Below, in pieces: positions 1 through 64,000 of a stretch of DNA of 64,000 nt. The position numbers and the translations under genes were made by a program. The DNA is taken from the IMG/VR virus record IMGVR_UViG_3300042356_001097; one strand, written 5' to 3'. The notes under the pieces were generated by a model. That model worked only from the letters and a program-made list of their open reading frames with translations. It was not told the origin of the DNA and ran no database searches. Numbering within the stretch: the stretch's first letter is position 1; the number at the start of each line of letters is the position of its first letter. The stretch is from an uncultured virus (IMG/VR IMGVR_UViG_3300042356_001097). Lineage: Duplodnaviria; Heunggongvirae; Uroviricota; Caudoviricetes.

Positions 1-131
1 AGAGCTAACTTATTCCCGATCTTGTCGTGGTTATATTCTCCATCCCAAAATCCTTTTTCTCTTGCGGTTTCATGAAGAATGGCAGACAAAGCGTCTAGAC
101 CATACTCAGTCAGAATCTGATTCGACTGCAC
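1..131 (-). CDS. MazG-like nucleotide pyrophosphohydrolase, N-terminal part (runs off window)
   Basis: Not in the ORF track. Hand translation from GTG at 131 (GGGAG RBS upstream) gives MQSNQILTEYGLDALSAILHETAREKGFWDGEYNHDKIGNKLAL; KGFWD...KLAL is typical of phage MazG-like N-termini. Confidence 0.6.
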   Translation of the reverse strand, partial: MQSNQILTEYGLDALSAILHETAREKGFWDGEYNHDKIGNKLA

Positions 132-321
132 TTTTCTCCCTTAAACTGAAAGTAAATGACGGGCCTTCCTCGTCATAATCTATAACTAAATCCTTATTAC
201 TTACATTGACATCCAAGAATCTAAGGGTCGGAACCGTTAGCTTTCCATGTTCTTCAAGTAGTGCAACTAGAACTTGATTCATACTAATTGAAGTAATTAA
301 ACCATCAACATCTTCTGTCAT
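106..321 (-). CDS. hypothetical protein (71 aa)
   Basis: ATGA-coupled to the dnaE stop codon. Confidence 0.7.
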   Translation of the reverse strand: MTEDVDGLITSISMNQVLVALLEEHGKLTVPTLRFLDVNVSNKDLVIDYDEEGPSFTFSLREKSAVESDSD

Positions 322-3300
322 TTTATTTCCTTTACCATTAAGGTTCCATCGTCCAAAGTCGACAGAACAACATTACACTTCATGCCTTCTCGCATCTTAG
401 CAAGAGACATCTTATACATTGTGGGGAAAGCAATTACTCTAGTTAATTCTTTTTGTGCATTTGAAAGAATTATATGGCTCATTGTCTTGCCAGCCTTTGT
501 TACGTATGGAGTAAAGTCTACTACAATATACTCGTCTTCGTCAAGGTCATACTGCTTCTTATATAGATAGTCTACAAATGAGTTAGACCCTGTTGGATCA
601 ATCTCGCTAACCTTTACATAACGAGCAATTCTATTATCACCGACAAGAATGAAATACATCTGTCCTGTCTCTATCTGAGTCTGCTCTGTATGGAATAGAC
701 CAATAGATCCAGTTTCATCTACTAATTCGATACGTGCCCAGCCATTGCCACGCTTAATTGATTTAACCATACCAAACATAACAAATGATCCTAGATCTTC
801 AAACTCTTCAATCGGTCTTGCTTGTGACTTAATACGTGGTGGAATTCCCTCTAGGTTGAATGTAGGTATACCTAGATATTCGTAGTAACTATCTTTTTCG
901 TTTCCGCTTCTAGGATTATCTGGGAATGCCGCTCCGCCAATTGCATTTAAAGCAGATATAGCACGGCTATTGATTCCGCTACCTTTTTTAGAAGCTTTAT
1001 CAATAAACTCCGAGTAAGAAGCAAATGGTCTTTGATCAATAATTTTGTTTGCAATACTATCTGAAATAAATTTTACTTCTCCGAGACCAAATCTAATCGA
1101 GTCTTCCTTTAAAGAAAAGAATACATCAGACTCGTTGATATGTGGAAGCTTAATACTTAACTTTAATCTCTTAGCCTCAATCAGATACTCTGTTCTTTTG
1201 TCCTTGTCATTTTCGTTTTTAAGAATCGAAAACATGAACTCAAGTGGATAATAAAACTTAAGCCAAGCAGTATAATAACTAAGCATAGAGTAAGCAACAG
1301 CATGGGAGCGGTTAAAAGAATAACCAGCATGCGCTTCAAAAGTATGCCAGAGCGTTTCGGCTTGCTTCTTAGAAATGTGTTTTGAAGCCCCAGCAATAAA
1401 CCTATCTTTGAATTGGTCGAACTCTTTTGCATCTTTCTTCTTTCCAATAATCTTGCGGACCTTATCAGCCTCTGACCAAGTCATACCGCCCAAGTGTACG
1501 CATGCCTGCATAACCTGTTCTTGATATATAATAACACCGTATGTATTCTCGGTAAAGGGCTTCATAATTGGATGAATAAACTGGACTGCTTCATTACCGT
1601 GTTTACGCTTGATATAAGAAGCACCTACTGTATTCATAGCTCCTGGACGAACTAATGCATTTGATGCAGCAAGATCTTCAAACTTATCTACGCCCATCTT
1701 AATTAGCAAATTGGTATATGGGGTTGCTTCTGCTTGAAATACTCCCTTTGTATACCCTTCGCTTAGAACTTTATAAACATCGGGATCGTCAAGGGTTAAC
1801 TCTGAAAGATTAATATCTTTGCCTGAGCGCTTTTTAATCGAAGCAAGTGTATCTGAGATCACAGATAAAGTCTTAAGACCTAGTGCATCTAGCTTAATAA
1901 GACCTATATCTGCAACCGTATCCATATCGTATGCAACGACAGGAATTCTACCTGATACTAAATCACTTGCGTCCGCTCTTGATTCAACAGGAGCATATTT
2001 TCTTAAATCATCTTTTGCAACTACAACACCTGCAGCGTGTACTCCAACAGATCTAATTCTTCCACGAAGTCTATCTGCAAGCCACAAGACTTCAGGGTAT
2101 TTGGTTCTAAACTCCTTAGTATTTGGCGACTCAACAAAGTCTTCAAAGGTATCAATAGACTTCATTGCACGGTTAACATCTGAAAGTGGAACCATAAATA
2201 CACGAGCAGCATCTCTAATTACACCCTTATCTTTAAAGTAAGTGTATGTAGAAATAGATGCAACGTGCTTAAACTTCTTCTTTAAATAATCCTTAACCTC
2301 TTTACGACGGCGGTCTTCAAAGTCTGTATCAATATCTGGAAAGTCATTACGCTCTGGATTAATAAAACGGAAGAACAGTAAATCATACTCTATTGGGTCC
2401 ACATCAGTAATTCCTAATGTATAACAAACTAAAGATCCAGCTGCGGAACCACGGCCAGGACCAACCATAATATTATTTTCTTTAGCCCAGTTAATCATAT
2501 CTGCCACAACTAAAAAATATGATGCAAAGGACTTGTTTCTAATTACTTCTAATTCTTCCATTAATCTTTGCTCATACACATCATTTCCTAGCCAGCCGTC
2601 TGTTAAACGTAGCCTTTCTAGGCCCTGGAAGGCCATCTCAGCCAGTTTCTGGTCAGCATCGGTCTTAGGTACAGGGAGTAGGTCTAGACCCCTGTTAAAA
2701 TCGTATTCTTCAATTTTGTCTGTAATCTCAATTGTATTCTCATATATATCTGTACGAGTAATTCCAGACGTATTAAAATCAGCCTCAATTTCATCCCTTG
2801 ATTGAATGAATAAATTGTAGTCCTGAAATGATATTCTACGATCTGGATACAGGTAATTTAATCTTTCATTAATATCTTTAATCTGTCTAGACATTTCAAA
2901 GTCAGCATCTTTATCCATCTTAGGAGATGTTGATAATATGAGCATTGCTTCTTCTAATACTCTATCTTCTTCTTTAGCAAAGTGGGCATCACCTGTTGCC
3001 ACCGCCTTAATATTGAGCTTGTCTGCTAATTCTAAAAGGGCGGAGTTGATCTCCACAGGGTTATGTGATTGCACTTCCACGTAAAAATCTTGTCCGAAAG
3101 TTTGTTTAAAGCCTTTGAGAAGAAGTTCTGCTTCCTCCATGTTGCCTTTATCGATAGCCTTACTAATGAGTCCATTAAGACATCCGCTGAGAACGATAAT
3201 ACCTTCGCTATAATCATTTAGAACCTCTCTGTCAATTCTTGGCTTATGGTAAAAGCCTTCGTTCCAAGCAAGCTCTTGGAGAGTATTAATATTCTCTAAT

Positions 3301-3599
3301 CCCTTTTTATTCTTTGCCAATAGGATGATGTGGTTATATGCTTGAATAGATTTATCTGTCTTTGAAGACTTATCAAATCTGTCTGTTGGAGATATGTATG
3401 CTTCTACTCCAAGGATTGGTTTTATGCCTTCTTCTTTACACGCAATTTGCATTTCACGGTGTGATGATAATGTTCCATGATCTGTAATTGCTATTGCTGT
3501 TTGTCCCGCCGCTTTTGCTGCTTGAACAAGTTCGAGGGGAGAGTTAAGTCCATCCATTAAAGAATAGTAGGAATGCACATGTAGATGTGTAAATTTCAT
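318..3599 (-). CDS. dnaE: DNA polymerase III alpha subunit (family C) with PHP domain
   Basis: HLHVHS..SLMDG, ITDHG, GPGRGSAAGS, PDIDTDF, GLIKLDALGL, YSFNRSHA and a C-terminal OB fold; no intein visible. Confidence 0.97.
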   Translation of the reverse strand: MKFTHLHVHSYYSLMDGLNSPLELVQAAKAAGQTAIAITDHGTLSSHREMQIACKEEGIKPILGVEAYISPTDRFDKSSKTDKSIQAYNHIILLAKNKKGLENINTLQELAWNEGFYHKPRIDREVLNDYSEGIIVLSGCLNGLISKAIDKGNMEEAELLLKGFKQTFGQDFYVEVQSHNPVEINSALLELADKLNIKAVATGDAHFAKEEDRVLEEAMLILSTSPKMDKDADFEMSRQIKDINERLNYLYPDRRISFQDYNLFIQSRDEIEADFNTSGITRTDIYENTIEITDKIEEYDFNRGLDLLPVPKTDADQKLAEMAFQGLERLRLTDGWLGNDVYEQRLMEELEVIRNKSFASYFLVVADMINWAKENNIMVGPGRGSAAGSLVCYTLGITDVDPIEYDLLFFRFINPERNDFPDIDTDFEDRRRKEVKDYLKKKFKHVASISTYTYFKDKGVIRDAARVFMVPLSDVNRAMKSIDTFEDFVESPNTKEFRTKYPEVLWLADRLRGRIRSVGVHAAGVVVAKDDLRKYAPVESRADASDLVSGRIPVVAYDMDTVADIGLIKLDALGLKTLSVISDTLASIKKRSGKDINLSELTLDDPDVYKVLSEGYTKGVFQAEATPYTNLLIKMGVDKFEDLAASNALVRPGAMNTVGASYIKRKHGNEAVQFIHPIMKPFTENTYGVIIYQEQVMQACVHLGGMTWSEADKVRKIIGKKKDAKEFDQFKDRFIAGASKHISKKQAETLWHTFEAHAGYSFNRSHAVAYSMLSYYTAWLKFYYPLEFMFSILKNENDKDKRTEYLIEAKRLKLSIKLPHINESDVFFSLKEDSIRFGLGEVKFISDSIANKIIDQRPFASYSEFIDKASKKGSGINSRAISALNAIGGAAFPDNPRSGNEKDSYYEYLGIPTFNLEGIPPRIKSQARPIEEFEDLGSFVMFGMVKSIKRGNGWARIELVDETGSIGLFHTEQTQIETGQMYFILVGDNRIARYVKVSEIDPTGSNSFVDYLYKKQYDLDEDEYIVVDFTPYVTKAGKTMSHIILSNAQKELTRVIAFPTMYKMSLAKMREGMKCNVVLSTLDDGTLMVKEIK

Positions 3600-3622
3600 T
3601 TAACTCTCCGCCTCTTAACCTA

Positions 3623-4291
3623 TTACCAGTCTACGCTACTTGAAGAAGTAGACTCTTCGCCATTACTATTTTCACCAGCAAAAAATGCTTCTTGCTCGGT
3701 GTATGGCATGTCACGCACTGCTGTATCCTCAAGCTGATAAAGCTCAAGTGATGAACCATCAAATGGTGTTTCATCTTTTGCAAGTGGGATAATTGTGTAA
3801 CTTGTATCTGTCTTTGTACCAGTACGCTTGATGCGCCACATTAGGTTAGTAATGCTTCCCATCTCTCCAGCATACTCGATGAGTGTTGGTGTGATTGTCT
3901 TTCCGCTTGAACCCTGAGACAAGATTCCCACATAAGGATCTTCTTTGCCATCATCAATAAGAACATTTATGTAAAGTCGTGAACGACCCTTCCATCCTGC
4001 CTTGTAATCTTTGCGGTGTTGTTCGCAACCGTAACACTTGCCTTGGTCTTCCATTGTGCATAGAGCCTTACGGCGGTAGTCTTTTGGATTTGTGTGTTCT
4101 ACTGCAATAAATCCAAGACCGAGTTTTTCATTGTAGGTAGGTGAGTCTGGATCAAGTTCTTGAAGAAAGCGAACTTTAACACTTTCTGCATCCTCTAACT
4201 TAACCCAACGAGCCTTTGTACCGTCTCCACCTGAAGACTGTGGCTTGTCCATTACTTTATTAAGGTCTTTCAACCCTCTTACTATTCCCAT
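3623..4291 (-). CDS. single-stranded DNA-binding protein (gp32-like)
   Basis: VKVRFL, Zn-like C-x8-CxxCxxH, RTGTKTDTSYTI, acidic/Ser tail ending VDW; lies between primase and polymerase. Confidence 0.7.
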   Translation of the reverse strand: MGIVRGLKDLNKVMDKPQSSGGDGTKARWVKLEDAESVKVRFLQELDPDSPTYNEKLGLGFIAVEHTNPKDYRRKALCTMEDQGKCYGCEQHRKDYKAGWKGRSRLYINVLIDDGKEDPYVGILSQGSSGKTITPTLIEYAGEMGSITNLMWRIKRTGTKTDTSYTIIPLAKDETPFDGSSLELYQLEDTAVRDMPYTEQEAFFAGENSNGEESTSSSSVDW

Positions 4292-4343
4292 GTTTCCTCA
4301 TTTCATATAGTTGATGGTGTATATCCATCTTTAGTTTGTTTTT

Positions 4344-5342
4344 TTATGGGGTCCAAGATCTGTATTCTATATCTGACACTGCATTTTTAATACAGCTTTT
4401 AATTTCTTCGTCAGTCATATCACCAGCATCTTTTGCATCATGTGGGTATATCTTACCATATTCGTAAGAAGCCCACAAGAGGTCTTTATTCTTTAATCTA
4501 TTGGCTATGCTCAAGCCTAGCTCTCTGCCAGCCAAATCTGCGTCTGTCATTACAGTTATCTTATTAAAATATCTATTTAAAATCTTGTGCTGCTCTGTAG
4601 ATAGTACTCCGCCAAGCACTGCTACCACATTTGGGAACCCAGCCTGATGTATTCTAATTGCATCGAAGTTTGACTCAACTACAATAACATGCTCACCAAT
4701 CTTCTTAGCACGGTGTACATTAAATAAAGTTTTGCTTTTAGGCAAGTTAGTACTATTCTTAAACGACTTGCCTTCAATTGATCTTCCTACTAATCCAATG
4801 GGTCTCCCGTCTGGGCTATGAACTGGCGAAATAACCATATTCATTGAAGTAGAATACCCTAATCCAAAATGGTTCATAGACTCTTCATTAATGCTTCTTG
4901 ATTTAAGATAGTCTTTTGCGCTTTGACTTACTAAAAGATCTGCATGAAGTCTATCTAAAGTCTCCTGAGAAAACTCTTCGAAGTCTGGCTTTTCCTCAAA
5001 CATGTCTGCCATGATCTCATCAAAATTATTAAGGGCGGCCTTCTCTTGTGTTGCAATAAATCTAATTGCTTCAAAGTCATTCTTGTGTAGCACACGTCTA
5101 ACTAACTCAGTTAATGTTCCAGACTCTCCACACGATGGGTTAAAACATAACCATACGCCTGATGACTTATTTATGCAGCAACTTGCAGTATGTCTATTAG
5201 AGTGAAATGGGCAGTAAAACATAACCTCATTACCTGGTTCCGCAACTATATCTAAGCCTAGAGCTTTTATTACTGACTTGATATGGTTGGGCGCATATTG
5301 CGTGGAATCAATTTTCCTTGCGTTATACCCTCTGATAGCCAT
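4344..5342 (-). CDS. dnaG: DNA primase (CHC2 zinc finger + TOPRIM)
   Basis: CPFH...CFNPSC, GLVGR, VVESNFDA, DAD..G, KDAGDM; likely start MAIRG at 5342 (track starts at 5393). Confidence 0.92.
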   Translation of the reverse strand: MAIRGYNARKIDSTQYAPNHIKSVIKALGLDIVAEPGNEVMFYCPFHSNRHTASCCINKSSGVWLCFNPSCGESGTLTELVRRVLHKNDFEAIRFIATQEKAALNNFDEIMADMFEEKPDFEEFSQETLDRLHADLLVSQSAKDYLKSRSINEESMNHFGLGYSTSMNMVISPVHSPDGRPIGLVGRSIEGKSFKNSTNLPKSKTLFNVHRAKKIGEHVIVVESNFDAIRIHQAGFPNVVAVLGGVLSTEQHKILNRYFNKITVMTDADLAGRELGLSIANRLKNKDLLWASYEYGKIYPHDAKDAGDMTDEEIKSCIKNAVSDIEYRSWTP

Positions 5343-5569
5343 GCCTTCTTCTTTCCTACGTATACTCCGTATAGTGTCATTAAGAACACCCACGTTTGTC
5401 CGTCAAATTCTATCGAGAAACTAGTGTCTATGTCAAGTACCCTAAGATAACCTTTGCTTCTCATATCGTGAGTAAGCATGCTTTCGTACTGGTATTTTAA
5501 TCTAGGTATACCAGAGTCGTCAGCAAACTCAACCCTTACTTGAAATCTTTTTATCTGTTTGTGGTTCAT
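5270..5569 (-). CDS. hypothetical protein between helicase and primase
   Basis: Likely start MNHKQIK at 5569; overlaps both neighbours. Confidence 0.6.
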   Translation of the reverse strand: MNHKQIKRFQVRVEFADDSGIPRLKYQYESMLTHDMRSKGYLRVLDIDTSFSIEFDGQTWVFLMTLYGVYVGKKKAWLSEGITQGKLIPRNMRPTISSQ

Positions 5570-6797
5570 CTTTTTGGAATGGATTCTCGTAGATTTCCTT
5601 GACGATACCACGGTTGATATCCCAGTCTAGATAGAAATTAAAATCATGACCGTGTCTATTCTTGCGAGAGACGATCTCAATCATATTAGTTTGTGGGTAT
5701 CTGTGAACGGCTAAAGCCATATCAGCATCATACTCAATTGCCTTTGACCAAGCCACTTGGCTCATCATTGGCGGATTATCTTGATCAGAGATATCGTCTG
5801 CTGTTGCAGCGGTGATATCAATAATAGGAATATTGTTAGATACCGCAAGCATTTTAAACTCACGAGAAACATTTCTATTTCTTTCTACTTCAGAGTTAGA
5901 ACGCTTGTTGTCATTAAATAGCTGGTGGTAATCTAGGATAACTAAATCTGGCTTATGCTGATCTATCTTACCTTGAATGGTTGCAGGAGTAACTTCTGAT
6001 GCACCCTCATTTGAAATAAGAACAAAACTATTCTTTCCCTCAAACTTTTTGTTTCCCCAGTTACGGAAATCATCAATGTTAATATCACCCTTTGACAAAT
6101 CACTTGCACGGAATATGCCTGAGCCAAGCATTGTGAAGATACGGTCACGCATATTCTCTGGAGACATTTCAAGAGATACAATCATTGGCTTAAAGCCTTG
6201 CTCCCATGCCTTGCAAGCAAGATAGGCAGTAAACCAAGTCTTACCCTTTCCTGGCCAACCAATTGCTACAATCAAATGTCCTGGAGCCATACCTGTTGGA
6301 TATGCTTTATCAATCGCTTCAAACCCTGTAAGGATTCCTGGCGCTCCGCCCATTACAGATGAACGCTCTTTAACTGCTTGGTAATGTCGTGCAGCGTTTT
6401 CAACATCAACAATATCTAAGTCTCTTACGTTGTTTGTGTATCGGCTTAGTCCAGCAAGGTCGCTCTGCATTTGTGCAAGAACTCTTGATGCTGCATCTTC
6501 TTTTAAGGCCGAGCCTCCACGCAAAATAATTGTCTTAAGCTTGTTAGATATAAACTCATTCTTTAGTATGTCTAGGTAGTAGCCAGTTTCTGCCTTTGCT
6601 TCTACTGGCTCAAAGTCTTTGTGTCGTTCCATAAGAACTCCTGCTTCAGGAACTGCTTTAAACTTATAGTAGTATGACTTTAGGCTTTCCCAGATATCTC
6701 TATGTGATGTAAACAGATCATCTACGTTGTCTGCCAGTAGTGTGCTAATATCTTTGTTCTTACATACAGCAGAGATTAATGTTGCTTCTGTATTCAC
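5529..6797 (-). CDS. dnaB: replicative DnaB-like helicase
   Basis: Walker A GWPGKGKT, SLEM, Walker B VILDY, IEYDAD, KNRHG. Confidence 0.95.
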   Translation of the reverse strand: MNTEATLISAVCKNKDISTLLADNVDDLFTSHRDIWESLKSYYYKFKAVPEAGVLMERHKDFEPVEAKAETGYYLDILKNEFISNKLKTIILRGGSALKEDAASRVLAQMQSDLAGLSRYTNNVRDLDIVDVENAARHYQAVKERSSVMGGAPGILTGFEAIDKAYPTGMAPGHLIVAIGWPGKGKTWFTAYLACKAWEQGFKPMIVSLEMSPENMRDRIFTMLGSGIFRASDLSKGDINIDDFRNWGNKKFEGKNSFVLISNEGASEVTPATIQGKIDQHKPDLVILDYHQLFNDNKRSNSEVERNRNVSREFKMLAVSNNIPIIDITAATADDISDQDNPPMMSQVAWSKAIEYDADMALAVHRYPQTNMIEIVSRKNRHGHDFNFYLDWDINRGIVKEIYENPFQKDEPQTDKKISSKG

Positions 6798-7111
6798 TCT
6801 TCGCCCTCCACCATCTTCTTAGTCTCATTCAGTAGAATGCTACGGTTAAACTTGTCCTTCTTAATTTCTTTATTCAATGCATCAATTCTGTCAAAGTTGT
6901 TATAGAAGAAATTTAATGGGTGCCCTGTCTTGTTGGTTGAGAAATAGTATATTAAAAGTTCCTGAGCACGTTGGAATCCAACGCTCTCGATAACATCATT
7001 CATGGCCCACTTTTCCCTAAACTTATTTACAGTAAGAGACTTGTTATATTTCTCTTTGTAAAGTGACAGGTATAGTCCAATCAGGACGTATGGCTCTTTC
7101 TCATTTGCCAC
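6794..7111 (-). CDS. hypothetical protein (possible replication accessory)
   Basis: 105 aa; ATGA-coupled to dnaB. Confidence 0.6.
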   Translation of the reverse strand: MANEKEPYVLIGLYLSLYKEKYNKSLTVNKFREKWAMNDVIESVGFQRAQELLIYYFSTNKTGHPLNFFYNNFDRIDALNKEIKKDKFNRSILLNETKKMVEGEE

Positions 7112-7304
7112 TCTTTAACTCTTCTTCTACTTCACGAGTCTTTTGAATAAGCTTGTTTTCAACAAACTTATAAACTCTTTCTGTTGCCGCATCAACACTT
7201 TCTCCAGATCGGAGATCATCCTCAACGCCAACACCTATCTTGATGCTTTCGTAATTTCCTAAATTGCGTGTGAACGAAAGGTCCACCTTAACTCTAGTTG
7301 TCAC
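7101..7304 (-). CDS. small phage protein (TRNLGNYES motif)
   Basis: 67 aa; GTG start with AAGGAG RBS. Confidence 0.7.
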   Translation of the reverse strand: MTTRVKVDLSFTRNLGNYESIKIGVGVEDDLRSGESVDAATERVYKFVENKLIQKTREVEEELKSGK

Positions 7305-7405
7305 TTGTGCTCCTTCATATGCCTAGATAAACTATCATGGGCGAATATGCCCCATCGCAATTCCCATTCTTTTCCACAAGTAGGACAAGTAACGCTTCTG
7401 TTCAT
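7301..7405 (-). CDS. 34-aa C2H2-type zinc-finger microprotein
   Basis: Not in the track. MNRSVTCPTCGKEWELRWGIFAHDSLSRHMKEHK fills the gap exactly, with TAATG and GTGA overlaps. Confidence 0.75.
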   Translation of the reverse strand: MNRSVTCPTCGKEWELRWGIFAHDSLSRHMKEHK

Positions 7406-7887
7406 TACTCCGCCTTCCATACTGGTACGAATCCCGAGTCAGTCTTAGTATACAATATAATGTTGTGTTTGAAAAGACCCAGCAGCTCTGCCTTTGAAGG
7501 CAAATTTTTAGAGTGCCCTGAGTCTAATATAAACTCATGTAGGCCCAGTATATCTTTCTGGCTAAACATATACTTAGACCAGTGTTTGTTTTCTGGATCT
7601 CCGATTGGATATATCTTTGAGGGAGCCTTAATCTTTCCCTCTAAAATATAATCGTGAAGAGTTACTGTGTGCTTATTTAAAAGCCCAGAGACATCCTTCA
7701 TGCTGTAAGCATTTTCCATATGCTTTTCAACTTGAGAGTAAGAGTACATAACTCTTTTATGATCAGGGTAGCACCAAGCAACTAATTCATCTTTAGATCT
7801 AGATGACCTCAAAACCTTATGGACTTTATCGTTTAAGAAGAAATACCGTAGTTTTTTGAGTTTGCTGTTTCTCTTTTTTCTAGCCAT
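7405..7887 (-). CDS. putative HTH DNA-binding protein
   Basis: YSMKDVSGLLNKHTVTLHDYILEGKIKAP resembles a MerR/excisionase-type HTH. Confidence 0.6.
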   Translation of the reverse strand: MARKKRNSKLKKLRYFFLNDKVHKVLRSSRSKDELVAWCYPDHKRVMYSYSQVEKHMENAYSMKDVSGLLNKHTVTLHDYILEGKIKAPSKIYPIGDPENKHWSKYMFSQKDILGLHEFILDSGHSKNLPSKAELLGLFKHNIILYTKTDSGFVPVWKAE

Positions 7888-8018
7888 TTCCCGAAAGCAC
7901 TCGTCTCTTTATTAATCATATTTCTTTTCCCGCATAGAATGCAGAACAACTCTACGTGTAGCTTTTGTGAGAATACTCTGTCTACAAAAACTCTACCACC
8001 ACATTTTCCGCACCACAT
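7833..8018 (-). CDS. small zinc-ribbon protein
   Basis: CGKCGG...CILCG. Confidence 0.7.
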   Translation of the reverse strand: MWCGKCGGRVFVDRVFSQKLHVELFCILCGKRNMINKETSAFGKWLEKRETANSKNYGISS

Positions 8019-8818
8019 TATAGTGTAAACAACTTCCCGTCAACAACGCATGAATAATCAGGCGCTACGTGGATCATCTGTATATGTGGATAATCATTGA
8101 CAATATGAGCGATAGCAAATCCCTTTTGCCAGTCGTGGTGTTGCATGTACTTCATTCCTGGACCCTTTTCGTCACACATATGCCCAAGCTCGTAGCCTCG
8201 AAGTGTTTCTCCTTCTCCGCCGTTTCTTAGTTCATAAGTTACTAGGTGGGATGCAATTCTGTGAGAGTGACCTCTAATTAAAGATACCTGTAGGTCTTCC
8301 ATGTCTTTGCGGACGGAACCAGTTGCTGCAATTGATAGTCCGTGGTGTACATGGATATCTCCAAAGCGGCGCTTAGGTAGTTCGTTATAGTGAATATATT
8401 CATAACCTAAAGAGTCTAATCCCCAAAGAGCTTCTGGAGTAACCTCATTAATATAGTCAGGAAGCTTTGCATCTACATAGTTAAAAATTCTAACATCGTG
8501 GTTTCCTAGTGCTGAGAACAGTTGCGCTTCTGGCAACATCTCTCTTGTCTTAGTATAAAAATCTCTTGCACCTTTTGCTTCATGGCGCATCATTGGAACA
8601 ATAAGGTCTCGACTATCAGTCTTATGAAGGTTTAAGAACTCTGCTGAGCGTCCTTCTGTATACTTGCTGTAGCAGGCTTGATCATCTGTATCACCAAGGT
8701 AGTCAACAACGTCGGGCTTAAACCACTTCATTACCTTAAACCAAAGGGCAATCATCTTGTCATCTTGATATGGGAATTGCTGGTCGGATGAAATCATCCA
8801 CTTTAAATCGTTACTCAT
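8018..8818 (-). CDS. calcineurin-like metallophosphoesterase
   Basis: SDQQ, LGD, GNHD, HHG and GHSH motifs. Confidence 0.85.
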   Translation of the reverse strand: MSNDLKWMISSDQQFPYQDDKMIALWFKVMKWFKPDVVDYLGDTDDQACYSKYTEGRSAEFLNLHKTDSRDLIVPMMRHEAKGARDFYTKTREMLPEAQLFSALGNHDVRIFNYVDAKLPDYINEVTPEALWGLDSLGYEYIHYNELPKRRFGDIHVHHGLSIAATGSVRKDMEDLQVSLIRGHSHRIASHLVTYELRNGGEGETLRGYELGHMCDEKGPGMKYMQHHDWQKGFAIAHIVNDYPHIQMIHVAPDYSCVVDGKLFTL

Positions 8819-8835
8819 TGTCTACCTTAATATGT

Positions 8836-8860
8836 AAAAAAGTCACGGGTACGTGACTTT
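8836..8860 (-). terminator. Rho-independent terminator-like hairpin
   Basis: Minus strand AAAGTCACG-TACC-CGTGACTTT followed by further T residues, at the structural/replication boundary. Confidence 0.65.
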
Positions 8861-8872
8861 GGTGTTACAGTA

Positions 8873-8900
8873 ATTGTAACATATTGGTTTAGCTTGTCAA
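8873..8900 (-). promoter_or_regulatory. sigma70-type promoter for the replication module
   Basis: TTGACA-16 nt-TACAAT with TGn extension. Confidence 0.65.
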
Positions 8901-8906
8901 TAGGGG

Positions 8907-9347
8907 TTATGCTTCTACAGCAAAACAATCAAACTCTATAGTTGCCTTTTCTTGAGCCGTGCCACCTGGGCCTCTAACTCTAAAGGTCATACTCTTTGCA
9001 GTAACGCTGACAACAATTGCTGTAAAGTTAAGTTGTTGGTGGGTTAATTTAGCACTGCTTCTTGGCTGAACCCAGCACCTAGGAGCGGTTTTAAATGTAT
9101 CCTTATCAAAAGTCCAAGTGCCTCCCGAAGTTGCTGTTTTTGGGTCGATATTAACTTTAATGGTTGAGTGATACACCTTTGATGAAACTTTTGTTCCTCC
9201 CTGACCCTCTCCTGCGCTGGCTAAGCTTAAAGAAAATGTAGACGTTGTCTGCTTATTTAATAGGTTTAAATCAGACACAAGTTTATTAATAATGTCTGAT
9301 GTTACTGGATCTCCAGCATTAACTGGTTGCGACTCTAATATTGCCAT
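8907..9347 (-). CDS. putative minor tail protein
   Basis: N-terminal GDPVTS..IN; beta-rich, gp53/H-lectin-like C-terminus; last gene of the tail operon. Confidence 0.5.
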   Translation of the reverse strand: MAILESQPVNAGDPVTSDIINKLVSDLNLLNKQTTSTFSLSLASAGEGQGGTKVSSKVYHSTIKVNIDPKTATSGGTWTFDKDTFKTAPRCWVQPRSSAKLTHQQLNFTAIVVSVTAKSMTFRVRGPGGTAQEKATIEFDCFAVEA

Positions 9348-9350
9348 GTT

Positions 9351-9509
9351 TTACCCCTTTGGTTGTTCCGCTGGAACTTCCTGTGATTTATTTGCTTCAG
9401 TAAGCTGTGTTATTTCAGCACGAAGTACAGCAATATGTGTCTCGTATTGTGAGACAATCTCGCCTATACGTTGCTGTAATGCTTGTACTACTAGGTCTAT
9501 TTTTTCCAT
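9351..9509 (-). CDS. 52-aa coiled-coil protein
   Basis: Not in the track. MEKIDLVVQALQQRIGEIVSQYETHIAVLRAEITQLTEANK...; AAGGAG RBS and a TGATATACT box at 9532-9540. Confidence 0.75.
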   Translation of the reverse strand: MEKIDLVVQALQQRIGEIVSQYETHIAVLRAEITQLTEANKSQEVPAEQPKG

Positions 9510-9537
9510 TATATCTCCTTGATAGATTTACAGTATA

Positions 9538-12500
9538 TCATTTTGCTTCTAGGGCGTCAAGCCTATTTAAAATTCTGCTAACCACTTCTGCTAAAACTAC
9601 TGAAAGTCCAGCATAGTTTACTGCTTCTGGCTGACCCTCGTCGTTATATTGAACTAATAACTCAAGTCCAGGTATTTCTGCAACCTCTTCTGCAATTAAT
9701 CCTGTATACCAAGTATTGTCTCCACGTTCTATGTCTTTTATTCCGTGGTACTTGACTGGCCTTAGCAGTTTGACAGATTCGTCTGGGTAAGAAACTGTTT
9801 CTATATCGGTCTTATACCTCCTAGAAGAAGTAGATCTAGCTACCCTGCCAAATGTTGTTCCAGCGGTGCTTACAATTTGCATGTTTGCAGTTGCCGCCGT
9901 TGTATCTCCAGATCTCATATAAAAAGATCCTACGGTATCTGTATAAATACCTCCGTTTCCAAATAGTTTAGTTGTGTTGTCAATTGAATTTAGTAATATA
10001 GAAGTGCTTGCGTCTGCTGCAATAGAAACAACAGATGATCCTATATAAGCTCTAGGAAAAGTGTTTCCAGAAGAACTTGGAGCACTGCTTCCACCTTGCA
10101 TAATTATTGCTGAAGTAGTTCCACCAGCAAGTACACCATAAATATGACCTACTGTAGTACCACTTAGTGTAACCTGTAAACTATCTACACCAGAATTTTG
10201 TAATTTAACATTTGTACTACTTGTACTTGTTTGAATTGTTGATCCAGTAATTGTTCCACCAGTAATTGTATTACCTGCAAGCGTGGCACCAGTAATTTTT
10301 CCTCCACTAATTGCACCAGTCTGTGAGTTAAGAATTATTTGAGTAACTCCACCACCTGGGCTAGGGTTTCCAATTAATTCATTACCACTGATTGCAAAAC
10401 CGTTGGTATAATCTGTTCCAAAATAACCACTCCCTGCTTTAAGTTCTCCAGCAAATGTAGCATCCCCAGCACTTGTTATGGTAAAAGTTGGTACTCCATT
10501 TTTGTATCCTAAAAGTCCAGTGGAAGTTATTTTAACACCACTGCCGCTTGCAGAGTTAGAAGAGCCTGAATAGATTTCAAAACCAGCTGCGTCTGCTGAT
10601 ATTTTATTATCTACAGAACTTTGTACAACATATGCACTTGCATTTAATTTAGCATTTAAAGATGTTTGTAGTGCCAACTTTGTGTTAGGCTTTTCTGTCC
10701 AATTTTGTCCTGCTGCATACGCTGTCCATATAGTATTTTGATCTCCACCATTTATCCACAAATCTCCAGCTCTGTTTGCAAATGGCTGAGTGCTATCTGT
10801 TGTAACAAAAATTGTATTCTTTGTCGCTAATCCTGAACTCAATGTACTTATCGTTCCAGGTATTCCAGCTAATGTACCTTCTGCATCAGTAAGTCTGGTA
10901 TTTATTCCAGAGGTTACTGTCTTTAAAGTATAGAGATCTAGGCTGCCCGTTGTTGCATAACCTTCAATTGTTGAACCTGCGCCTAATCCTAGAACTGCCC
11001 CCGTTGCATATAAAGTTCCATCTTTTGCAACCTTAAATTTAGCATTTGAAGCATTCTGGCTTCCAATCCATATTCTATATGTAGGATCATTTGCACTTAA
11101 TCTAACAATAGATGCCAGTGTTCCTGATGTATCTCCTAGAGTTATTGTTCCATTACTTTCAATTTTTGTATTAAGGCCCTGAATGTATCCATCTGTTGTA
11201 GATGTTGCATTAAGTGTCCACCCGCCTATGTATCCCTTACGAGCATCAATTAATCCGTCAGAGGCTTGAATAAAAACGCTTTGCTCTCCATTTGCGCTGT
11301 GTGCGTAAAGCCCACCCGATTGCATAACAACTCTTGCCCCCGACACAGTTCCGTCTTGTGCAAATGTTCCGCCAGCAATTATGCTTCCTGTTGTTACTCT
11401 AAGGTTTCCAGTAAATACTCCGCCTGTTGCATTTATCTTACCTGTCGTATAAACATCTGATCCGTCCCAGTATAAGAATGAGGTTGCACTTCCAACTCTA
11501 AACTGACCAGTATTTAGCCAGTAATTGTGGCCGAAGTTTGTTGTTGATCGGTCTAATATAATCCCATTATATGTACCCGCAGTTTGTGTAGGAGTAATTG
11601 TTGTAGATGTATTAATTGATTGTGTAATACCTGTTCCTATTTTAAACAGGTCTGCTGTTTTACCGCCAATAGATAATATAGATCTTAATTGAACATTACC
11701 CGCTGGTGCATTTGGATCTGACACTGGGCCAAAACTTCCAGAGGCTACTTGTCCTGGTACTGTTGTGTCCCAAGAAATACTATTGAATGGGCTCTTTGCT
11801 GTAACCTGCCAGTAGTAGACCGTGTTTGGAGTTAATCCTGTTATTGAAAAAGTAGTTGTTGCTTTTCCATCTACTTGTCCATACTCCCATAAAGGATTTG
11901 CTGTATTTGCTGGGTTATTTGCAGACCATCTAATCACATAGCCATTTGTATCTGCATCTGTACTTGCTGTCCAAGATACATCAATTTTTATACTAAATCC
12001 ACTTTTATCTTCAGGATCAATTGAAGGAGTTACTGAAACCCCTGTAGGAGCCTTTGGAACTTTTGTTGTATCTATTTCAGAGTTAAGAATTATAACTGGG
12101 CCCGCAGTTGCCTCTGATATATTTAAGTCATCCCACCTATCTCTTGATCTAACCTTCACCCACCTTGGGGCGTAGCTGGAAGCTTGAATAGTTACGTTAG
12201 TAGAGGTTCCAACATAAACAATATTTTGTACAGCAAAATCACTTGTAAGGCTTTCAAGTATTACTACATCTTCTTGCACACTTGTAGGGTCAAGATCAAA
12301 CTTAACTCCGTAAGATTTAAATCCTGAAGTTAATGTTAAATTTTTTACAGCTTTAGTTAAATTAGGAATAGTAAAGGACTCTTTCCATATTGGAGATGAG
12401 TCACTTAATTTTACTTCTTTTGTTTCTGGATCTTCATACTTATACTTAAACCAAAACTTATACTGTTTATCCTTAACAAGCCTAAGAGTTATTTTTTCTG

Positions 12501-12606
12501 TATAAGAATCTTTTGAAGTAGATGCAGCTGAAGCTGCTGCTGCAGCATTTGTTTTTTCTAAATCAGCAGGAAGGCTATTGCCAACTTCATCTCCATAGTA
12601 TTTCAT
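9538..12606 (-). CDS. tail tip/central fibre with FN3 domain and C-terminal intramolecular chaperone (peptidase S74-like)
   Basis: FN3 signature (VSWTAS..GYVIRW..GLTPNTVYYWQVTA); G/T-rich beta repeats; SSRRYKTDI...LRPV...GLIAEEV...VNY followed by a coiled coil. Confidence 0.8.
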   Translation of the reverse strand: MKYYGDEVGNSLPADLEKTNAAAAASAASTSKDSYTEKITLRLVKDKQYKFWFKYKYEDPETKEVKLSDSSPIWKESFTIPNLTKAVKNLTLTSGFKSYGVKFDLDPTSVQEDVVILESLTSDFAVQNIVYVGTSTNVTIQASSYAPRWVKVRSRDRWDDLNISEATAGPVIILNSEIDTTKVPKAPTGVSVTPSIDPEDKSGFSIKIDVSWTASTDADTNGYVIRWSANNPANTANPLWEYGQVDGKATTTFSITGLTPNTVYYWQVTAKSPFNSISWDTTVPGQVASGSFGPVSDPNAPAGNVQLRSILSIGGKTADLFKIGTGITQSINTSTTITPTQTAGTYNGIILDRSTTNFGHNYWLNTGQFRVGSATSFLYWDGSDVYTTGKINATGGVFTGNLRVTTGSIIAGGTFAQDGTVSGARVVMQSGGLYAHSANGEQSVFIQASDGLIDARKGYIGGWTLNATSTTDGYIQGLNTKIESNGTITLGDTSGTLASIVRLSANDPTYRIWIGSQNASNAKFKVAKDGTLYATGAVLGLGAGSTIEGYATTGSLDLYTLKTVTSGINTRLTDAEGTLAGIPGTISTLSSGLATKNTIFVTTDSTQPFANRAGDLWINGGDQNTIWTAYAAGQNWTEKPNTKLALQTSLNAKLNASAYVVQSSVDNKISADAAGFEIYSGSSNSASGSGVKITSTGLLGYKNGVPTFTITSAGDATFAGELKAGSGYFGTDYTNGFAISGNELIGNPSPGGGVTQIILNSQTGAISGGKITGATLAGNTITGGTITGSTIQTSTSSTNVKLQNSGVDSLQVTLSGTTVGHIYGVLAGGTTSAIIMQGGSSAPSSSGNTFPRAYIGSSVVSIAADASTSILLNSIDNTTKLFGNGGIYTDTVGSFYMRSGDTTAATANMQIVSTAGTTFGRVARSTSSRRYKTDIETVSYPDESVKLLRPVKYHGIKDIERGDNTWYTGLIAEEVAEIPGLELLVQYNDEGQPEAVNYAGLSVVLAEVVSRILNRLDALEAK

Positions 12607-13563
12607 TTAGAAGCTTAATCCAATTCTGTACTCAATAACCATCTGCTTTCCTAACGATTTAGTAATTGGGTTTGCAAGAACTGATCTGCTAATAAGGCCG
12701 TAATCTGTTCTGAATGAATCTTCATCGTTTATTCTCATACCGTCAAATAAAGCTGCTGTTGCTCCTGATGCTTTAGCCTTTACACCGCAAGAAATTTTAA
12801 CAATAGATGTTTGGTCAGGTGTTCCAACTCCAAATCCACTACTATAAAGATTATTTAAAGTTAATGACTTAACCTTATACCCTACTGACAGATCTCCAGC
12901 GTATCTAATCTCGTAGTAACGGTTGCTCGAATCATACATTCGAACAAATACATAGTCTAAGTTTGTATCATTTTGATAGTATGCGAGAGTTAAACTGTCT
13001 AATGCGCTGTATCCAGATACATCTATATTAAAATTATAGAAGTACTCTTTTGTTTGAGATGCTGCTGCGCCGATTGAAAGATAGGATGTTCCAATTTTAG
13101 GAAATGGATTCGTGGTTGTTGGGGCAAATGCTCCAGTAGAATCTGTCCAACTTTGATTATCCTCAAAGGTAGAAATGGAGTTACTTGCATAGTCTGTGCT
13201 GCTTAAAGATACGGTTGGGAAAAGACCTACCTCATTTATAATTCCAGCTACGTCTACTGGAACTGTTGTCTTGTATACAACTCCGTATGTACTTACTCCT
13301 GTTAATGAGCTTGTTTGAATATCAATGCTGCTCATTGAAACTGGAGACTTATAAAACTCAAAGCCTAGCTGTGTATCATTAACTGTTGCTGCGGTAGTTC
13401 CTACGCCAAGAGCAATGTCTTTTAGATTTGTATTTGACTGACCAGCTAAGTACTGAGTTATATACCTTTTGCCAAATTTAGTCAACAAATTTTTACTACG
13501 ATAGATTTCTTTATTATCTTCGTAGAATCTGTATTCCCCAAATGCTTTTATGTTATTGTCCAT
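12607..13563 (-). CDS. minor tail/baseplate protein
   Basis: NLLTKFG, IALGVG, INEVGLF; tail operon context. Confidence 0.65.
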   Translation of the reverse strand: MDNNIKAFGEYRFYEDNKEIYRSKNLLTKFGKRYITQYLAGQSNTNLKDIALGVGTTAATVNDTQLGFEFYKSPVSMSSIDIQTSSLTGVSTYGVVYKTTVPVDVAGIINEVGLFPTVSLSSTDYASNSISTFEDNQSWTDSTGAFAPTTTNPFPKIGTSYLSIGAAASQTKEYFYNFNIDVSGYSALDSLTLAYYQNDTNLDYVFVRMYDSSNRYYEIRYAGDLSVGYKVKSLTLNNLYSSGFGVGTPDQTSIVKISCGVKAKASGATAALFDGMRINDEDSFRTDYGLISRSVLANPITKSLGKQMVIEYRIGLSF

Positions 13564-13909
13564 AGCCCTCTACCCCTATCACTGAATCTCCGCCACTATT
13601 TTTAATATTAAAAACAAACTCAACAAATTGATTTTTATTTTTATCCGTAACCATTGTCTTGCTAACTAAGCTTATGTCAGATAGAGAAGGAGCCTTTAAT
13701 CCACTGTTTTCTTCCTCTTCTTGTTCCTCATCTGGATCTATATAGTCCTCATCTTCTGGGTCTACTGGTTCAAACATTACATCTAGGCTGCCTGGATCAA
13801 CAATTGTATAGTAGTCTGGCTTCAATACTTTAATTAGAGGGTCGCCAGGAAAGAGCAGAAGCTTTTGTACTTTTGCTGTTGAGGAGGCGGGTTTCTGCAC
13901 GTTACTCAT
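13553..13909 (-). CDS. putative minor tail protein with acidic linker
   Basis: 118 aa; leaderless-type promoter directly upstream. Confidence 0.55.
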   Translation of the reverse strand: MSNVQKPASSTAKVQKLLLFPGDPLIKVLKPDYYTIVDPGSLDVMFEPVDPEDEDYIDPDEEQEEEENSGLKAPSLSDISLVSKTMVTDKNKNQFVEFVFNIKNSGGDSVIGVEGYGQ

Positions 13910-13924
13910 ATTTACATTCTACCA
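13910..13924 (-). promoter_or_regulatory. extended -10 promoter, leaderless
   Basis: TGG-TAGAAT, then 6 nt to the ATG at 13909; no SD. Confidence 0.55.
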
Positions 13925-13928
13925 TTTC

Positions 13929-16900
13929 TCATATATGAATCGATCTACAGTCTATAGAAGTTGTAGGTGGCGAATCCTTATCATATGCGCTATTTATAGA
14001 TAGCACAACAAACTTGTTGGCAGCAAAGCCACTTGGTATAGGGGAGTCTTCTGAAGAGTATAGGCGGTTGGCAGGATAAGAAACCTCAATAACATCTCCA
14101 ATTTGAATTGTTGGGTTTAAGAAAGTCTGCATAGAGATAACGCTTTGTTGCTTAGACCACTGATCTTTCATCCAGTCAGCTAGGGCCTTTGCCTCGGTCT
14201 CTCTTTGAATCCATGTGGAGTCAAACCCTATCTGCTCCATTTTGTCAGCATCGCTAAGCGTTGGATCAATATACTCAAAAGAGTCAGAAGAAACAATTGA
14301 GTTTCCAACTACAACAAATTGCTTTTCTTCATTGTTAGCTAAGGCAGTAAAGGATCCAGTATTATTTAAAACGTATACATCCATTGAGAATGAATCTATT
14401 GAACTTCCAGCAATTGTTACATCTGAATTATTTATTAGTTGTGGATATAAAGGGAAACCTGGTGTTGTATACCTAGCTTTTATTCTTCTAAGCTCTCTTG
14501 CTACTGGCCCAAATTCTCTCAGCCAGGTAGAGCTTGTCTGTTTTGATTTATTATTAAATATAAAGTCTCCAAATGTTTTTGTTAACGCTGACTCTCCACT
14601 TAAAAATCCTTTATATGGATCAAAAGATAAGTCTCCAGCAAACTCTTCAGGAGTTAGTGCAGATGTGTAAATATAATCAAATGCTGAAATACCTTGAAGT
14701 GACATCAGTCCTACTTTTTGAGTTATAGAAATTGGATCTTGATCAACTACCACAAAAGATTTATTATTAACAGAAACTCTAAGGGTTAAGACTTTTCCTG
14801 GAGTTGGCTGTCCTGCAGCTACAGTAGGGGTTGAGTAGTTAGCACGAATGTCTAACCTATACATTCTTCCGCCATTTAGTCCAGTTATAATAGATCCGTC
14901 TTCATCTTTTTGTTGATCTTTTATTTTTACTGGCTTCCCGTCTACAATCTTATAAAAGTTAATTTCTCTAAAACTTTTATCTGCATTAGAGTTTTGAGAA
15001 GTTGCAATAGATAAATAGTATCCACTTGTATTATCTTCACTTAATGAAAATGCTAAACCTGCTATGGTTCTTTGTGCCCCAGTAGCACGGCTATCTTTAG
15101 GGTTTTTAAGCAAAGGGAAGTACATGTTTGTTCCAATAATAAAATTATCGCTTACAGTGCCATCCGCTTTAGAGTAGTTTGCTTTCATAGTTGCAAGACT
15201 ATACTTTGTATTCTGTATATAATCAGTTAAAGTTGGGTCGGTAGCATTTGGTTGTGATTTAACAACTGGTGCAAAAATTGTCATCATAGATCTAGGTATT
15301 GCATAAAACAGGTTGTTTTCATTCTTTACATCAGTCCCGTCAGCATTTTTAACTGGAACTTCTTGTAGTGTAAATACAGATTGATCGGTTGTAAATGATC
15401 CAGCTCCTCCTACGGTAGATTCCCACCTCTTTCCTGTCCATTCTGCCTGCAAAGAAGTTGTATCGGCACTATGCTTTAAATCGGCAACATCTTTAACAAC
15501 ATCAAAAGCATTTCTAGTTTTAATTCTATATTCACCTGTTGGCTTAAATGTATTTGGTTTTGCTAGTGCCTGCCCAGACTGTACATCTGATTCAGAAGTT
15601 ATCCACTTAGAAATAGTAGGCTGTCCTGGAATAGCAACTACTGGCTCATATATGTACTTAATTGCATCGTACTCAATTATCTCTTTTCCTAAAACTAGGT
15701 ATCCGCTATAAGAATATAACTGTTTAGCAGACGATGCTATTTGAACTGGTGAAAGTGTTACTACTCCTAAATCAGCACCTGGAGTTGTTGGAGGTGCTGC
15801 TAAATCTTTAATAAGTGCCGCTGCTCCCAAAACAACAACGGGAGATGTATAAATATTATCTCCTCCACCATCGTAGTTAGATGTAACTTGTGGGTTATAC
15901 ATAACCTTAATAGCCTTGACAGTGGGAATATTTTCAATTGCAATTGACGATATGTTTGCAAGCTTTCCATCTGAAGTATTGTTATATCTAAAAGATAATA
16001 CAGGTGTTTTTGTTTTATCAAATATATATCCTCTAGGATAGAACTGCAATATATCGTTATTATCAAACACTGCAATCATCTGAGTATCTTTGCATAGGTC
16101 TTGTATATGCTGCCACAATGTTTTTTTAGGATCGGTAAACCAATAGAACGGAGTTACTATTGAATTATCGCTTTCTACAATATTAAATTTATAGTTTGTA
16201 AATCCAACTGAGTCTAGCAGTCTTCTAATAATTGCAACTGAAGACATGTCTTTTGTTACAATGTCTGGAGGTTTAATGTACTGAAGCTCTCTTGCACCGT
16301 CTAGTGCATTTATTGAAATCTCCCCAAATTCATCTACCTCATACGAATCAAGATAAAAAACTCCAAGGTTTATTTTTTCTGATTCAACAGTAACAAATGG
16401 CCTAATTGTAATATTCTTATATAGACTTAACTTTTCTTTATTAAAAATATTAGCCTTGTCGTAATGCTCATAGGATCTATCATAGGCGTTTAAATTCATT
16501 CTTAATGAGTTTGCTGTAACATCTCCTACTGGAACTAGACCAGTTATAGAATCTGATGAGTTTTGAGATATATCAAATGACTCTAGTGAGCTTGTGACAT
16601 CTTTTACTAGCCTTGCTGATATTTCAATTATTCCTAGGTAACCCTCAACCTTATCAATAGAGTTAATCTGTAATTTTATTCCGCTTAAATCTACTCCTGC
16701 AGATACTGTAGCGGGCTCTGTAGTTGACCATGAGGTTCCATTATAATATAAATTAACTACTCCCGAATCTGGGCAAGTAGTTCCTGTGTAGATTGGCGCT
16801 GATTCTGCTCCAGCCAAATTGACAAGTTTAACTGTCCACGAAGTAGGTTTAGAGTGGGATGTCTCAAACTTAACAACAATTTTATTTGTAGCCGCTTTCT

Positions 16901-17348
16901 TTTCTGCTGGATAAGAAACTGATAAAATACAATTAGATAAAAGCATACCCGAGGATTTGGGTGTTACCCAGTATTTGTAAGCTGTCTTTGTGCTAGAGAA
17001 ATAAAGTCTTTTACCAAACTCTTTGCTAGATGCGTAGGTACTGGCACTTCCTATCCCAGTTGCGGCAAGAGTTGCAGGTACGCTTGGGTCTCCAAGAATC
17101 ATATATTGAACTCCAGCGACCTTTGGGCGTCTTGGATCGATGATACTGGTTATAGGAAATAGCTTCTCAAATGGCTTATATGCCTGTCCATCCTTGGTCA
17201 GGGTTGCCGTTATAACGCCTTCAGGAGCCGTTACAGCCGTTTTCAGGATCAAGTCGTTCATATTGTACTCAATGTGACATCCATTTACCATAGAGACATT
17301 TACTGATTTATTTAATGCGGTAGCGGTGGCTGGAGATACTGTTATCAC
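13929..17348 (-). CDS. minor tail / baseplate hub protein
   Basis: 1139 aa, second gene after the tape measure; C-terminal NPTIQIGDVIEV hub-like motif. Confidence 0.7.
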   Translation of the reverse strand: MITVSPATATALNKSVNVSMVNGCHIEYNMNDLILKTAVTAPEGVITATLTKDGQAYKPFEKLFPITSIIDPRRPKVAGVQYMILGDPSVPATLAATGIGSASTYASSKEFGKRLYFSSTKTAYKYWVTPKSSGMLLSNCILSVSYPAEKKAATNKIVVKFETSHSKPTSWTVKLVNLAGAESAPIYTGTTCPDSGVVNLYYNGTSWSTTEPATVSAGVDLSGIKLQINSIDKVEGYLGIIEISARLVKDVTSSLESFDISQNSSDSITGLVPVGDVTANSLRMNLNAYDRSYEHYDKANIFNKEKLSLYKNITIRPFVTVESEKINLGVFYLDSYEVDEFGEISINALDGARELQYIKPPDIVTKDMSSVAIIRRLLDSVGFTNYKFNIVESDNSIVTPFYWFTDPKKTLWQHIQDLCKDTQMIAVFDNNDILQFYPRGYIFDKTKTPVLSFRYNNTSDGKLANISSIAIENIPTVKAIKVMYNPQVTSNYDGGGDNIYTSPVVVLGAAALIKDLAAPPTTPGADLGVVTLSPVQIASSAKQLYSYSGYLVLGKEIIEYDAIKYIYEPVVAIPGQPTISKWITSESDVQSGQALAKPNTFKPTGEYRIKTRNAFDVVKDVADLKHSADTTSLQAEWTGKRWESTVGGAGSFTTDQSVFTLQEVPVKNADGTDVKNENNLFYAIPRSMMTIFAPVVKSQPNATDPTLTDYIQNTKYSLATMKANYSKADGTVSDNFIIGTNMYFPLLKNPKDSRATGAQRTIAGLAFSLSEDNTSGYYLSIATSQNSNADKSFREINFYKIVDGKPVKIKDQQKDEDGSIITGLNGGRMYRLDIRANYSTPTVAAGQPTPGKVLTLRVSVNNKSFVVVDQDPISITQKVGLMSLQGISAFDYIYTSALTPEEFAGDLSFDPYKGFLSGESALTKTFGDFIFNNKSKQTSSTWLREFGPVARELRRIKARYTTPGFPLYPQLINNSDVTIAGSSIDSFSMDVYVLNNTGSFTALANNEEKQFVVVGNSIVSSDSFEYIDPTLSDADKMEQIGFDSTWIQRETEAKALADWMKDQWSKQQSVISMQTFLNPTIQIGDVIEVSYPANRLYSSEDSPIPSGFAANKFVVLSINSAYDKDSPPTTSIDCRSIHI

Positions 17349-17349
17349 T

Positions 17350-17817
17350 TTATACCTCTTCTAAAGAAAGAGATACATCCCAAAATTCTTGCGGGACTGA
17401 AGCTAGGCTAGATCTAACATTTCTTTTAGATATGCTAAAAGTACATGATGTAAATGAGGCTAGGACAATTTCATCTCTTGCTGTAACAGCGTTATAAGAT
17501 ATTTTAATTTTAAATGTGCCCTTACCTTTATTTAAATAGAATGCTCTTATATCTTCAGCACCCATTCCGCCATCTACTGTTAAGGTGCTATATGTTGGCA
17601 AAGCGTTCCACGCTGTAGATATTTCTTTTTTGTCGGCAATCCAGATTTTTCTCAATGATCCGTTTGACATTCTTTGAGTTTTTTCAATTCTATTTAGATC
17701 AAGGTTAATTGCTGTTCTATTATGCTCAGATACTTTAGTCCAAGTTGGGGTTGCTGCATCTGTTCCTGTATCAAAATACAGAATGGACCCTACTGGTAAA
17801 GTTAAAGGATATCCCAT
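17350..17817 (-). CDS. distal tail (Dit-like) minor tail protein
   Basis: Directly after the tape measure; RMSNGSLR...WDVSLSLEEV. Confidence 0.65.
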   Translation of the reverse strand: MGYPLTLPVGSILYFDTGTDAATPTWTKVSEHNRTAINLDLNRIEKTQRMSNGSLRKIWIADKKEISTAWNALPTYSTLTVDGGMGAEDIRAFYLNKGKGTFKIKISYNAVTARDEIVLASFTSCTFSISKRNVRSSLASVPQEFWDVSLSLEEV

Positions 17818-20800
17818 TAGCTAATCCCCACATTCATTTTAGGACCTAAAGCAGATGCTGCTCGGCTGTCCATGCTCTTTATGGCTGTTACTGTTTGTTG
17901 AGTTACCATTCTTGACAATTGATTTAAATCTCCGTCGTATCCGTTAATATTATTTGTAATATTATATGTTGCTCCACCCATTGTAGCATTATTAGCGTTT
18001 GGATTAAAGGGGTTCATGTTAGCTGGAACAACTGCTTCATTCTTATGAATCATGGCAAGCATATCAACAGGTACGCTATTTATTCCAGAATCAAATGATG
18101 GAACAGACATTTTTGCAGAGTATGTTGGATTTACATATCCGCCACTTGCAAAGCCAGAAGGCCACAGATTTTTTATCTCTTTTAATGACTTTGCTGTAGC
18201 TCCAAACATCTGTCCATAAACTTGTCCTGGCAATGAATATATACTAGGCAACATCTTTAATAGATCGTCTCCGCCTAATACTTGTGGGAACTCCATGCTA
18301 CCCTGTGCAGAGCCATTTCTTATCGCCCCTTCACCTAGGAAATTTTTAAGCTCGGATATCTTTTTATCAATTCCAAACATTGGAAGCTCTTCACCGAGTT
18401 TTGCTTTACCTATCATTGCGCTATAGAGTGCGGCTATATGTGGGTTAGTTGAAAAATAAGTACCTAGATCTTTTTGTCCAGTTCTCCAGGCATCTCCTAT
18501 TGTTCCTCTTACTCCCTTAAATAACTTAATGGCTTCGTCTGGAAGCAAGTCGTAAAATTCTTTTGCATAGTATTCATTAAACTTTGTAACATCAGAAAAA
18601 TCAATTTTTGGATATTTCTTTTTTAATAGCGTTTCTCTTTGTGCCTGAATAATTTCCCAAGTTGAGGAAGAAGTTACTCCCTCTTTTAATCCTTCAAGAG
18701 CAGCCTTAGCAGATGATGGGTTAAAGCTAATTCCAGTTTCTGGAATTTTTATTGAAGATAGATCCATCTTTGATAAAGCCTGCATTGCCTTAGCATCAAT
18801 GTCTGCCATACCGAAAGATTTCATTTCTGGTGTAAGATGTGAAACTGCTCCCGCTACTTTAGGTACTGAGGAAGATATTCCCTTTCCTGCCCCACCGCCA
18901 ACTGGCAATAAAGCCATTGAAAGAAATTCTGTTTTAGACTTTTTACTAAACGGGGTTGTAATGTCAAAGCCTAATACATTCTTAACTACAGAGTTTGCAG
19001 CACTTGATAAAGTTTTACCGAACCATTCCATTCCCATTCCAAATGGGTTTGGCATTGTTGGTGAACTAGAGCCATGCTTGTGCCCAACTTTTCCGCCTTC
19101 ATGAAACTTGCCAGCATTTAAATCATCAAAGAATGAAGAGCCGAATTCTTTTTTAGCTTTTTCAACTGAGTCTGCCTTTATTACCCATTCCCCATCAGAT
19201 AGCATTGCAGGAATTGAATCAGATGTTTTTGTACCTGGCCCACTGACTCCACCGCCGTTGTCATAATTATTAACCTGACCACCCATTGCCTTTTTCTCTG
19301 CAGGAGTAATTTTTTGTAGTTGTACGTTAAACTTATCATCAACTACTTTAAACTGAGCAACAGATCCATCTTTATTTGTAAGAGTAAATTGAGTATCTTT
19401 TGCAAAATCTTGTTGCTTTGCATACTTCTTAACTATTTCTCTGTCTGATGTAGGACCAAAACTAGTATCCCAGCCTTTCTCTGTAATGGTTTCTCTTATA
19501 GGAACACCTAGTTTTTCACCAAGAGCAACTGATGCTGATCCTCCTTGGAATGGGTTTCCGTATGAGCCGTCGCCGCCCTTGCCTGGCTTAAACGCATCTT
19601 TACCTACCATTATTGTAACTTCACCGTTTGTTACAATAGTCTTTACTGAGCCAAGGCCGCTTTCAAGATTTTTCATAAGCCTTGCGCCTAGGTCTATATC
19701 TTTTAATCCATCAATCTTTATTCCTGCTTTTTGTGCAGCGTCTCCGATAGCAGCAAGCTGTTCTCTTGCAACTCTACTTGCTTCCCACTTCTTTCTTTCT
19801 GCTGGCTCCATACTAGAAAGCTTGATTTGATAATCTAACATTGAAGAGTTTACTGCATCTATTGCAGATTCTTGTGTTGCAATTGATTTTGTAAGATCTC
19901 CTAATTTTTCTCCCGCAATTGCAGCATTGTCAGAAAGCTTTTGCTGCTTCTTTTGCATTGCCTCAATCTGCTTAAGAAGTGGAGCATTCTTTACATCTCT
20001 TGCATTTTCTTCATTCTTTACTTGTGCATTAAATTGAAGTTGGCTTTGTAGGCCTTCCATATCAAGGCTTGCTTGTTGTGCTCCAGCGGTATTTCCTGTT
20101 GCGATAGCTGCGTCATACTCTGCTTGCTTTTTAGCAATCTCTCTAGCAATGTCGCCTTCTTCTTTTGCGGCAGTTAGGGCTTTTATTCTTGCATCAGCAA
20201 GCTTATTATTAAGATCAATCTGCTTTTGAAGAGCAGACATTTTTTCTCTATCAGAGATTTGATCTGCAACCTTTTGGCCTTTTGCTGCTCTTTCGTATGC
20301 TGCTTGACGCTGCTTGTCTCTATCCAACTTGGCATACTGCTTTTCTAGTGCTCCGCCTTTGGCTCTATTAGCAGACTCGATTACTTTACCTAATGCTATT
20401 TGAAGTTGGTAAAGATCATTTGTTTGAGCAGCTGTTAAGTTTCTTAAGTCACCAGTATATCCCTTAACTTGAATTCTTGTTTTTTGCCAGAGTGAGAGTG
20501 CTGTGTCCTGCTCACTAACTATCTGTCTAATAGATGGATCTATCTTAGCCATTTCATCTACAACTTCTCTAGTTAGAACTGCTTGGCTTTGAACATCCTT
20601 GTTAATTGCTTCAATTGCTTCTTCTTCTGCTTTTAGCTTGGCCTGCTTTTCATCTCCCGATGAAAAATATCTTCCCTCTTTAGTTGCCAGGGCACGTTCC
20701 TTTTTAACTGCATCTGCCTGTCTTTTTTCTACATCTGTTGATAAGGCCATTAGTGCAGTATTTAATTGATTTGCTTGCTCTGTAGGATCACGATCAGTAG

Positions 20801-23800
20801 CCATTGCAGCGTTTAGGCTTTCTAAAGCTGATGCTGCTGCTGTTGCAGTATCTTTAATTTCATTAAACTTACCTTTTGAACCTACTGTAACCTTAGACGC
20901 AATTGATGCAAACTCAGAAGATGCATACATTGTATATATCTTTTTAGACGCTTCTTCAGCAGATACTCCCATTGCAATCAGTTGCTCTTTTAATCTTATT
21001 GCAAGAGCTTCTTGTTCATCTGCACTTGTCTTGTTAATTAAAAGAACTTGATCCGAGTAGTTATCCTTAACTTCTTTTTTAAGCTTCTTATACTCTTCGA
21101 TAGTAACATTGATTGGAGTTCCAGAACCCTGCATGCTTTCGTATAAAAGCGTGTTTCTTTCTTTAAGAGCTTTTGCATTAGCAATTGCTTCTTTAATCTT
21201 ATCGTTAAAGTTTGTAAATTTAAGTCCTGCTTTTTCTGCTTGTTCAGCAGTCATTCCGTAACCTAGAGCATTTAAGCGCATTGATTCTTGATGAGCCTTG
21301 TATCTGTTTATAGCAATTCCTATAGCCAGTGATCCAGCTCCAACTATAAGATTTAATCTTGTAAGTGATTTTGCTGCGAAGGCTCCCATCTTTGCAAACT
21401 TTCCACCTTCTAATGAAGCTTTTTCAAGCCTCTCTCCATACTTTGTCAATACCATTAGGTCTTTACCGTTAACAGTAACTCCCTCTAAGGCTTTAGTTGC
21501 TCCTATTGGAGCTGTAAGCTTACCCTTGCTTGTCATTGGAGCTTTTGCTCCACCACCGAACCCGCTGCCTCCCATGCCAAGCATAGATCCGAGCATCATT
21601 CCTATGAAATCTCCGCCTGGAATACCGCTTGCTTTTCCTGCTGCTTGACCACCGTATGCTCCTAGCATTTGCATAAGCATCATCTTAATCATTCCGCCCA
21701 TATTGTATCCTTGAGCAATTCCATATTTATTACTTGGAACAATGCCGCCTGAGTTTCTAGGAACAAATAGTTCTGGACCCTTTTCTCCAACAATGTAAGG
21801 CTGTCCTGAATTAACTGGGCCGCCCATTTCTCTTTTTTCTAAACCAAATATAATTTTCTTTAAAGATTCTGTAAGCGGGGTATCCTTTTTAGAATCCCAA
21901 TTTAAATATTTGTTTCGCAAAATGTCTTTATCAATTGGAGAAAGTTGTTTAATTATGTTTCTGTCTCCAATAAGATCTGAAGCGGCTGATCTTATTACAG
22001 AGTCTAGTACGTCTGGCTCAAGTCCGTTCTTTAATTTACCATCTGGCATCTTTACATATCCGTAAGGTTTTTCTTTTGCTAGTGCTGCCGCAAACTTGTC
22101 ATAGAATAATTTTTGAGTATGCTTTCTTAAACCTGTGTTTGCAAATAGCTTGTCGGCCATTTCAATAGATAGAGAGTTCACTCCCCATGGAGCTGACTCG
22201 TACATACTTGGCTTAGGTGCTCCTGTTGGACCAAAACCTGCACCAATTCTATGCATTGCTCTACCCTTAAGAACATTTCCGATCATTCCACCAATGTTAA
22301 ATCCGTTTGAATCATTCTTAAAATCGTTATCTGATAGGCTTGCAGCGTGACCTTTTTGTCTACGCTTTAATTCATCTGCTGCAATCATTTTAGCAATAGC
22401 TGCTGGTGTCATTTGTTTCTTTGGAGTAATTTCTATTGATGAATGAAGAGCATGAAGATCTCTATAATTTTCTCTTCTTGCATCAGATAGTCTTTGAATC
22501 ATTGCATTGTAGACAACCGTCTCTTCTGGATTTAAATCAAATCTAGATATTGTCTGCTTTAGTCTTGGAAGAACATTTTCAATTTCATCCAACATTCTTT
22601 GATGATATTGATCTGCCGTCATACCCTTTGGGATATCTGAAGTTGCTTCAGCAAAGAATTTCTTTGTGTTACTTCCCTTTACTCCAAGAAGGTTGACAAA
22701 TGCTTGATGCTTAAATGAAGGCATTGTTGCAGAATAATCTGAGTCTCCAGAGGCTGTGTTAAACACACCTGAAGTTCCGCCGTCTGCAACACGATTCCCT
22801 CCTAAATTACCCCTAGCTAAGTCTTTGTCTCCACGCAATGCAGATAAAGATAATTGCTTAAAGTATGTATCTTCATCAAATGTGTCAGGCATATTTGCAA
22901 AGTCTGTGTCGTACTTAGACTCTAATGCTAATACTTTTCTGCGGCCTGCTGGATCTGTTGGGTCTTTAATTACAACAACTCTTTGGTTGGGAGCCTTTAA
23001 CCCATTCTCAAGATCATTAGTAATTTCATTAAATCTTGATTCAGCAAGTGCTCTTTTTTCGCTTACTACTGGTTTAACAAAAAACTTTTCTCCGTTTCTA
23101 GAATATATTCCACCTATTCCACTAACTGGGAAGCTGTGGCCCTTGTCGTCTGATTGTAGTTTTTCATCATACGTAGTTACCTGATCTTTGCTGTATCTAG
23201 AATTTTTAACCGCTTGATCTGCTTTTTCCATGGCAGCTCTTGCTGCTCTCTGGGCTTCAACCTGCTTAATAGTTTTAGGCATTCCCAAGAACATTGCTTT
23301 GCCGCCGCCAAATAATCTTTGTGCAAACTTTCCTGGAATTTCTCCACCTTGTGCAAATCGTCCTTCTATTTCTCCGCCTTTATTTGCAGTTTTTGCTATC
23401 TGACCAAACCCAAGACTTTTAGAAGCTACTCCTCTTCTCATTAATTTAAATAGTTGTGGGAGAGAAATAATTCCCTTCCTTCTATCTAGAATTGCTTGTG
23501 GAACTGTTGTGCCAAATCTTTTTAGCCAAGACCTGTCCTGTAGTGCTATTGCTTTATCTGTCATAAGAACTTCGTCTGGAAAATAAGAAAATGATCTTTG
23601 TCCCTTGATGGATAAAGCCCTTCTTACATCATTTGCTGCTGTATTTAAATCTGCTTCTCCCCAAAATGCCTGTCCAAAGTTTCCAGCAGATTTATATCCC
23701 CATTTAGCATCTGGGCTAGTGTGTGTGCTGTGCAAGTTTGTTGCAGAGACCTTTCCATATTTATCTATTACCCATTTGCCGCTTTTTTTCTCAAAGCCTA

Positions 23801-26800
23801 AATCTTTAAATAGCCTATCAACAAAATCTTTTCCGCCAAACTTATCTGGATTATTATTAATATAATCTAGCATGGCTGGAGTAGGTCTAGCGTCGCTAGC
23901 ACCAATTCTTCCAACTGCGTCTGTGTTAAGTTGTCTTCGGTTCTTTGGATCTACATTAGAGTTAGCATCTCTTACAAGCTTAACCGCAGTATTAAATTGT
24001 TTTTGTCTTATCTCTCTCCATACCTTTTTGTCTATAGTTCCATTTTCACCCATTGCTCCGTCAGGTTTAGGTAACATTGCTTGTCTATAGTTTTCGCTTG
24101 CTATTTCAACCGCCTGATCAATAGGTATACCCTTATTGTTTAAAACAGTTGCATCATGCATTACGCTTCTATGAGCTAATTCTTTTTGCCATCCTCCAGG
24201 TCCGCCTGGTTCAAATGCATTTTGATATCTTTCTTGCAAACGTAGAATTTTTTTCCAAGTTCCCCAGTCAGGATTTCCACCTTCAGATAATCCAAATCCA
24301 GTATTGCCTGGACCTCCATTTAATGAATACATTAAAGGCATATCTTTTTGTGCAATATCTGCTGGAATGACAGCCTCTCCTGGTGTCAATACAACAGGAA
24401 CCTGCCCGCCCCTATTCCTATATACTGGTCTTCCACCAAGTAGGTTTTGAATAATTGGCATATTGGCTTCTGTGCCTGCTTTGTTAATTACAAAAGATCC
24501 TTCTTCAGCCGTTGTATGATAAGTATCTGTGTTTCCAGTTCCTGGAACTATACCGCCCTTATTAAATTTAGGCTTTGTTGTTTCAATATTATATCCTGCA
24601 CCTGAAGTTCTAACTCCGCCCAGTGCTCTTGCAATTCTATCCACAAGAGTTTTTGTAGGACCCTTATGAAACATTTCTTTCATGTTAGATTTTCCAGTAG
24701 CTGGATCGACCACTGGTTGGGATGTAAGTGGAACGGTTGTTAAGTTTGCAGTTCTTCCCATAGTGCTTGCAGTTAATGCAGTAGTTTCCGCAAGCATTGC
24801 TTCAACTGTTGCATTTAATTGAAGTATCTTTGCTCTTGCTTGATCTACTGTTATTTTGCTTGCTTGAAGTTGCTTAACAATTGCTGCAGTTTCTTGTGCC
24901 GCTAAAGATGTGATTTCGGTAAACTGTGGAAGCAAGGCTTGGTAAGAATCTGAAAGGCTTGCTGTAACTGTACCTGTTGACATAACTTCTGCTTTTAATA
25001 ATTTAAGTTCCGATTCAGATTGCATTGCAATTGCAGCAGTCATAGCATGCCATTTTGCTGCTTCTTGTGCGACAATTCCTGTTGATATTCCATTTACAGA
25101 AGTTACTCCAGGTATCCTAGGCAGATCTGAATCCATATAAGACTGTGGGTTACTTCCAATTCTAATGTTTACTGGCTTAGCTCCTGGGACTGTTCCAAAG
25201 ATTGTTCCCATTTGTTCTGTAGCTGTTGGTGTAAAGTGAGACATATCTCTTGTGTAAGACTTACCTACTAATGGATTATTCTTATCAACAATTCTTTGTC
25301 CGCCTGGTGTTCCCGCTGATATTACTGACCCTGCAACTGTTGAAATTCCTGGTTGCACTGCAACTTTTGCTGAGTTTGCTTTTATTTCAAGATTATCAAA
25401 TGATGCTGCAAGAGTGTTTATTGCATTTGTTAATACAACTGTTGCCTCTGTGTCTGAATAGAATGATGTAGCAAGGCCTTTTGCCGCAGCGTCTGCTGCC
25501 ATAATTTCTGGTGTTAGAAGTTTAAATCCTTGACCACCTCTAGCTAATTGTCTTAGATGAAAAATTCCCTTGATAACATATCCAATAAAGTTACCCATTA
25601 CACCAGCCAACATAATAAGAGGTCCAGATACTGCGGTTATTCCTCCTAGTACATTTAGGAATGTCTTTACTGGCTGAGGAAGCTTCTGGAAGAATTTAAT
25701 AATTCCATCTACTACTTCTAAAACCTTTGTGCTAATTGTTAAAAATTGATTTCCTACTGCTGCAAGATCTGCTTGAACTGAAGCAAGGGCTCTCTTAAAT
25801 TTACCAGAGGCTGACTCTGTCATCATTCCTAATTCTCGGGATGATATGTTTGCAAGATCTGTTGCACTTGCCTTCATGAGATCCATTACTTGAAGTGTCT
25901 GAGATCCTTCTTTTCCTAAGTTTTCAAATAGGGCAGACATTCTTGCATACTGGAACTTACCAAATAGCTGCTCAATTGCTCTTGACTTGCTTAACGGATC
26001 TAAATTATCTAATGCGCTCTGCAGTTCAACAATTGTTGCTGTTAAGTTACCTGCGTTAGATGTTACAATTTGATCAATGTTTATTCCAAAGCCCGTAAAC
26101 ATTTCCTTGGCAACCTTTGTTGGGTTAATAAGAGAAGCCATTGCTGACTTGATTGCGTTAGCACCTTCTGATGCGTTTACTCCGCCCTCTTTCATTGCAG
26201 TTAAATACAATGCTAAATCTTTTACGTCTCCACCTAGTGACTGTACTACTGGGCCTGCTTTAGGAATTGCTTCAACTAAATCCGCAAGGCTTGTTGAGGT
26301 TTGGTTTTCAACTGCGTTAAGGAAGTCAATTGATTGCGTTAATTCATCTGTACTGGACTTAAATGCATTTTGAATAGCAAGAGTTGCCTTCATTGCTTCT
26401 TGTCTATCAACTTCTCCAAGCACTGCAAGTCTTGATGTTTCTTTTGTTGCCTTGAGTAGCGCCTCGCCCTGTTGCCCTGTTGCGGCTAAATCTGCAGCAA
26501 GTGCGATTGTATCTTTGAATGCAATACCATATGACCCTGCAATTTCTCTTGCAGTGTCCGAAACATCTTTTCTTACTTTTGCAAGCTCTGTTGCAGATAC
26601 GGCAGATAGACCACCATAAACCTTTGTTAGTCTTACTAACTCTTGATCTGCTTCTCTAAACGCTTTTTGTGCAGCCATTCCAAATGCTGCTAAAGGTACT
26701 GTTAGTCCTACTGTTAACTGACGACCAGCCCACTGAGTATTTTTACCCCAGTTAATAAGTTGATTGGATCCATCAAGCATAACCTTATTCATAATGGCTA

Positions 26801-27272
26801 GCTCTTGTCTTGCAATTGCTGTTCTATTTTTTACTTCATCAAGGCCTTTTGCAACCATTACGTTGTACTGCATTAAGCCCTGTGCGTTTTTACCAATAGG
26901 TTGGATGATGGCCTGCTCCATCATTACCTGTTGTTTTGCAAGATCTCTAACTAAAGTGCTTGTTTTTCTTGTATGCCCCTGCCAGGTCTGGAAGTAGTTG
27001 TTTAGCTTTAGTTGACCTCTGTCTAGGTTTCTACCAAACTTTTCTACATCTGAAGTAAGGGATACGAAGTGTTGCGAGAACTGACCTGTTGATGTAAGCG
27101 TTGTTGCAAACGCTTTATTCATTACTGCAATTTGATTTGCAAGCTTGGCGTTAGTTCCCGCTGTAACTTCTTGTAATTTTAAGAGTTGGGCAGTAGTCGC
27201 AGCCAGTTGGGTTCTTAAGCCCGTAAAGTCTGCGTTGGCGGTAATATTAGTGGTGATTAAATTATCTGCCAT
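17817..27272 (-). CDS. tape measure protein with inserted cargo domains (3151 aa)
   Basis: Follows the tail chaperones; N-terminal TMP core (GLTVPL, ENQTSTSL, EGGVNASEGANA), TM-like segments and GGxVxGPG repeats. Confidence 0.92.
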   Translation of the reverse strand: MADNLITTNITANADFTGLRTQLAATTAQLLKLQEVTAGTNAKLANQIAVMNKAFATTLTSTGQFSQHFVSLTSDVEKFGRNLDRGQLKLNNYFQTWQGHTRKTSTLVRDLAKQQVMMEQAIIQPIGKNAQGLMQYNVMVAKGLDEVKNRTAIARQELAIMNKVMLDGSNQLINWGKNTQWAGRQLTVGLTVPLAAFGMAAQKAFREADQELVRLTKVYGGLSAVSATELAKVRKDVSDTAREIAGSYGIAFKDTIALAADLAATGQQGEALLKATKETSRLAVLGEVDRQEAMKATLAIQNAFKSSTDELTQSIDFLNAVENQTSTSLADLVEAIPKAGPVVQSLGGDVKDLALYLTAMKEGGVNASEGANAIKSAMASLINPTKVAKEMFTGFGINIDQIVTSNAGNLTATIVELQSALDNLDPLSKSRAIEQLFGKFQYARMSALFENLGKEGSQTLQVMDLMKASATDLANISSRELGMMTESASGKFKRALASVQADLAAVGNQFLTISTKVLEVVDGIIKFFQKLPQPVKTFLNVLGGITAVSGPLIMLAGVMGNFIGYVIKGIFHLRQLARGGQGFKLLTPEIMAADAAAKGLATSFYSDTEATVVLTNAINTLAASFDNLEIKANSAKVAVQPGISTVAGSVISAGTPGGQRIVDKNNPLVGKSYTRDMSHFTPTATEQMGTIFGTVPGAKPVNIRIGSNPQSYMDSDLPRIPGVTSVNGISTGIVAQEAAKWHAMTAAIAMQSESELKLLKAEVMSTGTVTASLSDSYQALLPQFTEITSLAAQETAAIVKQLQASKITVDQARAKILQLNATVEAMLAETTALTASTMGRTANLTTVPLTSQPVVDPATGKSNMKEMFHKGPTKTLVDRIARALGGVRTSGAGYNIETTKPKFNKGGIVPGTGNTDTYHTTAEEGSFVINKAGTEANMPIIQNLLGGRPVYRNRGGQVPVVLTPGEAVIPADIAQKDMPLMYSLNGGPGNTGFGLSEGGNPDWGTWKKILRLQERYQNAFEPGGPGGWQKELAHRSVMHDATVLNNKGIPIDQAVEIASENYRQAMLPKPDGAMGENGTIDKKVWREIRQKQFNTAVKLVRDANSNVDPKNRRQLNTDAVGRIGASDARPTPAMLDYINNNPDKFGGKDFVDRLFKDLGFEKKSGKWVIDKYGKVSATNLHSTHTSPDAKWGYKSAGNFGQAFWGEADLNTAANDVRRALSIKGQRSFSYFPDEVLMTDKAIALQDRSWLKRFGTTVPQAILDRRKGIISLPQLFKLMRRGVASKSLGFGQIAKTANKGGEIEGRFAQGGEIPGKFAQRLFGGGKAMFLGMPKTIKQVEAQRAARAAMEKADQAVKNSRYSKDQVTTYDEKLQSDDKGHSFPVSGIGGIYSRNGEKFFVKPVVSEKRALAESRFNEITNDLENGLKAPNQRVVVIKDPTDPAGRRKVLALESKYDTDFANMPDTFDEDTYFKQLSLSALRGDKDLARGNLGGNRVADGGTSGVFNTASGDSDYSATMPSFKHQAFVNLLGVKGSNTKKFFAEATSDIPKGMTADQYHQRMLDEIENVLPRLKQTISRFDLNPEETVVYNAMIQRLSDARRENYRDLHALHSSIEITPKKQMTPAAIAKMIAADELKRRQKGHAASLSDNDFKNDSNGFNIGGMIGNVLKGRAMHRIGAGFGPTGAPKPSMYESAPWGVNSLSIEMADKLFANTGLRKHTQKLFYDKFAAALAKEKPYGYVKMPDGKLKNGLEPDVLDSVIRSAASDLIGDRNIIKQLSPIDKDILRNKYLNWDSKKDTPLTESLKKIIFGLEKREMGGPVNSGQPYIVGEKGPELFVPRNSGGIVPSNKYGIAQGYNMGGMIKMMLMQMLGAYGGQAAGKASGIPGGDFIGMMLGSMLGMGGSGFGGGAKAPMTSKGKLTAPIGATKALEGVTVNGKDLMVLTKYGERLEKASLEGGKFAKMGAFAAKSLTRLNLIVGAGSLAIGIAINRYKAHQESMRLNALGYGMTAEQAEKAGLKFTNFNDKIKEAIANAKALKERNTLLYESMQGSGTPINVTIEEYKKLKKEVKDNYSDQVLLINKTSADEQEALAIRLKEQLIAMGVSAEEASKKIYTMYASSEFASIASKVTVGSKGKFNEIKDTATAAASALESLNAAMATDRDPTEQANQLNTALMALSTDVEKRQADAVKKERALATKEGRYFSSGDEKQAKLKAEEEAIEAINKDVQSQAVLTREVVDEMAKIDPSIRQIVSEQDTALSLWQKTRIQVKGYTGDLRNLTAAQTNDLYQLQIALGKVIESANRAKGGALEKQYAKLDRDKQRQAAYERAAKGQKVADQISDREKMSALQKQIDLNNKLADARIKALTAAKEEGDIAREIAKKQAEYDAAIATGNTAGAQQASLDMEGLQSQLQFNAQVKNEENARDVKNAPLLKQIEAMQKKQQKLSDNAAIAGEKLGDLTKSIATQESAIDAVNSSMLDYQIKLSSMEPAERKKWEASRVAREQLAAIGDAAQKAGIKIDGLKDIDLGARLMKNLESGLGSVKTIVTNGEVTIMVGKDAFKPGKGGDGSYGNPFQGGSASVALGEKLGVPIRETITEKGWDTSFGPTSDREIVKKYAKQQDFAKDTQFTLTNKDGSVAQFKVVDDKFNVQLQKITPAEKKAMGGQVNNYDNGGGVSGPGTKTSDSIPAMLSDGEWVIKADSVEKAKKEFGSSFFDDLNAGKFHEGGKVGHKHGSSSPTMPNPFGMGMEWFGKTLSSAANSVVKNVLGFDITTPFSKKSKTEFLSMALLPVGGGAGKGISSSVPKVAGAVSHLTPEMKSFGMADIDAKAMQALSKMDLSSIKIPETGISFNPSSAKAALEGLKEGVTSSSTWEIIQAQRETLLKKKYPKIDFSDVTKFNEYYAKEFYDLLPDEAIKLFKGVRGTIGDAWRTGQKDLGTYFSTNPHIAALYSAMIGKAKLGEELPMFGIDKKISELKNFLGEGAIRNGSAQGSMEFPQVLGGDDLLKMLPSIYSLPGQVYGQMFGATAKSLKEIKNLWPSGFASGGYVNPTYSAKMSVPSFDSGINSVPVDMLAMIHKNEAVVPANMNPFNPNANNATMGGATYNITNNINGYDGDLNQLSRMVTQQTVTAIKSMDSRAASALGPKMNVGIS

Positions 27273-27281
27273 ATGTATATG

Positions 27282-27946
27282 TTACTCTATAGAGTATCCT
27301 AATCCTGCTCCAATGCCGAATCCAGCTTCGCTGGCAAATGCTCCTTGTAGTCCAACAACATCATCTGCTGATGCGTTTATTCCAAGTGCTCTTCTTCTAA
27401 CATCTTCGAAAGACGACTCCTCCTTATTTTCATTACTGCTTTCATTTAACTCAACACCTTGAATCGAAGCTAAGAACTTTCTTTTCTCTGATTCCGTTTT
27501 TTGCATTGACTTAAAAGTCTGGACCATCTCTGGCATTGAAAGATTATCTTCTAGTTCTTCGTAATTTTTCCAATTACCTAAAAGAAATACTTCCCCTTCT
27601 AAAGCGGCTAGATCTAGTTCTGACCAGCCAGTACCGCTGCCGCTAGTAGGTTTGGGTCGTCCATCTTAATTCCTCCGCAGATCTCAAGGATGCGGTTGAT
27701 TGTTGGAACGTCAAGTGTGTCTTCAAATGCGTCTTTATCCTTTACCAATTCAGGCAATTGCTTTTCTAGGGCTACTGCACATGCTTCGATAAGAATCGTG
27801 AGTGTTTCGTCTTCTGATGTTACTTCTTGTGTCTTCTGAATGACCTTCATAAACTTACGAAGCTCTTTAATTGTTAAAGGCTTAAGTTTAACGGTTGCGC
27901 CATTTTGTAGCTGAATTTCTTCAACATCGTATACTGTTGTTGCCAT
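27282..27946 (-). CDS. tail assembly chaperone GT (programmed -1 frameshift product)
   Basis: Slippery C CCA AAC at 27656-27650; the -1 frame reads ...GWSELDLAALEGEVFLLGNWKNYEELEDNLSMPE into the 27282-27536 ORF. Confidence 0.8.
27614..27946 (-). CDS. tail assembly chaperone G
   Basis: Between major tail and tape measure; AGGAGG RBS. Confidence 0.85.
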   Translation of the reverse strand: MATTVYDVEEIQLQNGATVKLKPLTIKELRKFMKVIQKTQEVTSEDETLTILIEACAVALEKQLPELVKDKDAFEDTLDVPTINRILEICGGIKMDDPNLLAAAVLAGQN

Positions 27947-27974
27947 TTAATCCTCCTAGGATCTAGTCTTAATT

Positions 27975-28003
27975 ATTGTATCATATTGAGAATATAATGG
28001 CAA
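27975..28003 (-). promoter_or_regulatory. sigma70-type promoter
   Basis: TTGCCA-17-TACAAT with TGn extension. Confidence 0.6.
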
Positions 28004-28004
28004 T

Positions 28005-28036
28005 AAAAAACCCCCCAATTTCTTGAGGGGAATTTT
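28005..28036 (-). terminator. terminator after the major tail gene
   Basis: Minus strand CCCCTCAA-GAAA-TTGGGGGG-TTTTTT. Confidence 0.8.
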
Positions 28037-28055
28037 ATTAATTAATTAATATTAA

Positions 28056-28817
28056 TTATAGCCAGGTGCGGTCTACGATTGTACCGTATTCTGCGCCTGC
28101 GTCTGCTGATGCTCCTGATGGAAGCAAACGGAATGTTACTGGGAATGTTGATGCTGCGTTACGAGCCAAAGAGAACTGTGACTGTTGTACAGAAAGAACA
28201 CGACGAGCATAATATACACGCTCTGTCTTTGATGATGCTGCAGTTGTTGGAGCTTGTCCGACTGCAACTAATTGACGCTCAACTGGAGCTTCTCCTAGTG
28301 CACCTGCTGCAAGACCTAGCTTCTTACCTGATTCAGTAAGAGTTGCTGCTGATTGTCCGAATACGCCAAGAACGTTCTCAAGAGTACCTTCTGCGAATTC
28401 TGTTGCAATCATAACTTCCATTGTCTCCTTGAATAGCTTTGCTGAGTCAAGAAGCTGATCTACTGTTACTGAACCGTATGATGGGTTGTAAGTAATTTGA
28501 AGACCGTTATTTGTGTAACCTACGTTACGGTATGCAGCTCCTGTAGTTGCTGATGCTGCTCCTGATGCGTCTACGTCTACTCCGTTAAGAGTTGTGATGT
28601 ATGACTCACCTGCTACATAACCGACTACTGGTGTTCCAGAGCCTGCTGTACCGTTCTTAAATGCTGGAACTGTCTTGTTGCGTCCAGTTGCACCTGATAC
28701 TGCTGTGCCTGGAATCAAGTTTTCTACGTATCCTGATGTAGTAGAATCTTCTACTGACAAGAATAGTGGTGACGCACCAACAAGAATATTTCTAGCATTA
28801 CCTGTGTTTTGTGCCAT
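28056..28817 (-). CDS. major tail protein
   Basis: NILVGA, GYTNNGL..Y.P, VDQLLD, FPVTFRLLP; strong RBS and a downstream terminator. Confidence 0.85.
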   Translation of the reverse strand: MAQNTGNARNILVGASPLFLSVEDSTTSGYVENLIPGTAVSGATGRNKTVPAFKNGTAGSGTPVVGYVAGESYITTLNGVDVDASGAASATTGAAYRNVGYTNNGLQITYNPSYGSVTVDQLLDSAKLFKETMEVMIATEFAEGTLENVLGVFGQSAATLTESGKKLGLAAGALGEAPVERQLVAVGQAPTTAASSKTERVYYARRVLSVQQSQFSLARNAASTFPVTFRLLPSGASADAGAEYGTIVDRTWL

Positions 28818-28899
28818 GTTGTAAAACCTCCATTAAATAAATATATATATATTGACTTGCTGTAAATCAAGCTGGCTAGGCTCATTTCCTCTTAGTCCA

Positions 28900-28928
28900 A
28901 TTTTACTGGATTACCCCTTTAAAAGCAA
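28900..28928 (-). promoter_or_regulatory. putative promoter of the major tail gene
   Basis: TTGCTT-17-TAAAAT, the same hexamers as at 34576-34604. Confidence 0.5.
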
Positions 28929-29438
28929 CTAGGCGAATCTTCCCAGCCTATCTGTAACTCTAGAGTACTTGACTTCCAGGATTACGTCAGTTGATAGGAA
29001 CCCCTGAAGTTCTTGGGATGGTTCAATTGGAGATGTTTCCGAAATATAAATGCTGTGGAAAATTAGATTATTGCTAGTCTTTGATATATTGACATCATTT
29101 GCCGATTCGTCCATTCTTCTAAATAGGTCGGTCATGAGGTTTCTCATCTCATATAACTCTGTAACATCTGTTGAATATAGGGTAAATAAAACCTTCTCAC
29201 AGCATATGAGCCAGTTTTCTTCGTATGACATTCCGATCTTATCATATACGATATGCTTCTTGCCATTTAGGAATTGATCCATCTCTGGCAATTGTTGAAC
29301 TGGGACAATAGGAACTATCTCAGACCCTAAGTTATCTGAGTAGTAGTCATCTGGATCAAATAGGCCAGTCAGCTTTAGTTGTGCCCACAAAAACTTGCGA
29401 AGCTCAAACATTGCATCTATCTTGTAATCTGCTGTCAT
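28929..29438 (-). CDS. tail terminator-like protein
   Basis: Position immediately before the major tail gene; 169 aa. Confidence 0.6.
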   Translation of the reverse strand: MTADYKIDAMFELRKFLWAQLKLTGLFDPDDYYSDNLGSEIVPIVPVQQLPEMDQFLNGKKHIVYDKIGMSYEENWLICCEKVLFTLYSTDVTELYEMRNLMTDLFRRMDESANDVNISKTSNNLIFHSIYISETSPIEPSQELQGFLSTDVILEVKYSRVTDRLGRFA

Positions 29439-30223
29439 AGTGACCCTCCAAATGATGAGCTTAATGCTGCATCTGCCTGCATTCTTATTTTACCAGCACT
29501 AAAGCTATACTGCACCTTTTTAATATTAATTGGAACGCTTAAAGCCCTTGTGATCTTAGAATTAAATATCCTTTGAAAACCAGAAGATTTTATTGAAGAG
29601 TTTACTAGTTGCCCGCCAAAGAATCTCCCATACGTAAGTGCAAATTGATTTGTTGCAGCCTTACCTCCAGGCCTCTTAACGGTCACAGAGGTACCTTTAG
29701 GCATAAAGACTGTTGAGCCATCTAATTCAAATACTAAGCGCTCTGCGGACTTTGGACGAATTACTATGGGCATTCCTTCTTCCATTACAGAAGCCTTGTT
29801 TGCAAATACATATTTTCTCTTTTGTTTTTTATTTTTAGATGGCACGGCTGATTTAGATAATTTAAAATTACGGCCTATTCTAAATGAAAGTCCGCCTGTG
29901 TCTATTAAATATAAATCAAATAATCTAAATGCAGGATTTCCAGTCTTGTTCCATTCATATACATGGTGCAGGCTTCTGGGCTTTGTTCTTGCTTGGGCAT
30001 CCACATATTGGCCAAAGTCTTTTTCTATTTGATTGAATATCGTTGTTTTAAATAAATTCTTAAACTCAGCATTAGATGTTAACTTAGAAAGAACCGCTGC
30101 TTCATAATACAAGAATGCAGATATCTGTGCTACTGTGCTATCTCTTATTACTCCTGGAGCTGACCCTGCCATTAATCTTTCTAGACCACTGGCGGTTTGT
30201 AATAGTGCTACGCTACTGTCCAA
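29435..30223 (-). CDS. tail completion/neck protein (putative)
   Basis: LHHVYEW, FANKASVMEEG; head-tail gene block. Confidence 0.55.
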   Translation of the reverse strand: MDSSVALLQTASGLERLMAGSAPGVIRDSTVAQISAFLYYEAAVLSKLTSNAEFKNLFKTTIFNQIEKDFGQYVDAQARTKPRSLHHVYEWNKTGNPAFRLFDLYLIDTGGLSFRIGRNFKLSKSAVPSKNKKQKRKYVFANKASVMEEGMPIVIRPKSAERLVFELDGSTVFMPKGTSVTVKRPGGKAATNQFALTYGRFFGGQLVNSSIKSSGFQRIFNSKITRALSVPINIKKVQYSFSAGKIRMQADAALSSSFGGSL

Positions 30224-30641
30224 TTACCTGGTTCTCCGATCTTTTAACGGTTGTATTGTAACCAATAATTCCGCCCATCGGTTCTGTAATTGGAGTAACT
30301 CCCATTACTTCAAATACTGTTGGCGTGTTGCTTGGAAAGTTAATCTCTTCCCAAATAACAGTTCCGTCTAAATTTCTAATGTTTGTAACCTTTTCGTTAA
30401 ATACTAACTTGGATGTAGTTCTTATTTGAATCATCTGCTCATTAACATATTTGTTTGAAAAGGTCTGCTTGTCTCCAGATCTATTGGCTGTAGAATTACT
30501 AATAGTTCCTTTTGCACTGCATGCAATAGTTCTATTAAATTGCCACTCTTTCTTTAAAGATCCAGTCGCTGGGTCCTGTGTTTCAAATTGCCTATATATA
30601 TCAATAAGCATTGGAAGAACGGAGTCGACAAGATCATACAT
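30213..30641 (-). CDS. head-to-tail stopper (putative)
   Basis: DPATGSLKKEW, FEV.G..P; synteny. Confidence 0.6.
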   Translation of the reverse strand: MYDLVDSVLPMLIDIYRQFETQDPATGSLKKEWQFNRTIACSAKGTISNSTANRSGDKQTFSNKYVNEQMIQIRTTSKLVFNEKVTNIRNLDGTVIWEEINFPSNTPTVFEVMGVTPITEPMGGIIGYNTTVKRSENQVIGQ

Positions 30642-31627
30642 TAGATAAGGACCATTTGAGATATAACATGTGGAGCAAGCAATTGATCTGCATATAGATT
30701 ACCTGTTCCTGTTGACGCTGATCTGTTATATTCAAAACTCCAGTCAAATGTCTTAATAGACTTAATGTACTTGTTTCTCCAGACCTTGTCCTTTGAGAAA
30801 TAGTCTTTCATTAGTTCAACTGTTGCCATCTGTACTTGAGCAGGAACTAGGTCCCATCCAAATTCGCCAACAATCTTGTACTTAACATTCTTAGAAAAGA
30901 CTCCATTGTATGTGTCATTAATTGTTGGAGGAACTAGACCGTTTGCGACATATACTGAATTGTCTAAAAGGTTTACTCTATTAACTCTTATTCCAAAACC
31001 TGTCTCTGAAACGATTGGGTCATATAGCCAGTTATTTACCTTTGGAGTAGATAGATTATCCACTAACAAGATATCATTAGAATAGATTTGATAAATCCGA
31101 TTTAACTTAGATGATAATGGAAGGGTATCTGATTCGTCTCCGTAGATAATCTTAGTATCTGGATATAAGTAGAACTCTTGTCCTGTGTAGTCTTCAACTA
31201 TCTTTCTTGCATATCGTTCAGCCATCTGAAGATCTGCGTATGTCTTATAGTTAGGATCACTTGGATCCGACCCAAAGTTCAATTCATCTATTTGCTCATT
31301 GATAGAAATATATGGAGTTACAACATTTACATAAGTTGTATGAGTTCCTATCTTTGATGGAGCTATGGTGTATTCCCAGACAAGTTTTAGTTTTCTGGGA
31401 TACCCTGAATAAGAAAATGGAAGCACGACTTGATATGTGCCGACATCTGTTTCAACAGCTGTTCCAGTTAAGGTAAGTAATAAATTGGTAGAAGATATAA
31501 CGTTGGCAGGGTTTTGAGTAATGTCATAAACCTTTGCGGTTACGTTGCCTGTAGGTGATGCTAATTCACCCTCCCAGTAGATCTTCGTTCTGATTGGTGA
31601 ATTGCTGTTTACATATATCTCTGCCAT
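30641..31627 (-). CDS. head-to-tail adaptor
   Basis: ARKIVEDYTGQEF, G.FGW..VP..VQ.A, TGNLYADQLL. Confidence 0.75.
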   Translation of the reverse strand: MAEIYVNSNSPIRTKIYWEGELASPTGNVTAKVYDITQNPANVISSTNLLLTLTGTAVETDVGTYQVVLPFSYSGYPRKLKLVWEYTIAPSKIGTHTTYVNVVTPYISINEQIDELNFGSDPSDPNYKTYADLQMAERYARKIVEDYTGQEFYLYPDTKIIYGDESDTLPLSSKLNRIYQIYSNDILLVDNLSTPKVNNWLYDPIVSETGFGIRVNRVNLLDNSVYVANGLVPPTINDTYNGVFSKNVKYKIVGEFGWDLVPAQVQMATVELMKDYFSKDKVWRNKYIKSIKTFDWSFEYNRSASTGTGNLYADQLLAPHVISQMVLI

Positions 31628-31641
31628 TTTATAAGCTTAGA

Positions 31642-32049
31642 TTAGTTGTAATACTCCTGAACTTCCTTTGGAGTTGCTAATCTAAAGCCCTCCTCCTTAT
31701 CAAAAATTTCTTGAGCATTTTCTTCTGTCATTGCAATAAAAGGGTGCTCTTTTGTAAATGTAAATCCAATGATATCGTATCTGAAGTTTTCTCTAGTCAT
31801 TCTAACTAGAACTGTATCTTCTGGCTGAGCATCTAGGTTAAATCTAGGAAGAATCTCTTCTGCGTCTTCGTTAAATTCATCTGTTGCGTCTTCCATATCT
31901 TTAATAGTTTTTTGATAAACAGACCAAGTGACTCCCTCTTCCGCAAGGGCGGCTACGATATCTGTCTTACTTTTAATACCATCAGTATCAACTGCAAAGT
32001 CCTCTGCAATTTTTCTGAGTTCTGCGACCTTCAATGTCTCAAATGACAT
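31642..32049 (-). CDS. protein after capsid with N-terminal HeH/Rho-N-like motif
   Basis: LKVAELRKIA...KTDIVAAL; likely start MSFETLK at 32049 (AAGGAG RBS; TGCTATAAT at 32076-32084). Confidence 0.6.
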   Translation of the reverse strand: MSFETLKVAELRKIAEDFAVDTDGIKSKTDIVAALAEEGVTWSVYQKTIKDMEDATDEFNEDAEEILPRFNLDAQPEDTVLVRMTRENFRYDIIGFTFTKEHPFIAMTEENAQEIFDKEEGFRLATPKEVQEYYN

Positions 32050-32100
32050 ATATTTCTCCTTTGTTAGGTTCTTCAATTATAGCATTGATAAATTAAAATG

Positions 32101-32130
32101 AAAAGCCCCTAAAATTAATTAGGGGCCTTT
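32101..32130 (-). terminator. terminator after the major capsid gene
   Basis: Minus strand AAAGGCCCCTAA-loop-TTAGGGGCTTTT. Confidence 0.75.
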
Positions 32131-32152
32131 CGAGGGTTTTATCTTAAATTAA

Positions 32153-33202
32153 TTAAGAAGCAACCTTAACGTTCTTTACAACTACCCAAGCGTCTGCCTG
32201 CTCGATTTGAACGCCAACACGAGTATACATTGTGTACTCAATTGTGTCCTTACGTGGCTGGAAGAAACGGTAAACGGTTACATCACGCTTGATACCAATA
32301 ACTACGTTATTTGGGAATGTCAAGTGGATATCTCCATGTGAACCTGTTGGTGTTGCGTATGTACCAGTCTGTGTCTCATTAAGTAGTGGAACTTCAACAA
32401 TCGGAATACCGAATGCGAATGGTGCCACATATCCTGCTGGTCCACCTAGTGGTGCAACTCCACCACGGATTACGCTTGAAGCGATATCTTGTGGAATTGT
32501 TTGGTTTGTTCCAATGCTGTTAGCATATAGGAAATCCTGAATCAAGTTTGATCCAGCAAGGAAGCGAAGGTCTCCACGACGTTGCTTGTACTTACGTGGC
32601 ATAGCCTTAAGTGCCTTGTTGAATACTTCACGTGATACTGCGGCTCCTGCTGCGTCTACGACACGGCCATTTGCCTTTGCCTTCTTTACAACGCCATCGA
32701 ATGACTTGTAAAGAGCGTCTCCTGTTAGAGATGTGTCACCGTTAAGAAGAACATCTTCGATGTCATTTCCTGCTTGTGTCGCCATCAAACGTGCAATGTG
32801 ATCTTCTAGATCTGCACCTTCGATGTTATCTTCTAGAGACTCTGTTGAAAGCTCCCAGTCCATGCGGAGTTTCTTTGTTGTTAAAGAGATTTTTGAGAAA
32901 GTTACACCACTGTTTATTGCGGTGTTGTCTGCCTCTGATGCAAGCTTCATAAGCTTCTCACCAACGGACATACGGTCAATCTCGGCTGTGTCTGACTTCA
33001 TACGAACTGTACGTGCGACCTTACCGATAACGGTTGCGTCGAACATATAATCAAGGAAGCGAGCAGACTGTTCTGGGTTAAGAAGTCCACCGTTGCCTAG
33101 TTCAGACCCTACGTGTACTCCTGTTCCACCAGTTGTTGAACCGAATCCTGTTGATACCTGAGTACCAGCTGCTACGGCCTTTTCTAATGTTTCATTGCTC
33201 AT
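32153..33202 (-). CDS. major capsid protein (HK97 fold)
   Basis: GGLLNPEQ..F, LEDNIE, NGD, FGIPIVEVP; follows protease/scaffold. Confidence 0.93.
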   Translation of the reverse strand: MSNETLEKAVAAGTQVSTGFGSTTGGTGVHVGSELGNGGLLNPEQSARFLDYMFDATVIGKVARTVRMKSDTAEIDRMSVGEKLMKLASEADNTAINSGVTFSKISLTTKKLRMDWELSTESLEDNIEGADLEDHIARLMATQAGNDIEDVLLNGDTSLTGDALYKSFDGVVKKAKANGRVVDAAGAAVSREVFNKALKAMPRKYKQRRGDLRFLAGSNLIQDFLYANSIGTNQTIPQDIASSVIRGGVAPLGGPAGYVAPFAFGIPIVEVPLLNETQTGTYATPTGSHGDIHLTFPNNVVIGIKRDVTVYRFFQPRKDTIEYTMYTRVGVQIEQADAWVVVKNVKVAS

Positions 33203-33215
33203 TTTTATACCTACC

Positions 33216-33779
33216 TTAGTTGAATATTTCGTTTACGGAACCGAGGAAAGAACCGTTCCATTTAGATTTTTTGATTGTTGTTGCTTCTTCAAATCGGCCA
33301 AGATCTGAAGACTTCTTAATTGCAGTCTCTGATTCTACTGCGTCGACACGCTTTTGTACACCATCAATCGTGCTCTTGATGTTATTTACAGCGCTTGAAA
33401 GTGCTGTGTGTTGTTCTGCCAACTCTGAAATTCTAGCATCTACGCTCTTGCTGAAAGCTTCAACAGTCGATTGGATTGTTGTTACTTGTGCTGCATTTGC
33501 TTCAGATGCCTTGTTTAGAGTTTCTGAGAAAAAGCCTTTTAGATCGCCTAACATCTTCGCAAAATCAGGTTCATCAACCTTATCTTCTGATACTTCGGCT
33601 GCTTTTTCCAGAGTCTCGGCAGGAACGTCTTCTGCTACTGCTTCTGCAGGAGCTTCAGCTGGAGCTGCATCATCTGCAACTACTGCTGTATCTTCAACGG
33701 CTGTTTCTTCTGCTACTGCTTCGGCTGGTGCCTCTGCTGCAACATCTTCGACAACTACGTTTTCTGTATTATCTGACAT
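33216..33779 (-). CDS. nested in-frame scaffolding protein (187 aa)
   Basis: AAGGAGGT SD at 33786-33793, 6 nt before the internal ATG (MSDNTE). Confidence 0.6.
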   Translation of the reverse strand: MSDNTENVVVEDVAAEAPAEAVAEETAVEDTAVVADDAAPAEAPAEAVAEDVPAETLEKAAEVSEDKVDEPDFAKMLGDLKGFFSETLNKASEANAAQVTTIQSTVEAFSKSVDARISELAEQHTALSSAVNNIKSTIDGVQKRVDAVESETAIKKSSDLGRFEEATTIKKSKWNGSFLGSVNEIFN

Positions 33780-34568
33780 TTCATTACCTCCTTCTGCGTT
33801 TGCCTGTTTTGCAATTGTTTGTGTTTCAGGCAACGTAAATCTTGAATGCTTATATGCATCAAGAATCTTGTCTATCTCTTTTGCTTTATTAACGTCTGAG
33901 CTTTCAACCCATCCTATTAATTCCGCTGGCTTTCCAGATACTGGAGAGTCGTATGTTTTATCTGTTGAGATAAAAACAGAATCACTGTCTTCACAGTAAA
34001 ATATGTTTTCAGTTACTACGCCTACTGCAATTCCCTTAGCAATGTATTGTCCATTTACTTTCTGAATAGAAAGAATGTTACAAAGTTCATTTGCTGGTGA
34101 ATCAACAATAGAAAGCTCAATTAGTTCATAGTTCTTAATAAATCTTACGGTCTTACCATTCGCCTTGTTTACTTCGTTATCTGATTCAAGAATCTTTCCG
34201 CCGATTGAAAATCCAGATAGTGTTCCGTCTAGAACCTTCTCCCAAGTATCTTGAGCACCCTTTGAAATGTATGCATCAACATATACTCCATTGAAGAACT
34301 CTTTTGACTTTGGGTCGTAGAAAGTTTCTGGCTTAAAAGAAACCATCTTTCCTACTGCATTTGATCCATGCATCTCACGAATGTTTCCACGGAAATTTTC
34401 GAATGCCTTGAGGCTTGATTCCGCTGTTACAACATCTCCAGTTTGATCGATATTGTCTAGCGTAGCGAATCCAGAAACAGTTCTTTTTTCACGGTTAACC
34501 TTAGTAAAAGGCACCGACAGATTAATAACGTTGCCGTCACTGGTCCATAAAGACTTTTCAATGTTCAT
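33216..34568 (-). CDS. prohead protease fused to scaffold domain
   Basis: GFAT..NID..GD, REMH, GFSIGG, ELSIVDSPAN; acidic Ala/Glu linker and coiled-coil C-terminus. Confidence 0.88.
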   Translation of the reverse strand: MNIEKSLWTSDGNVINLSVPFTKVNREKRTVSGFATLDNIDQTGDVVTAESSLKAFENFRGNIREMHGSNAVGKMVSFKPETFYDPKSKEFFNGVYVDAYISKGAQDTWEKVLDGTLSGFSIGGKILESDNEVNKANGKTVRFIKNYELIELSIVDSPANELCNILSIQKVNGQYIAKGIAVGVVTENIFYCEDSDSVFISTDKTYDSPVSGKPAELIGWVESSDVNKAKEIDKILDAYKHSRFTLPETQTIAKQANAEGGNEMSDNTENVVVEDVAAEAPAEAVAEETAVEDTAVVADDAAPAEAPAEAVAEDVPAETLEKAAEVSEDKVDEPDFAKMLGDLKGFFSETLNKASEANAAQVTTIQSTVEAFSKSVDARISELAEQHTALSSAVNNIKSTIDGVQKRVDAVESETAIKKSSDLGRFEEATTIKKSKWNGSFLGSVNEIFN

Positions 34569-34604
34569 ATGCTTAATTTTATAGTGTTATAGACTATAAA
34601 GCAA
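34569..34604 (-). promoter_or_regulatory. promoter for protease/capsid, leaderless
   Basis: TTGCTT-17-TAAAAT, then 7 nt to the ATG; no SD. Confidence 0.6.
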
Positions 34605-34621
34605 ATAACAGTTGAGTGGAC

Positions 34622-36205
34622 TTAGTCGACCTGTCTTCCGTCGCCTTTGGCATTTCGTCCTTCTCCGACTTTATCAGAAGAACCTGCAGACCTTTCGGAA
34701 TCTCGGGCCCTGGTTTTCCCAGCGGTTGCCCTTTGGTCAGCGGCTTGCTGTGGCTTTAAATCAACCATTTCATCTCCGCCATCTACAGGGATCATACCCT
34801 TTCTAATTCTAACTTCGTTTGGAGTAATTACCTGCATTCTTAAATATCTTTCATCTATTTGAGATTGGGTATCCTCATCCGTTAAAGTTAATTCATTAAA
34901 CTTTAAAGTTAGGGCATCTGTCTTTTCGTCAAATATTGCATTAATTTTTTTCTCTAATATCATTTGAGCTGGTCGGCAAACCTGCTCTTTAAATGTTTTA
35001 TCGGCATCTCGGGCTACCGCTAAATTAACTCCCTCTGGGGTTCCTATTTTATTAATTGGAACACGGTGGGCCAATAGGATTTCGTCTCTATTTGATTTAC
35101 GATATTTCTCAAATGAGCCTTCCTGATTTCCTGCTTCAATAGGCTCCATTTTAAATTCAACCTTTGAGTCTGGGCTATCTGCTGGAAGTGGAACATATAG
35201 AGATCTGTGATTCTTCCCCTTTAATCCTACTTGAAAAAATTCAAGCAATTTACGCTCTGACTCTGGAGAAAGCTTTGCTCCCTTTACTGTAATGATATAT
35301 CTTGGGACCGCCTTGTTTTCAAAGTAGTCTAGGTTATAACGGCCAGATAATTCATTTCCAGCAAGGGCTACCTGTGCTGCAATAATATCTGGAATACCGT
35401 AGTAGTTGTTCATTGGTGTATATTTCTTTAAATGAATAATTTCATTTGGGCGATCTTCTTGACCAGCGATTGGGTTCTCTACTTCATTGTCTCCGAAGTT
35501 ACTAAAGTATACTGCCTTGCCGTATAGTAGTTGAACAAAGCCATCTCTTAGTCTACGAACACGCATTGTCTTTGCTGGGATATGACCGATATACCCTATG
35601 TCTCCGCCTGTTGTTCTTCCTATTTCAATATAGCCATTTCCTGTTGCTTCTAGGTCTGTATAAACCTTAATCAGGGTCTGGGTAAATGTATCTTCATCGT
35701 TGGTTGTATCTAGCCAAGCGTGTACATCTTGGCGTAGCTTGTTTAACTTTCTACGGGCTCTTTCTAATTGCTTATCATCTGTAATAGAGTCAAAGGCATC
35801 GTTTGTTTTCTTTGTCTCAACAAAGTCATATCCTAGGCCAACAATGTTGGCAACCTTTGCATTAATTGCTGCATAGTTATATGTTGAAATTTCATATATC
35901 TTTGAAAGGTATTCTTGATTGTATGGAGGCTCAATAAGATCGAACATTGCATAGCCAGTTATGGCTTGTGCAAGTAGATTTTGTTGTGTTCCTGTTTCAT
36001 CTATGCCAGTAAAAGACTTTGAGAATTCTCTATTAATTCTGCGCTTAAATGATGAGCCTAAGCCTCTAAACTTCTTTAGGTCTTCTAGGCCTACTGCAAA
36101 TGGGTCATTATTCTTTTCGTCTTTTTTAAAAGAAAACCAATCTGCTGTATTTGATATGTCGATAATGTTTTCTGAGTTATCTTCACCAAGAAATTCTACT
36201 GTCAT
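34622..36205 (-). CDS. portal protein
   Basis: DLEATGNGYIE, YYGIPD, YFENKAVP, ITPNEVR. Confidence 0.92.
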   Translation of the reverse strand: MTVEFLGEDNSENIIDISNTADWFSFKKDEKNNDPFAVGLEDLKKFRGLGSSFKRRINREFSKSFTGIDETGTQQNLLAQAITGYAMFDLIEPPYNQEYLSKIYEISTYNYAAINAKVANIVGLGYDFVETKKTNDAFDSITDDKQLERARRKLNKLRQDVHAWLDTTNDEDTFTQTLIKVYTDLEATGNGYIEIGRTTGGDIGYIGHIPAKTMRVRRLRDGFVQLLYGKAVYFSNFGDNEVENPIAGQEDRPNEIIHLKKYTPMNNYYGIPDIIAAQVALAGNELSGRYNLDYFENKAVPRYIITVKGAKLSPESERKLLEFFQVGLKGKNHRSLYVPLPADSPDSKVEFKMEPIEAGNQEGSFEKYRKSNRDEILLAHRVPINKIGTPEGVNLAVARDADKTFKEQVCRPAQMILEKKINAIFDEKTDALTLKFNELTLTDEDTQSQIDERYLRMQVITPNEVRIRKGMIPVDGGDEMVDLKPQQAADQRATAGKTRARDSERSAGSSDKVGEGRNAKGDGRQVD

Positions 36206-36543
36206 CTTAAACCACCTAGTTTCTTCATTTCGTCTTTATAGTTTCCTATATCGTATGGATCTGGAACTAATCCCCAGTCGAGTCTTTGCTTTTGATGCTG
36301 GAACTCTTCATCGTCAATCTTCCTTCTAGCGGAAAGAAATTTAGGCCCGCCTTCGTATACGCCGAACGAGCGAACTTCTCTAGCCAAAGCATCGATGTTG
36401 GATCTATTACCTTTTTTGGACGTGATCGAAAGAAAGTTCCCATCATCGTCTCCAATCCATCTGCCATCTGGCATTTCCCAGACATATATGCCCAGAATCG
36501 ATTCTTCTTCATTAATGTTATATCTAGCTTTGCTCATATCCAT
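36202..36543 (-). CDS. hypothetical protein upstream of portal
   Basis: GIYVWEMPDG..IGDDDGNFL, GLVPDPYD; TAGACT-17-TATGAT promoter at 36552-36580 favours a start at 36543 (track 36549). Confidence 0.7.
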   Translation of the reverse strand: MDMSKARYNINEEESILGIYVWEMPDGRWIGDDDGNFLSITSKKGNRSNIDALAREVRSFGVYEGGPKFLSARRKIDDEEFQHQKQRLDWGLVPDPYDIGNYKDEMKKLGGLR

Positions 36544-36605
36544 AGACATAAATCATACCATTATTTCGTGCTAAAGTCTAGAGTTTGTACATCAGATGGA
36601 CAAAA

Positions 36606-38411
36606 CTATATGGTAACTGACTCTGGCTCTACCACGGTTATAAAGAATGGGGTCGAATCGTCACCTAAAGATGACTCTACTATAGAAAAGGATGTGTCAT
36701 TTATTTGATTAATTGTATTCCCAGTATATAGCAGGTAATGGTTTAATATCCGATTTACGGACAAGGTGCTCTCATATACGGCTACATTGTTATACATATG
36801 GCCCAGCCCAGACTTGGAGTCATTCTGATTTTGATTAAATTTTATGTTGGTGTCTGTTGATGTTAGATTTATTACAATATGGTGTGGGGTATCTACTACT
36901 AGGAAGTTCCAGACATTTGTATCCGCCGTCCTATCTATGCCATTGACATAAATTGAGGAGATCCCTGTCTTTGTTATTAGCCCCGTATTATCCCACTCGT
37001 ACTTTTTAGTAGCTCCTGAAAATAAGACATTCTGATTATACTGTGGGGTGTATATCATCTCTATGCAAGAAACGGCGGGAATAGAATTCAATGAGAATCC
37101 ATGTCCGTCATACATAACAAGCCCATTGTATTTATTATAAGAAAGGGTCTTGCTATTAACCTTGGGTAGAGAGTAGTCATATGCAGAGGATACATAATAT
37201 CCCGAGTTGTCGCTATAAAAGTTCTTTCCAGTATAGAAGGCTATTTCTAGGGATCTAAGAATTGGAAGATATTTACTTGTATCTGCAGAGGATAGAGTTA
37301 TCCTTAAATAAACTATCTCTGAAAATTGATTATCGTTCTTATTGATATAAGGAAGAGGACTTCCATTCTTGCATGTCCGCCAAGTAATATTATCGATGCT
37401 GGCCTCTACAAGAATTCCAGTTACATCATTGCTCCAGTGGATCTGGGATGTATCGATATTTAAATAGCTTGGGACAATGAAGTAGTCAGTAAATGTAAAT
37501 GATGCCGTTGCTGAAGTTTCTGTTTCTGGTATATAGATAAATGAATTGTCATCAGATATTGAGATTCCTCCCGTTGCCACCTCGTACCATGTCTTTGATG
37601 TTGGGTATGAGTATATAAACTTAGGTCTAATTGATTCCGTGTTCATGCTAAATAGGTACCCATTATCTGCTGCCACAATTTGAGATATATTTACTTCTTG
37701 AGTTCCCTCAGAGTAATGATTTAATATCTGAGTTCCAGATAGTGCATATCTATAAAATGCAACACAGTCTACTACAACTCTTCCAGATGCTGGTCCACTT
37801 TGAAAAGCAACTAACTCATTAGAAAACTTATATGAGTCTATCTCTAATGCATCAGCAATTAATCCGTTTATATATAGCGACAAAATATTGCTTTGAAATA
37901 TGGCAACTATATATACTACTTCAGAATTTGATACTGTAGCCTGAACTTGATTAGCCCCGACTTTAAATATAATATTACCATTCTGATAAAATATTCCAAT
38001 GTTATTAGTGACATCTCCAACTATTGTTGTGCTTGTGCTATAACCTGGAAGTGCACACCATGCCTCTATAGAAAAAGAATTATCTTTATAGTATTTTGTT
38101 GCAATTCCTTTAGGGCTATAATTAATTACTGTTGATGTCAAAAGCTCAGTTCCTCTTACGGATCCTGTCACTAAAGGCATTATCTCTTTTGTGGATGCAA
38201 AGGAAGCGGTACCATTATTTAAACTACCTGAGTAGTCATATATCTCTAGACCGCTTATTTGTCCGTATGTGATACCGCTATCTTTTAAAGCCTGGTATGT
38301 TGCATATTGAGATAACAGCTCGGTGTATGTGTCAGTAGCACCTGACTGCACTTCATCTAATAAATAAAATGAGTTTGGAAAGTCGTTTAAGACTCTATTT
38401 TTATATGACAT
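36606..38411 (-). CDS. virion protein with LamG/ConA-like domains
   Basis: YLLDE, DYSG, SFSIEAW, LYING, VAFYRYALS..QILNHY. Confidence 0.7.
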   Translation of the reverse strand: MSYKNRVLNDFPNSFYLLDEVQSGATDTYTELLSQYATYQALKDSGITYGQISGLEIYDYSGSLNNGTASFASTKEIMPLVTGSVRGTELLTSTVINYSPKGIATKYYKDNSFSIEAWCALPGYSTSTTIVGDVTNNIGIFYQNGNIIFKVGANQVQATVSNSEVVYIVAIFQSNILSLYINGLIADALEIDSYKFSNELVAFQSGPASGRVVVDCVAFYRYALSGTQILNHYSEGTQEVNISQIVAADNGYLFSMNTESIRPKFIYSYPTSKTWYEVATGGISISDDNSFIYIPETETSATASFTFTDYFIVPSYLNIDTSQIHWSNDVTGILVEASIDNITWRTCKNGSPLPYINKNDNQFSEIVYLRITLSSADTSKYLPILRSLEIAFYTGKNFYSDNSGYYVSSAYDYSLPKVNSKTLSYNKYNGLVMYDGHGFSLNSIPAVSCIEMIYTPQYNQNVLFSGATKKYEWDNTGLITKTGISSIYVNGIDRTADTNVWNFLVVDTPHHIVINLTSTDTNIKFNQNQNDSKSGLGHMYNNVAVYESTLSVNRILNHYLLYTGNTINQINDTSFSIVESSLGDDSTPFFITVVEPESVTI

Positions 38412-38429
38412 TCCATCCTCCTCTTTTAA

Positions 38430-38627
38430 TTAAAGTGCTGCTATTTGTGTTTGCTTTTCAGCAATTAATGTAGTTAAAGTTGAAACAGCTGTTTCATCTG
38501 GGTCTGACTTTGCATTTTCTGCGATAAGTCTTACTTCAAGTGTATACATCTGATACTCTAGATTTCTAATTTCTGCTTGAGCAATTGCTGCTTTCTCATC
38601 ATTTGTTAGAACTGTATATGTTGGCAT
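38430..38627 (-). CDS. small helical protein
   Basis: LTNDEK..I; GGAG RBS; resembles the upstream neighbour. Confidence 0.65.
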   Translation of the reverse strand: MPTYTVLTNDEKAAIAQAEIRNLEYQMYTLEVRLIAENAKSDPDETAVSTLTTLIAEKQTQIAAL

Positions 38628-38628
38628 T

Positions 38629-38829
38629 TTATTCTCCTTCTTCTATTTTTATTCTTTCAGACTCAATGGCTTGAATCTTTTGATCTATTGACTCTATGCT
38701 GAGGTTTATTTCAGCAAGCTCCTCCTGAGTTAAGTCAGGAGTAATCCTATCATTCAACATAATTCTTTCAGCACCTTTTGATTTTAGGTAACCATCTATA
38801 ATAAAAATCTTTTCTTCTTTAGATATCAT
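38629..38829 (-). CDS. small helical protein
   Basis: Likely start MISKEEK at 38829. Confidence 0.6.
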   Translation of the reverse strand: MISKEEKIFIIDGYLKSKGAERIMLNDRITPDLTQEELAEINLSIESIDQKIQAIESERIKIEEGE

Positions 38830-38839
38830 ATCATATTCC

Positions 38840-40684
38840 TTAGAGTGACCATGGTGACCACGGTCCATCGACAAACGCATTAGTAACTGTGTTATATCCG
38901 TATATCCTAAATCTTAAATATCTAGGGCTTGAGGTTGCAGGAATATCTCCAGCATGAGTACCAACAATATAGTTCCAAACTGATCCCAGTCCTGAAGTAG
39001 AGATATAGCTGGTATTATAACTTTTTGTATTTCCAGATGAGATGTTGCCAGTAGACGCATTGTTTCCAACTTCCCATTCTATTCCATAAGGATCGAATGG
39101 ACCTGAAAATGATGGGTTGTCCATTCCCCATTTAACTGTTGTTCCGCTTCGATAAAATGTTGGCCTTGTTGGTGTCCCAAAGTTTATTGTTGGTGATTGA
39201 GTAGTCGTTGCAGATGTAGAGCCAGGGGAACCAAACCCGTATATATTCTTGTAAGCAGTTACTGTTGCGTAATATGTAGTTGATGCAGACAGCCCAGTAA
39301 CACCACGTGATGTGTCTGTAATTCCAGACGTATTTAATATATTGCTACCGCCAGGTGACGTACCTACTGAGACCGCATAAGAATCAGCGCCAGCTGTTGC
39401 ACCCCAAGATATTAAAAATGAAGATGCAGTAATACTGCTTATAGATACAGAGGGAGTGCCTGGAGCGGTTACAGGAACTGTGCCTGATGCCTTATACCCT
39501 CCATACGGTGTCCAAACATTGTTGTCTCCAGATGCTGATATATAAAAATAATAAGTATTTCCTTCTCCATATGATCCATTGTAGCTGGCAGAAGTTCCTG
39601 TCCATTCTGGGGCATCGTAAGATACGGCTGGATCTAAAGATATGCTAGATCCTTGTGCCCAATATACTCTGTACTTAGTTGCATTTGTTGCTCCGCTCCA
39701 AGATACGGATAGGTTAGTGCTAGATACGCTGGCGTTAGCAGATGTAGGAGAAGTTGCATTAGGTTGGACAAGATTTCCTGATCCTGTTCCATAATCGCTT
39801 CGTGTTGCTGGTGCTGCTATAGTTGATGTTACTGATGCTCCGTAGCCTTGAACATTTCCTGATGATCTAGGATATATGGTAAAGTTTCTGGCATTGTCGT
39901 CAGGTGGAGTATATGGATAGGTTGTTGTGTTACCCACATTTCCAAAAAACCCTCCGTTAACGTAAAGATCATAAGATGTTGCCCCAGTTGCTGCTGTCCA
40001 ACTTAAAGAAATCCTCCTATTTGTATTTACCGCTCTTACTGAAAATGATGCATTTCCTGCAGTTCCAGTTCCACTAAATATTCTGTTTCCTAAATCTACT
40101 GAAGGTGATCCTGCGGTTCCTCCAGACGTGGTTTCATAGGTAGTTGCATTTGGTACAAGGTTCCAAGATCCGCTATAGCTTAAGCCATTTGGATTAAATG
40201 AAACTGTTGGAGAACCTACTGTTAGTGTCGTATTTGATCCAGTTAAAGATGAGACATGTGTTAGCATTTGAAGCCCTGTAGTTGCTGAAGATGGAGTACT
40301 TCCTCTAAAATTAGTTGCTGTTACTCTACAACCTATTACTTTGTCAGCATCGGCTGCACCTGTAGTATAAGTATTATTTGTTTGACCAGCTACATCTGAA
40401 CCATCTCTTGTCCATTGATACGAATAAGAAGTGGGAATATATGCATCATTTGAATTCCATGAACCTACCGATGCAATATATACACAACCAATTCTTCCTG
40501 CAGTTCCAGATAGTGTGGATATAGATGCTCCAGATACATTTTGAGGAGACTCTGGATAATTTATTAACCAGCTCGTTCCGTTAAAAATCCATGCTTGTTT
40601 TGCGGTTGACCAAGACAAACCATTATAAATCTTTAATGATTTTTGTGTTTGCCATGTTGTTCCATCATATGCTTTTATAGTCAT
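38840..40684 (-). CDS. Ig-like/FN3-repeat fibre-associated protein
   Basis: N-terminal (Y/F)xGxxW repeats; SYSYQW; several SW..ATGA..Y FN3 units. Confidence 0.75.
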   Translation of the reverse strand: MTIKAYDGTTWQTQKSLKIYNGLSWSTAKQAWIFNGTSWLINYPESPQNVSGASISTLSGTAGRIGCVYIASVGSWNSNDAYIPTSYSYQWTRDGSDVAGQTNNTYTTGAADADKVIGCRVTATNFRGSTPSSATTGLQMLTHVSSLTGSNTTLTVGSPTVSFNPNGLSYSGSWNLVPNATTYETTSGGTAGSPSVDLGNRIFSGTGTAGNASFSVRAVNTNRRISLSWTAATGATSYDLYVNGGFFGNVGNTTTYPYTPPDDNARNFTIYPRSSGNVQGYGASVTSTIAAPATRSDYGTGSGNLVQPNATSPTSANASVSSTNLSVSWSGATNATKYRVYWAQGSSISLDPAVSYDAPEWTGTSASYNGSYGEGNTYYFYISASGDNNVWTPYGGYKASGTVPVTAPGTPSVSISSITASSFLISWGATAGADSYAVSVGTSPGGSNILNTSGITDTSRGVTGLSASTTYYATVTAYKNIYGFGSPGSTSATTTQSPTINFGTPTRPTFYRSGTTVKWGMDNPSFSGPFDPYGIEWEVGNNASTGNISSGNTKSYNTSYISTSGLGSVWNYIVGTHAGDIPATSSPRYLRFRIYGYNTVTNAFVDGPWSPWSL

Positions 40685-40692
40685 ATGCTATC

Positions 40693-41769
40693 CTAAAAGA
40701 ATATATATAAATCGCCAGCTGCAGTGCCAGTTGGTGGCGTTCCAGATGTGTTATAGAATATTTTATTTGAGTTTGCAGTATTTGTTCCGTTTGAATATGC
40801 TGTAGTTGCAAGGTTTATATTTGCACCGAGTGCTACTGGGGCGTTGTTAATTGATATTGATGAGTTTACAAGCATAGCATTAGTAATTGATCCTGGTGAT
40901 GGGGTTCCGACTGGTCCGTCCGCTCCAGTGTCGCCTTTAGGTCCCTGAATACCTTGTATACCTTGTGTGCCCTGTGCGCCTGTGTTACCAGTTAAGCCTT
41001 GTATTCCCTGAATACCTTGTTCTCCCGTGTCACCTTTTGGTCCTTGGATACCTTGTGGACCTAAATTAGAAACTGTAATAGAGCCAGCCATTGATGAGTG
41101 GTATTCGCAAGCATAATAAAGTTGAGGGGCATTAAATGGAACTTCAAATATAATTGTTCCATTATCCCGTGTTCCTGAAGATAATGTTACTCCAGTAGAA
41201 TAAACATTTCCTGCGCTATATGCACCTGAAACTGTTTGAATCCAAAACGGATGTCCGACTGCATTAACATTAATTACATATCTATGCCCCCGAATAAAAG
41301 ATAAAGTTGGATTAGCAGAACCATTAATTGTATATGAACCAGATCCCGAGTTTGTAACGGCTAAAGTTATTCCGCCTGAAGCTCCAGTTGCACCAGTGTC
41401 TCCAGTATCTCCTTTAGGACCTTGAATACCTTGTGGGCCTTCTGGGCCAACGATCTGGCCAGCGGATGTCCAAGATGTGCCGCCCCATATATATAGATCT
41501 CCATCGGACTGTACAATTCTTGCATCGTTTGAGCTGTTGCCAGTTGTTGGTAGGGCAGCTACATTTACTACTGATGCTTTAACATTAATAGATGTTCCTT
41601 GTGGCCCTACAGGCCCTACAGGCCCTTGTGGACCCACTTCTCCTTGAGGTCCCTGAGCACCTGTTGTAATTCTTTGAAGGGTCCATGCAATTCCGTCCCA
41701 AATCCATGTGCTTCCACCAGCGGTGAATAATTGATTCAACGATGGGCTATTTGGAAAATCGATTGCCAT
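40693..41769 (-). CDS. collagen-like fibre with cupredoxin-like domain
   Basis: MAIDFPNSP...W.WDG..W; G-X-Y repeats; GHPF...YYACEYHSSMAG; C-terminal GDLYI. Confidence 0.75.
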   Translation of the reverse strand: MAIDFPNSPSLNQLFTAGGSTWIWDGIAWTLQRITTGAQGPQGEVGPQGPVGPVGPQGTSINVKASVVNVAALPTTGNSSNDARIVQSDGDLYIWGGTSWTSAGQIVGPEGPQGIQGPKGDTGDTGATGASGGITLAVTNSGSGSYTINGSANPTLSFIRGHRYVINVNAVGHPFWIQTVSGAYSAGNVYSTGVTLSSGTRDNGTIIFEVPFNAPQLYYACEYHSSMAGSITVSNLGPQGIQGPKGDTGEQGIQGIQGLTGNTGAQGTQGIQGIQGPKGDTGADGPVGTPSPGSITNAMLVNSSISINNAPVALGANINLATTAYSNGTNTANSNKIFYNTSGTPPTGTAAGDLYIFF

Positions 41770-42005
41770 TATATCTCCCTTATTCCAGCTATTGCTTTTG
41801 CTTCGGCTTCTGTTAAGCCTAAAGAGGTTAGCTTGTCTATAGCAGACTGTAAGTTGTCAACAACCGATTGGTCGGCAACTGGAATCTGCGAAAGAATTTC
41901 ATCTACCTGAATAGAGACCTCTTCATTTACTGATATTTCTGCCTCTGTATACTCACGTATTGTTGTCTCACCAGTCTCGTAATTAAATTCTATAATATCG
42001 CTCAT
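41769..42005 (-). CDS. small fibre-associated chaperone-like protein
   Basis: N.ETGETTIREYT.AE...AIDKL.SLGLT..EA; TAATG-coupled start at 42005. Confidence 0.6.
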   Translation of the reverse strand: MSDIIEFNYETGETTIREYTEAEISVNEEVSIQVDEILSQIPVADQSVVDNLQSAIDKLTSLGLTEAEAKAIAGIREI

Positions 42006-44311
42006 TATTGTGCTCCCCACAAAACCCAAGTTCCACTTGAATAAGATGCTCCATCATTTGTAGCGGCAACTATTGAAGTAACCTTTGCGGATCCCGTATA
42101 AACTCCTGCAAATGTACCCATTCCAGAACTGTTCGCATCTGACCACTTTCCACCAGAAGATCCATAAAATGATATCCCAGATGTTGTATTTGCACCATCT
42201 ATGTAAACATATCCTGAAGCATTTGGTGTTCCTAAAACATTTCCAACGCTTCCAGCATTTGTTCCTTTGAACGACCAATTTGTTAATGCTGGTATTGAAG
42301 AGCTATTATATGCAACAGAGTATATAAACTCATGGTTAGTTGAGGCATTATTTAATCTTATAATAGGGATAGTAAAAGCACTGCCTGAATAAACTCCGCT
42401 CCACACTAGTAAATATTTATTATAACCGCTTAGCCCAGTAAAGGAAACAGTGGTGCCAGAATTTGAAGTAACAGTACCTATTTTTGTATAACCTGAAGGA
42501 GATCCTGGTTTTGTAGAAGATGTCCAGTCTATTCCTAGTCCTGGAATTCTAAATCTGTCTATAGCGTCATTGCCAAGTGTTATCTCATTTGAAACTGTTG
42601 CTGATGATGGGTTTGACAAGTTGCCCAAAATAATATTATTATCTCCAGTAGTTAATGAATTTCCTGCTGCTCTTCCTATTGCTGTGTTAAAGGATCCATG
42701 AACAAGATCTAATGTACCAGGACCTATACCTATGTTGTAATTACCAGATTTGTCATATGGAATATCTTCTGGAAGTCCAGACATTGATGTATTACCGATT
42801 GCTATGTTATTGGAACCAGTTTCTATTGCAAACCCAGCAAGAACTCCCATTGCAATGTTATTGGATCCAGTGCTTATTCTAGATAGCGATGACATTAAAG
42901 CTAAGTTTTGAGTACCTGTTGTAACCAAAGTCATGCTTGTATTTGGCACTGAAGGTGTTAATGAAATATTATTGTTTCCTAATTTACTTACATACTGGCT
43001 TGTACCCGCTGGTCCTACATCTCCAGTGTCACCTTTTACACCTTGAATTCCCTGTGCGCCCTGTGGGCCAGTATTGCCAGTTAAACCAGTAGGCCCTTGT
43101 ATTCCCTGTATGCCTTGCTCTCCAGTATCGCCTTTGTCACCCTTGAGGCCCTGAATGCCTTGAATACCTTGATTTCCTGTATCACCTTTAGGTCCTTGGA
43201 TACCTTGTGGACCTTGTGGTCCAACAATCTGTCCTGCTGAAGTCCAAGATGTACCATCCCAAATATAAAGATCACCATCTGCTTCTACAATTCTTGCATC
43301 GTTTACAACGTTTCCTGTTGAAGGCAATGCTGCAACAGTTAAAGAAGATGCTTTAAGATTTATAGCAACTCCTTGCGGGCCTTGAATTCCCTGATCTCCT
43401 GTATCGCCTTTAGGTCCTTGGGGGCCAGACAATGAAGATCCAGTTTCTACCCAGTAAGAGTCGTAGTATGTATAACTTCTTCCGTTGTCTGAATTAAACC
43501 AGGCTTGTCCATTTACTGGATTTGCAGGAGGAGTTGCGGCTGTAATAGAAAAAGTTGCTTTGCTTCCTTCATTTCCTTGATCACCCTTAAGGCCTTGCAA
43601 ACCTTGTAAACCTTGTATGCCTTGAATTCCTTGTAGGCCTTGCAATCCTGTGTTACCTTGTGGACCAACTGGCCCCTGCTCACCTTGATCGCCTTTGTCG
43701 CCCTTAAGTCCTTGTATTCCCTGCAAACCTTGTGGACCTGTTGTTCCTGTTGGTCCTGCTGGGCCTTGAAGAGCTCCTGCATCAAACCATGAACTTGTTA
43801 CTGTATCCCAAACCATAAGTACGCCAGTTGAAAGAATTAACCAAGCATCGCCTGCGGCTCCAACTAAATTAGCTGAAGTAAATGCAGATGGTGTTGCATA
43901 GTTTCCAAGAATTGTTAATGCTGTTCCTGTATCACCTTTAACGCCTTGTAAGCCTTGTGGACCTTGCAAGCCTTGTATACCCTGTGGACCCTGTTCACCT
44001 GTGTCACCTTTAGGTCCTTGCAAACCTGTGTCACCCTTAACGCCAGGGTTTCCTTGCGGTCCTGGGACAGTACTTGCTGCTCCTGTGTTTCCCTGTAAAC
44101 CTGTTAAGCCTGTATCACCTTTAGGGCCTTGAATACCTTGTGGGCCTTGTGCACCTTGTGGACCCGCTGGACCTTGTGGTCCTGTAGGTCCTGGATTGTT
44201 TGTTAAATAATTATCTATGTCTGTTGCTAAATAGCCAAGGTCTCTTGGGACATCGGGCGACATGTCTAATGTCGGATATCTGAATACTTTAGGTGTTGTA
44301 TTTCCTGGCAT
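42005..44311 (-). CDS. collagen-like tail fibre/adhesin
   Basis: Long GPQG/GDTG repeats; YadA-head-like TGSNNIAIG repeats; beta-rich tip domain. Confidence 0.8.
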
Positions 44312-44326
44312 TTTTAAATTATACCA
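44312..44326 (-). promoter_or_regulatory. extended -10 promoter, leaderless
   Basis: TGG-TATAAT, then 6 nt to the ATG. Confidence 0.6.
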
Positions 44327-44384
44327 TTCTCAGGGTTATAAGCCTTTGTAAGGCTTACTATTTGAGCCTTTCATTGCTTAGCTT

Positions 44385-44711
44385 TTAAACTATTTCTACC
44401 CCAGAAACCATGATACTTACTCCACCAGTAACATTTGCGGAGGCCCAGATAGACTCTCCAGCATTAACAATTAGCGTAGTCTCTGTTGATCTTGATGTAT
44501 TTTCTCCAAGAAGAACGTCACCAAAAATTCTATTTGCCAGTCCTGGGGTCTGTCCAACTGGGACTAAATAAAGGCTAAATGCAATTGGTCCATTGAATGT
44601 ATTTGCTGTGAATATACTTTTAACAATTGCCTTATTGGTAAATGTTTTAAGGTTTGTATTTGTTGTGCTTAGAAGTACTGGCCCAATAAATCTGTTTGGA
44701 TTATATGCCAT
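44385..44711 (-). CDS. small beta-sandwich adaptor-like protein
   Basis: Paralog-like to 49817-50134 (NAGESI/NTAETI; VSGVEI/ISGVKI). Confidence 0.6.
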   Translation of the reverse strand: MAYNPNRFIGPVLLSTTNTNLKTFTNKAIVKSIFTANTFNGPIAFSLYLVPVGQTPGLANRIFGDVLLGENTSRSTETTLIVNAGESIWASANVTGGVSIMVSGVEIV

Positions 44712-44719
44712 TTGATCTC

Positions 44720-45433
44720 CTAGCTAATTGCCCATTTAGAAATAAGATCTCTTTCGATTGAGATGTATTCGCCTACTGTAAGAGCTCTGTTATAAATTAA
44801 TAGTTCGCCTAACTTAAATGCTCCGAATGTTGCAGAGTATCTTCCTATTACTTGTCCTGTCATGCTTGTAAGTCCGCCTGAAGAAGCACCGACTGCAACG
44901 TCAGCCCCATTTCTTCTAACTCTGCGTGAGTTATCAGCATTGCTATAAACAAGTGTGTAAATTTCTGGTGTTCCGACTGTTCCTACTGTAACAATAGCAT
45001 TCTGATCATCATTACCAAAGCCAAACTTAAATGTGTTTGCGGATACGTACCCAGCAATAAGATTATTTCTTGTTCCTGAGTTTGTTCCGCCAATTACATA
45101 CGTGTTTGCATTTGCTGGCTTTGATGCAACATAAATAACTGTAAAAGAAGATGAAGCAATCCATGATAGGGTCTGATCTGAAAATGGAAGGAAATCATCT
45201 GCTCCGTCAAAGTTAACTGCAGGCAATCCTGCTATACCTGTTTCTTGAAATGTTGGTTGTGCTGCTGCTGTTGCTTGAACGCAATTACGTCCTAGACCTG
45301 ACTTGTCATTCCATTGTGATACTTTTCCAAGTCCGTCTCTTGTAATTGTTGATGGGAGTGCGGCATCTAGCCATAGCTGTAATCCAGTTGTTGTGAATCT
45401 ATTTCTTCTAAAAATAATGTTATTACTAAGCAA
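44720..45433 (-). CDS. LamG/ConA-like lectin-domain protein
   Basis: LQLWLDA, QWNDKSG, FDGADD, GELLIYNRAL...KW. Confidence 0.75.
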   Translation of the reverse strand: MLSNNIIFRRNRFTTTGLQLWLDAALPSTITRDGLGKVSQWNDKSGLGRNCVQATAAAQPTFQETGIAGLPAVNFDGADDFLPFSDQTLSWIASSSFTVIYVASKPANANTYVIGGTNSGTRNNLIAGYVSANTFKFGFGNDDQNAIVTVGTVGTPEIYTLVYSNADNSRRVRRNGADVAVGASSGGLTSMTGQVIGRYSATFGAFKLGELLIYNRALTVGEYISIERDLISKWAIS

Positions 45434-45881
45434 TTGGATCTTCCTCCATTATTTTCACTAATTCTACTGCTGGTCTTTTAGGCCATGTAATCTCAGATAC
45501 ATCTTTGTTGTTTTTAAAAGAAGAAATCTTCTTTCTATATTCTTTCCATTCATCAAGAGATTTCTTGTCCATATCTGGGTCTGTCTCGACCCATGCTGTA
45601 GACATTAGCTCAAAACTAATATGTGCATTTACGTTATCTGATTTTTCTTCATCTGACATCTTCTGTACTTCTACTGAGTATACCTTGCCATCTTTAATAA
45701 ATGGTTCACAAGGTACAATCTTTTCTTGGAAATCATCAAACTCTGGTGTTACTACTTCTAGTAACCCGTTTTCTTTTGCAAACTCTTTTTCGTTTACCGA
45801 TTGAGGTATAGAAAGATTTGGAAATAACTGAGATAGTGCGCCAACCTTGACCACTTTTTTGTCTTCAACTATGGCGTACAT
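45426..45881 (-). CDS. tail fibre assembly chaperone-like protein
   Basis: C-terminal W.EYR...ITWPKRP. Confidence 0.6.
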   Translation of the reverse strand: MYAIVEDKKVVKVGALSQLFPNLSIPQSVNEKEFAKENGLLEVVTPEFDDFQEKIVPCEPFIKDGKVYSVEVQKMSDEEKSDNVNAHISFELMSTAWVETDPDMDKKSLDEWKEYRKKISSFKNNKDVSEITWPKRPAVELVKIMEEDPIA

Positions 45882-45891
45882 ATTGTCTCCT

Positions 45892-46338
45892 TTAAACGTT
45901 CAAATCAGCGAATGCGTATGCACCGAATATTGTTGTGCCACCGTCTCTTGTCATAAAGTTAAGAACGGTTGTGTTTGTAGATAGAAGTGGTGCTACGTTA
46001 GAAGCTCCTCCACCATCCCATTTAATTGATGCTGGCCATGTGATTGTATAGCTACCACCAGTTTTAATTTCTAGTTGCCAGAATTGTGCTTTTGGCTCTG
46101 TTCCTGTTGCTGGAATATTGCTAAATGCTACTGTGCAGTTTCCGCCTGCAACCATCTTAAATACGTTAGCAAGTGCTAAGTTGCATGTTGCAACTCCTGA
46201 AGCGGCAATTGTTCCAAGATCTAGCTGTGCTGAAGGCACATTTAGATATGGACGAGCTTGTCCGTTAAGAGGTGCTTGAAGGTATGTGTATGTCCAAAGA
46301 CCTGGTGTTACCTGTTGAGGTACGCTTGTTATTGGCAT
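45892..46338 (-). CDS. fibre adaptor-like protein
   Basis: TITWPASIKW.GG..P, F.T.DGGTT.FG. Confidence 0.6.
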   Translation of the reverse strand: MPITSVPQQVTPGLWTYTYLQAPLNGQARPYLNVPSAQLDLGTIAASGVATCNLALANVFKMVAGGNCTVAFSNIPATGTEPKAQFWQLEIKTGGSYTITWPASIKWDGGGASNVAPLLSTNTTVLNFMTRDGGTTIFGAYAFADLNV

Positions 46339-46340
46339 TA

Positions 46341-46622
46341 TTAGTCCTCCTCTGGAGCACGTAGCGGTGGCAAGTTTTCTGGTCTTGGCCCCTTGTGCTC
46401 AGACTCATCTTCATCCCATGCTTCTTGTGCTGCTACTACTCTTGCAGTAGCCTCTGCATATTCAATTTCAGTGATCTCACGATCTGTCTTTCCTGGATAC
46501 TTGTCTACAACTTCTCCGTTGACTAGGCTAAATCTATGAATTAGCTTTGTTTCAACAACTTCATGATCCCCATCTACGTCAATTGCGACAACATTTTGTG
46601 GTCCACAGAACTTTATTTTCAT
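46341..46622 (-). CDS. small chaperone-like protein, paralog B
   Basis: LIHRF.L.....DKYPGKTD.EI.EIE is shared with 50539-50784. Confidence 0.7.
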   Translation of the reverse strand: MKIKFCGPQNVVAIDVDGDHEVVETKLIHRFSLVNGEVVDKYPGKTDREITEIEYAEATARVVAAQEAWDEDESEHKGPRPENLPPLRAPEED

Positions 46623-46638
46623 TTCTTTCTCCTTTTCC

Positions 46639-48219
46639 TTACGGGTTTGACCAATGTGGCATACTTACTATATGCGGATATTGGGTAGTGCTTCCATGTG
46701 TATCAAATTGATAGTGACTTACTACGTTGTGTGGCTGAAGGTCTCCGCCAAACGATAGAGTTGTTCCATTAGTTCTTCTTAAATTTTTTCCTGCAGAGCC
46801 TGGGTCTACTACATACAGATGTGGTCCAGGTGTGTCTCCATTTTGTTCGGAGTATATGGTTATAAATTTATCTTCTTTGAATGGAACAAGCCCGTGTCCT
46901 GAGCCTGAGTTTGTTACTCTAAAGTAGAACAGTTTAGTTGGATCGATTGTATTAATAATGTGACAATTAATTCCAGACTCATAGTAGTAGTAAGGTGAGT
47001 ATGTTGCAACCCACTCATTATCCCAAGTAATCTGGTGTCTTTGTCCAAAGTGCTCAGATTGATCAATACCGTATGATGTTGTATTTCCTAGATCAATGTT
47101 GGTATCTGTAAATGTTCCGATTCCTGAGTTACCTGCAGTGCCTTGCGATGTTGGTAAGAAGTATCCATATTTTTGAGCATTTCCATCGTGGCTGTATCTT
47201 GAGAATCCAACTACTCCACTATCTCCCAGAATTATCTTCATGTGGTAGGCTGGCTCATTTCTTGTTGAGCCAGGTGACGTCCATGTAAAGTCATAGAATG
47301 CGTAATTCTTATTAGTACTTAGTTGGTTTCCTGTTGAAGGACCTGCTGTTTTAGCTTCTGATAAAAACTTATGAAGCGTTCCTGGCTTGTGAGAAAAATC
47401 ATTTAAGCTAAGGCTAGTGTTTCTCCATACGTGTAAACGAATGTTATTTCCTGTGGTAGTTGATTCTACAACAGCAAGCATCTTAGTTCTATCGTTGTAT
47501 GATGACATTCCACGGTTTGTGCGTCCCGCCCAAGTTGCGTAAGCAGCGTTATTTAAAGAGACTCTATCGTAATAGCCTGTTACCATACCTCTAGATCTTA
47601 CTTGAAATTCTGCATCATTTGACCAGTGGCTTACTCTTTGTCTAACTCCTCTTACTCCGATTACTGTTCCGCATCGTGTAGTAAACTGTCCATGTTGACC
47701 AAAATGATTCATCCAGTTTCCAGCAAATCCTCCGTGAAGATTTGGTCTGTAATAATTATGTCCGTCTGCAGATCCTGCAACTGTAGAGTTTGCAGAGTAT
47801 GTTGTGTTTTGTCCAGATGACTGATTTCCCTGTGTATAAGTTTGTCCACGGTGATCTTCATACCAGTTAGGCATTGAATTAAGATCTGGATCCTGATAGC
47901 CTCCAAACCATCCTGGCATAGAATTTGAACCAATTGATTGGAAATCTGAGTTAATAATATTAAATCCAGCTTTATTGTTATTATCGTTTGTCCATATAGC
48001 AAATGTTGGATAAGGAGAAACTTCGTTATTGTTTCTTGATATTAATGGTGATGCAATCTTACCTGAAAGAGTAGATATGCTTGCAGCAATTGTTGATGTA
48101 GTTGCTGTAAGCGCAGTGTTGTTTGCAGCTACTATAGGTGTAATAATAGATCTGATTGAATCTTCAAGTCCTGGGTGAATTATCTGTGATGTTGTTGTTG
48201 CTGTTGTATTTTCGCTCAT
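46639..48219 (-). CDS. ~520-aa receptor-binding-like protein, paralog C
   Basis: Shares PxFAxW, YNDRT, FYDFTW, NTTSYGIDQ, WDN and PYYYY.SG with two neighbours. Confidence 0.65.
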   Translation of the reverse strand: MSENTTATTTSQIIHPGLEDSIRSIITPIVAANNTALTATTSTIAASISTLSGKIASPLISRNNNEVSPYPTFAIWTNDNNNKAGFNIINSDFQSIGSNSMPGWFGGYQDPDLNSMPNWYEDHRGQTYTQGNQSSGQNTTYSANSTVAGSADGHNYYRPNLHGGFAGNWMNHFGQHGQFTTRCGTVIGVRGVRQRVSHWSNDAEFQVRSRGMVTGYYDRVSLNNAAYATWAGRTNRGMSSYNDRTKMLAVVESTTTGNNIRLHVWRNTSLSLNDFSHKPGTLHKFLSEAKTAGPSTGNQLSTNKNYAFYDFTWTSPGSTRNEPAYHMKIILGDSGVVGFSRYSHDGNAQKYGYFLPTSQGTAGNSGIGTFTDTNIDLGNTTSYGIDQSEHFGQRHQITWDNEWVATYSPYYYYESGINCHIINTIDPTKLFYFRVTNSGSGHGLVPFKEDKFITIYSEQNGDTPGPHLYVVDPGSAGKNLRRTNGTTLSFGGDLQPHNVVSHYQFDTHGSTTQYPHIVSMPHWSNP

Positions 48220-48228
48220 TTTTTCTCC

Positions 48229-49791
48229 TTAGACCGTTGTCCAGTGTGGCATTACTGAAATGTGTGGGTACTGTGTTGTATTAGACATTGAATCAAACAT
48301 ATAGTGCATGTTTACGTTGAATGGTTGAAGATCTCCAGCGTTTGCAACAGTGGTTCCATCATTTCTGTATCCATTTTCAAAAGCAGCTTGTGGGTTTGCA
48401 TAGTATAAATGAGGCCCAGGTGTGTCTCCGTTTTGTACTGAGTAACACATGATGAAAGAACTTTCTCCAAATGGTACTGGGGACAAACCATTAGTTTGGT
48501 CTGTATTTCTCCAGTAGTAGAACTTTGTTGGATCTTGTGTGTAAATAGCGTGACAATTAATTCCAGAGTGGTAGTAGTAATAAGGGGCATAGGAAATGAT
48601 CCAGTTATTATCCCATGAAATATTTGTTCTAATTCCAGCACCGTCTCTTTGATCAATGCCATATGAAGTAGTGTTTGCTAGGTTTGATCCGCTATCTGTA
48701 AATGCTCCAGTTCCAGAGTTACCAGGGGTTCCTGGGTTTGTTGGAATATACCATCCATATTGATGAGCGTTTCCTTGCTGAGAATTTCTTGAAAAACCAA
48801 TTGTTCCATTGTCTCCCATGATAAGTCTCATTACATAAGAAGGCTCATTTTGTGTTGAACCAGATGATGTCCATGTGAAATCATAGAATGAATATCTAGC
48901 TGTTGTTCCTGAAGGCCCCGCCGTCTTTGCTTCTGATAAGAAGTTATGAAGGTCTCCAGCCTCATAGTTATTAGCATTTAAATTATGTAGAGGGTTTGTG
49001 TTTCTCCAAATGTGTAAGCGAATTTGATTTGCTGTATTTGATTCAGCTACTGCTAATGTTTTTGTTCTGTCGTTGTATGATGACATTCCACGATTTGATC
49101 GTCCAGCCCAATTTGCGTATGTTGCTGAGTTTAGGTTAACTTGATCAAGATATCCGTAAACTTGACCTCTCAGTCTTATCTGAAAAGTTGAATCTGTTGA
49201 GTAGTGGCTGGCTCTTGGTCGAACTCCTCTTGCACCAATAATTGTTCCGCTTCTTGATGTAAATTGTCCCCAGTCGCCTTGTCTATTAAACTGTGTGCCT
49301 CCGTAGTTGCCGAAAACCTGGAAGCTGTATAGCATGTTGCCTTCATGGCCATTCATGTTTGTTCCGCCGCCTGAATGTGTGCTCCAGTTGTTAGAAGTTG
49401 GGTTACCGTTAGTATAAGTTTGTCCTCTATAATCTTCGTACCAGTTGCTGAGGTCGGAAAGATCTACATCTGTCCATCCACCTTGACGGTTATTTAATCT
49501 ACTTGTTGCAACAACTTGCATTTCAGAGTTAATTACAGAGTATCCCGCTTTTCTAGAGTTATCCTGGTTTGTCCAGATAGCAAAAAGTGGGTAGGGAGAA
49601 GGCTCTGTATTATCTCTTGAAGTAGAAGCACTTGGAAATTTTCCAAGTATGCTTGCAAATTGATTTGGGATTCCGCTCTGTAACGTTGTAATGGCAGTTG
49701 CTGTTGTATTAGCAAGTGGAGTAACCACGTTTTGAATGTTTGTTTCAAAACCTGGTATATAGACTTGGTTTGTTGTTGTATTTACTGCCAT
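48229..49791 (-). CDS. ~520-aa receptor-binding-like protein, paralog B
   Basis: Same motif set as paralog C. Confidence 0.65.
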   Translation of the reverse strand: MAVNTTTNQVYIPGFETNIQNVVTPLANTTATAITTLQSGIPNQFASILGKFPSASTSRDNTEPSPYPLFAIWTNQDNSRKAGYSVINSEMQVVATSRLNNRQGGWTDVDLSDLSNWYEDYRGQTYTNGNPTSNNWSTHSGGGTNMNGHEGNMLYSFQVFGNYGGTQFNRQGDWGQFTSRSGTIIGARGVRPRASHYSTDSTFQIRLRGQVYGYLDQVNLNSATYANWAGRSNRGMSSYNDRTKTLAVAESNTANQIRLHIWRNTNPLHNLNANNYEAGDLHNFLSEAKTAGPSGTTARYSFYDFTWTSSGSTQNEPSYVMRLIMGDNGTIGFSRNSQQGNAHQYGWYIPTNPGTPGNSGTGAFTDSGSNLANTTSYGIDQRDGAGIRTNISWDNNWIISYAPYYYYHSGINCHAIYTQDPTKFYYWRNTDQTNGLSPVPFGESSFIMCYSVQNGDTPGPHLYYANPQAAFENGYRNDGTTVANAGDLQPFNVNMHYMFDSMSNTTQYPHISVMPHWTTV

Positions 49792-49816
49792 TTTAGTTCT
49801 CCCTTAAATAGTTAAA

Positions 49817-50134
49817 TTATACTTGATTGATTTTTACGCCAGAGATAAATACTGAGATAGAGTCCGCAGCGTCTGCGCTTATCTGAATAGTCTCTGCTGT
49901 GTTAAGAACTTGCTTAACGTCAAGAACAATAATTGCACGTGGTGGAACATCTAAGGCCTTTACAAAGAACTTTCCTGCCATCTTTAGTGTTACTGTTCTT
50001 GTTGCATTTGTTAGATTGTCAAATGTTAAAGATGTAACAACGTCAATCTGTGCTGCTGGTGTTGTATAAACTGATGTTTCTGATGCAGGAATTGTGTCTG
50101 CATAAAATCTGCTTGGTAAGCTTACTGTTGCCAT
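49817..50134 (-). CDS. small beta-sandwich adaptor-like protein
   Basis: VYTTPA, NLT, VLNTAETI, ISGV. Confidence 0.6.
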   Translation of the reverse strand: MATVSLPSRFYADTIPASETSVYTTPAAQIDVVTSLTFDNLTNATRTVTLKMAGKFFVKALDVPPRAIIVLDVKQVLNTAETIQISADAADSISVFISGVKINQV

Positions 50135-50135
50135 A

Positions 50136-50468
50136 TTAAATTACTCCCATGTTTGTATAAATTGTGTAGTTATCTATCGAAGATTGGATGGCTGCAACAT
50201 TTGCTACTCCAGCCGAGTTAACCGCAACGATCTGTGTAGACCCTGCTGTGTTAACACTTGCAACGGCTCCCGAAGAAGCTGTTTGAATTTCTGTTACCTT
50301 CGATGATGTAGCAGAAACAATATCGTTAACTCCTAGAAGATTGCCCATTGATTCTAACGCTTTTGCTAAAAAGACTAGGTCTTGAGAGTTTAGCGTTGAG
50401 CTTGATAGGGCCGTGACCTTTGTCTTAAATAGGTCGACCTGGCTTGATAAACTTGAATAATCTGGCAT
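50136..50468 (-). CDS. helical anchor protein, paralog B
   Basis: MPDYSSLSSQVDLFKTKVTAL is shared with 52322-52987; TGGTATACT box at 50492-50500. Confidence 0.7.
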   Translation of the reverse strand: MPDYSSLSSQVDLFKTKVTALSSSTLNSQDLVFLAKALESMGNLLGVNDIVSATSSKVTEIQTASSGAVASVNTAGSTQIVAVNSAGVANVAAIQSSIDNYTIYTNMGVI

Positions 50469-50538
50469 TTTTTATATCTCCTTGTTAGTAAAGTATACCA
50501 TAATGTCTTTTAGGACGCCTATACACTTTTCCATTTTT

Positions 50539-50784
50539 TTATTGCTGTGCTTCTCTTTCGGCTGCTATCGCTGCGTTTTGAGCAGCGTTATCGGCCAACC
50601 TTTGTTCATGTGCCGCCAACTCTATTTCGACAATTTCCTCGTCGGTTTTTCCAGGGTACTTGTCTTTTAGTTCTTCTCCATCTAAATAAAATCTATGTAT
50701 AAGATTTGTATCTAGCGCTGTTTCGTATTCGCCGTCTTCGGAAAATCTTGGAAAAGATCCGTCAAATGTAATTTTTTTACTCAT
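50539..50784 (-). CDS. small chaperone-like protein, paralog A
   Basis: ATGA-coupled start MSKKITF; DKYPGKTD motif. Confidence 0.7.
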   Translation of the reverse strand: MSKKITFDGSFPRFSEDGEYETALDTNLIHRFYLDGEELKDKYPGKTDEEIVEIELAAHEQRLADNAAQNAAIAAEREAQQ

Positions 50785-52322
50785 GTTGTTACCCATCTAT
50801 CCATAACGTGTAGCGCTCCGTATTGAGTGCTATTATAAAACGAATCAAACATGTAGCCATTGCTTCCCGTTAGCTCTGGGTTAATAGTTGCATTTAATGA
50901 AATTGCTGAACCATTTTGATCTTTTAAGTTTGTAAACATTTGCTTTATTGGTAGCCAGGCCATTCTAAATCCTTGTCCGCTGTCCATATTCCACTCATTT
51001 GCTCTCCACATAAATGAACCTTCTCCAATTGGAACTATTGAGCATCCATTAGTAGATGAGTTATTTTCAGAAACAAATGTACGTGTTGGGTTATAAGTAT
51101 CAATGTAATAAGCATGCATTCCAGAACCATAGTAGTAATATGGAGCGTAGCATGCTACAACCGAATTGTCCCAAGTTATATTATGGTTCATTCCGTATCT
51201 GTCACCCTGATCAATTCCATATGAGGTTGTATTTCCCATACGACGATAAGAAGCGGTATTTAATTGAGCCGTAGCAGAAGCTCCTGGTGTAGCTGAAACT
51301 AAATCTAGTGTCGCATACTCTGTTGCATTGCCCTGTTGGCACATTCTAGACATTCCAATTATACCGTTGTCTCCAACAATTACTCTTTTCCTGTATGTAG
51401 GCTCTGCCTGTGTTGATCCGCCTGACGCCCATGTAAAATCATAGAATCGATATGAAGCTTTGACCCCATTGGTTCCGCCTGACTTTGCTTCTGCAAAGAA
51501 GTTGTGAGCATATCCTGCACCCATTAATGGGCTTTGAAGGCTTCTGCCATCATTTAGGTTTTTCCATACGTGTATTCTATTAGTGTTATTGGTTGTTGAT
51601 TCAATCAAAACAAATGTTCTAGTTCTGTCGTTATATCCAACCTGTCCATAACCACTACCAATGCTTCCCCATGTTGAATAGGTTGCACTTGATATATTAG
51701 AAATTCTATCAATATAGCCGCCGTTTGACTCTGCAACTCCACGAATATGGAAACGAATATCAGCATTATCTTGCCAGATACTATATCTTGGTCTTACGCC
51801 CTCTTTGCAAATAACTACGCCAGTTCTAGCTTTATAAGGACCAAAGTAGGAAGGGTTTCTTGCAAAAGTATTTCCAACCGCATTATATGTTGGGAATCTA
51901 AAGTGTGCACTACCCCATTGTCCATTTGACCAGCATCCCATATTACCATATGCTTCTGAGTTTGATGTATAGTTTGATTGTGTCCAATAGGCTTGTCCTG
52001 AAGATCCACCTTGACCATTATTTTGATCACCTGTCATAATTTCTGCTCTACCATTACCGTAGATTGTCCATCTAGCAGAAATGTTTACGTCTCCAGTGTC
52101 TGAGTGTGTTGATCCTGCTTTTTGTGATGAAATCATATTCAAGCCGCTATCATAAACCTGGTATCCGCCATTATTTTCATTTGAATCTCCCCAATACCAT
52201 TGCCATGTAGCAAATGTAGGTAGTGGTCCAGGAATTAGCTCTGTCATAGGGATAGTAAGGTTTGTTGCTGCGCTTGTTGCGGTTGTGCTACCTCCGCCAA
52301 GTATCGTTTTTAAATTTGACAT
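50781..52322 (-). CDS. ~520-aa receptor-binding-like protein, paralog A
   Basis: TAATG-coupled start MSNLKTILGGGS; shared family motifs. Confidence 0.65.
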   Translation of the reverse strand: MSNLKTILGGGSTTATSAATNLTIPMTELIPGPLPTFATWQWYWGDSNENNGGYQVYDSGLNMISSQKAGSTHSDTGDVNISARWTIYGNGRAEIMTGDQNNGQGGSSGQAYWTQSNYTSNSEAYGNMGCWSNGQWGSAHFRFPTYNAVGNTFARNPSYFGPYKARTGVVICKEGVRPRYSIWQDNADIRFHIRGVAESNGGYIDRISNISSATYSTWGSIGSGYGQVGYNDRTRTFVLIESTTNNTNRIHVWKNLNDGRSLQSPLMGAGYAHNFFAEAKSGGTNGVKASYRFYDFTWASGGSTQAEPTYRKRVIVGDNGIIGMSRMCQQGNATEYATLDLVSATPGASATAQLNTASYRRMGNTTSYGIDQGDRYGMNHNITWDNSVVACYAPYYYYGSGMHAYYIDTYNPTRTFVSENNSSTNGCSIVPIGEGSFMWRANEWNMDSGQGFRMAWLPIKQMFTNLKDQNGSAISLNATINPELTGSNGYMFDSFYNSTQYGALHVMDRWVTT

Positions 52323-52987
52323 TATGCTATTCTCCATCCTGTTGCGTTATCGTAATATACTAAATCAAATGATGCTGAGGCAACATCAACAATTAAGTCT
52401 TCTGACAAAGACTGTATTGGCTTTGCGTTTCTTGCTATTGTAAAATTAGTTGTTCCTGCAGTACCTGCAGCATCTAAAAATCTAATTGTATCTCCAGCAA
52501 CTGGTGCAGCTGGCAAGGTTATAATCATTCCTTCTGCGGGAACCACAAGAAGTCTGTCTCTTACTAAAGCTTGGTAGTTAGCAGTTACTGTTGTCCAGGA
52601 TTTCATTACGTTTGGGGTAATGGATGAATCTAGGGCTGTTACTAATGATGAAAGCGCAGATATGTTTCCACCTGCGGTATTTACGTAATTCTCTACAGCA
52701 TAAATTCTTGTTTCATATTCGGCTGCTGTTTCTTCAAGATCTGTTAATCTTGTTCCATTTACAGATGTATTAATTGATACTATTGCTGCATCTTTTGCTG
52801 CAGTTATAGCAGCAATTCTTTCATTTGTGACTGCTAAGATATCATTAACGCCCATTGATTTTGCCAAAGTGTCTAAAGCTGATGCTATAAGAACTAAGTC
52901 ATTTGCATCTAGGGTTGTTGAAGCCAGGGCAGTTACTTTTGTTTTAAATAAGTCTACTTGACTCGATAACGTTGTATAGTCTGGCAT
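52322..52987 (-). CDS. helical anchor plus fibre adaptor domain, paralog A
   Basis: MPDYTTLSSQVDLFKTKVTAL; C-terminal ITLPAAP.AGD.I.F.D...TIARN...LVY...GWRI, as in T4 gp34-type repeats. Confidence 0.7.
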   Translation of the reverse strand: MPDYTTLSSQVDLFKTKVTALASTTLDANDLVLIASALDTLAKSMGVNDILAVTNERIAAITAAKDAAIVSINTSVNGTRLTDLEETAAEYETRIYAVENYVNTAGGNISALSSLVTALDSSITPNVMKSWTTVTANYQALVRDRLLVVPAEGMIITLPAAPVAGDTIRFLDAAGTAGTTNFTIARNAKPIQSLSEDLIVDVASASFDLVYYDNATGWRIA

Positions 52988-52995
52988 TTTTTCTC

Positions 52996-55900
52996 CTAAG
53001 CCTGTGCTTCAGTCCATGAAATTCTAGCAAGAATGTTTGCAGCACCTGAACCGAGGTTTGTTGCTGTAATTGTTAGGATGTCTGGTCCGTTAGGGAAAGA
53101 TGGATTTGTCTGAGACCCATTTCCATTTAGAATTGAGTTTGAAAGATCTCTAACTTTCTTAGCATCAAAAGTAGAAACTGAGAAGTTAGTACCACCTGCG
53201 TTTTCTGTATAGAAAGCGAAGATACGATCTCCACCAGTAACGGTATTTGTAGGAGATGTAACTGGAGCTCCAGTACCTCTAACACCTGTTCCGTCATGGT
53301 AAATTACCTGTGCAAGAGAACCTGAACCAACTCTAAGCGCTTCCCATTCCGAAGGAATAGAAATACCGTTCATTGTTGCTGGGTTCAAAATTCCTTCAAT
53401 CAAGAACTGTCCTTGTGAAAGAACTCCAACAGAGTCTAGCTTCATCTGCATTCTATTAGCAAGTTCACGTTGCCCGAAGTTTCTTCCTAGACCATTGTCT
53501 GCTGAAGGTGCCACTCTAATTGAAACAAGAGGACGTGGGGTTGGTGTACTTCCAAAAGTCTGAACTGCAGTTCCGTTAGGGTTAACTGCTGCAATTGATT
53601 CGTCTGCCCCCGCTAAAGTATAAGAAAATGATGTTGGGGTAACTGTATCAATTAAGAATGTGCCGTTATATCTACTTGCGGCTGTAATTCTTGGGGTTCC
53701 TGAAACAAATTGGAATCCAATATTATTTGAAACCTTGCTAAATGAAATTCTTGTTGAATCTGGAACAAGGGAAACAGTGTATGTTCCATTGAATACTGTA
53801 TCTACTCCAGTTATGGTTACTGATTGTCCAACCGAGTAGAAATGAGGAGTAGAAGTTGTTAGCGTTGCAATATTATTTGTTAGCTGCTTATATATAACAG
53901 TTGAAATATCTTGAACACCGCTTATAGTAACATTTGTTCCCGCTGCAAGTGTGTGGGGACCAGATGTTGTCATTGTTGCAATATTATTGTGTGACTGACG
54001 GTTTGTTATTGTTGCTGAAATTGTTCCAGATCCACCGACCTGAAGATATTTCTGCATACCAGCAGTAAAGATAAATGATTTATCATCATTAAATTTTCCG
54101 TCCATAATAACTGATGATCCCCAGTGTGACATAACTGGTGCACAGTTTTGAGAAATTGTTTGTACTGAAACTTGCGCTACTCCAGATCCGCCTGGAATTG
54201 TTGAGTCTGGAACAAAGTTTACTTGAGACGCTGTTCCAAAAAGATTCATTGAAACTCCTCCATAAACTAATGGCTGTGCAACTCTTCTTACAATATTAAC
54301 GGCTGTTGCTTGAATTGTTGGGTTATATGCACCAATTGATGTATACTCACAAATTTCAAAGTTAGCTCCGTCTGCAATTCTTAAATATCCATTTGAAGGC
54401 CAGAAACTTACGTCATTAACATAAATTACTGTGTCTTGAGGGAATAATGTAGATCCGCTAATTCCTGATCCACCTGCAATTAATTTTGCAGAGTTTAAAG
54501 GCTCATTAATTGTTTCATATCTTGCTGGCAAGTTACCTGAACGCATATATGAAGCAGTATTATTATTATTCATTACCATCTTATGGCACCAAACAACCGC
54601 TCCGTCATTTGCTCTCATGCCAAATCTAATTGATCCTGCGCCATACCATGAGTAGTCAATGAATGTCATCTGCATCTTTGCTATGTCAAGATTATAACCT
54701 GTTGGTCCAGTTCCATCCATAGTATCAATATTCCATTCATTCTGTGGAACCTTTTGAATCTGTGTCTTAAGGTAAGGAGATGCTGTAACGCTTGGTCCAC
54801 GATATGCTGGGGCAATGTTAAGTACAGTATCAGAGCTAATCTGGATAACTCTATAGGATTGTCCTCTAATTACAATTAGGTCTCCTACAAGAAGCTGCTT
54901 TCTAAATCTAGTGTCTATACCTGTTACTACATTTGAAAACTGTGTTACTGAAACTTTACCGAACAGTTCTTTATTTGAGAATCTTCTTACTGCATATAAT
55001 GTTCGTCCATCATACTCGAAATAGAATCCATTTTGATCATCATATAGTCCTGCTCTTGTTGCTGAGCCTTTCCATTGATACGCTGTTACGAAAGAGTTAA
55101 CTCCACCTGGCAATTGATCAATTGCTGTAATTGCAGATGTAAATGTTTTTTGTAATAAAATTGTATTTGAATCTGGTACTGAGCTGATAGTAAATAAACC
55201 ATTAAATGGATTGTATGCTCCTACCGTTTCAATTCCTTCAACTTTAACTGTTGCTCCCGCTTGTAAATTGTGATCTTGCAAAACACGAATTGTAATTGTA
55301 TTTGATCCGATTGCTGTGCTTGATGATGCAATATATGATATATCAAATGAAGGCGTAAACTTTGTTCCTGTTGAAAAAGTAATTGACTTACCTGACTGAT
55401 ATCTAAAGTATCTACGTGTTTGTCTAAGTGTTTGTGTTCCGCACACGTTGTTTCCTGTTGTAAGAATCACTCCACCGTCAAAAGGTCTATGCTCTACATA
55501 GCCTTCAGGCTTACAATACAAACCAATTCCTGTGGTAACAATTGTTCCTACTGGAATTAATCCTTGTGTCATAAAAGAGAAAGAATTTGGGGTTGTAACT
55601 CTGTCAATCAAAAAGCTTCCGTTAATAGCACTTCCTGATGGAGCTGAAACCAAAATAGGTGTTCCTGGATATAATCCGTGTGGATTTGTAGTTACTACGT
55701 TTATTCTAGAAAGGGCTGCACCGTCTGATGTAGCTGACCATGAATTTAGGTTACCTGTGTTTCCTCCAGGAATGTGAGCATTATCAAAAATTCCTCCACC
55801 ATAAAGATTTGTCAAAACTCCATCTTGTACGCTTGTGCCATTTGCCACAAAACCTTTAGCAATATATGAAAAAATAGTTGAGCTTAGCACTGTAACCAGG

Positions 55901-56493
55901 AATGTTCCATCAGTTAATGGACTTAAAGACTCGTTAACGCTTACTACGTCTCCATTAGTTAATCCGTGTGGGGTTGCTGTGTTTACAACAATTGTAGATC
56001 TAGGAGAACCTCCTGATGAAATAATGCTAACTACATCTAGGGAGTTTCCTCCTGTATTTCTTGAGAAGAATGTTGGGTAATTGTTTTGAAGAGAAAGTGA
56101 TTCCCACTTGGAGCCCTGAACACCGTATTCAAAGTCTGTATCAATTAAAGATTCTGGATCTGATATCTTGAACTTTCCAACTGCATCCAGCTGATCTGGG
56201 GCTGGCATAAATGACTCAAATGGCTCATCAACCATAATCTGAAGTTTATCTGTTGACTGCATTGCTGATGTGTTGTATTCAAGAACTAATACTGTTGATG
56301 GGTCATTTTGGCTACTGGTTAAAGAGTGGCTTACTAGACCTACCGCTGGGTCTGAAAAATTATAAATGATTTTATTCTGGGTGACGTTGGTGATCAAAAG
56401 AAGATTTTGTCTTAAGACTACTCTTGGAATTGTAATTGTGGATGTTGCAGGTGAAAATATAATTCCCTGGTCGTTAATTGCTCTTCTTGCCAT
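52996..56493 (-). CDS. large virion structural protein with FCCH-like beta repeats
   Basis: Five T..PH.L..G..V...NG.F repeats; SLIDTDFEYG; RQTRRYFRYQSGK; YSWYGAG. Confidence 0.65.
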   Translation of the reverse strand: MARRAINDQGIIFSPATSTITIPRVVLRQNLLLITNVTQNKIIYNFSDPAVGLVSHSLTSSQNDPSTVLVLEYNTSAMQSTDKLQIMVDEPFESFMPAPDQLDAVGKFKISDPESLIDTDFEYGVQGSKWESLSLQNNYPTFFSRNTGGNSLDVVSIISSGGSPRSTIVVNTATPHGLTNGDVVSVNESLSPLTDGTFLVTVLSSTIFSYIAKGFVANGTSVQDGVLTNLYGGGIFDNAHIPGGNTGNLNSWSATSDGAALSRINVVTTNPHGLYPGTPILVSAPSGSAINGSFLIDRVTTPNSFSFMTQGLIPVGTIVTTGIGLYCKPEGYVEHRPFDGGVILTTGNNVCGTQTLRQTRRYFRYQSGKSITFSTGTKFTPSFDISYIASSSTAIGSNTITIRVLQDHNLQAGATVKVEGIETVGAYNPFNGLFTISSVPDSNTILLQKTFTSAITAIDQLPGGVNSFVTAYQWKGSATRAGLYDDQNGFYFEYDGRTLYAVRRFSNKELFGKVSVTQFSNVVTGIDTRFRKQLLVGDLIVIRGQSYRVIQISSDTVLNIAPAYRGPSVTASPYLKTQIQKVPQNEWNIDTMDGTGPTGYNLDIAKMQMTFIDYSWYGAGSIRFGMRANDGAVVWCHKMVMNNNNTASYMRSGNLPARYETINEPLNSAKLIAGGSGISGSTLFPQDTVIYVNDVSFWPSNGYLRIADGANFEICEYTSIGAYNPTIQATAVNIVRRVAQPLVYGGVSMNLFGTASQVNFVPDSTIPGGSGVAQVSVQTISQNCAPVMSHWGSSVIMDGKFNDDKSFIFTAGMQKYLQVGGSGTISATITNRQSHNNIATMTTSGPHTLAAGTNVTISGVQDISTVIYKQLTNNIATLTTSTPHFYSVGQSVTITGVDTVFNGTYTVSLVPDSTRISFSKVSNNIGFQFVSGTPRITAASRYNGTFLIDTVTPTSFSYTLAGADESIAAVNPNGTAVQTFGSTPTPRPLVSIRVAPSADNGLGRNFGQRELANRMQMKLDSVGVLSQGQFLIEGILNPATMNGISIPSEWEALRVGSGSLAQVIYHDGTGVRGTGAPVTSPTNTVTGGDRIFAFYTENAGGTNFSVSTFDAKKVRDLSNSILNGNGSQTNPSFPNGPDILTITATNLGSGAANILARISWTEAQA

Positions 56494-56508
56494 ATTAGTT
56501 AGTCTCCC

Positions 56509-57126
56509 TTAGAAAATAAAACTTGTTGCCATAATTGTACCATTTATCTGTGCCAAAGATGATGTTAGTGCATATTTTGGATAATAAATACCTAGATTAA
56601 GTAATGAATCTAATTCATAGGCTGAAACTCTTCTTTCAATGTCCGCCACAACTACATCTCCAATTGGACCAATAGGTCCTTGTGGTCCCGCTGGTCCTGC
56701 ATTTCCCTGAATACCTTGAGGTCCTCGTACGTTACCTTGTAATACCCAAGTAGTTGTTGATGCGCTATAAACGTAATACTCTCCAGTATTTAAATTTATA
56801 AAGTTATCGCCTTCAATTAAATTTGTTAATCCCGCATTTTGTGGAATAGATTGGGCTGTGTATGTCTTTGTTCCTCTTGTACCTGGAACACCCGCTGGGC
56901 CTGTAACTGATGCGCCTTGTGGAATTGAAAAGTTAAAAACAGCATTTGTTGCTGTGCCTGAATTTGTTACTGTTGCGTTTGCACCTGCTGCAACTGTTGT
57001 TACTGTTCCTACAGATACGGCTGCGGCAGTTCCTGCTGGTCCTTGAGGGCCAGTGGCTCCCGTTGGGCCAGGTCGTGATCCTGCAACGACTACCCACTCA
57101 GTTCCGTTATAGCGTTTTAATGACAT
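56509..57126 (-). CDS. short collagen-like fibre protein
   Basis: G-X-Y repeats; VTNSGTATNAVFNFSIPQG; TATAAT at 57146-57151. Confidence 0.7.
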   Translation of the reverse strand: MSLKRYNGTEWVVVAGSRPGPTGATGPQGPAGTAAAVSVGTVTTVAAGANATVTNSGTATNAVFNFSIPQGASVTGPAGVPGTRGTKTYTAQSIPQNAGLTNLIEGDNFINLNTGEYYVYSASTTTWVLQGNVRGPQGIQGNAGPAGPQGPIGPIGDVVVADIERRVSAYELDSLLNLGIYYPKYALTSSLAQINGTIMATSFIF

Positions 57127-57165
57127 ATTTGATTACCTCTCCACTATTATACAACATATCTTTTA

Positions 57166-59436
57166 TTAAACCCCAGCCCAAATTAACGTTTCCGAATCGA
57201 AGGTTGGGAATATCTTTATCCATTGTCCCGCAGCTGCCACATATAAAGAAGCCTCTGATGACACGTATGCTATCATTCCGCCATGCAAAGATGCTGCTGG
57301 CAAACTAGCAAAGTTTGTTATTTGTGCAGCATTGTTTTTAAACAAATCAGAATAAGTTATTTCACCCTCTTCTGTTGTTAAGTCTAACCAAAACTCTGTT
57401 TGCTGTGGATTTGGAGGAGTTGTTGAAGACAAAATAGATTGACCACTTGTGTCATCTAAATCAACCCAGAAATCTCCTTCAACCGTAGTATATGCAGGAG
57501 GCTCTTCATCTGCGTATATTAAAGGAAGATCTGGTTCATCTGTGTCAATCCACAGAGTATCCATTCCATAAGTTCCTTCAGCTGGAGGATTAGGTCCAGC
57601 AAAAACAAATTCAGTAGATCCTGCGTCATCGTCAACATCTATCCAAAGATCTCCTGCTGTTGTTGCTCCAGATGGTGGTGCAATTAATCCGACAAAGAAT
57701 GTGCTTGGAGGAAGAGAGGTATCTGTTGGGATTAATGTTAATCCTTCACCTCCACCGCCGCCTCCTTGAATATCTTGCCATAGCAATCCGTCATACACCT
57801 TTAGTTTATTTAAGGCTTTATTGTAATAAATTTGTCCATGTACTGGTGTCAATGGGGCGGCATCAAGACCAATAATAATTCCGTTAGTAAAAGTATTCTT
57901 TGATGTCCATGTATTAGTAGTAGATAAAGATAAGTCTGTAGATACATATTCCCATGTGGAGCTTAATGCATTCCAAACCTTTAAGGACCTTGTATTGCCG
58001 CTTCTATACTCATCGGTATCAAACCAGAACTGGCCATCTATAGGGCTTAAAGGTGCAGTAGGAGACATTTTAGCAGTAGATGGAGGAATGTACGCTTCCA
58101 GGATCATCTTGTTTGCTTCGTCATCATAAGTTACAGAAATATTAGGATTAGTTCCATGTGCAAATAGTGGTCCTATTGCGTCTTGAACTTGTTCTTGTGT
58201 TAATTGAGCTACTGCTACAAAGTTAATCTTTCCCGTTACATCATCATAAGTTGCAGTTAAATTTGTGTGTGTTCCAGATGTTATTAGTCCTGCCGCTACA
58301 TCTTGAATTTTCTCGTCTATATCTAATTGAGTTAATGGAACCTTTCCATTTTCATCAAGTGTTGCAATTCCGTCTGCTACCCCTACTTCTGATAAAGGGA
58401 CATATGTTGTAGCAGTATTACTTCCAAGTGCTGTGATGGCGGCATCTGTATATGTCTTTGCATTTTGTGTAGCGCCAGCTTTTGCTGTTTGAACAAAGGC
58501 GGTTGTGGCAATTGTTGTCGAATTGTCATCTGAAGATTGAGTTGGAGCTGTTGGCAGTCCAGTAAATACTGGAGAAGCTAGAGGGGCTTTAAGAGAAAGA
58601 GCGTTGGTTATGGTTGTTACAAAATTTGCATCATCCCCAATTGCGGCAGCAATTTCATTTAGAGTATCTAGAACTGCTGGGGCTGAGTCAATAAGATTGG
58701 ATATTGCTGTATTTACATATGTCCGATCTGCAATAACGGTAGTATCTACTGCCAGGGTTATTGTATTAGCGACATCGTCATAAGTCTTTGTTATTCCATT
58801 ACCCGCCGTTAAAGATGTAGCAATTGCGTCCATGACCTCTTCGTCGTCATAATTTGCGCTTAAGCTTAGCTTTGCGGTTGTATCATCATATGAGACGGTT
58901 ATATTATAGTGGGTTCCATCTGTAATTAATTTTGCGGCTACGTCTTGAATTCTCTCATCGATATCAAGCTGGGATTGAGGAACAAACCCATTTACCAATG
59001 TGGCAATAACTGATGTATCTACTGCTAAGGTAATTGTGTTAGCAACGTCATTATAAGTTTTTGTGATTCCTGTGCCTGCTGTTAAAGATGTTGCAATTGC
59101 ATCCATGACTTCTTCGTCATCATATGTAGCGGTTAAGCTTAGTGAGTTTGCAACATCATCATAAGCAACGGTTATATTGCCGTGGGTTCCTGCGGCCAAT
59201 GCGGCAGCGATTGTGTCTTGCGCCATTTCATTGGTATATATTTTAGATATTAAGTCCCGAACCTTATAGTCTATGGTTGAGGTATCTGTAGAATTATCAA
59301 CACCAAGTTTGGCCTCTAAGGCCTCAATTGCATCGTTGGCATTTGAATGCTGGGCAGAATGGGATACAAACTCAACAGAATCAGTAGCTGCTGGATTTAA
59401 CAGTTGATCTAGTGTTGTAGGGAATGTAGTTGCCAT
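57166..59436 (-). CDS. repeat-rich fibre protein
   Basis: MATTFPTTLD; duplicated YDDEEVMDAIATSLTAG; LIDSAP..LDTLNEIAAAI; GDxWxD repeats. Confidence 0.75.
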   Translation of the reverse strand: MATTFPTTLDQLLNPAATDSVEFVSHSAQHSNANDAIEALEAKLGVDNSTDTSTIDYKVRDLISKIYTNEMAQDTIAAALAAGTHGNITVAYDDVANSLSLTATYDDEEVMDAIATSLTAGTGITKTYNDVANTITLAVDTSVIATLVNGFVPQSQLDIDERIQDVAAKLITDGTHYNITVSYDDTTAKLSLSANYDDEEVMDAIATSLTAGNGITKTYDDVANTITLAVDTTVIADRTYVNTAISNLIDSAPAVLDTLNEIAAAIGDDANFVTTITNALSLKAPLASPVFTGLPTAPTQSSDDNSTTIATTAFVQTAKAGATQNAKTYTDAAITALGSNTATTYVPLSEVGVADGIATLDENGKVPLTQLDIDEKIQDVAAGLITSGTHTNLTATYDDVTGKINFVAVAQLTQEQVQDAIGPLFAHGTNPNISVTYDDEANKMILEAYIPPSTAKMSPTAPLSPIDGQFWFDTDEYRSGNTRSLKVWNALSSTWEYVSTDLSLSTTNTWTSKNTFTNGIIIGLDAAPLTPVHGQIYYNKALNKLKVYDGLLWQDIQGGGGGGEGLTLIPTDTSLPPSTFFVGLIAPPSGATTAGDLWIDVDDDAGSTEFVFAGPNPPAEGTYGMDTLWIDTDEPDLPLIYADEEPPAYTTVEGDFWVDLDDTSGQSILSSTTPPNPQQTEFWLDLTTEEGEITYSDLFKNNAAQITNFASLPAASLHGGMIAYVSSEASLYVAAAGQWIKIFPTFDSETLIWAGV

Positions 59437-59449
59437 ATCTTATATTATA
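59437..59449 (-). promoter_or_regulatory. -10 box, leaderless
   Basis: TATAAT, then 7 nt to the ATG; no SD. Confidence 0.5.
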
Positions 59450-59457
59450 CCCCTTGC

Positions 59458-60198
59458 TTAGTTATAGTTCTTGCGGTTCCAATACTTCTTTTTGTAATAC
59501 CCATCGGAACCCTTTGAGTGGCTTTTAATGTCAACTGTATAACGAGCTTCAAGTATTTTACTAATCTTCATGACCCAAGAATCTCTTTTGTATGGGAGTA
59601 GTTGAGCTATTGGAGTTCCTTTTGGAATAACACCTTCAAAATCTTCTTTTAAAAAAAACGGGATATTGCCAGATGGAACCCAACCATCGCTGTCAATAAC
59701 TCCCGACAGCGTTGTAAATGGCAAATCAAGTCTATTAAAGGGATGTGTTACAAGTACAGAATATCCTCTCGGAACTTTCCATCCCCACTTTCCGCTCCAA
59801 ACAAAATGATTTTGCATATGCCCTGGTGGTCTTGGTATAGTAGATCCACTTGAACCTTTTCTTTCATTTACTAGTCTGCTAAAAATTTGATTATCTTTAA
59901 GAGCATGGTTATGCGAAGTTCTTTTTTTATTAGGCTCAAATGATCCATCTTGTTTTATTTTGCCATCTTCAATAACAACAAAGCCATCTTCTCTTGATAT
60001 CTTTAAATCATCGATAGTCGTTAAGGCGTAGCCAGTCAGCATTACATCCAGAAATGGTACACATGTTTTTAATCCTGCAGACTTTTTATCATCATAGGTT
60101 TCTCCATCTTTATACCATTGAGGTATGTGATTTTTCATAGGAGAAGGCTCAAGCATGTCTACCATGTCTGGATAGGCCACAAACTTAATTTTTTTCAT
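59458..60198 (-). CDS. uncharacterised protein, possibly dUTPase-like fold
   Basis: PQWYK, KTCVPFLD, P.GYS.L.THP.NR, KGTPIAQ..P.KR..W; the fold guess is from memory. Confidence 0.55.
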   Translation of the reverse strand: MKKIKFVAYPDMVDMLEPSPMKNHIPQWYKDGETYDDKKSAGLKTCVPFLDVMLTGYALTTIDDLKISREDGFVVIEDGKIKQDGSFEPNKKRTSHNHALKDNQIFSRLVNERKGSSGSTIPRPPGHMQNHFVWSGKWGWKVPRGYSVLVTHPFNRLDLPFTTLSGVIDSDGWVPSGNIPFFLKEDFEGVIPKGTPIAQLLPYKRDSWVMKISKILEARYTVDIKSHSKGSDGYYKKKYWNRKNYN

Positions 60199-60206
60199 TT
60201 ATGCCC

Positions 60207-60479
60207 CTAAGCTGGTGGTGTAAATGTTGTTCCGTCGTATGCCCAGTCTTGGCCTATTGCAACTTGTGAAATAAGCTCGCCTTCTACACGATCTGGAAAT
60301 GTTATATCTGTAATGTCAACAATTGTTGGATTGCTCAAGATAATAGCCCACATTCTTTCGTCTGTAGCCAGGGTCTGAACAACTTTGCCATCAATAACAT
60401 ATGCTAACTTTTTAATATTCTCTGCTGGCACTGCAACAGGAACATCTTGTGTGGCTAACCACTCTTCATATACTGTCAT
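60207..60479 (-). CDS. small chaperone-like protein
   Basis: ATGA-coupled start MTVYEEW; LAYVIDGKV...W.YDG..F. Confidence 0.65.
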   Translation of the reverse strand: MTVYEEWLATQDVPVAVPAENIKKLAYVIDGKVVQTLATDERMWAIILSNPTIVDITDITFPDRVEGELISQVAIGQDWAYDGTTFTPPA

Positions 60480-60718
60480 ATTTTTTCCTCCTCTATTTTT
60501 GTTTGTCCCCATTTTCCAATAGGGCATTCTGCATTTGGTAGCTTTGTTTTTGCCGTCATAAGGCAACCACATTTTTTGCATTGGCTAGTAGTTTTTATAA
60601 AAAAGGTACAACCTTTACAAATCTCAAGTCTTTGATCTGCCGTTAAAGTATCTACACGGCCTATTTTTTTATTATACAGATCCCAGGGCCTAGCTGGTCT
60701 TTCAAACGGATCAGCCAT
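60476..60718 (-). CDS. Cys-motif small protein (DUF6171-like)
   Basis: RLEICKGC...CKKCGC.M.AK..L..AECP.GKW. Confidence 0.7.
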   Translation of the reverse strand: MADPFERPARPWDLYNKKIGRVDTLTADQRLEICKGCTFFIKTTSQCKKCGCLMTAKTKLPNAECPIGKWGQTKIEEEKI

Positions 60719-61109
60719 TTTTGTTCCATTCTTCTAGTGGTATTGGATCTATTTCTTTGATTTCAAAAAAATCTTTTTCGTCTTCGTTGTATATCCAATT
60801 TTTTGAATTTAAGTCTAATTTATTTTTTTGCTCATGATTAATTTCAATAAAAATTGGTCCCATTTTAAGCAAATTACCAAACTTTGGGTTTGTTGTCATA
60901 ATGTCTTCCACTATCATGGATGTTGGGTCTAATATGGCAAGGTGCATTCCGAGCTTGGACTGATCTGGAATAAACTCATGATCTTTTGGAACCTTGTATC
61001 CTATTTTTAAATTGTTCCTTAAATACTTATTGGCATGTGTTTTTATATATACACGAATATCTCTTAAATAGTCTTTAAGGCTTTGAGTAAAACTAAGTTT
61101 AGTATTCAT
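60711..61109 (-). CDS. small protein, probable paralog of 60207-60479
   Basis: LAILD...VEDIMTT...P.FIEI...W.Y....F. Confidence 0.6.
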   Translation of the reverse strand: MNTKLSFTQSLKDYLRDIRVYIKTHANKYLRNNLKIGYKVPKDHEFIPDQSKLGMHLAILDPTSMIVEDIMTTNPKFGNLLKMGPIFIEINHEQKNKLDLNSKNWIYNEDEKDFFEIKEIDPIPLEEWNKNG

Positions 61110-62456
61110 TTAATTTACCCTAAATTCATCTATTGTGTATCCTTGGCTTGCGTTTGAAGCTCTTGAAATTATACCATGATCTTTTGACTTTTGTCCAGTA
61201 TTTGTTGTAGTTAGGTCTGATCCAACTTGGGAAGAATAATTTACATCTGAATAAGCTTGAGCTGTAACACTATTGCCATCTGTGGTCACCTTAATGCCAG
61301 CAATTGCTGTAGTTGAATTGCTTGTTGAGGATATAACTGTTTCTGAACCGCCTTCTTTTTTAATTAAATCTATTTTATGATGGTCTGCACAGTTGCAATT
61401 ATAAGTGTAGGATGAAGCACATCCGCAAGATGCATTTGGTCCATAGGAATATCCGTCGCAGTATTGGCACTGATTATATGCTCCACAAACTGTGCATGAA
61501 GTATATCCTGTACAATATTGACATGAATTATTTGCAGCACAAACTGTACAGCTTGTGTAAGATGTACAGCATGACTGTTGTGAATATCCTGTACAAACTG
61601 TACAACTTCCATATGCAACACATTGTTGGCAGCTACCGTACACTGCACAATATGATCCCGAGCATTCGCTGTATGAAGAGCATGTTGTGCATGTTCCATA
61701 ACTAAAGCATAATGTTACTGCACAAAATGTTGGCTGGCCACAAACAACTCCGCCTTTGTATGAATTATAAACATATGCGGCACAGCAAAAATTACCATAG
61801 TATGTATAGTACTCTGTACAACAACTACTTGTCGTATAGCCAGTGCAGCATGTATAGTAAAATGGAACACTTGCTATGCAGCACTCATAATTTGAATAAG
61901 CAACACAGCATGTTTGTGTTCCATATGAGGAGCATACGGTACATGTTCCATATCCATTGCAGCAACTTGTTGTAGTATATGAAGCACATCCGCAACTTCC
62001 GTCTGGTCCATAATTGTATTGGTTGCAGCATGTAGTCTGAGTATATGAAGCACAACCACAAGATGCATTAGACCCATAGGCGTATGAGCTACAATAAGAA
62101 CAGCTATTGTACTGTCCGCATGCTGAACAAGTTTGACAAATATTTGTTGTATTTTTTACTACCGCCCAATAGTTCCCAGAGTCTGTTACCCAAAAAGCTG
62201 GGCCTACACCCGATGCTGGATTTTTTGCTTTAATACTTGCATTTGTAGATGAAAATGTTGTTGAAATTAATGAACCTAATGCAACAGATGTTCCTTTTCC
62301 TGCAGCAATTGTCCAACCAGCAACTACATGCTTCCATTTTGCGGAAGTCAATCCTGCATTTACTAGCGTCAGTCTACCAAAATCTTCTACAAGAGAAAGC
62401 AATGCTTTTAGCCTTGAGACGGATGCGCTATGTCTTCTTCTGGGTCCTCTTGGCAT
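61110..62456 (-). CDS. beta-sandwich protein with a 250-aa, 50-Cys insertion (putative fibre tip)
   Basis: TAATG-coupled start MPRG at 62456; Cys-free flanks GVGPAFWVTDSGNYWAV and KIDLIK...HGII...IDEF. Confidence 0.75.
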   Translation of the reverse strand: MPRGPRRRHSASVSRLKALLSLVEDFGRLTLVNAGLTSAKWKHVVAGWTIAAGKGTSVALGSLISTTFSSTNASIKAKNPASGVGPAFWVTDSGNYWAVVKNTTNICQTCSACGQYNSCSYCSSYAYGSNASCGCASYTQTTCCNQYNYGPDGSCGCASYTTTSCCNGYGTCTVCSSYGTQTCCVAYSNYECCIASVPFYYTCCTGYTTSSCCTEYYTYYGNFCCAAYVYNSYKGGVVCGQPTFCAVTLCFSYGTCTTCSSYSECSGSYCAVYGSCQQCVAYGSCTVCTGYSQQSCCTSYTSCTVCAANNSCQYCTGYTSCTVCGAYNQCQYCDGYSYGPNASCGCASSYTYNCNCADHHKIDLIKKEGGSETVISSTSNSTTAIAGIKVTTDGNSVTAQAYSDVNYSSQVGSDLTTTNTGQKSKDHGIISRASNASQGYTIDEFRVN

Positions 62457-63769
62457 TATGCAGTTGTATCTCCTGTAACCAACCAGGAGTTTGCTGCTCT
62501 TTTTTCTAACATAATCGTGCTCCACTGAACTCTTGATTTAAATTGAGAATCTGTTCCCTGCATTGTTACCGCTGCATCTTTTGTTATAGTGACTTGCCCA
62601 GTTCCGATTTGTCTGACTTCAACCATTGATCCAATTGGCCATCCTGCATCTTGGGTATCATTTGGAATTGTAATTGTGCAAGCAACGCTGCATTCAAGAA
62701 GGGTGTTTTTATCTGTTGCAGAACTAATTGTCCGTGTTGCAGATGATACTGGAATATAAGTAATCAAGGCTTTTGTATTATCAGAGGTATTGTCTACATT
62801 TGAAAGACCAACCATGTCTTTTGTGATTCCGCCTACCGTTCCAGTAAAGGTTGGTGAAGCAATTGGGGCTTTATTACCTAGAGCGGTAGTAATAGTTGCT
62901 GCGTATGAAGCATCATCATTTATTGCTGCCGCAAGTTCATTTAAAGTGTTTAATGTTTCTGGGGCAGAATCTAAAAGATTTGATACTGCTGTAGTAACAT
63001 AAGACTGTGTAGCAAAATCTCCATCTGTTAATGCTGCATTAAATTCAGCCAGGGTTCCACTAAGAGTATTTCCTCCTACTGATATAATAAGTCTCGTTCC
63101 GCCACTAGTTGTTACTATTCCTGATACATATCCTATTCCAGAATTTACTACAGAAATAACTCCTTCTGCGCTAATGCTTATTCTACCGCCCCGATCAAGA
63201 CCTGCCTGATAAATTGCTATATCGCTTTGCCCAAAAAATCCAGATATGTTATCGTATTGAGCAATTGATGTAATCCCAGTTCCAAGACCAATTGTTTTGT
63301 TTGTTAGAGTTTGAGCTAAAGTATTTCTTGTAATTTCTGCTGGTATTTCAGAATCTGGGATTTTACCCGTTTCATCAAGTGAGGCAACTCCGTCTGCATT
63401 TCCAACAATACTAAGAGGTACATAGCTTGCTGCTGACGTGCTACCTAAACCAGAAACGGCGGTATCGACATAAGTCTTATTAGCAATAGTGCTATCAACT
63501 GCAAGGGTAATTGTATTTGCAGTATCGTTATAACTTTTTGTTATTCCTGTTCCAGCTGTGATTGCAGATTCAACTGCATCTTGAGCAAGCTCTGAAAGTT
63601 CGCTTGGCAAAATATTAATATATGGAAGAGATGTCCACAAGCTTGTGCCATTGCCAACTTTTAATTTATTTAATGTTAAATCTAGTCCTAGTTCACCAGA
63701 TTCTAAAATTTTAGTAGATGAATTCCATTGGGTAGTTGTGCCTCTTCTTATTCTTATTCTAGATGCCAT
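62456..63769 (-). CDS. fibre protein with Mtd N-terminal-like domain and C-terminal adaptor
   Basis: RIRIRRGTTTQW...LESGELG...KVGNG..W..LPY; APETLNTLNELAAA; TIP...PIG..QIG.GQVT...W.V.GD. Confidence 0.75.
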   Translation of the reverse strand: MASRIRIRRGTTTQWNSSTKILESGELGLDLTLNKLKVGNGTSLWTSLPYINILPSELSELAQDAVESAITAGTGITKSYNDTANTITLAVDSTIANKTYVDTAVSGLGSTSAASYVPLSIVGNADGVASLDETGKIPDSEIPAEITRNTLAQTLTNKTIGLGTGITSIAQYDNISGFFGQSDIAIYQAGLDRGGRISISAEGVISVVNSGIGYVSGIVTTSGGTRLIISVGGNTLSGTLAEFNAALTDGDFATQSYVTTAVSNLLDSAPETLNTLNELAAAINDDASYAATITTALGNKAPIASPTFTGTVGGITKDMVGLSNVDNTSDNTKALITYIPVSSATRTISSATDKNTLLECSVACTITIPNDTQDAGWPIGSMVEVRQIGTGQVTITKDAAVTMQGTDSQFKSRVQWSTIMLEKRAANSWLVTGDTTA

Positions 63770-64000
63770 TTTCTATCATCACAACCTTTCCCTCAAGACA
63801 ACAATTGTCTCCTCCGCTAAGAGTTTCAATTGCCATGTTGTAAGAATGCTCAAGAAAATCTTCTCTTCCAGTAGCCCAATTAATATTAAGTAGTTTTACT
63901 GTTTTATTTTCAGAAATGTTTTTAATAGTAAGATTTAGTAAAGGAGATGTTTCACTATCCTCTACTTCCCATTCCCAATTCCCTGTAGTTTCTATTGTCA
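63759..64000 (-). CDS. hypothetical protein, 5' end at the window edge
   Basis: Hand-translated open frame TIETTGNWEWEVED...DNCCLEGKVVMIENGI*. Confidence 0.55.
   Translation of the reverse strand, partial: TIETTGNWEWEVEDSETSPLLNLTIKNISENKTVKLLNINWATGREDFLEHSYNMAIETLSGGDNCCLEGKVVMIENGI

Follow-up and report, generated by a model that had tools for sequence, protein, structure and literature searches.

Cassette exchange at GG-bracketed modules within an uncultured phage's tape measure protein

The tape measure protein (TMP) described here is probably a single ruler that is interrupted by two payload regions, in which GG-bearing modules act as exchange junctions and would also serve as an anchor beside a maturation cut. 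At these modules cassettes have been swapped, lost, gained and multiplied among related phages, and the crossovers lie inside the GG peptides. The gene is a single open reading frame according to the ORF list and its translation, and occupies 17817..27272 (stop codon included) on the minus strand of the window, which is the whole 64,000-nucleotide stretch of DNA that was analysed. It encodes 3,151 amino acids, the codon of residue i beginning at window position 27272-3(i-1), and all parts of the protein given below lie on the same strand. Metagenomes are the sole source of this phage. Judged by its family matches, the product is a TP901-1-type tail TMP: residues 238-438 match Pfam PF10145 at 98.3 bits (curated cut-off 33.2), residues 192-547 match TIGR01760 at 103.6 bits (cut-off 28.8) and residues 13-850 are matched by PHROG TMP families. 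The gene order also fits a TMP, which is expected to follow tail tube and chaperone genes and to precede distal tail genes. Upstream are an Ig-domain protein (28056-28817, PHROG label) and two small ORFs (27282-27946) for which position alone suggests a chaperone role, and downstream is a minor tail protein (13929-17348, PHROG label). The hydropathy profile is that of a TMP with membrane-type hydrophobic segments in a long helical protein, with peaks at residues 541-570 and 1970-1988. In 67 of 72 related loci the TMP frame through the probed position is open for 2,169-3,880 codons, and the remaining five were probed at the wrong position.

The ruler would consist of a TP901-type N-terminal core, two hydrophobic segments, a helical stretch of about 570 residues and a C-terminal plug. 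The core (residues 1-895, 24588..27272) is 81-98% identical across relatives, and no other part has counterparts in isolated phages, those of the core being Streptomyces phages at about 36%; it contains the hydrophobic segment 541-570 (25563-25652), where hydropathy peaks at 1.88 over residues 541-559. Further along, the sequence continues from YNMGG into a Gly/Met-rich hydrophobic stretch (residues 1856-1910) and the hydrophobic segment 1970-1988, which has a hydropathy peak of 1.69 (together 21309..21707). The second ruler (residues 1991-2560, 19593..21302) appears coiled-coil-like from its composition alone, A/E/K/L/Q/R making up 51-66% and G+P 5-6% of each 100-residue stretch. The C-terminal end (residues 3093-3151, 17820..17996) is kept in relatives and is presumed to be the hub plug by analogy with T5, JBD30 and Douge. 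Payload region 1 (residues ~900-1860) would hold cassette A, which is variable, together with the conserved atypical-kinase domain B and a domain C, and payload region 2 (residues ~2560-3095) a small domain F and a variable cassette G. Every border would carry a hydrophobic-x-x-G-G peptide derived from an old and very widespread parent module.

Twelve xxxGG motifs had been picked out in an earlier note and all of them were found in place. With the residue number and window position of the first glycine in brackets, they are FNKGG (906, 24557), RNRGG (955, 24410), LSEGG (998, 24281), ANKGG (1299, 23378), FAQGG (1309, 23348), FNIGG (1661, 22292), REMGG (1817, 21824), YNMGG (1859, 21698), KAMGG (2664, 19283), YDNGG (2673, 19256), FHEGG (2726, 19097) and FASGG (3044, 18143). 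The TMP contains 44 GG dipeptides against 27.0 +/- 4.5 expected from 1,000 shuffles, and eight aromatic-x-x-GG peptides against 1.76 +/- 1.30 expected, a count that none of 2,000 shuffles reached.

These peptides are the ends or remnants of a TMP module of about 55 residues, which has no entry in Pfam or NCBIfam. The type I consensus reads FxxGG-x-V-x-GPG-xx-SD-x-IPA-x-LS-x-GE-x-V, followed by two short helices and then KFxxGG, and the type II consensus reads GG...VGExGPExFVP[R/K]NxGG. The canonical type I module, J2673, runs from KAMGG to KFHEGG (residues 2660-2727, 19092..19295), and two further type I modules, J906 (residues 903-945) and J955 (residues 952-996), stand in tandem before LSEGG (residues 994-999; together 24285..24566). 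In profile-profile comparisons in which controls reached at most 1, J906 matched J955 with a probability of 88 (E 3.4e-6) and J2673 with a probability of 75 (E 2.5e-5). Type II is represented by J1817 (residues 1813-1846, 21735..21836), with the sequence KREMGGPVNSGQPYIVGEKGPELFVPRNSGGIVP. The remaining borders are formed by junction J1300 (residues 1295-1325, 23298..23390), which contains ANKGG, FAQGG and FGGGK, by the FNIGG separator (residues 1658-1662, 22287..22301) and by the junction module J3044 (residues 3040-3092, 17997..18155), which extends from GFASGG to VPVDMLAMIHKNEAVVPANM. By profile-profile comparison J1817, J3044 and J1661 are weakly similar to the other copies in the window, the link between J3044 and J955 having a probability of 29 over 7 columns; in relatives of about 2,780 amino acids the J3044 region directly follows a lone type I module.

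Modules of the J2673 type are present in 482 phage records, nearly all inside annotated TMP genes; with E limited to 0.001, 6,316 representative proteins carry one. Among 149 diverse carriers 146 have two to seven copies, and the module starts with GG in 90% (background 21%) and ends with hydrophobic-x-x-GG in 74% (background 11%). In giant TMPs that are unrelated, established cell-wall enzymes are enclosed by this module: nine of 13 diverse giants scanned have SLT, NlpC/P60, M23 or HAD domains placed between copies of it, often 2-44 residues from one. The type I profile also finds two copies in Douge gp16 (8zdo_S, E 5e-31), at residues 964-1012 and 1412-1460, and one in the JBD30 TMP (8rk3_A, residues 1019-1062, E 2e-9). 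A TMP architecture with GG-bracketed modules or cassettes was found in no publication in the literature searches.

The inserts between the modules differ in how they are conserved. Cassette A (residues 1000-1298, 23379..24275) shows a bimodal identity in 111 relatives, being at least 60% in 17, below 35% in 94 and between these values in none, and its site holds four sequence clusters across the family; it has no match in Pfam, the Atlas or phage records. Cassette G (residues 2728-3039, 18156..19091) is at least 60% identical in three of the 111 relatives, 35-60% in 15 and below 35% or absent in 93, and its identity does not follow that of the core (r = -0.16). Domain F (residues 2561-2658, 19299..19592) falls into eight sequence clusters and is absent or short in 32 of 120 proteins. 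Domain C (residues 1663-1812, 21837..22286), which has no Pfam match, is conserved, 118 of 120 proteins falling into a single sequence cluster; residues ~1669-1803 are missing from P0030 and P0065. A, C and G have no function recognisable by sequence searches or, for G, by an AlphaFold2 model, which was unusable at a mean pLDDT of 41.

Across 119 relatives, 212 internal alignment ends lie at a median distance of 14 residues from the nearest of the twelve motifs, and 51% are within 15 residues of one, compared with 11% when the motif sets are random (P about 0.001). They cluster at residues 990-1009 (24, beside LSEGG), 1270-1309 (26, at J1300) and 2960-3046 (47, at J3044), and a further 34 fall at residues ~2470-2640, a border without any motif listed in the earlier note. 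At the level of single residues, crossovers occur at KAMGG, LNGGPGNTG and GGEIPG, the last being the point in J1300 where identity to P0006 and P0015 picks up again. The core is at least 88% identical yet A is below 35% in 24 relatives, and the same is true of G in 30; conversely, A is at least 95% identical in nine pairs whose cores are 81-92% identical. In nucleotide comparison with locus L003 the core is ~80% identical, A ~40% and F with J2673 ~55%, whereas cassette G is 96-100% identical between flanks of 55-80%. The switch in identity occurs at AAGTTTCAT (KFH)-x-GGCGGA, which corresponds to KFHxGG, and a second switch follows GFAxGG; the shared stretch that holds a crossover is only 9-15 nucleotides long. 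Long relatives contain the internal separators KFHKGG, GFHTGG and KFANGG. The comparison of related TMPs that the earlier note proposed thus reveals cargo swaps at GG motifs at both residue and nucleotide resolution. Its placing of the motifs at segment borders is borne out by the relatives, and its proposal that they are module-exchange junctions is strongly supported, A and G being replaced, lost or expanded.

Domain B (residues 1326-1655, 22308..23297) is conserved in the family and is predicted to have an atypical kinase fold. The AlphaFold2 model (mean pLDDT 74.5, pTM 0.70) shows the bilobal arrangement of the CotH / CtkA / PI3-4K / HipA group, and K1400, E1411, D1484, N1489 and D1497 do not vary across 28 sequences. 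By order and spacing these residues are inferred to be the catalytic Lys, the Glu, the Asp-x4-Asn loop and the metal-binding Asp. Pfam kinase and CotH models gave no match to B, whether the segment was searched with E values up to 10 or the whole protein with E values up to 1, and a B profile against PDB sequences returned noise alone. Identity to CotH of Bacillus cereus (5jd9/5jda) and CtkA of Helicobacter pylori (3akk) is 9-15%, and unlike these proteins B is embedded in a virion protein; literature searches found no TMP with a kinase insert. The earlier note had described four segments as globular and unlike a tape measure, which the AlphaFold2 models of B and G uphold for B. Its suggestion that several effectors are delivered gains from the kinase fold and intact catalytic-type residues of B and loses from the absence of a recognisable function in A, C and G, and B itself forms with C a conserved family core rather than swapped cargo.

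The only mapped TMP cut is that of T5 pb2, which is cleaved after R1127 into pb2* and pb2C, and once the hub is open, the 42-43 residues that precede the cut are anchored in its crevice (Linares et al. 2023, PMC10038345, as far as its available text goes). The cut context in AY543070 is NANSFVPR, followed after the cut by AEGGMMYPGVSYQMGEHGTEVVTP, so that FVPR/AEGG (the slash marking the cut) aligns with LFVPR/NSGG of J1817 and both share FVPR-xx-GG; GExGxE..V.P of T5 likewise resembles REMGG...GEKGPELFVP of type II. The J1817 family profile matches pb2 weakly on either side of the cut, at 1110-1132 (3.6 bits) and 1126-1151 (4.8 bits), scores reached by one and none of 500 shuffles respectively. 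R1839 in LFVPRNSGG (21744-21770) marks a candidate processing site, and its position is R or K in all 120 family copies. The His-x-x-Glu of a T5-type zinc peptidase (GEHGTEVV) is absent, Lys replacing His in GEKGPELF. Among the 47 ORFs of this 64-kb window no candidate protease, GG-specific or other, was found, the only peptidase-family matches being a prohead protease (S78) and a fibre chaperone (S74), and P0001-bearing contigs reach 109 kb; a host protease is a possible cutter. Processing, if any, would most likely occur at few sites rather than at all twelve, FVPR1839/NSGG being the best candidate. In T5 the cut separates a membrane-active part from an enzyme-bearing C-terminal part, and the order of hydrophobic segment and module differs from that in the window TMP. 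T5 has one cut and one 92-residue C-terminal fragment, whereas in the window TMP the GG peptides number about twelve and the inserts add up to ~1,500 residues.

Other phages carry related arrangements. Residues 1022-1066 of the TMP gp46 of the Pseudomonas phage JBD30 are predicted by its authors to form a hook of two helices and a beta-hairpin, which they liken to the T5 anchor and, more speculatively, suggest to be cleaved at R1066 (PMC11445458, Valentova et al. 2024, in the parts available). By profile this hook is the same type I module, in a single copy without an insert, and judged by the relative MP22 it has a hydrophobic Ala/Gly-rich stretch on one side and the plug on the other. Cleavage of lambda gpH yields gpH* and gpHC, although where exactly it is cut, and by which protease, is not known according to the accessible text of PMC12617516; its residues 731-783 (KFHFATGG...GEFVFTKEA...RGYATGG) resemble a module bracketed by two xATGG peptides, with a weak profile match (iE 0.03-0.09) and no insert. 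In mycobacteriophage TM4 (mt3) and Barnyard (Rpf motif) enzyme motifs are embedded in the TMP, and deletion of the TM4 motif shortens the tail as for a plain ruler (Piuri and Hatfull 2006, PMC1796659), so that inserts need not act as separate cargo. As in the window TMP, inserts lie within the ruler in TM4, Barnyard and Douge; theirs are host-directed domains that are dispensable for assembly, in the form of small cell-wall hydrolase motifs, and the available parts of PMC1796659 and PMC13033339 make no mention of a module that fences them or of cassettes being exchanged there. The module falls outside the solved structures as described there, which comprise residues 1658-1699 of Douge (PMC13033339), the last 33 residues of JBD30 (PMC11445458) and 818-849 of lambda (PMC12617516).

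It could be argued that the TMP is a full polyprotein, which a phage or host protease cuts at every GG to free A, B, C and G as effectors. The short peptide conserved at all borders, the cleavage of the T5 and lambda TMPs in or near homologous glycine-rich modules and the fencing of enzymes in other TMPs are in keeping with this. However, the window ORFs include no protease candidate, each TMP cut known so far is a lone event close to the C-terminus, T5 is cut three residues before GG and not after it, and J1817 has the only strictly conserved basic residue beside GG among those tested. Cleavage that parted the hydrophobic segments from the ruler would moreover dismantle the presumed channel-forming protein, and cleavage at every GG is very unlikely. 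If the GG peptides were instead passive, flexible hinges between independently folding parts, breakpoints would pile up at domain borders because only recombinants joined there are viable. Such selection on viable chimeras explains crossovers within so few shared nucleotides, glycine-rich linkers are common, and the breakpoint cluster at the motif-free border (34 of 212) fits as well. The fixed aromatic or basic position in the peptide speaks against a plain hinge, of which conservation of a ~55-residue module from actinobacterial to proteobacterial phages is not expected either, and this explanation is unlikely.

The modules might also be structural without any cleavage, serving as hooks for the hub or tube or maintaining the register of the TMP chains where bulky inserts occur; they would then be repeated because each insert needs a new anchor, and cassette exchange would be a by-product of this repetition. 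The T5 anchor in the opened hub, the hook predicted for JBD30 and the wide occurrence of tandem and multiple copies favour such a role, but the T5 anchor works only once cleavage has made a new C-terminus (PMC10038345, available text), and a purely structural function is possible while falling well short of probable. In the preferred reading of one ruler with two payload regions, the module adjoins the maturation cut and would hook the new C-terminus into the opened baseplate hub, as inferred from T5, JBD30 and lambda, and the inserts would accordingly ride in the tail lumen and exit before the DNA.

A bolder and rather doubtful proposal is that the GG-bracketed module is a universal siphophage 'payload bay', which combines a hub hook, a processing signal provided by its basic residue and an in-frame dock for cargo, and that lambda gpH* is cut there too. 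If this were true, giant TMPs would be injected and processed enzyme trains, and the atypical kinase of this family would act in the host before the expression of any phage gene.

The tape measure protein (TMP) of the window is encoded by a single open reading frame of 3,151 residues on the minus strand (17817-27272, residue i starting at coordinate 27272-3(i-1)). It is matched by Pfam PF10145 on residues 238-438 (98.3 bits, cut-off 33.2) and TIGR01760 on residues 192-547, and PHROG tape-measure families cover residues 13-850. The gene lies in a block of phage genes, every one on the minus strand, in which the portal, prohead protease and capsid are encoded together with an Ig-domain tail protein, minor tail proteins and fibres; two small ORFs and a replication block also belong to it. 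Megablast against isolated phages returned no match to the window, and in tblastn against phage records only residues ~41-686 of the TMP were matched (~36%, 334 records), for the most part by Streptomyces and Gordonia phages. At base 17817 (site 17815-17819) the TMP stop codon overlaps the start codon of the ORF that follows (17350-17817, 155 aa), an arrangement that suggests translational coupling. Promoter-like sites in the window show no excess (36 versus 40.9 in shuffles), terminator-like sites number 19 versus 10.5 with none interrupting the TMP ORF on its own strand, and no tRNAs were found. Elsewhere on the minus strand, a DnaE-type DNA polymerase III alpha with PHP, NTPase, finger and HhH domains (318-3599) is adjoined by genes for a DnaB-like helicase and a DnaG-type primase. 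Two fibre genes carry collagen triple-helix repeats (40693-41769 and 42005-44311, the larger with six stretches), and a tail-fibre-like protein at 62456-63769 bears an Mtd_N (major tropism determinant N-terminal) domain (E 1.6e-11) close to where the window stops at 64000. A 1,022-aa fibre or spike protein (9538-12606) ends in a Peptidase_S74 intramolecular chaperone domain, no other self-cleaving element being seen in the tail genes.

As judged by comparison with related proteins, the TMP is shown to be a mosaic in which a conserved module borders the inserts and cassettes are swapped at that module. An earlier note had listed twelve xxxGG peptides in the protein, all of which were located where it had placed them. 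The TMP contains 44 GG dipeptides (27.0 +/- 4.5 expected) and eight aromatic-x-x-GG motifs (1.76 +/- 1.30 expected; eight reached in 0 of 2,000 shuffles). These peptides are evidently not isolated, several of them opening or closing a unit of about 55 residues with the type I consensus xxAxGGxVxGPGGxTSDxIPAMLSNGEYVxxAxSVxxYGxxFLDAINxGKFxxGG (alignment A5). A type II flavour, REMGGPVNSGQPYIVGEKGPELFVPRNSGG, occupies residues 1814-1843. BLAST of the TMP against itself found no internal repeats, the window modules matched one another only weakly in short-query BLAST and with single-family HMMs, and the first module HMM recovered only the window copy J2673 (modules are named by their first G residue), so that profile-profile comparison was required to link them. 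With family profiles, J906 matches J955 (probability 88, E 3.4e-6) and J2673 (probability 75, E 2.5e-5), and J955 matches J2673 at probability 25, against scores of 1 or less for three control segments. FAQGG, FNIGG, YNMGG, FHEGG and FASGG look like module ends, with weak links to the full module. A LysM-like reading of the type I module was rejected, as at E<=10 none of 13 module sequences matched LysM, nor any Pfam family consistently.

The proposal that the GG motifs are module-exchange junctions is well supported by the relatives of TMP residues 880-3151, of which 433 were found and the best 120 (1,787-4,190 residues) used. In BLASTP comparisons with the other 119, 212 alignment ends were internal, clustered at residues 990-1009 (24), 1270-1309 (26), ~1669 and ~1803 (4), 2470-2640 (34), 2690-2820 (74) and 2960-3046 (47). 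Their median distance to the nearest listed motif is 14 residues, and 51% lie within 15 residues of one compared with 11% for random motif sets (P ~0.001), the motif positions having been randomised and the breakpoints held fixed because the relatives are not mutually independent. The 34 ends at 2470-2640 mark a border without a listed motif; they fall at the end of a coiled-coil-like stretch ahead of domain F (residues ~2470-2560, window 19593-19850), directly after which stand GKGG (2566) and FQGG (2577).

Among the 111 of these relatives that bear the N-core (residues 1-895), cassette A (residues 1000-1298) is at least 60% identical in 17, below 35% in 94 and in between in none, while cassette G (residues 2728-3039) is at least 60% identical in three, 35-60% in 15 and below 35% or absent in 93, its identity not tracking that of the core (r = -0.16). 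In 24 relatives the core is at least 88% identical but A is below 35%, and the same holds for G in 30; nine pairs, in turn, have A in common at 95% or more with cores 81-92% identical. Across the best 120, site A holds four sequence clusters and site G at least ten, of 43 to 1,243 residues, with the site empty or short in 24; in long relatives multiple cassettes at site G are divided by KFHKGG, GFHTGG or KFANGG. The crossovers are, by these alignments, exact at the residue level: one relative (P0003) is identical through EKKAMGG and diverges directly after, and two others (P0006 and P0015) are similar through LNGGPGNTG and regain similarity at GGEIPG. A cargo swap at the motifs is also seen in DNA, where the core sequences of the window and the related locus L003 are ~80% identical, A ~40%, F (residues 2561-2658) and J2673 ~55%, and residues 2731-3030 96-100%. 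The left switch falls at AAGTTTCAT (KFH)-x-GGCGGA and the right directly after GFAxGG. This exchange is read as genuine recent mosaicism within a TMP, a clean instance of the kind that a 2023 survey reportedly failed to confirm in any of the TMPs with mosaic signal (PMC10684548).

The segments had further been taken as swapped cargo, which, as to the swapping, holds for A and G and fails for B (residues 1326-1655), a core component within the family that forms one sequence cluster in 119 of the best 120 proteins. B is present in 50 of 72 related loci, at identities down to 33%, and in eight of 149 diverse module carriers, and its residues K1400, E1411, D1484, N1489 and D1497 are invariant in a 28-sequence alignment. 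In an AlphaFold2 model (mean pLDDT 74.5, pTM 0.70) submitted to Foldseek, all 48 matches listed are kinase-like, the best being CtkA (E 2.4e-3, probability 0.96, TM ~0.3). No Pfam kinase model matched B, and its profile against the sequences of solved structures gave noise. B is therefore predicted to be atypical-kinase-like by fold and residues, and by sequence it belongs neither to CotH nor to any other named family. The segment-wise fold check that yielded this assignment gave an unusable model for G (pLDDT 41, 13 sequences). Segments A, C (residues 1663-1812), F and G had no match in Pfam, A gave no lead in the Atlas (Atlas 0.77), tblastn of G and of A plus B against phage records found no match, and searches for free-standing G or B returned only TMP fragments on short contigs in the length classes searched. 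G had been considered as an ADP-ribosyltransferase from a possible R-S-E-type motif seen by eye, a candidate that was dropped since alignment A2 shows no conservation of the Arg, the model is unusable and Pfam gave no match; A as a lytic-transglycosylase-like domain, likewise suggested by a motif, was set aside for want of a Pfam, Atlas or phage match. OmpA domains occur at site G in three of 13 relatives scanned, and two of the 13, both of them long, show a sub-threshold match there to the ABC1/APH kinase catalytic loop (P0058 residues 3119-3159 and P0053 residues 3074-3114, E 0.002-0.004), which may represent a second, different kinase-like cassette.

The type I module is found in 482 of 50,697 GenBank phage records at 560 places, almost always under annotated tape measure genes, in phages whose hosts include Mycobacterium, Gordonia, Pseudomonas, Burkholderia and Vibrio, and in 6,316 of 1.84 billion representative proteins (E<=0.001); the type II module is found in 161 phage records. 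Two to seven copies are present in 146 of the 149 best diverse carriers, a list ranked by total score that favours proteins with several copies. In these carriers GG opens the module in 90% (background 21%) and hydrophobic-x-x-GG closes it in 74% (background 11%). Nine of 13 unrelated giant TMPs scanned carry SLT, SLT_3, NlpC/P60, M23 or HAD-phosphatase domains between module copies. Pfam and NCBIfam hold no model covering the module, and in full-text literature searches on TMP with proteolysis, kinase, polyprotein or module exchange, neither the fencing module nor the swapping of cassettes at it was described, and likewise no kinase insert. Among sequences of solved structures, the whole TMP had no match, the family profile matched only Douge, and the module profile, up to E 10, did not recover T5 pb2 or lambda gpH; the module is visible in none of the structures of the Douge, JBD30 and lambda TMPs.

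For the cleavage proposed at the GG motifs, precedents exist in other phages. In T5, pb2 is reported to be cut after R1127, between a hydrophobic stretch and the enzyme-bearing fragment, whereupon the 42-43 residues ahead of the cut anchor in the hub, which has opened (PMC10038345). Around the cut, pb2 (from AY543070) reads NANSFVPR/AEGGMMYPGVSYQMGEHGTEVVTP, and the window type II profile matches pb2 at 1110-1132 and 1126-1151, either side of the cut, with scores reached in 0 and 1 of 500 shuffles, which is moderate evidence because five profiles were tried. Where pb2 is cut after FVPR, the window has LFVPR/NSGG at residues 1835-1843, a candidate site at which, of the best 120 family copies, 113 have R and seven have K as the basic residue. 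The T5 cut lies before GG and not after it. The T5 'metallopeptidase motif' GEHGTEVV (pb2 residues 1128-1151, AY543070 12122-15781) aligns with the GExGPE position of the type II module, where the T5 His is Lys in the window family, and may thus reflect the structure of the module and not a peptidase site. The module profile also matches JBD30 TMP residues 1019-1062 (E 2e-9); JBD30 and MP22 carry one copy of the module and Douge two. The JBD30 authors predict that residues 1022-1066 form a hook, made up of two helices and a short hairpin, which they liken to the T5 anchor, and they speculate on a cut at 1066 (PMC11445458). In lambda gpH (NC_001416), residues 731-783 form a module-like stretch between FATGG and YATGG (weak HMM match, iE 0.03-0.09), within the glycine-rich region in which cutting turns gpH into gpH*; the 2025 Ur-lambda paper gives the cut site and protease as unknown and residues ~690-817 as unresolved (PMC12617516). 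No protease candidates were found among 47 window ORFs, a result that speaks against cleavage, as do the position of the T5 cut ahead of GG and the lack of a structure showing the module.

TMPs in general lie in the tail lumen and exit ahead of the DNA, and they reach the cell envelope before any other phage protein. The inserts would accordingly share this route, and the module would act as a hub anchor and a place of limited processing; a candidate gene for the hub protein lies at 13929-17348. The A-B-C block lies between hydrophobic segments at residues 541-570 and 1970-1988, an arrangement which, speculatively, would fit a cytoplasmic loop for an ATP-using domain, and site G, with OmpA-type wall-binding domains in relatives, might on similar speculation sit near the first-exiting end. 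In TM4, with ~0.15 nm of tail per residue, loss of a 114-residue embedded motif is reported to shorten the tail by ~20 nm (PMC1796659), so inserts may also count as part of the ruler. This conserved, widespread module, aligned with the only mapped cut, supplies a concrete consensus that mass spectrometry could probe in phages under cultivation, among them Douge, JBD30 and many mycobacteriophages, and for engineering the modules mark spots where foreign domains might go into the tail with assembly intact. If a kinase-fold domain is indeed carried in the virion, it would be a new kind of pre-made tool for host takeover or counter-defence.

Follow-up and report, generated by a model that had tools for sequence, protein, structure and literature searches.

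Kinase folds in assemblies, effectors and phage proteins

The spore-coat Ser/Thr kinase CotH is atypical: its kinase-like fold carries two catalytic aspartates (D228 and D251 in B. subtilis CotH), and it gives a protein assembly its pattern through phosphorylation of the structural components (PMC7821199). It is a free-standing protein of spore formers, ~360 amino acids in length, whereas the domain described here is a cassette within a phage tape measure protein (TMP); in common with that carrier, CotH belongs to a large protein assembly. Helicobacter pylori secretes the kinase CtkA (JHP0940), a protein that stands alone, and the HipA/HipT toxin kinases also have a kinase-like fold. HipA comes with a toxin-antitoxin gene pair (HipB or HipS); the TMP cassette has no such partner, because it is internal to a structural protein of 3151 residues, and the neighbouring genes are tail genes. 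LepB and MavQ of Legionella are lipid-kinase effectors that are delivered into another cell. Phage 'polyvalent proteins' include a protein-modifying kinase domain within a large, multi-domain and probably virion-delivered protein (Iyer et al. 2017, PMC5512222). That paper describes these kinases as being without the C-terminal kinase subdomain and places them in MuF-type proteins encoded by phages of Verrucomicrobia and Bacteroidetes; nowhere does it use the phrase 'tape measure'. What the TMP cassette shares with them is the concept of a kinase fused into a large, probably virion-delivered phage protein; it differs in having a helical C-lobe and in its carrier.

The TMP of mycobacteriophage TM4 has an embedded peptidoglycan-hydrolase motif and, to our knowledge, the enzymes found inside TMPs are cell-wall hydrolases, which have no need of ATP. 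Like the cassette, inserts of the TM4 type are globular enzyme modules that tail assembly can do without, and they occur in the TMPs of an actinobacteriophage lineage. Those known are muralytic, however, acting outside the cytoplasm and without ATP, whereas the insert reported here has a predicted kinase fold. Our search of the literature found no report of such a kinase-fold cassette.

The tape measure protein and its phage

The window (the whole stretch of 64,000 nucleotides that was analysed, IMG/VR record IMGVR_UViG_3300042356_001097) has the gene order of Streptomyces phage Wofford, portal-protease-capsid-tail-chaperone-TMP-minor tail, and its portal protein is 55% identical to that of its nearest cultured kin, which are Streptomyces-infecting phages. 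The source is a large uncultured siphophage, distantly related to the ~130-kb Streptomyces phages; no tRNA genes were found in the window. Several features identify the TMP: a Pfam search of the whole protein places PF10145 (PhageMin_Tail) on residues 238-438 (E 7.2e-28), the N-terminal part matches ten PHROG tape-measure families (best 2.8e-112), and the gene lies between the tail chaperone and minor tail genes and is of great length, with hydrophobic segments. Two hydrophobic regions flank the kinase cassette, one on each side (Table 1). A by-eye guess that residues ~2880-3000 might be an ADP-ribosyltransferase found no support on checking.

Table 1. Features of the TMP gene and its kinase cassette (nucleotides numbered in the window)
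Feature	TMP residues	Nucleotides	Strand	Remarks
TMP gene (P0001)	3151 aa	17817..27272	(-)	one uninterrupted ORF
Hydrophobic segment	537-571	25560..25664	(-)	Kyte-Doolittle 19-residue mean up to 1.88
Upstream Gly-Gly linker (NKGGEIEGRFAQGGEIPGKFAQRLFGG)	1297-1323	23304..23384	(-)	5' junction of cassette in P0264
Kinase cassette	~1324-1656 (about 330 residues)	22305..23303	(-)	bounded by natural deletion variant P0264
Kinase-fold core	~1361-1614 (model residues 44-297)	22431..23192	(-)	range aligned to CotH, CtkA, PI4KIIα, HipA
Gly-rich loop G1378-H-S-F-P-V-S-G-I-G-G-I-Y1390	1378-1390	23103..23141	(-)	between model strands 53-56 and 71-75
GIGGIY	from 1385	23120-23103	(-)	located in TMP translation
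FFVKP, Lys1400	from 1397	23073..23075 (Lys1400)	(-)	model strand 78-85
ALAE / LAE(S), Glu1411	LAE from 1409	23040..23042 (Glu1411)	(-)	model helix 88-104
LKAP	from 1425		(-)	located in TMP translation
Catalytic loop D1482-K-D1484-L-A-R-G-N1489 (DKDLARGN)	1482-1489	22806..22829	(-)	just after model helix 150-163
ADGG	from 1496	22787-22776	(-)	located in TMP translation
D1497-G-G1499	1497-1499	22776..22784	(-)	within ADGG
IQRL	from 1592		(-)	located in TMP translation
Downstream Gly-Gly linker (GFNIGGMIGNVLKG)	1657-1670	22263..22304	(-)	P0264 similarity restarts at aa 1663
Hydrophobic segment	1969-1988	21309..21368	(-)	Kyte-Doolittle mean 1.69

A discrete cassette

Gly-Gly linkers on either side set the domain off as a discrete cassette. 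Its ends are set by a natural variant, P0264, whose TMP is 81% identical to the window's over residues 1-999 and which runs from FAQRLFGGD straight into GFDIGG, at the point where the window's protein has FAQRLFGGG, then the cassette (KAMFLGMP...NDSN), then GFNIGG. P0264 is the sole exception among the 120 closest TMPs: it is without exactly that cassette, which the other 119 have. The local HMM envelope (residues 1321-1650) gives nearly the same limits, and boundaries as clean as these should make the cassette easy to express and test. The cultured relatives, Streptomyces phages, are also without it: the TMP of Wofford has an HMM score of -14.3, and a tblastn search of 50,697 phage records returned no match. 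Uncultured viral contigs do carry it, with copies in at least 282 IMG/VR stretches. When 185,579 species genomes were scanned twice with a few exact peptide patterns, an approach of limited sensitivity, no relative emerged, and so neither a prophage copy nor a clue to the host.

An atypical protein-kinase-like fold

The original prediction was of a HipA/PI3-4K-like kinase domain inside the TMP, at 22440-23140 (residues 1378-1611). That a kinase fold resides there is borne out by structure prediction and fold searches, which return kinase structures. AlphaFold, given an alignment of 37 sequences, produced a model with pLDDT 87.5 and pTM 0.80, in which 274 of 363 residues reach 90 or more and block means of pLDDT within the core are 84-98 throughout (the single-sequence prediction had a pLDDT of 45). 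The model has the bilobal architecture of the protein-kinase-like (PKL) fold superfamily, with a β-rich N-lobe that includes αC and a helical C-lobe. Compared with 48,161 chains by VIA-align, it is closest to Bacillus cereus CotH (5jda, Z 11.8, 217 aligned residues, 3.9 Å), followed by MavQ (10.1), PI4KIIα (10.0), CtkA (9.8), Fam20 (9.0) and HipA (8.8); judged by their titles, all 50 VIA-align matches listed are kinase-fold proteins. Foldseek puts CtkA first (E 5.8e-4, probability 0.98), then CK2, LepB, IRAK4 and others, with low TM-scores (0.2-0.3) and just one PDB match at E<=1e-3. Realigned, its matches score Z 11.9 for CotH 5jd9 (213 aligned, 3.7 Å), 11.0 for CtkA (3akj/3akk/3akl; 203 aligned, 4.2 Å), 9.4 for LepB and 9.1 for HipA; over both comparisons HipA and HipT range from 8.0 to 9.1. 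CotH (5jd9 and 5jda, over model residues 44-288) thus provides the best structures, at only 9-10% identity; CtkA is less than one Z unit behind, so that the two are tied, and its identity of 15-17% is the highest among the top matches. The language-model (ESM) neighbour clusters are LepB_N, PI3_PI4_kinase, actin-fragmin kinase and HipA_2 (scores 0.88-0.93), and the top fold matches in BFVD are large multi-domain phage proteins named as ADP-ribosyltransferase, portal or head-morphogenesis proteins.

At the level of sequence there is no such kinship to be seen. None of the 37 alignment members has a significant Pfam kinase match, the best being HipA_2 for one of the 37 at E 0.021; PF00454 (PI3_PI4) and HipA_C match none of them, nor does CotH (PF08757) even at E<=10. 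Pfam searches of the whole TMP and of the 363-residue segment returned PhageMin_Tail and noise alone. Searches of PDB sequences, with the single sequence or the alignment profile, found no kinase, CtkA included, and hhalign of the alignment against E. coli HipA gave a probability of 0.2. The CotH profile did not match the near-identical record G001, although control genomes did match. With no significant Pfam kinase match, the cassette defines a new sequence family, recognised by no Pfam model, that is predicted to adopt an atypical protein-kinase-like fold and is not a member of the HipA (PF07804 / PF20613) or PI3/4K families. The attribution to those families therefore stands only in part: both are structural neighbours at Z 8-10, but CotH and CtkA are closer, at Z 11-12, and neither family has a significant Pfam match. 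The missing sequence-level link to any kinase family and the low Foldseek TM-scores both count against the reading of the cassette as a working kinase that we advance below.

The neighbours of second rank raise the question of a lipid substrate. The type II PI 4-kinase, LepB and MavQ score Z 9.4-10.1 across the whole core, Vps34 and PI4KIIIβ 8.7-9.0, and LepB_N and PI3_PI4_kinase are the nearest named ESM clusters. A lipid kinase might phosphorylate a lipid of the host membrane at the site of TMP insertion, phosphatidylinositol in actinobacterial membranes for example, and so aid channel formation or mark the membrane. The position of the cassette between two hydrophobic TMP segments would suit it to such a role, as would the Streptomyces hosts of the nearest cultured kin, and mycobacteria make inositol phospholipids (PMC6506517). 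We nevertheless regard a lipid kinase as quite improbable: the protein kinases CotH and CtkA score higher, and PI3_PI4 has no Pfam match. The His position of the PI3/PI4-kinase DRHxxN motif is not conserved in the cassette family, and Z values of 8-10 denote a shared fold alone.

Catalytic residues and selection

The six motifs that had been read as a kinase signature, GIGGIY through ADGG, are all present on the minus strand at residues 1385-1499 of the TMP, in the order and at the places predicted. Motif order and predicted secondary structure together serve to place K, E, D, N and D at a putative ATP site: Lys1400 would be the ATP-phosphate-binding Lys of strand β3, Glu1411 the putative αC Glu, and D1497 the putative Mg-binding Asp, equivalent to that of DFG.

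Among 1.84 billion representative proteins, 162 proved to be relatives at E<=1e-3, 133 of them at E<=1e-30. From the best 150 of the 162, 130 core-covering domains (27-77% identity) were aligned, 20 partial ones being dropped, and addition of the query made 131 rows. (The 100% identical record G001 is the same phage and consequently gives no information on conservation.) K1400, E1411, N1489 and D1497 are present in all 131 rows, and D1484 in 130, so that the motifs amount to more than chance; the β3 Lys and αC Glu of the PKL superfamily are accordingly invariant, and its catalytic-loop Asp...Asn and metal-binding Asp are represented by D1484, N1489, D1497 and G1499. G1378, G1388, P1428 and Q1473 are equally without exception, and S1380 (130/131), L1485 (129/131), Y1390 and G1499 (128/131 each) nearly so; D1482 is present in 125 rows and replaced by Asn in the remaining 6. 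The closest TMPs tell the same story, K1400, E1411, D1482, D1484 and N1489 being found in 119/119 and D1497 in 118, with Glu in the remaining one. Prediction of a kinase fold and conservation of K, E, D and N in homologues had been proposed as checks; the fold was predicted and the residues are invariant or nearly so. Doubt had been cast on activity by Ala1486, which takes the place of the His of HipA. That doubt falls away, since the position varies throughout the family (Ser in 53, Gln in 29 and Gly in 22 of the 131 rows are commonest) and the loop that the family conserves reads D-K-D-L-x-x-x-N, its Asn five positions on from the Asp. Ordinary protein kinases have HRDLxxxN, with that same Asp-Asn spacing, unlike DRHxxN.

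The cassette is under purifying selection. For 319 pairs drawn from 73 viral-contig copies, dN/dS has a median of 0.10; against L007 it is 0.12. Most close relatives have a cassette that is 60-72% identical to the window's, and an N-terminus that is 82-93% identical.

Kinase folds may also serve other chemistries, as in SelO and SidJ, and pseudokinases such as PAN3 are among the Foldseek matches. The cassette could, on these precedents, be a nucleotide-binding pseudokinase, a structural or length-adding module, or an enzyme of AMPylation or glutamylation. Pseudokinases, though, typically lose at least one of the five canonical catalytic residues. In the cassette family these positions are invariant or nearly so (130-131/131) down to 27% identity, and dN/dS is about 0.1. 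We accordingly consider a catalytically dead or non-phosphotransfer fold very improbable, and catalytic activity likely.

Where the kinase might act

The cassette keeps the full putative ATP/Mg phosphotransfer set, comprising the Gly-rich loop, K1400, E1411, D-K-D1484-L-x-x-x-N1489 and D1497-x-G. On the account that we prefer, it is most likely an active phosphotransferase that the virion incorporates with the TMP; it would leave the tail along with the TMP at infection and act early, ahead of any phage gene expression. Taken whole, this account seems to us on balance probable. Its parts do not fare equally: the virion probably contains a kinase that is already made, while the chance that ejection is followed by action in or at the infected cell falls a little short of even; the substrate may be protein or lipid. 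A folded domain of ~35 kDa should not fit a siphophage tail tube and would have to travel unfolded and then refold, and ATP is available in the cytoplasm alone. The natural TMP P0264, which presumably works without the cassette, also tells against the account.

The difficulties of passage and of ATP do not arise for a kinase that acts in the producing cell during assembly and has no role in the next host. There ATP is at hand and nothing need be unfolded, and such a kinase would phosphorylate the TMP itself, the tail chaperones or the tail proteins, and so control tail assembly or TMP metastability. CotH, the best structural match, phosphorylates assembly components (PMC7821199), and the invariant Ser1380 of the Gly-rich loop (130/131) could, at a guess, be an autophosphorylation site. 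A structural match speaks to fold and not to function, however; inspection of the TMP sequence by eye brought to notice no Ser/Lys/Arg-rich repeats that might be a substrate of the CotB or CotG kind, and the Wofford and P0264 TMPs are without the cassette, yet these relatives assemble tails. A purely morphogenetic kinase is therefore unlikely in our judgement.

An intact active site and purifying selection in at least 282 contigs imply either that the host cytoplasm receives part of the TMP in a refoldable state or that phosphorylation regulates tail assembly; either would be new for siphophage biology. If delivered, the kinase would modify the host as an enzyme made in advance, much like the proteins that other phages eject, and would offer a way into a phage clade that is abundant and uncultured. 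To extend the ejected-kinase account further is speculative, and we hold it doubtful that the TMP is at large an effector-delivery vehicle with Gly-Gly-delimited modules for cargo, the kinase refolding on the inner side of the host membrane and phosphorylating a host target as the opening step of infection, in advance of any phage transcription. That target might be a protein of host defence or of the envelope, or else the phosphatidylinositol lipids that typify actinobacteria, and the fast-diverging surface around an invariant active site would be the mark of an arms race with it.

The cassette region also has a plus-strand ORF (22756-23184, 142 aa), which overlaps the conserved kinase frame in antisense and which we take to be spurious.

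The carrier and its phage

The cassette, a kinase-fold module of ~330 residues, is carried by a tape measure protein (TMP) encoded in a single uninterrupted ORF. PF10145 (PhageMin_Tail) matches aa 238-438 of this protein (E 7.2e-28), ten PHROG tape-measure families match its N-terminal ~850-1100 residues (best 2.8e-112) and two further families touch short later stretches. The window is that of a phage, with genes for replication (DNA polymerase, SSB, primase, helicase) and for structure (tail proteins, head-tail adaptor, capsid-type structural protein, maturation protease, portal, collagen-like fibres). All of its long ORFs, and every ORF taken as a gene, lie on the minus strand; no tRNA gene was found across window 1-64000 (64 kb). 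The portal is 55% identical to portals of ~130-kb Streptomyces phages, and the order portal-protease-capsid-tail-chaperone-TMP-minor tail is common to the window and Streptomyces phage Wofford (family Stanwilliamsviridae); G+C content is ~39%. The host is probably an actinobacterium. The identical TMP sequence is recorded on 23 contigs, the longest of 109,168 bases.

Two other loci deserve mention. An Mtd_N domain (PF18454, major tropism determinant N-terminal; E 1.6e-11) opens a 437-aa ORF, whose product may be a receptor-binding protein like those that diversity-generating retroelements target. Elsewhere, dozens of PHROG tail-fibre/collagen-like families match repeated stretches of two neighbouring ORFs, of 358 and 768 aa.

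Coordinates of the TMP, its motifs and modules, and other features of the window
Feature	Position	TMP residues	Strand	Basis or remark
TMP ORF	17817-27272	3151 aa	minus	ORF analysis
Originally noted segment	22440-23140	1378-1611	minus	inside TMP ORF
GIGGIY		1385	minus	read in TMP sequence
FFVKP (Lys1400)		1397	minus	read in TMP sequence
LAE (Glu1411)		1409	minus	read in TMP sequence
LKAP		1425	minus	read in TMP sequence
DKDLARGN		1482	minus	read in TMP sequence
ADGG		1496	minus	read in TMP sequence
IQRL		1592	minus	read in TMP sequence
Motif after kinase core	~22329-22400	~1625-1648	minus	see text
Non-coiled module between Gly-Gly linkers	23388-24275	1000-1295	minus	no Pfam match
Non-coiled module between Gly-Gly linkers	21828-22295	1660-1815	minus	no Pfam match
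Non-coiled module between Gly-Gly linkers	19293-19595	2560-2660	minus	no Pfam match
Non-coiled module between Gly-Gly linkers	18153-18875	2800-3040	minus	no Pfam match
ORF overlapping kinase region, 142 aa	22756-23184		plus	discounted
ORF with Mtd_N domain, 437 aa	62456-63769		minus	
Fibre-like ORFs, 358 and 768 aa	40693-44311		minus	

Conservation of the catalytic residues

The original prediction listed a series of kinase motifs in the TMP, and all are present in the order described, on the minus strand of its ORF. The overlapping plus-strand ORF is discounted because the opposite, minus-strand frame is conserved as protein in hundreds of relatives. A HMMER search of 1.84 billion representative proteins with the 363-aa segment aa 1318-1680 yields 162 relatives at E<=1e-3 (133 at E<=1e-30), nearly all in proteins of 2000-4500 residues. 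A recognisable TMP N-terminus is found in 113 of the 150 matches listed; most of the remaining 37 are fragments starting in or near the domain.

Residues were counted in the 130 listed matches that cover the core (20 partial ones being left out), making 131 rows with the window, to which the most distant is 27% identical. G1378, G1388, K1400, E1411, P1428, Q1473, N1489 and D1497 are invariant; D1484 (130 rows), S1380 (130), L1485 (129), Y1390 (128) and G1499 (128) are nearly so, and position 1482 is Asp in 125 rows and Asn in the other 6. The Lys, Glu, Asp and Asn whose conservation had been singled out for checking (K1400, E1411, D1484, N1489) are thus retained. In the 119 closest TMPs these positions are kept in 119/119, except for D1497 (118, with one Glu). 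Judged from sequence, the kinase motifs are not there by chance. The family's catalytic loop reads D-K-D-L-x-x-x-N; its Asp and Asn are separated by five positions, the spacing of ordinary protein kinases. A His had been expected at Ala1486, but that position proves variable in the family (commonest Ser 53, Gln 29, Gly 22).

After the kinase core, the motif A-A-I/L-A-K ... L-K/R-x-R-Q-K/R-G-H-A/S-x-x-L-S-D recurs in several distant homologues. It sits in a model helix of falling confidence (pLDDT 93 to 52) and may be a processing site, a substrate mimic or a docking helix.

The predicted fold and its relatives

The AlphaFold model built on a 37-sequence alignment (A1) has pLDDT 87.5 and pTM 0.80 (a single-sequence model reached only pLDDT 45 and was not used). 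It runs through a strand, the Gly-rich loop, a second strand, a third that holds K1400, a helix that holds E1411 and two further strands; then come a helix to R1480, the D..N loop, short strands, D1497-x-G and a helical lobe. This is, in the model, the order of elements of protein kinases; motif order and secondary structure would place K1400, E1411, D1484, N1489 and D1497 in one putative ATP site.

Among 48,161 representative chains, the best VIA-align match is CotH (5jda, Z 11.8, 217 aligned, 3.9 Å), followed by MavQ (10.1), PI4KIIα (10.0), CtkA (9.8), Golgi casein kinase/Fam20 (9.0) and HipA, ATM and PI4KIIIβ (8.7-8.8). By title, all of the best 50 matches listed are kinase-fold proteins, and the predicted kinase fold of the original prediction is borne out. 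Foldseek ranks CtkA first (E 5.8e-4), then CK2, LepB, IRAK4, CylM, PAN3 and COQ8A, with low TM-scores (0.2-0.3) and one match only at E<=1e-3; rescored Foldseek matches give CotH (5jd9) Z 11.9, CtkA 11.0, PI4KIIα 9.9, LepB 9.4 and HipA 9.1. ESM Atlas language-model neighbours (LepB_N, PI3_PI4_kinase, actin-fragmin kinase, HipA_2; scores 0.88-0.93) serve as leads only.

In BFVD, large multi-domain proteins of phages head the viral fold matches, at E 1e-4 to 1e-3. Those annotated as ADP-ribosyltransferase come from an uncultured Caudovirales phage and from Mycobacterium phage Onyinye and are 830-1340 aa long; a 'portal protein, HK97' of 1201 aa and a protein of a Haloarcula tailed virus also appear, and head-morphogenesis figures among the names. 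These matches suggest that related kinase-fold modules may reside in other virion- or capsid-packaged multi-domain proteins.

By sequence, the cassette appears to belong to no described family. Pfam kinase models match none of the 37 A1 members significantly (HipA_2 reaches one, at a non-significant E of 0.021); the CotH, PI3_PI4_kinase, HipA_C and Fam20C models match none. Sequence and profile searches of the PDB with the segment found no kinase, and hhalign against E. coli HipA gives a probability of 0.2. A CotH profile found nothing in G001, a record 100% identical to the window's phage, although control genomes were matched. What survives of the proposed HipA/PI3-4K-like assignment is the shared fold, HipA and PI4KIIα being among the structural matches; CotH and CtkA score higher, and neither HipA_C nor PI3_PI4_kinase is matched in Pfam. 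A lipid kinase acting on inositol lipids of the host membrane seems quite improbable.

Source annotations read 'TP901 family phage tail tape measure protein' or 'hypothetical', and a full-text literature search for a kinase inside a tape measure protein found no relevant report. A survey of polyvalent proteins describes a different kinase group, which lacks the C-lobe and occurs in MuF-type phage proteins, and does not contain the term 'tape measure' (PMC5512222); the cassette's model, in contrast, has a helical lobe, and its carrier is a TMP. We regard virion proteins that contain an enzyme module as a known kind of arrangement, and this sequence family and carrier as new.

Selection and proposed function

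Purifying selection acts on the cassette: dN/dS has a median of 0.10 (range 0.015-0.35; 319 pairs with dS 0.1-1, 73 viral-contig copies), and the value against L007, a relative that carries the cassette, is 0.12 with dS saturated. It is probably catalytically active; a dead domain, or a non-kinase use of the fold, is very unlikely in a family that retains its Lys, Glu, Asp and Asn.

Most likely, the cassette would be an ATP- and Mg-dependent phosphotransferase present in the virion as part of the TMP. It might then be ejected with the TMP and act in the newly infected cell, a step to which we give slightly less than an even chance. The cassette is located between hydrophobic TMP segments (aa 537-571 and 1969-1988). 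Delivery poses two difficulties: the tail tube should be too narrow for a folded 35-kDa domain, and ATP is available in the cytoplasm only. A CotH-like role during assembly, in the cell that produces the phage, would accord with the leading structural match; we consider such a role unlikely.

Exchange of cassettes

A search with TMP aa 1-900 found 3182 proteins at E<=1e-20; the best 120 (82-100% identical, the window's own included) were examined. In 119 of them a local HMM detects the kinase, always at aa ~1235-1325. In the sole exception, P0264, GFDIGG follows FAQRLFGGD without interruption; in the window the cassette stands between FAQRLFGGG and GFNIGG. This junction limits the cassette to aa ~1324-1656, flanked by Gly-Gly linkers, and shows that its clean loss is possible. 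Upstream of the junction, P0264 aa 1006-1260 is a module unrelated to aa 1000-1295 of the window's TMP (no BLAST alignment; compared region aa 1000-1663), so neighbouring cassettes are exchanged too.

At least 282 IMG/VR stretches encode the cassette. It has no match in 50,697 phage records, whereas the TMP N-terminus matches 345; it is absent from cultured relatives (the Wofford TMP, of 2084 aa, has a kinase-HMM score of -14.3), and pattern scans of limited sensitivity found no copy in 185,579 species genomes. The cassette diverges faster than the TMP N-terminus: in most close relatives aa 1-900 are 82-93% identical, the cassette just 60-72%. The window's allele is common to P0159, P0160, P0166 and P0174 (94-99% identity). 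Against L007 the cassette is 77% identical, the downstream TMP modules 32-58%.

A by-eye R / S-T-N / E pattern at aa ~2880-3000 was considered as an ADP-ribosyltransferase and found no support. An OmpA-family domain (PF00691, precomputed), likely a cell-wall-binding module, has no match in the window's TMP. It accompanies the kinase in 9 of the 120 closest TMPs (P0008, P0234, P0235, P0246, P0248, P0250, P0258, P0261 and P0268, each of 3680-4190 aa), and module content is therefore variable among these proteins.

Follow-up and report, generated by a model that had tools for sequence, protein, structure and literature searches.

The window, by which we mean the whole 64,000-nucleotide stretch of viral DNA analysed here, carries on its minus strand a gene for a 448-residue protein, P0002, whose long central insert holds 50 cysteines. 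The gene order is a fibre gene, the Cys-ladder gene with its start on the stop of the former, a set of conserved companions and a second fibre gene, and the genes and the parts of P0002 are as follows.

62456..63769, minus strand: upstream tail-fibre gene, 437 aa (Pfam Mtd_N, 1.6e-11; 37 tail or fibre PHROGs)
61110..62456, minus strand: Cys-ladder gene encoding P0002, 448 aa, stop codon included (from the open reading frame and its start)
62139..62456, minus strand: N-terminal flank, aa 1-106, short helix and first half of the predicted beta-sandwich, Cys-free
61782..62138, minus strand: outbound arm, aa 107-225, Cys 1-25 (AF2 strands E96-231)
62127..62138, minus strand: base clamp, outbound side, C107-x2-C110, nearly invariant in the family
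61743..61781, minus strand: tip loop, aa 226-238, AAYVYNSYKGGVV (AF2 turn aa 232-235)
61389..61742, minus strand: return arm, aa 239-356, Cys 26-50 (AF2 strands E236-368)
61389..61397, minus strand: base clamp, return side, C354-x-C356, nearly invariant in the family
61113..61388, minus strand: C-terminal flank, aa 357-448, second half of the predicted beta-sandwich, Cys-free (AF2 pLDDT 91-97)
57166..61109, minus strand: downstream companions p132, p80, p124 and p246 and a 756-aa fibre protein (from synteny in viral loci)

The ATG of the 448-aa gene overlaps the TAA of the upstream tail-fibre gene, and the homologues of P0002 share the same start methionine in the alignment. The original prediction had placed the cysteine-rich insert in the tip domain of a fibre protein, but its carrier turned out to be a lectin-like protein in its own right, whose gene follows the fibre gene directly and which would presumably take its place in the virion. 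Among 30 viral loci, a fibre-like open reading frame ends at the start of the family member in 22, p80 (DUF6171, with six Cys) lies within 5 kb downstream in 28, and p246 (phrog_7084) does so in 22. The portal most resembles actinophage portals, with 55% identity to Streptomyces phages, and the host is probably an aquatic actinobacterium. By Pfam, no member of the thioredoxin, glutaredoxin, DsbA or Erv families was detected in 58 of the 59 non-nested minus-strand open reading frames of the window.

The family of P0002 is uncharacterised and is seen in uncultured sequence only. P0002 matched no family in Pfam, PHROG or NCBIfam, a PDB sequence search with the family profile gave no match at E<=1, tblastn with the complete protein or either flank found none in 50,697 GenBank phage records, and megablast with positions 57000-64000 returned none either. 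A collection of genomes from 185,579 species holds one family locus, on a MAG contig. BFVD holds six family members (E<=3.4e-10), all entered as 'uncharacterized protein, uncultured Caudovirales phage', and the matches in the protein atlas were unnamed clusters only.

Cysteine spacing in P0002 and its relatives

From its first to its last Cys the insert spans 250 residues (61389-62138, minus strand), and the translation places 25 Cys on each side of the 13-residue loop, both flanks (106 and 92 aa) being without Cys. It consists of 20% Cys, 15% Tyr, 14% Ser, 12% Thr and 10% Gly, with six charged residues and no His. CC-x7 units predominate in the outbound arm, along with two copies of a CxYC-x10-CGC-x7 module, and CxxC-x5 units predominate in the return arm, along with one copy of the same module.

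Pairing Cys i with Cys 51-i had been claimed to bring complementary spacings face to face, and the gap string of P0002 agrees with this throughout. Gap 0 is opposite gap 5 in all eight cases, gap 1 is opposite gap 5 in three of four (the exception being the outermost interval, 2 against 1, which had been pointed out at the time), gap 2 of the TV, QQ, TT or SA type is opposite gap 7 in 7/7, CxYC is opposite a 10-residue linker in 3/3, and the 9- and 10-residue linkers are opposite the two CxxxxC units. As a whole, the difference is exactly 5 in 16 of the 24 pairs of facing gaps. Shuffled spacings fell short of the observed complementarity, which none of 20,000 shuffles reached when all gaps were shuffled and none of 20,000 when the arm-2 gaps were shuffled within the short and long classes; when the two-gap units of arm 2 were permuted, 16/24 was reached at P=0.0007. 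The cumulative register mismatch was not significant under the two stricter shuffle nulls (P=0.10 and 0.22). At the DNA level the insert contains direct repeats, namely a 77-nt module in three copies and a 27-nt tandem, and no inverted repeats, so that the mirror symmetry belongs to the protein.

The matching of the two arms extends to the relatives. The number of insert Cys is even in 127 of 129 full-length-like family members, and for inserts split at the Cys midpoint, whose arms measure 3-196 residues, the two arm lengths correlate with r=0.96. Of 77 representatives, 45 have gap strings more palindromic than shuffled ones at p<=0.05, and 30 have them at p<=0.01; mirror similarity is better than direct similarity in 64 of the 77, worse in seven and tied in six. 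Using the tip motif as an independent landmark, we counted equal numbers of Cys on its two sides in all 52 distinct close relatives, which represent nine architectures from 14+14 to 25+25, so that indels and Cys losses in homologues are two-sided, as had been expected of a true hairpin.

In subfamily 1, Cys substitutions are all paired with index sums of 51, (10,41), (14,37), (18,33), (20,31) and (22,29), and the (15,36) deletion also sums to 51. The (14,37) loss recurs on a long backbone (L036/L037), and deletions of 4-Cys blocks are two-sided. Subfamily 2 shows the substitutions (6,31) and (12,25), with a sum of N+1=37, and its losses are equal on both arms in 6/6 architectures. Cys i is thus coupled with Cys N+1-i in 7/7 substitution pairs from two close subfamilies, which is a coupling and not the bond itself. 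In a third subfamily the indices of one co-change add up to N+2, off by one from N+1, and a fourth subfamily was left out of this analysis since its alignment was too poor. In P0023-25 a switch from CC to CxxC on one arm is accompanied by a switch from CxxC to CC on the other, and in P0111 91 Cys-free residues face 91, with matched long gaps seen in further members too.

Some features of P0002 would also suit bonds between near neighbours without a return arm, as in a granulin-like stack, a TNFR/EGF-like rod or an insect-antifreeze-type beta-helix, where the mirror would be a by-product of tandem repetition: the arms are tandem 9-codon repeats, the CxYC-x10-CGC-x7 module stands on both arms in the same orientation, and its two gap strings fit each other better by direct similarity (45) than by plain mirror equality (123). 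The CC-x5-8 spacing recalls granulin, and CxxxxxC recalls the beetle antifreeze protein. However, all seven substitution co-changes in the two close subfamilies cross between the arms at mirrored indices and none occurs within an arm, Cys counts are equal on both sides in 52/52 relatives, and long Cys-free gaps are matched as in P0111. Moreover, since the insert forms a loop of a domain, its chain has to come back. We consider an array of local modules very improbable.

Across the family, the facing-gap differences (88 proteins, 825 steps) peak at 0 (23%), +/-1 (11-13%) and +/-5 (11.4% and 7.4%), with troughs between. The shortest linker has five residues and starts as C-x-x-Y, and longer linkers open with the same C-x-x-Y; of 250 five-residue gaps 90% have Tyr at position 3, as do 89% of the 159 gaps of seven residues. 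The tip loop had been suspected of being hypervariable, but its mean pairwise identity is 0.53 against 0.40-0.43 at non-Cys arm positions, and Y.Y..YKGG is kept within the subfamily.

Predicted hairpin and the fold of the flanks

With 86 sequences, AF2 modelled P0002 at a mean pLDDT of 83.9 with one hairpin, composed of strands E96-231, a turn and strands E236-368. The pLDDT was 90-98 in the N-terminal flank from aa 21 and 81-90 in most of the stalk. The helix of the N-terminal flank (aa 7-15) carries the conserved SRLKALLSL, seen as invariant columns in the alignment. For the distant member P0051, the flanks were confident and the insert was left unpredicted (residues 126-283, pLDDT <50, no secondary structure), so that the AF2 support for the hairpin consists of one model. 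This prediction and the covariation together argue for long-range cross-arm pairing rather than local modules, and none of the three outcomes that the original prediction had named as speaking against it (local modules, one-sided indels, equal symmetry after shuffling) occurred.

The insert might alternatively be a low-complexity, largely disordered or non-functional expansion whose symmetry has no structural meaning; its composition is extreme, Pfam, PHROG and NCBIfam give no match, and AF2 left the insert of P0051 unpredicted. Yet dN/dS in the family is 0.07-0.38 over flanks and arms and 0.10-0.38 in the arms alone, the Cys columns and the Tyr at position 3 are conserved, the two-sided bookkeeping is strict across nine architectures, and most of the stalk was predicted with a pLDDT of 81-90. 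A disordered expansion is hardly credible in the face of these observations.

The flanks had been read as the halves of one split beta-sandwich, and both the AF2 model and fold matches spanning the two flanks agree, assigning it to the ConA-like/CBM type. The modelled body is a two-sheet jelly-roll of the ConA-like lectin/glucanase kind, which would make it a carbohydrate-binding type by fold alone. The best match by VIA-align was CBM66 (4b1m_A; Z 16.7, rmsd 2.8, 151/165 residues aligned), and mycobacteriophage Douge BppU (8zdo_a) and the TM4 gp23 receptor-binding domain (9n6a_A) each scored Z 14.6; identity to the fold matches was 10-12%, with 151-169 residues aligned at Z 14.6-16.7. Chains with a Z of at least 8 numbered 119, and the best matches listed are mostly lectins, CBMs and glycoside hydrolases. 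Foldseek returned VIP36 and ERGIC-53 at a probability of 0.9 or more, yet with E>0.1, and found no match in the PDB at E<=0.001. Its rows for aerolysin pores, with TM 0.04-0.07, were set aside as meaningless. The beta-sandwich of the P0002 flanks is thus common to the CBM and central fibre of Douge BppU, the C-terminal domain of TM4 gp23 and CBM66. The Douge CBM modules bind mycobacterial cell-wall glycans, according to the published account (PMC13033339). Unlike P0002, these domains have no reported long Cys-laddered insertion.

Comparison with known stalks and adhesins

It had been claimed that no phage protein with this architecture has been described. As for the cysteines, our literature search on phage cysteine-rich or disulfide fibres and on cystine ladders found no such phage ladder; Tentaclins (PMC10743442) are proteins of C-type lectin plus Ig domains and unrelated. 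The out-and-back logic, however, is already present in the D11 needle of T4 gp37, which is, by analogy of topology, the nearest analogue of the Cys-ladder stalk. As described in PMC6957217, the D11 needle is inserted in D10 and contains seven His-coordinated iron atoms; it is an elongated domain inserted in a globular one, its chain runs out to the tip and back, and cross-links in a colinear series stabilise it where the fibre binds its receptor. P0002 shares the out-and-back insertion in a globular domain, judging from the AF2 hairpin between the sandwich halves and from the two-sided bookkeeping. The HxH iron motifs of gp37 are absent, there being no His among the 250 insert residues, and where gp37 has iron on a homotrimer axis and a collar-fold host domain, P0002 would have Cys pairs and a ConA-like host domain. 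No sequence or fold match to gp37 was present among the matches listed by Foldseek, the PDB profile search and the fold comparison; the fold matches listed are ConA-like and include neither gp37 nor gp12.

The stalk had also been likened to bovine ultralong antibodies. In ultralong CDR H3 a beta-ribbon stalk likewise projects a distal element far from a beta-sandwich, but in cattle a short stalk carries a knob that holds the Cys, whereas the Cys of P0002 are in the stalk. P0002 has a 13-residue Cys-free tip loop, all its Cys lie in the arms, and since a Cys-rich knob is lacking the likeness is limited to the stalk.

Theta-defensins and similar beta-hairpin peptides have parallel, nested cross-strand disulfides, with two to three rungs in about 18 residues. 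P0002 resembles them in its two antiparallel strands with nested cross-strand links (putative disulfides in P0002) and differs in having 25 matched pairs in 250 residues inserted in a 448-aa protein, and five-residue, Tyr-bearing length offsets between rungs. Adhesins of the S16/T2 gp38 type are encoded by a separate gene directly after the fibre gene and have repeat-built, Gly/Tyr/Ser-rich, variable segments, and P0002 is like them in these respects; gp38 is a polyglycine-II sandwich without a Cys ladder, and no homology of P0002 to gp38 was detected.

Rung chemistry and the proposed stalk

Nested disulfides and serial Cys4 metal sites had both been offered as staples of the hairpin. The hairpin itself is favoured by the nested pairing of the two arms, and of the two staples paired disulfides fit better and appear more likely from the sequences, because losses remove two Cys at a time and the units of relatives carry a single Cys on each arm. 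The cytoplasm in which phage particles are assembled is reducing, which counts against disulfides and favours metal sites. In addition, the base cluster CxxC...CxC is nearly invariant and resembles a zinc site; C107, C110, C354 and C356 are each at least 90% conserved in the 86-sequence alignment, and in the relative P0071 the only Cys retained are these four. If the pairing is shifted by one Cys, short faces short and long faces long with matched unit lengths, and the facing short motifs (CC, CGC, CxxC) could then form Cys4 zinc or iron sites in about 12 stacked nodes. The T4 gp37 needle is built on serial metal sites (PMC6957217). Four ligands of serial Cys4 sites would be kept or lost together, but the seven substitution pairs show losses by two and never by four, the (15,36) co-deletion crosses node borders, and the single-pair rungs of relatives, with one Cys per arm per unit, cannot give a four-ligand site. 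The insert also has no His, and an adjacent CC is a poor chelating pair. Nodes in which short faces short were dropped because the co-lost partners obey i+j=N+1 rather than the N+2 expected of them. A stack of metal nodes is thus decidedly unlikely. Disulfides in a virion have been demonstrated in a freshwater cyanophage (PMC9942802).

The position sums of the nested pairs in P0002 alternate between 463 and 468, and a regular two-stranded ribbon such as AF2 draws therefore cannot bring every one of the 25 pairs into opposition. A ribbon of this kind can have a single set in register, either 463-464 or 467-468. All five substitution losses of subfamily 1 fall within the 467-468 set, and the direct support for the 463-464 set is the (15,36) co-deletion only. 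In the single-Cys subfamilies the sums are constant (P0051, 406 in six pairs; P0089, 480 in six; P0091, 422 in seven). The two sets might be explained by a homotrimer whose three hairpins form a six-stranded needle, with intrachain Cys pairs in one set and interchain pairs in the other, which is offset by five residues. Most fibre proteins are homotrimers, covariation is blind to whether a contact is within or between chains, and the gp37 needle is a trimer of this kind (PMC6957217). However, one and the same interface would have to accommodate shifts of +5 and of -5 for the offset pairs, and a symmetric trimer of regular ribbons cannot do so; on this geometric reasoning only, we dropped interchain bonds for the offset set in such a trimer. 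In addition, the nearest structural matches have ConA-like/CBM bodies that need not be trimers, and Douge BppU is described as forming homodimers (PMC13033339). The trimeric needle seems unlikely to us.

We consider it reasonably probable that P0002 is a receptor-binding or adhesin protein with a ConA-like body and a hairpin stalk laddered by 25 cystine pairs, serving as a rigid, host-directed probe or spacer. The two Cys-free flanks would build the ConA-like/CBM beta-sandwich, one loop of which would have grown into the 250-residue stalk, 119 residues running out, 13 turning and 118 running back alongside. The arms would be joined rung by rung, Cys i with Cys 51-i in 25 pairs, most likely by disulfides that form once the particle reaches oxic water. 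Facing segments between rungs would have the same length or differ by exactly five residues, the length of the shortest linker, in which Tyr occupies the third place after the preceding Cys. The linker-length rule and the C-x-x-Y linkers suggest that the place of an ordinary hydrophobic core is taken by cystines and tyrosines. Stalk length would change by gain or loss of units on both arms together, and whole inserts may be swapped between phages. Such a stalk would be a rigid, Tyr-rich probe or spacer resistant to proteases and shear, and would give the lectin domain a longer reach or a larger binding surface in the direction of the host envelope.

More tentatively, P0002 may stand for a new protein class, a modular, length-tunable cystine-ladder rod with a 0-or-5 rule that serves as an exchangeable, lectin-borne host-recognition probe of aquatic-actinobacterial phages. 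The 0-or-5 spacing rule and the paired Cys losses give precise predictions for the disulfide links and the length of the stalk. If true, the ladder, with its 25 rungs in P0002 and arms ranging from 3 to 196 residues in the family, would far exceed in length any nested disulfide ladder known. If the ladder is real, a long, thin, rigid rod could be built without a hydrophobic core, its length being set by matched units on the two arms, and protein designers would be drawn to it as a tunable, stable scaffold for display or as a spacer. To phage biologists it would be of interest as a receptor-binding appendage of a new type, in a large group of uncultured phages of freshwater type with hosts that are difficult to grow.

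Gene and cysteine spacing of P0002

The minus strand carries every large ORF of the window, and its translation at 61389-62138 gives 250 residues with 50 Cys, one of them at either end. This insert lies in the 448-aa product P0002 (gene 62456..61110, minus strand) between 106 and 92 Cys-free residues, and holds AAYVYNSYKGGVV flanked by 25 Cys on either side (outbound arm, Cys 1-25; return arm, Cys 26-50), no His and only six charged residues. The likely start of the gene is the ATG at 62456; it shares bases with the TAA that closes the upstream gene (TAATG), and the relatives of P0002 begin at the same Met. The DNA of the insert contains a 77-nt direct-repeat module (two outbound-arm copies, one return-arm copy) and a tandem repeat of 27 nt, and no inverted repeat, so the symmetry is a property of the protein. 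Other frames and the opposite strand contain four ORFs (67-109 aa) that overlap the insert:

61412-61705, plus strand, overlapping ORF
61712-61975, plus strand, overlapping ORF
61370-61699, minus strand, overlapping ORF
61874-62077, minus strand, overlapping ORF

Their His, Met and Leu content is high, and they seem to be side effects of the Cys/Tyr-codon composition rather than genes.

The original prediction paired Cys i with Cys 51-i and held that facing gaps complement each other, and each of its spacing rules was confirmed in the P0002 gap string. A gap of 0 stands opposite a gap of 5 in 8/8 cases, 2 opposite 7 in 7/7, and CxYC opposite a 10-residue linker in 3/3; the two CxxxxC units face the 9- and 10-residue linkers, and a gap of 1 faces 5 in three of four cases, the exception being the outermost interval, as foreseen. 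On plain gap equality P0002 is anti-symmetric (short opposite long), which also agrees with that account. Shuffled spacings did not give equal symmetry: facing gaps differ by exactly five residues in 16 of 24 pairs, a number reached in 0/20,000 trials with all gaps shuffled, in 0/20,000 permutations of arm-2 gaps within short and long classes, and with P=0.0007 when arm-2 two-gap units were permuted. A cruder measure, the cumulative mismatch in register, did not reach significance under the two stricter of these nulls (P=0.10 and P=0.22).

Relatives and paired changes

P0002 matched no curated family in Pfam, PHROG or NCBIfam. Among 90%-identity clusters, sequence searches found 52 relatives similar to it in length, and among 50%-identity clusters 102 representatives with E<=0.001; the named source rows of relatives read 'hypothetical protein' in all but two cases, one a garbled metaclust label and the other P0046, labelled as a hypothetical protein of an actinobacterial MAG. 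Across the family the flanks are conserved and the middle ranges from about 60 to about 390 residues.

The strongest evidence for the proposed two-arm design comes from these relatives. The insert Cys count is even in 127 of 129 full-length-like members, and the lengths of arms split at the Cys midpoint correlate with r=0.96 across 3-196 residues, a value that is partly circular because the midpoint is itself set by the Cys count. The conserved tip motif is a landmark independent of that count, and equal numbers of Cys precede and follow it in 52/52 distinct close relatives covering nine architectures, 14+14 to 25+25 (two more sequences without the motif pattern were left out); indels in homologues are two-sided, as the original prediction requires. 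Of 77 representatives, 45 had gap strings more palindromic than shuffles at p<=0.05 and 30 at p<=0.01, and the mirror comparison of gaps scored above the direct one in 64 of the 77, below it in 7 and level with it in 6. In some members the repeat arms lack Cys and are matched in length, as in P0111 with 91 and 91 residues, so the two-arm design does not depend on Cys. The arms of P0111, P0118, P0140 and P0071 are Cys-free or nearly so and are built of other short repeats (YNPTGGGNS, NYGITGGQNAR, PPSYYAG, GTNPPPGGG), whose Gly/Pro-rich units may adopt structures of the polyproline- or polyglycine-II type.

In subfamily 1 (26 sequences, P0002 as reference), all Cys substitutions form pairs summing to 51, namely (10,41), (14,37), (18,33), (20,31) and (22,29), as does the deletion (15,36), and the (14,37) loss is seen again on the long backbone (L036/L037). 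In the 408-aa forms a deleted four-Cys block is matched by a four-Cys block on the opposite arm, the exact indices being ambiguous among repeats. Subfamily 2 shows the substitutions (6,31) and (12,25), each with a sum of N+1=37, where N is the total number of insert Cys, and arm losses are equal in 6/6 architectures. One co-change pair in a third subfamily sums to N+2; a fourth was left out because its alignment was too poor. Over 88 proteins and 825 steps, facing-gap differences peak at 0 (23%), +/-1 (11-13%) and +/-5 (11.4% and 7.4%), with troughs at 2-4 and 6-8, a pattern that within-arm shuffles do not resemble. Five residues is also the length of the shortest linker, and Tyr is the third residue in 90% of the 250 gaps of this length and in 89% of the 159 gaps of seven residues.

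Predicted fold, proposed ladder geometry and likely bond chemistry

In the predicted model the flanks have a ConA-like/CBM sandwich fold, as seen in a structural search of all against representatives.

Structural matches of the flank fold
CBM66, Z 16.7
Mycobacteriophage Douge BppU, Z 14.6
TM4 gp23 receptor-binding domain, Z 14.6
Phage J-1 Dit CBM2, Z 12.6
G7C gp63.1, Z 10.9

According to PMC13033339, the CBM-like modules of Douge bind glycans of mycobacteria as well as the cell surface. AF2 with an 86-sequence alignment (mean pLDDT 83.9) placed one hairpin (E96-231, turn 232-235, E236-368) between the two sandwich halves, which exceed pLDDT 90; weak stretches lie at 148-159 and 307-314. For the distant member P0051 the flanks were well predicted and the insert had no structure (pLDDT below 50, 126-283), so AF2 backs the hairpin only for the subfamily of P0002.

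The strand ends of the model would put the register at about 463 near the base and 466-467 distally. In members with one Cys per unit, the position sums of nested pairs are constant (406 x6, 480 x6, 422 x7), as a regular antiparallel register requires. In P0002 they alternate between 463-464 and 467-468, so a regular ribbon can bring only one set face to face; the 463-464 set has the base pair (1,50) at one end and the tip pair (25,26) at the other, and all five substitution losses fall in the 467-468 set. Such a ribbon, about 40 nm long by our estimate and with half of the Cys doing something else, remains as the alternative. We favour an irregular ladder, whose arms would take turns in bulging out the five surplus residues of each longer segment so that all 25 pairs bond, since five residues is exactly what the shortest C-x-x-Y linker measures; it would be about 15-20 nm long.

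The even Cys counts, the losses in twos and the single-pair rungs of relatives, together with an insert that lacks His and is almost uncharged, point to pairwise Cys bonds, most simply disulfides. The nearly invariant base CxxC...CxC could be a zinc site. Phage assembly takes place in the reducing cytoplasm, which counts against disulfides, and no thiol oxidoreductase was recognised in a scan of 58 of the window's 59 non-nested minus-strand ORFs with 50 aa or more (all but the 3151-aa ORF). Virion disulfides are demonstrated in the freshwater cyanophage Pam3, as PMC9942802 describes, and are also reported for phage Milano and a siphovirus tail.

Genomic setting, evolution and proposed role

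The gene upstream of that for P0002 encodes a tail-fibre protein (Mtd_N and fibre PHROGs), and downstream four small or medium genes are followed by one for a 756-aa fibre protein. Elsewhere the window encodes capsid, portal, protease, collagen-like proteins and a replication module, the portal being 55% identical to those of Streptomyces phages of about 130 kb.

318-6797, minus strand, replication module (DNA polymerase III alpha, Toprim primase, DnaB-like helicase)
17817-27272, minus strand, 3151-aa ORF between head-tail genes and another large ORF
40693-44311, minus strand, collagen triple-helix repeat protein (Pfam E 7e-15)
56509-57126, minus strand, collagen triple-helix repeat protein (Pfam E 8e-37)
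59458-60198, minus strand, 246-aa protein (phrog_7084; DUF6065-like by protein atlas)
60476-60718, minus strand, 80-aa six-Cys protein (CxxC...CxxCxC...C)

The polymerase is full-length, with PHP, NTPase, finger and HHH domains, and the 3151-aa ORF may encode a very long tape-measure protein. A third protein has a weak collagen match, and all three lie in the fibre region. The 80-aa protein scored 24.7 bits against DUF6171, under the Pfam cut-off of 27, and matched phrog_13558 at 1.6e-15; it might serve in folding or redox chemistry as a dedicated helper, or it might be a zinc finger. The 246-aa protein is conserved in the module of the Cys-ladder gene and duplicated in several related loci, and among GenBank phages it has relatives only in 49 haloarchaeal tailed viruses (32-34% identity).

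Blastp found a family member in 30 of 35 viral loci. In 22 of these 30 the member starts where a fibre-like ORF ends, and a six-Cys DUF6171 protein and a phrog_7084 protein lie within 5 kb downstream in 28 and 22, respectively. There were no relatives of P0002 among 50,697 GenBank phage records, and one family locus only in 185,579 species genomes. Between four related loci (L003, L004, L005, L010) and L001, the upstream fibre and large downstream fibre genes are 46-57% identical and the small genes between them 89-99%, a mosaic typical of host-range modules.

With dN/dS at 0.07-0.31 for the flanks and 0.10-0.38 for the arms, both are under purifying selection. In several pairs the arms far exceed the flanks in both dN and dS (L003 versus L010, dS 0.95 and 0.18), which suggests that inserts are swapped between phages as cassettes, though repeat alignment may inflate these arm values. 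Hypervariability of the tip loop was one of the checks set with the original prediction; its mean pairwise identity (0.53) exceeds that of non-Cys arm positions (0.40-0.43; flanks, 0.74-0.75), so the tip is not the variable part.

Literature searches found no description of such a Cys ladder in a phage protein. Cystine-ladder peptides have the connectivity of the P0002 model but only two or three rungs. The nearest described design is the needle of T4 gp37, in which D11 is inserted in D10 and seven iron atoms are coordinated by His, according to PMC6957217; the out-and-back logic is common to both, whereas P0002 differs in chemistry, host domain and possibly oligomeric state. We propose that the lectin-like body of P0002 would attach to the upstream fibre, or be made together with it, and would bear a rigid, cross-linked, Tyr-studded stalk. 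This stalk may serve as a spacer or as an extended binding surface facing the host envelope, and its length and surface would be altered through paired unit changes and cassette exchange.
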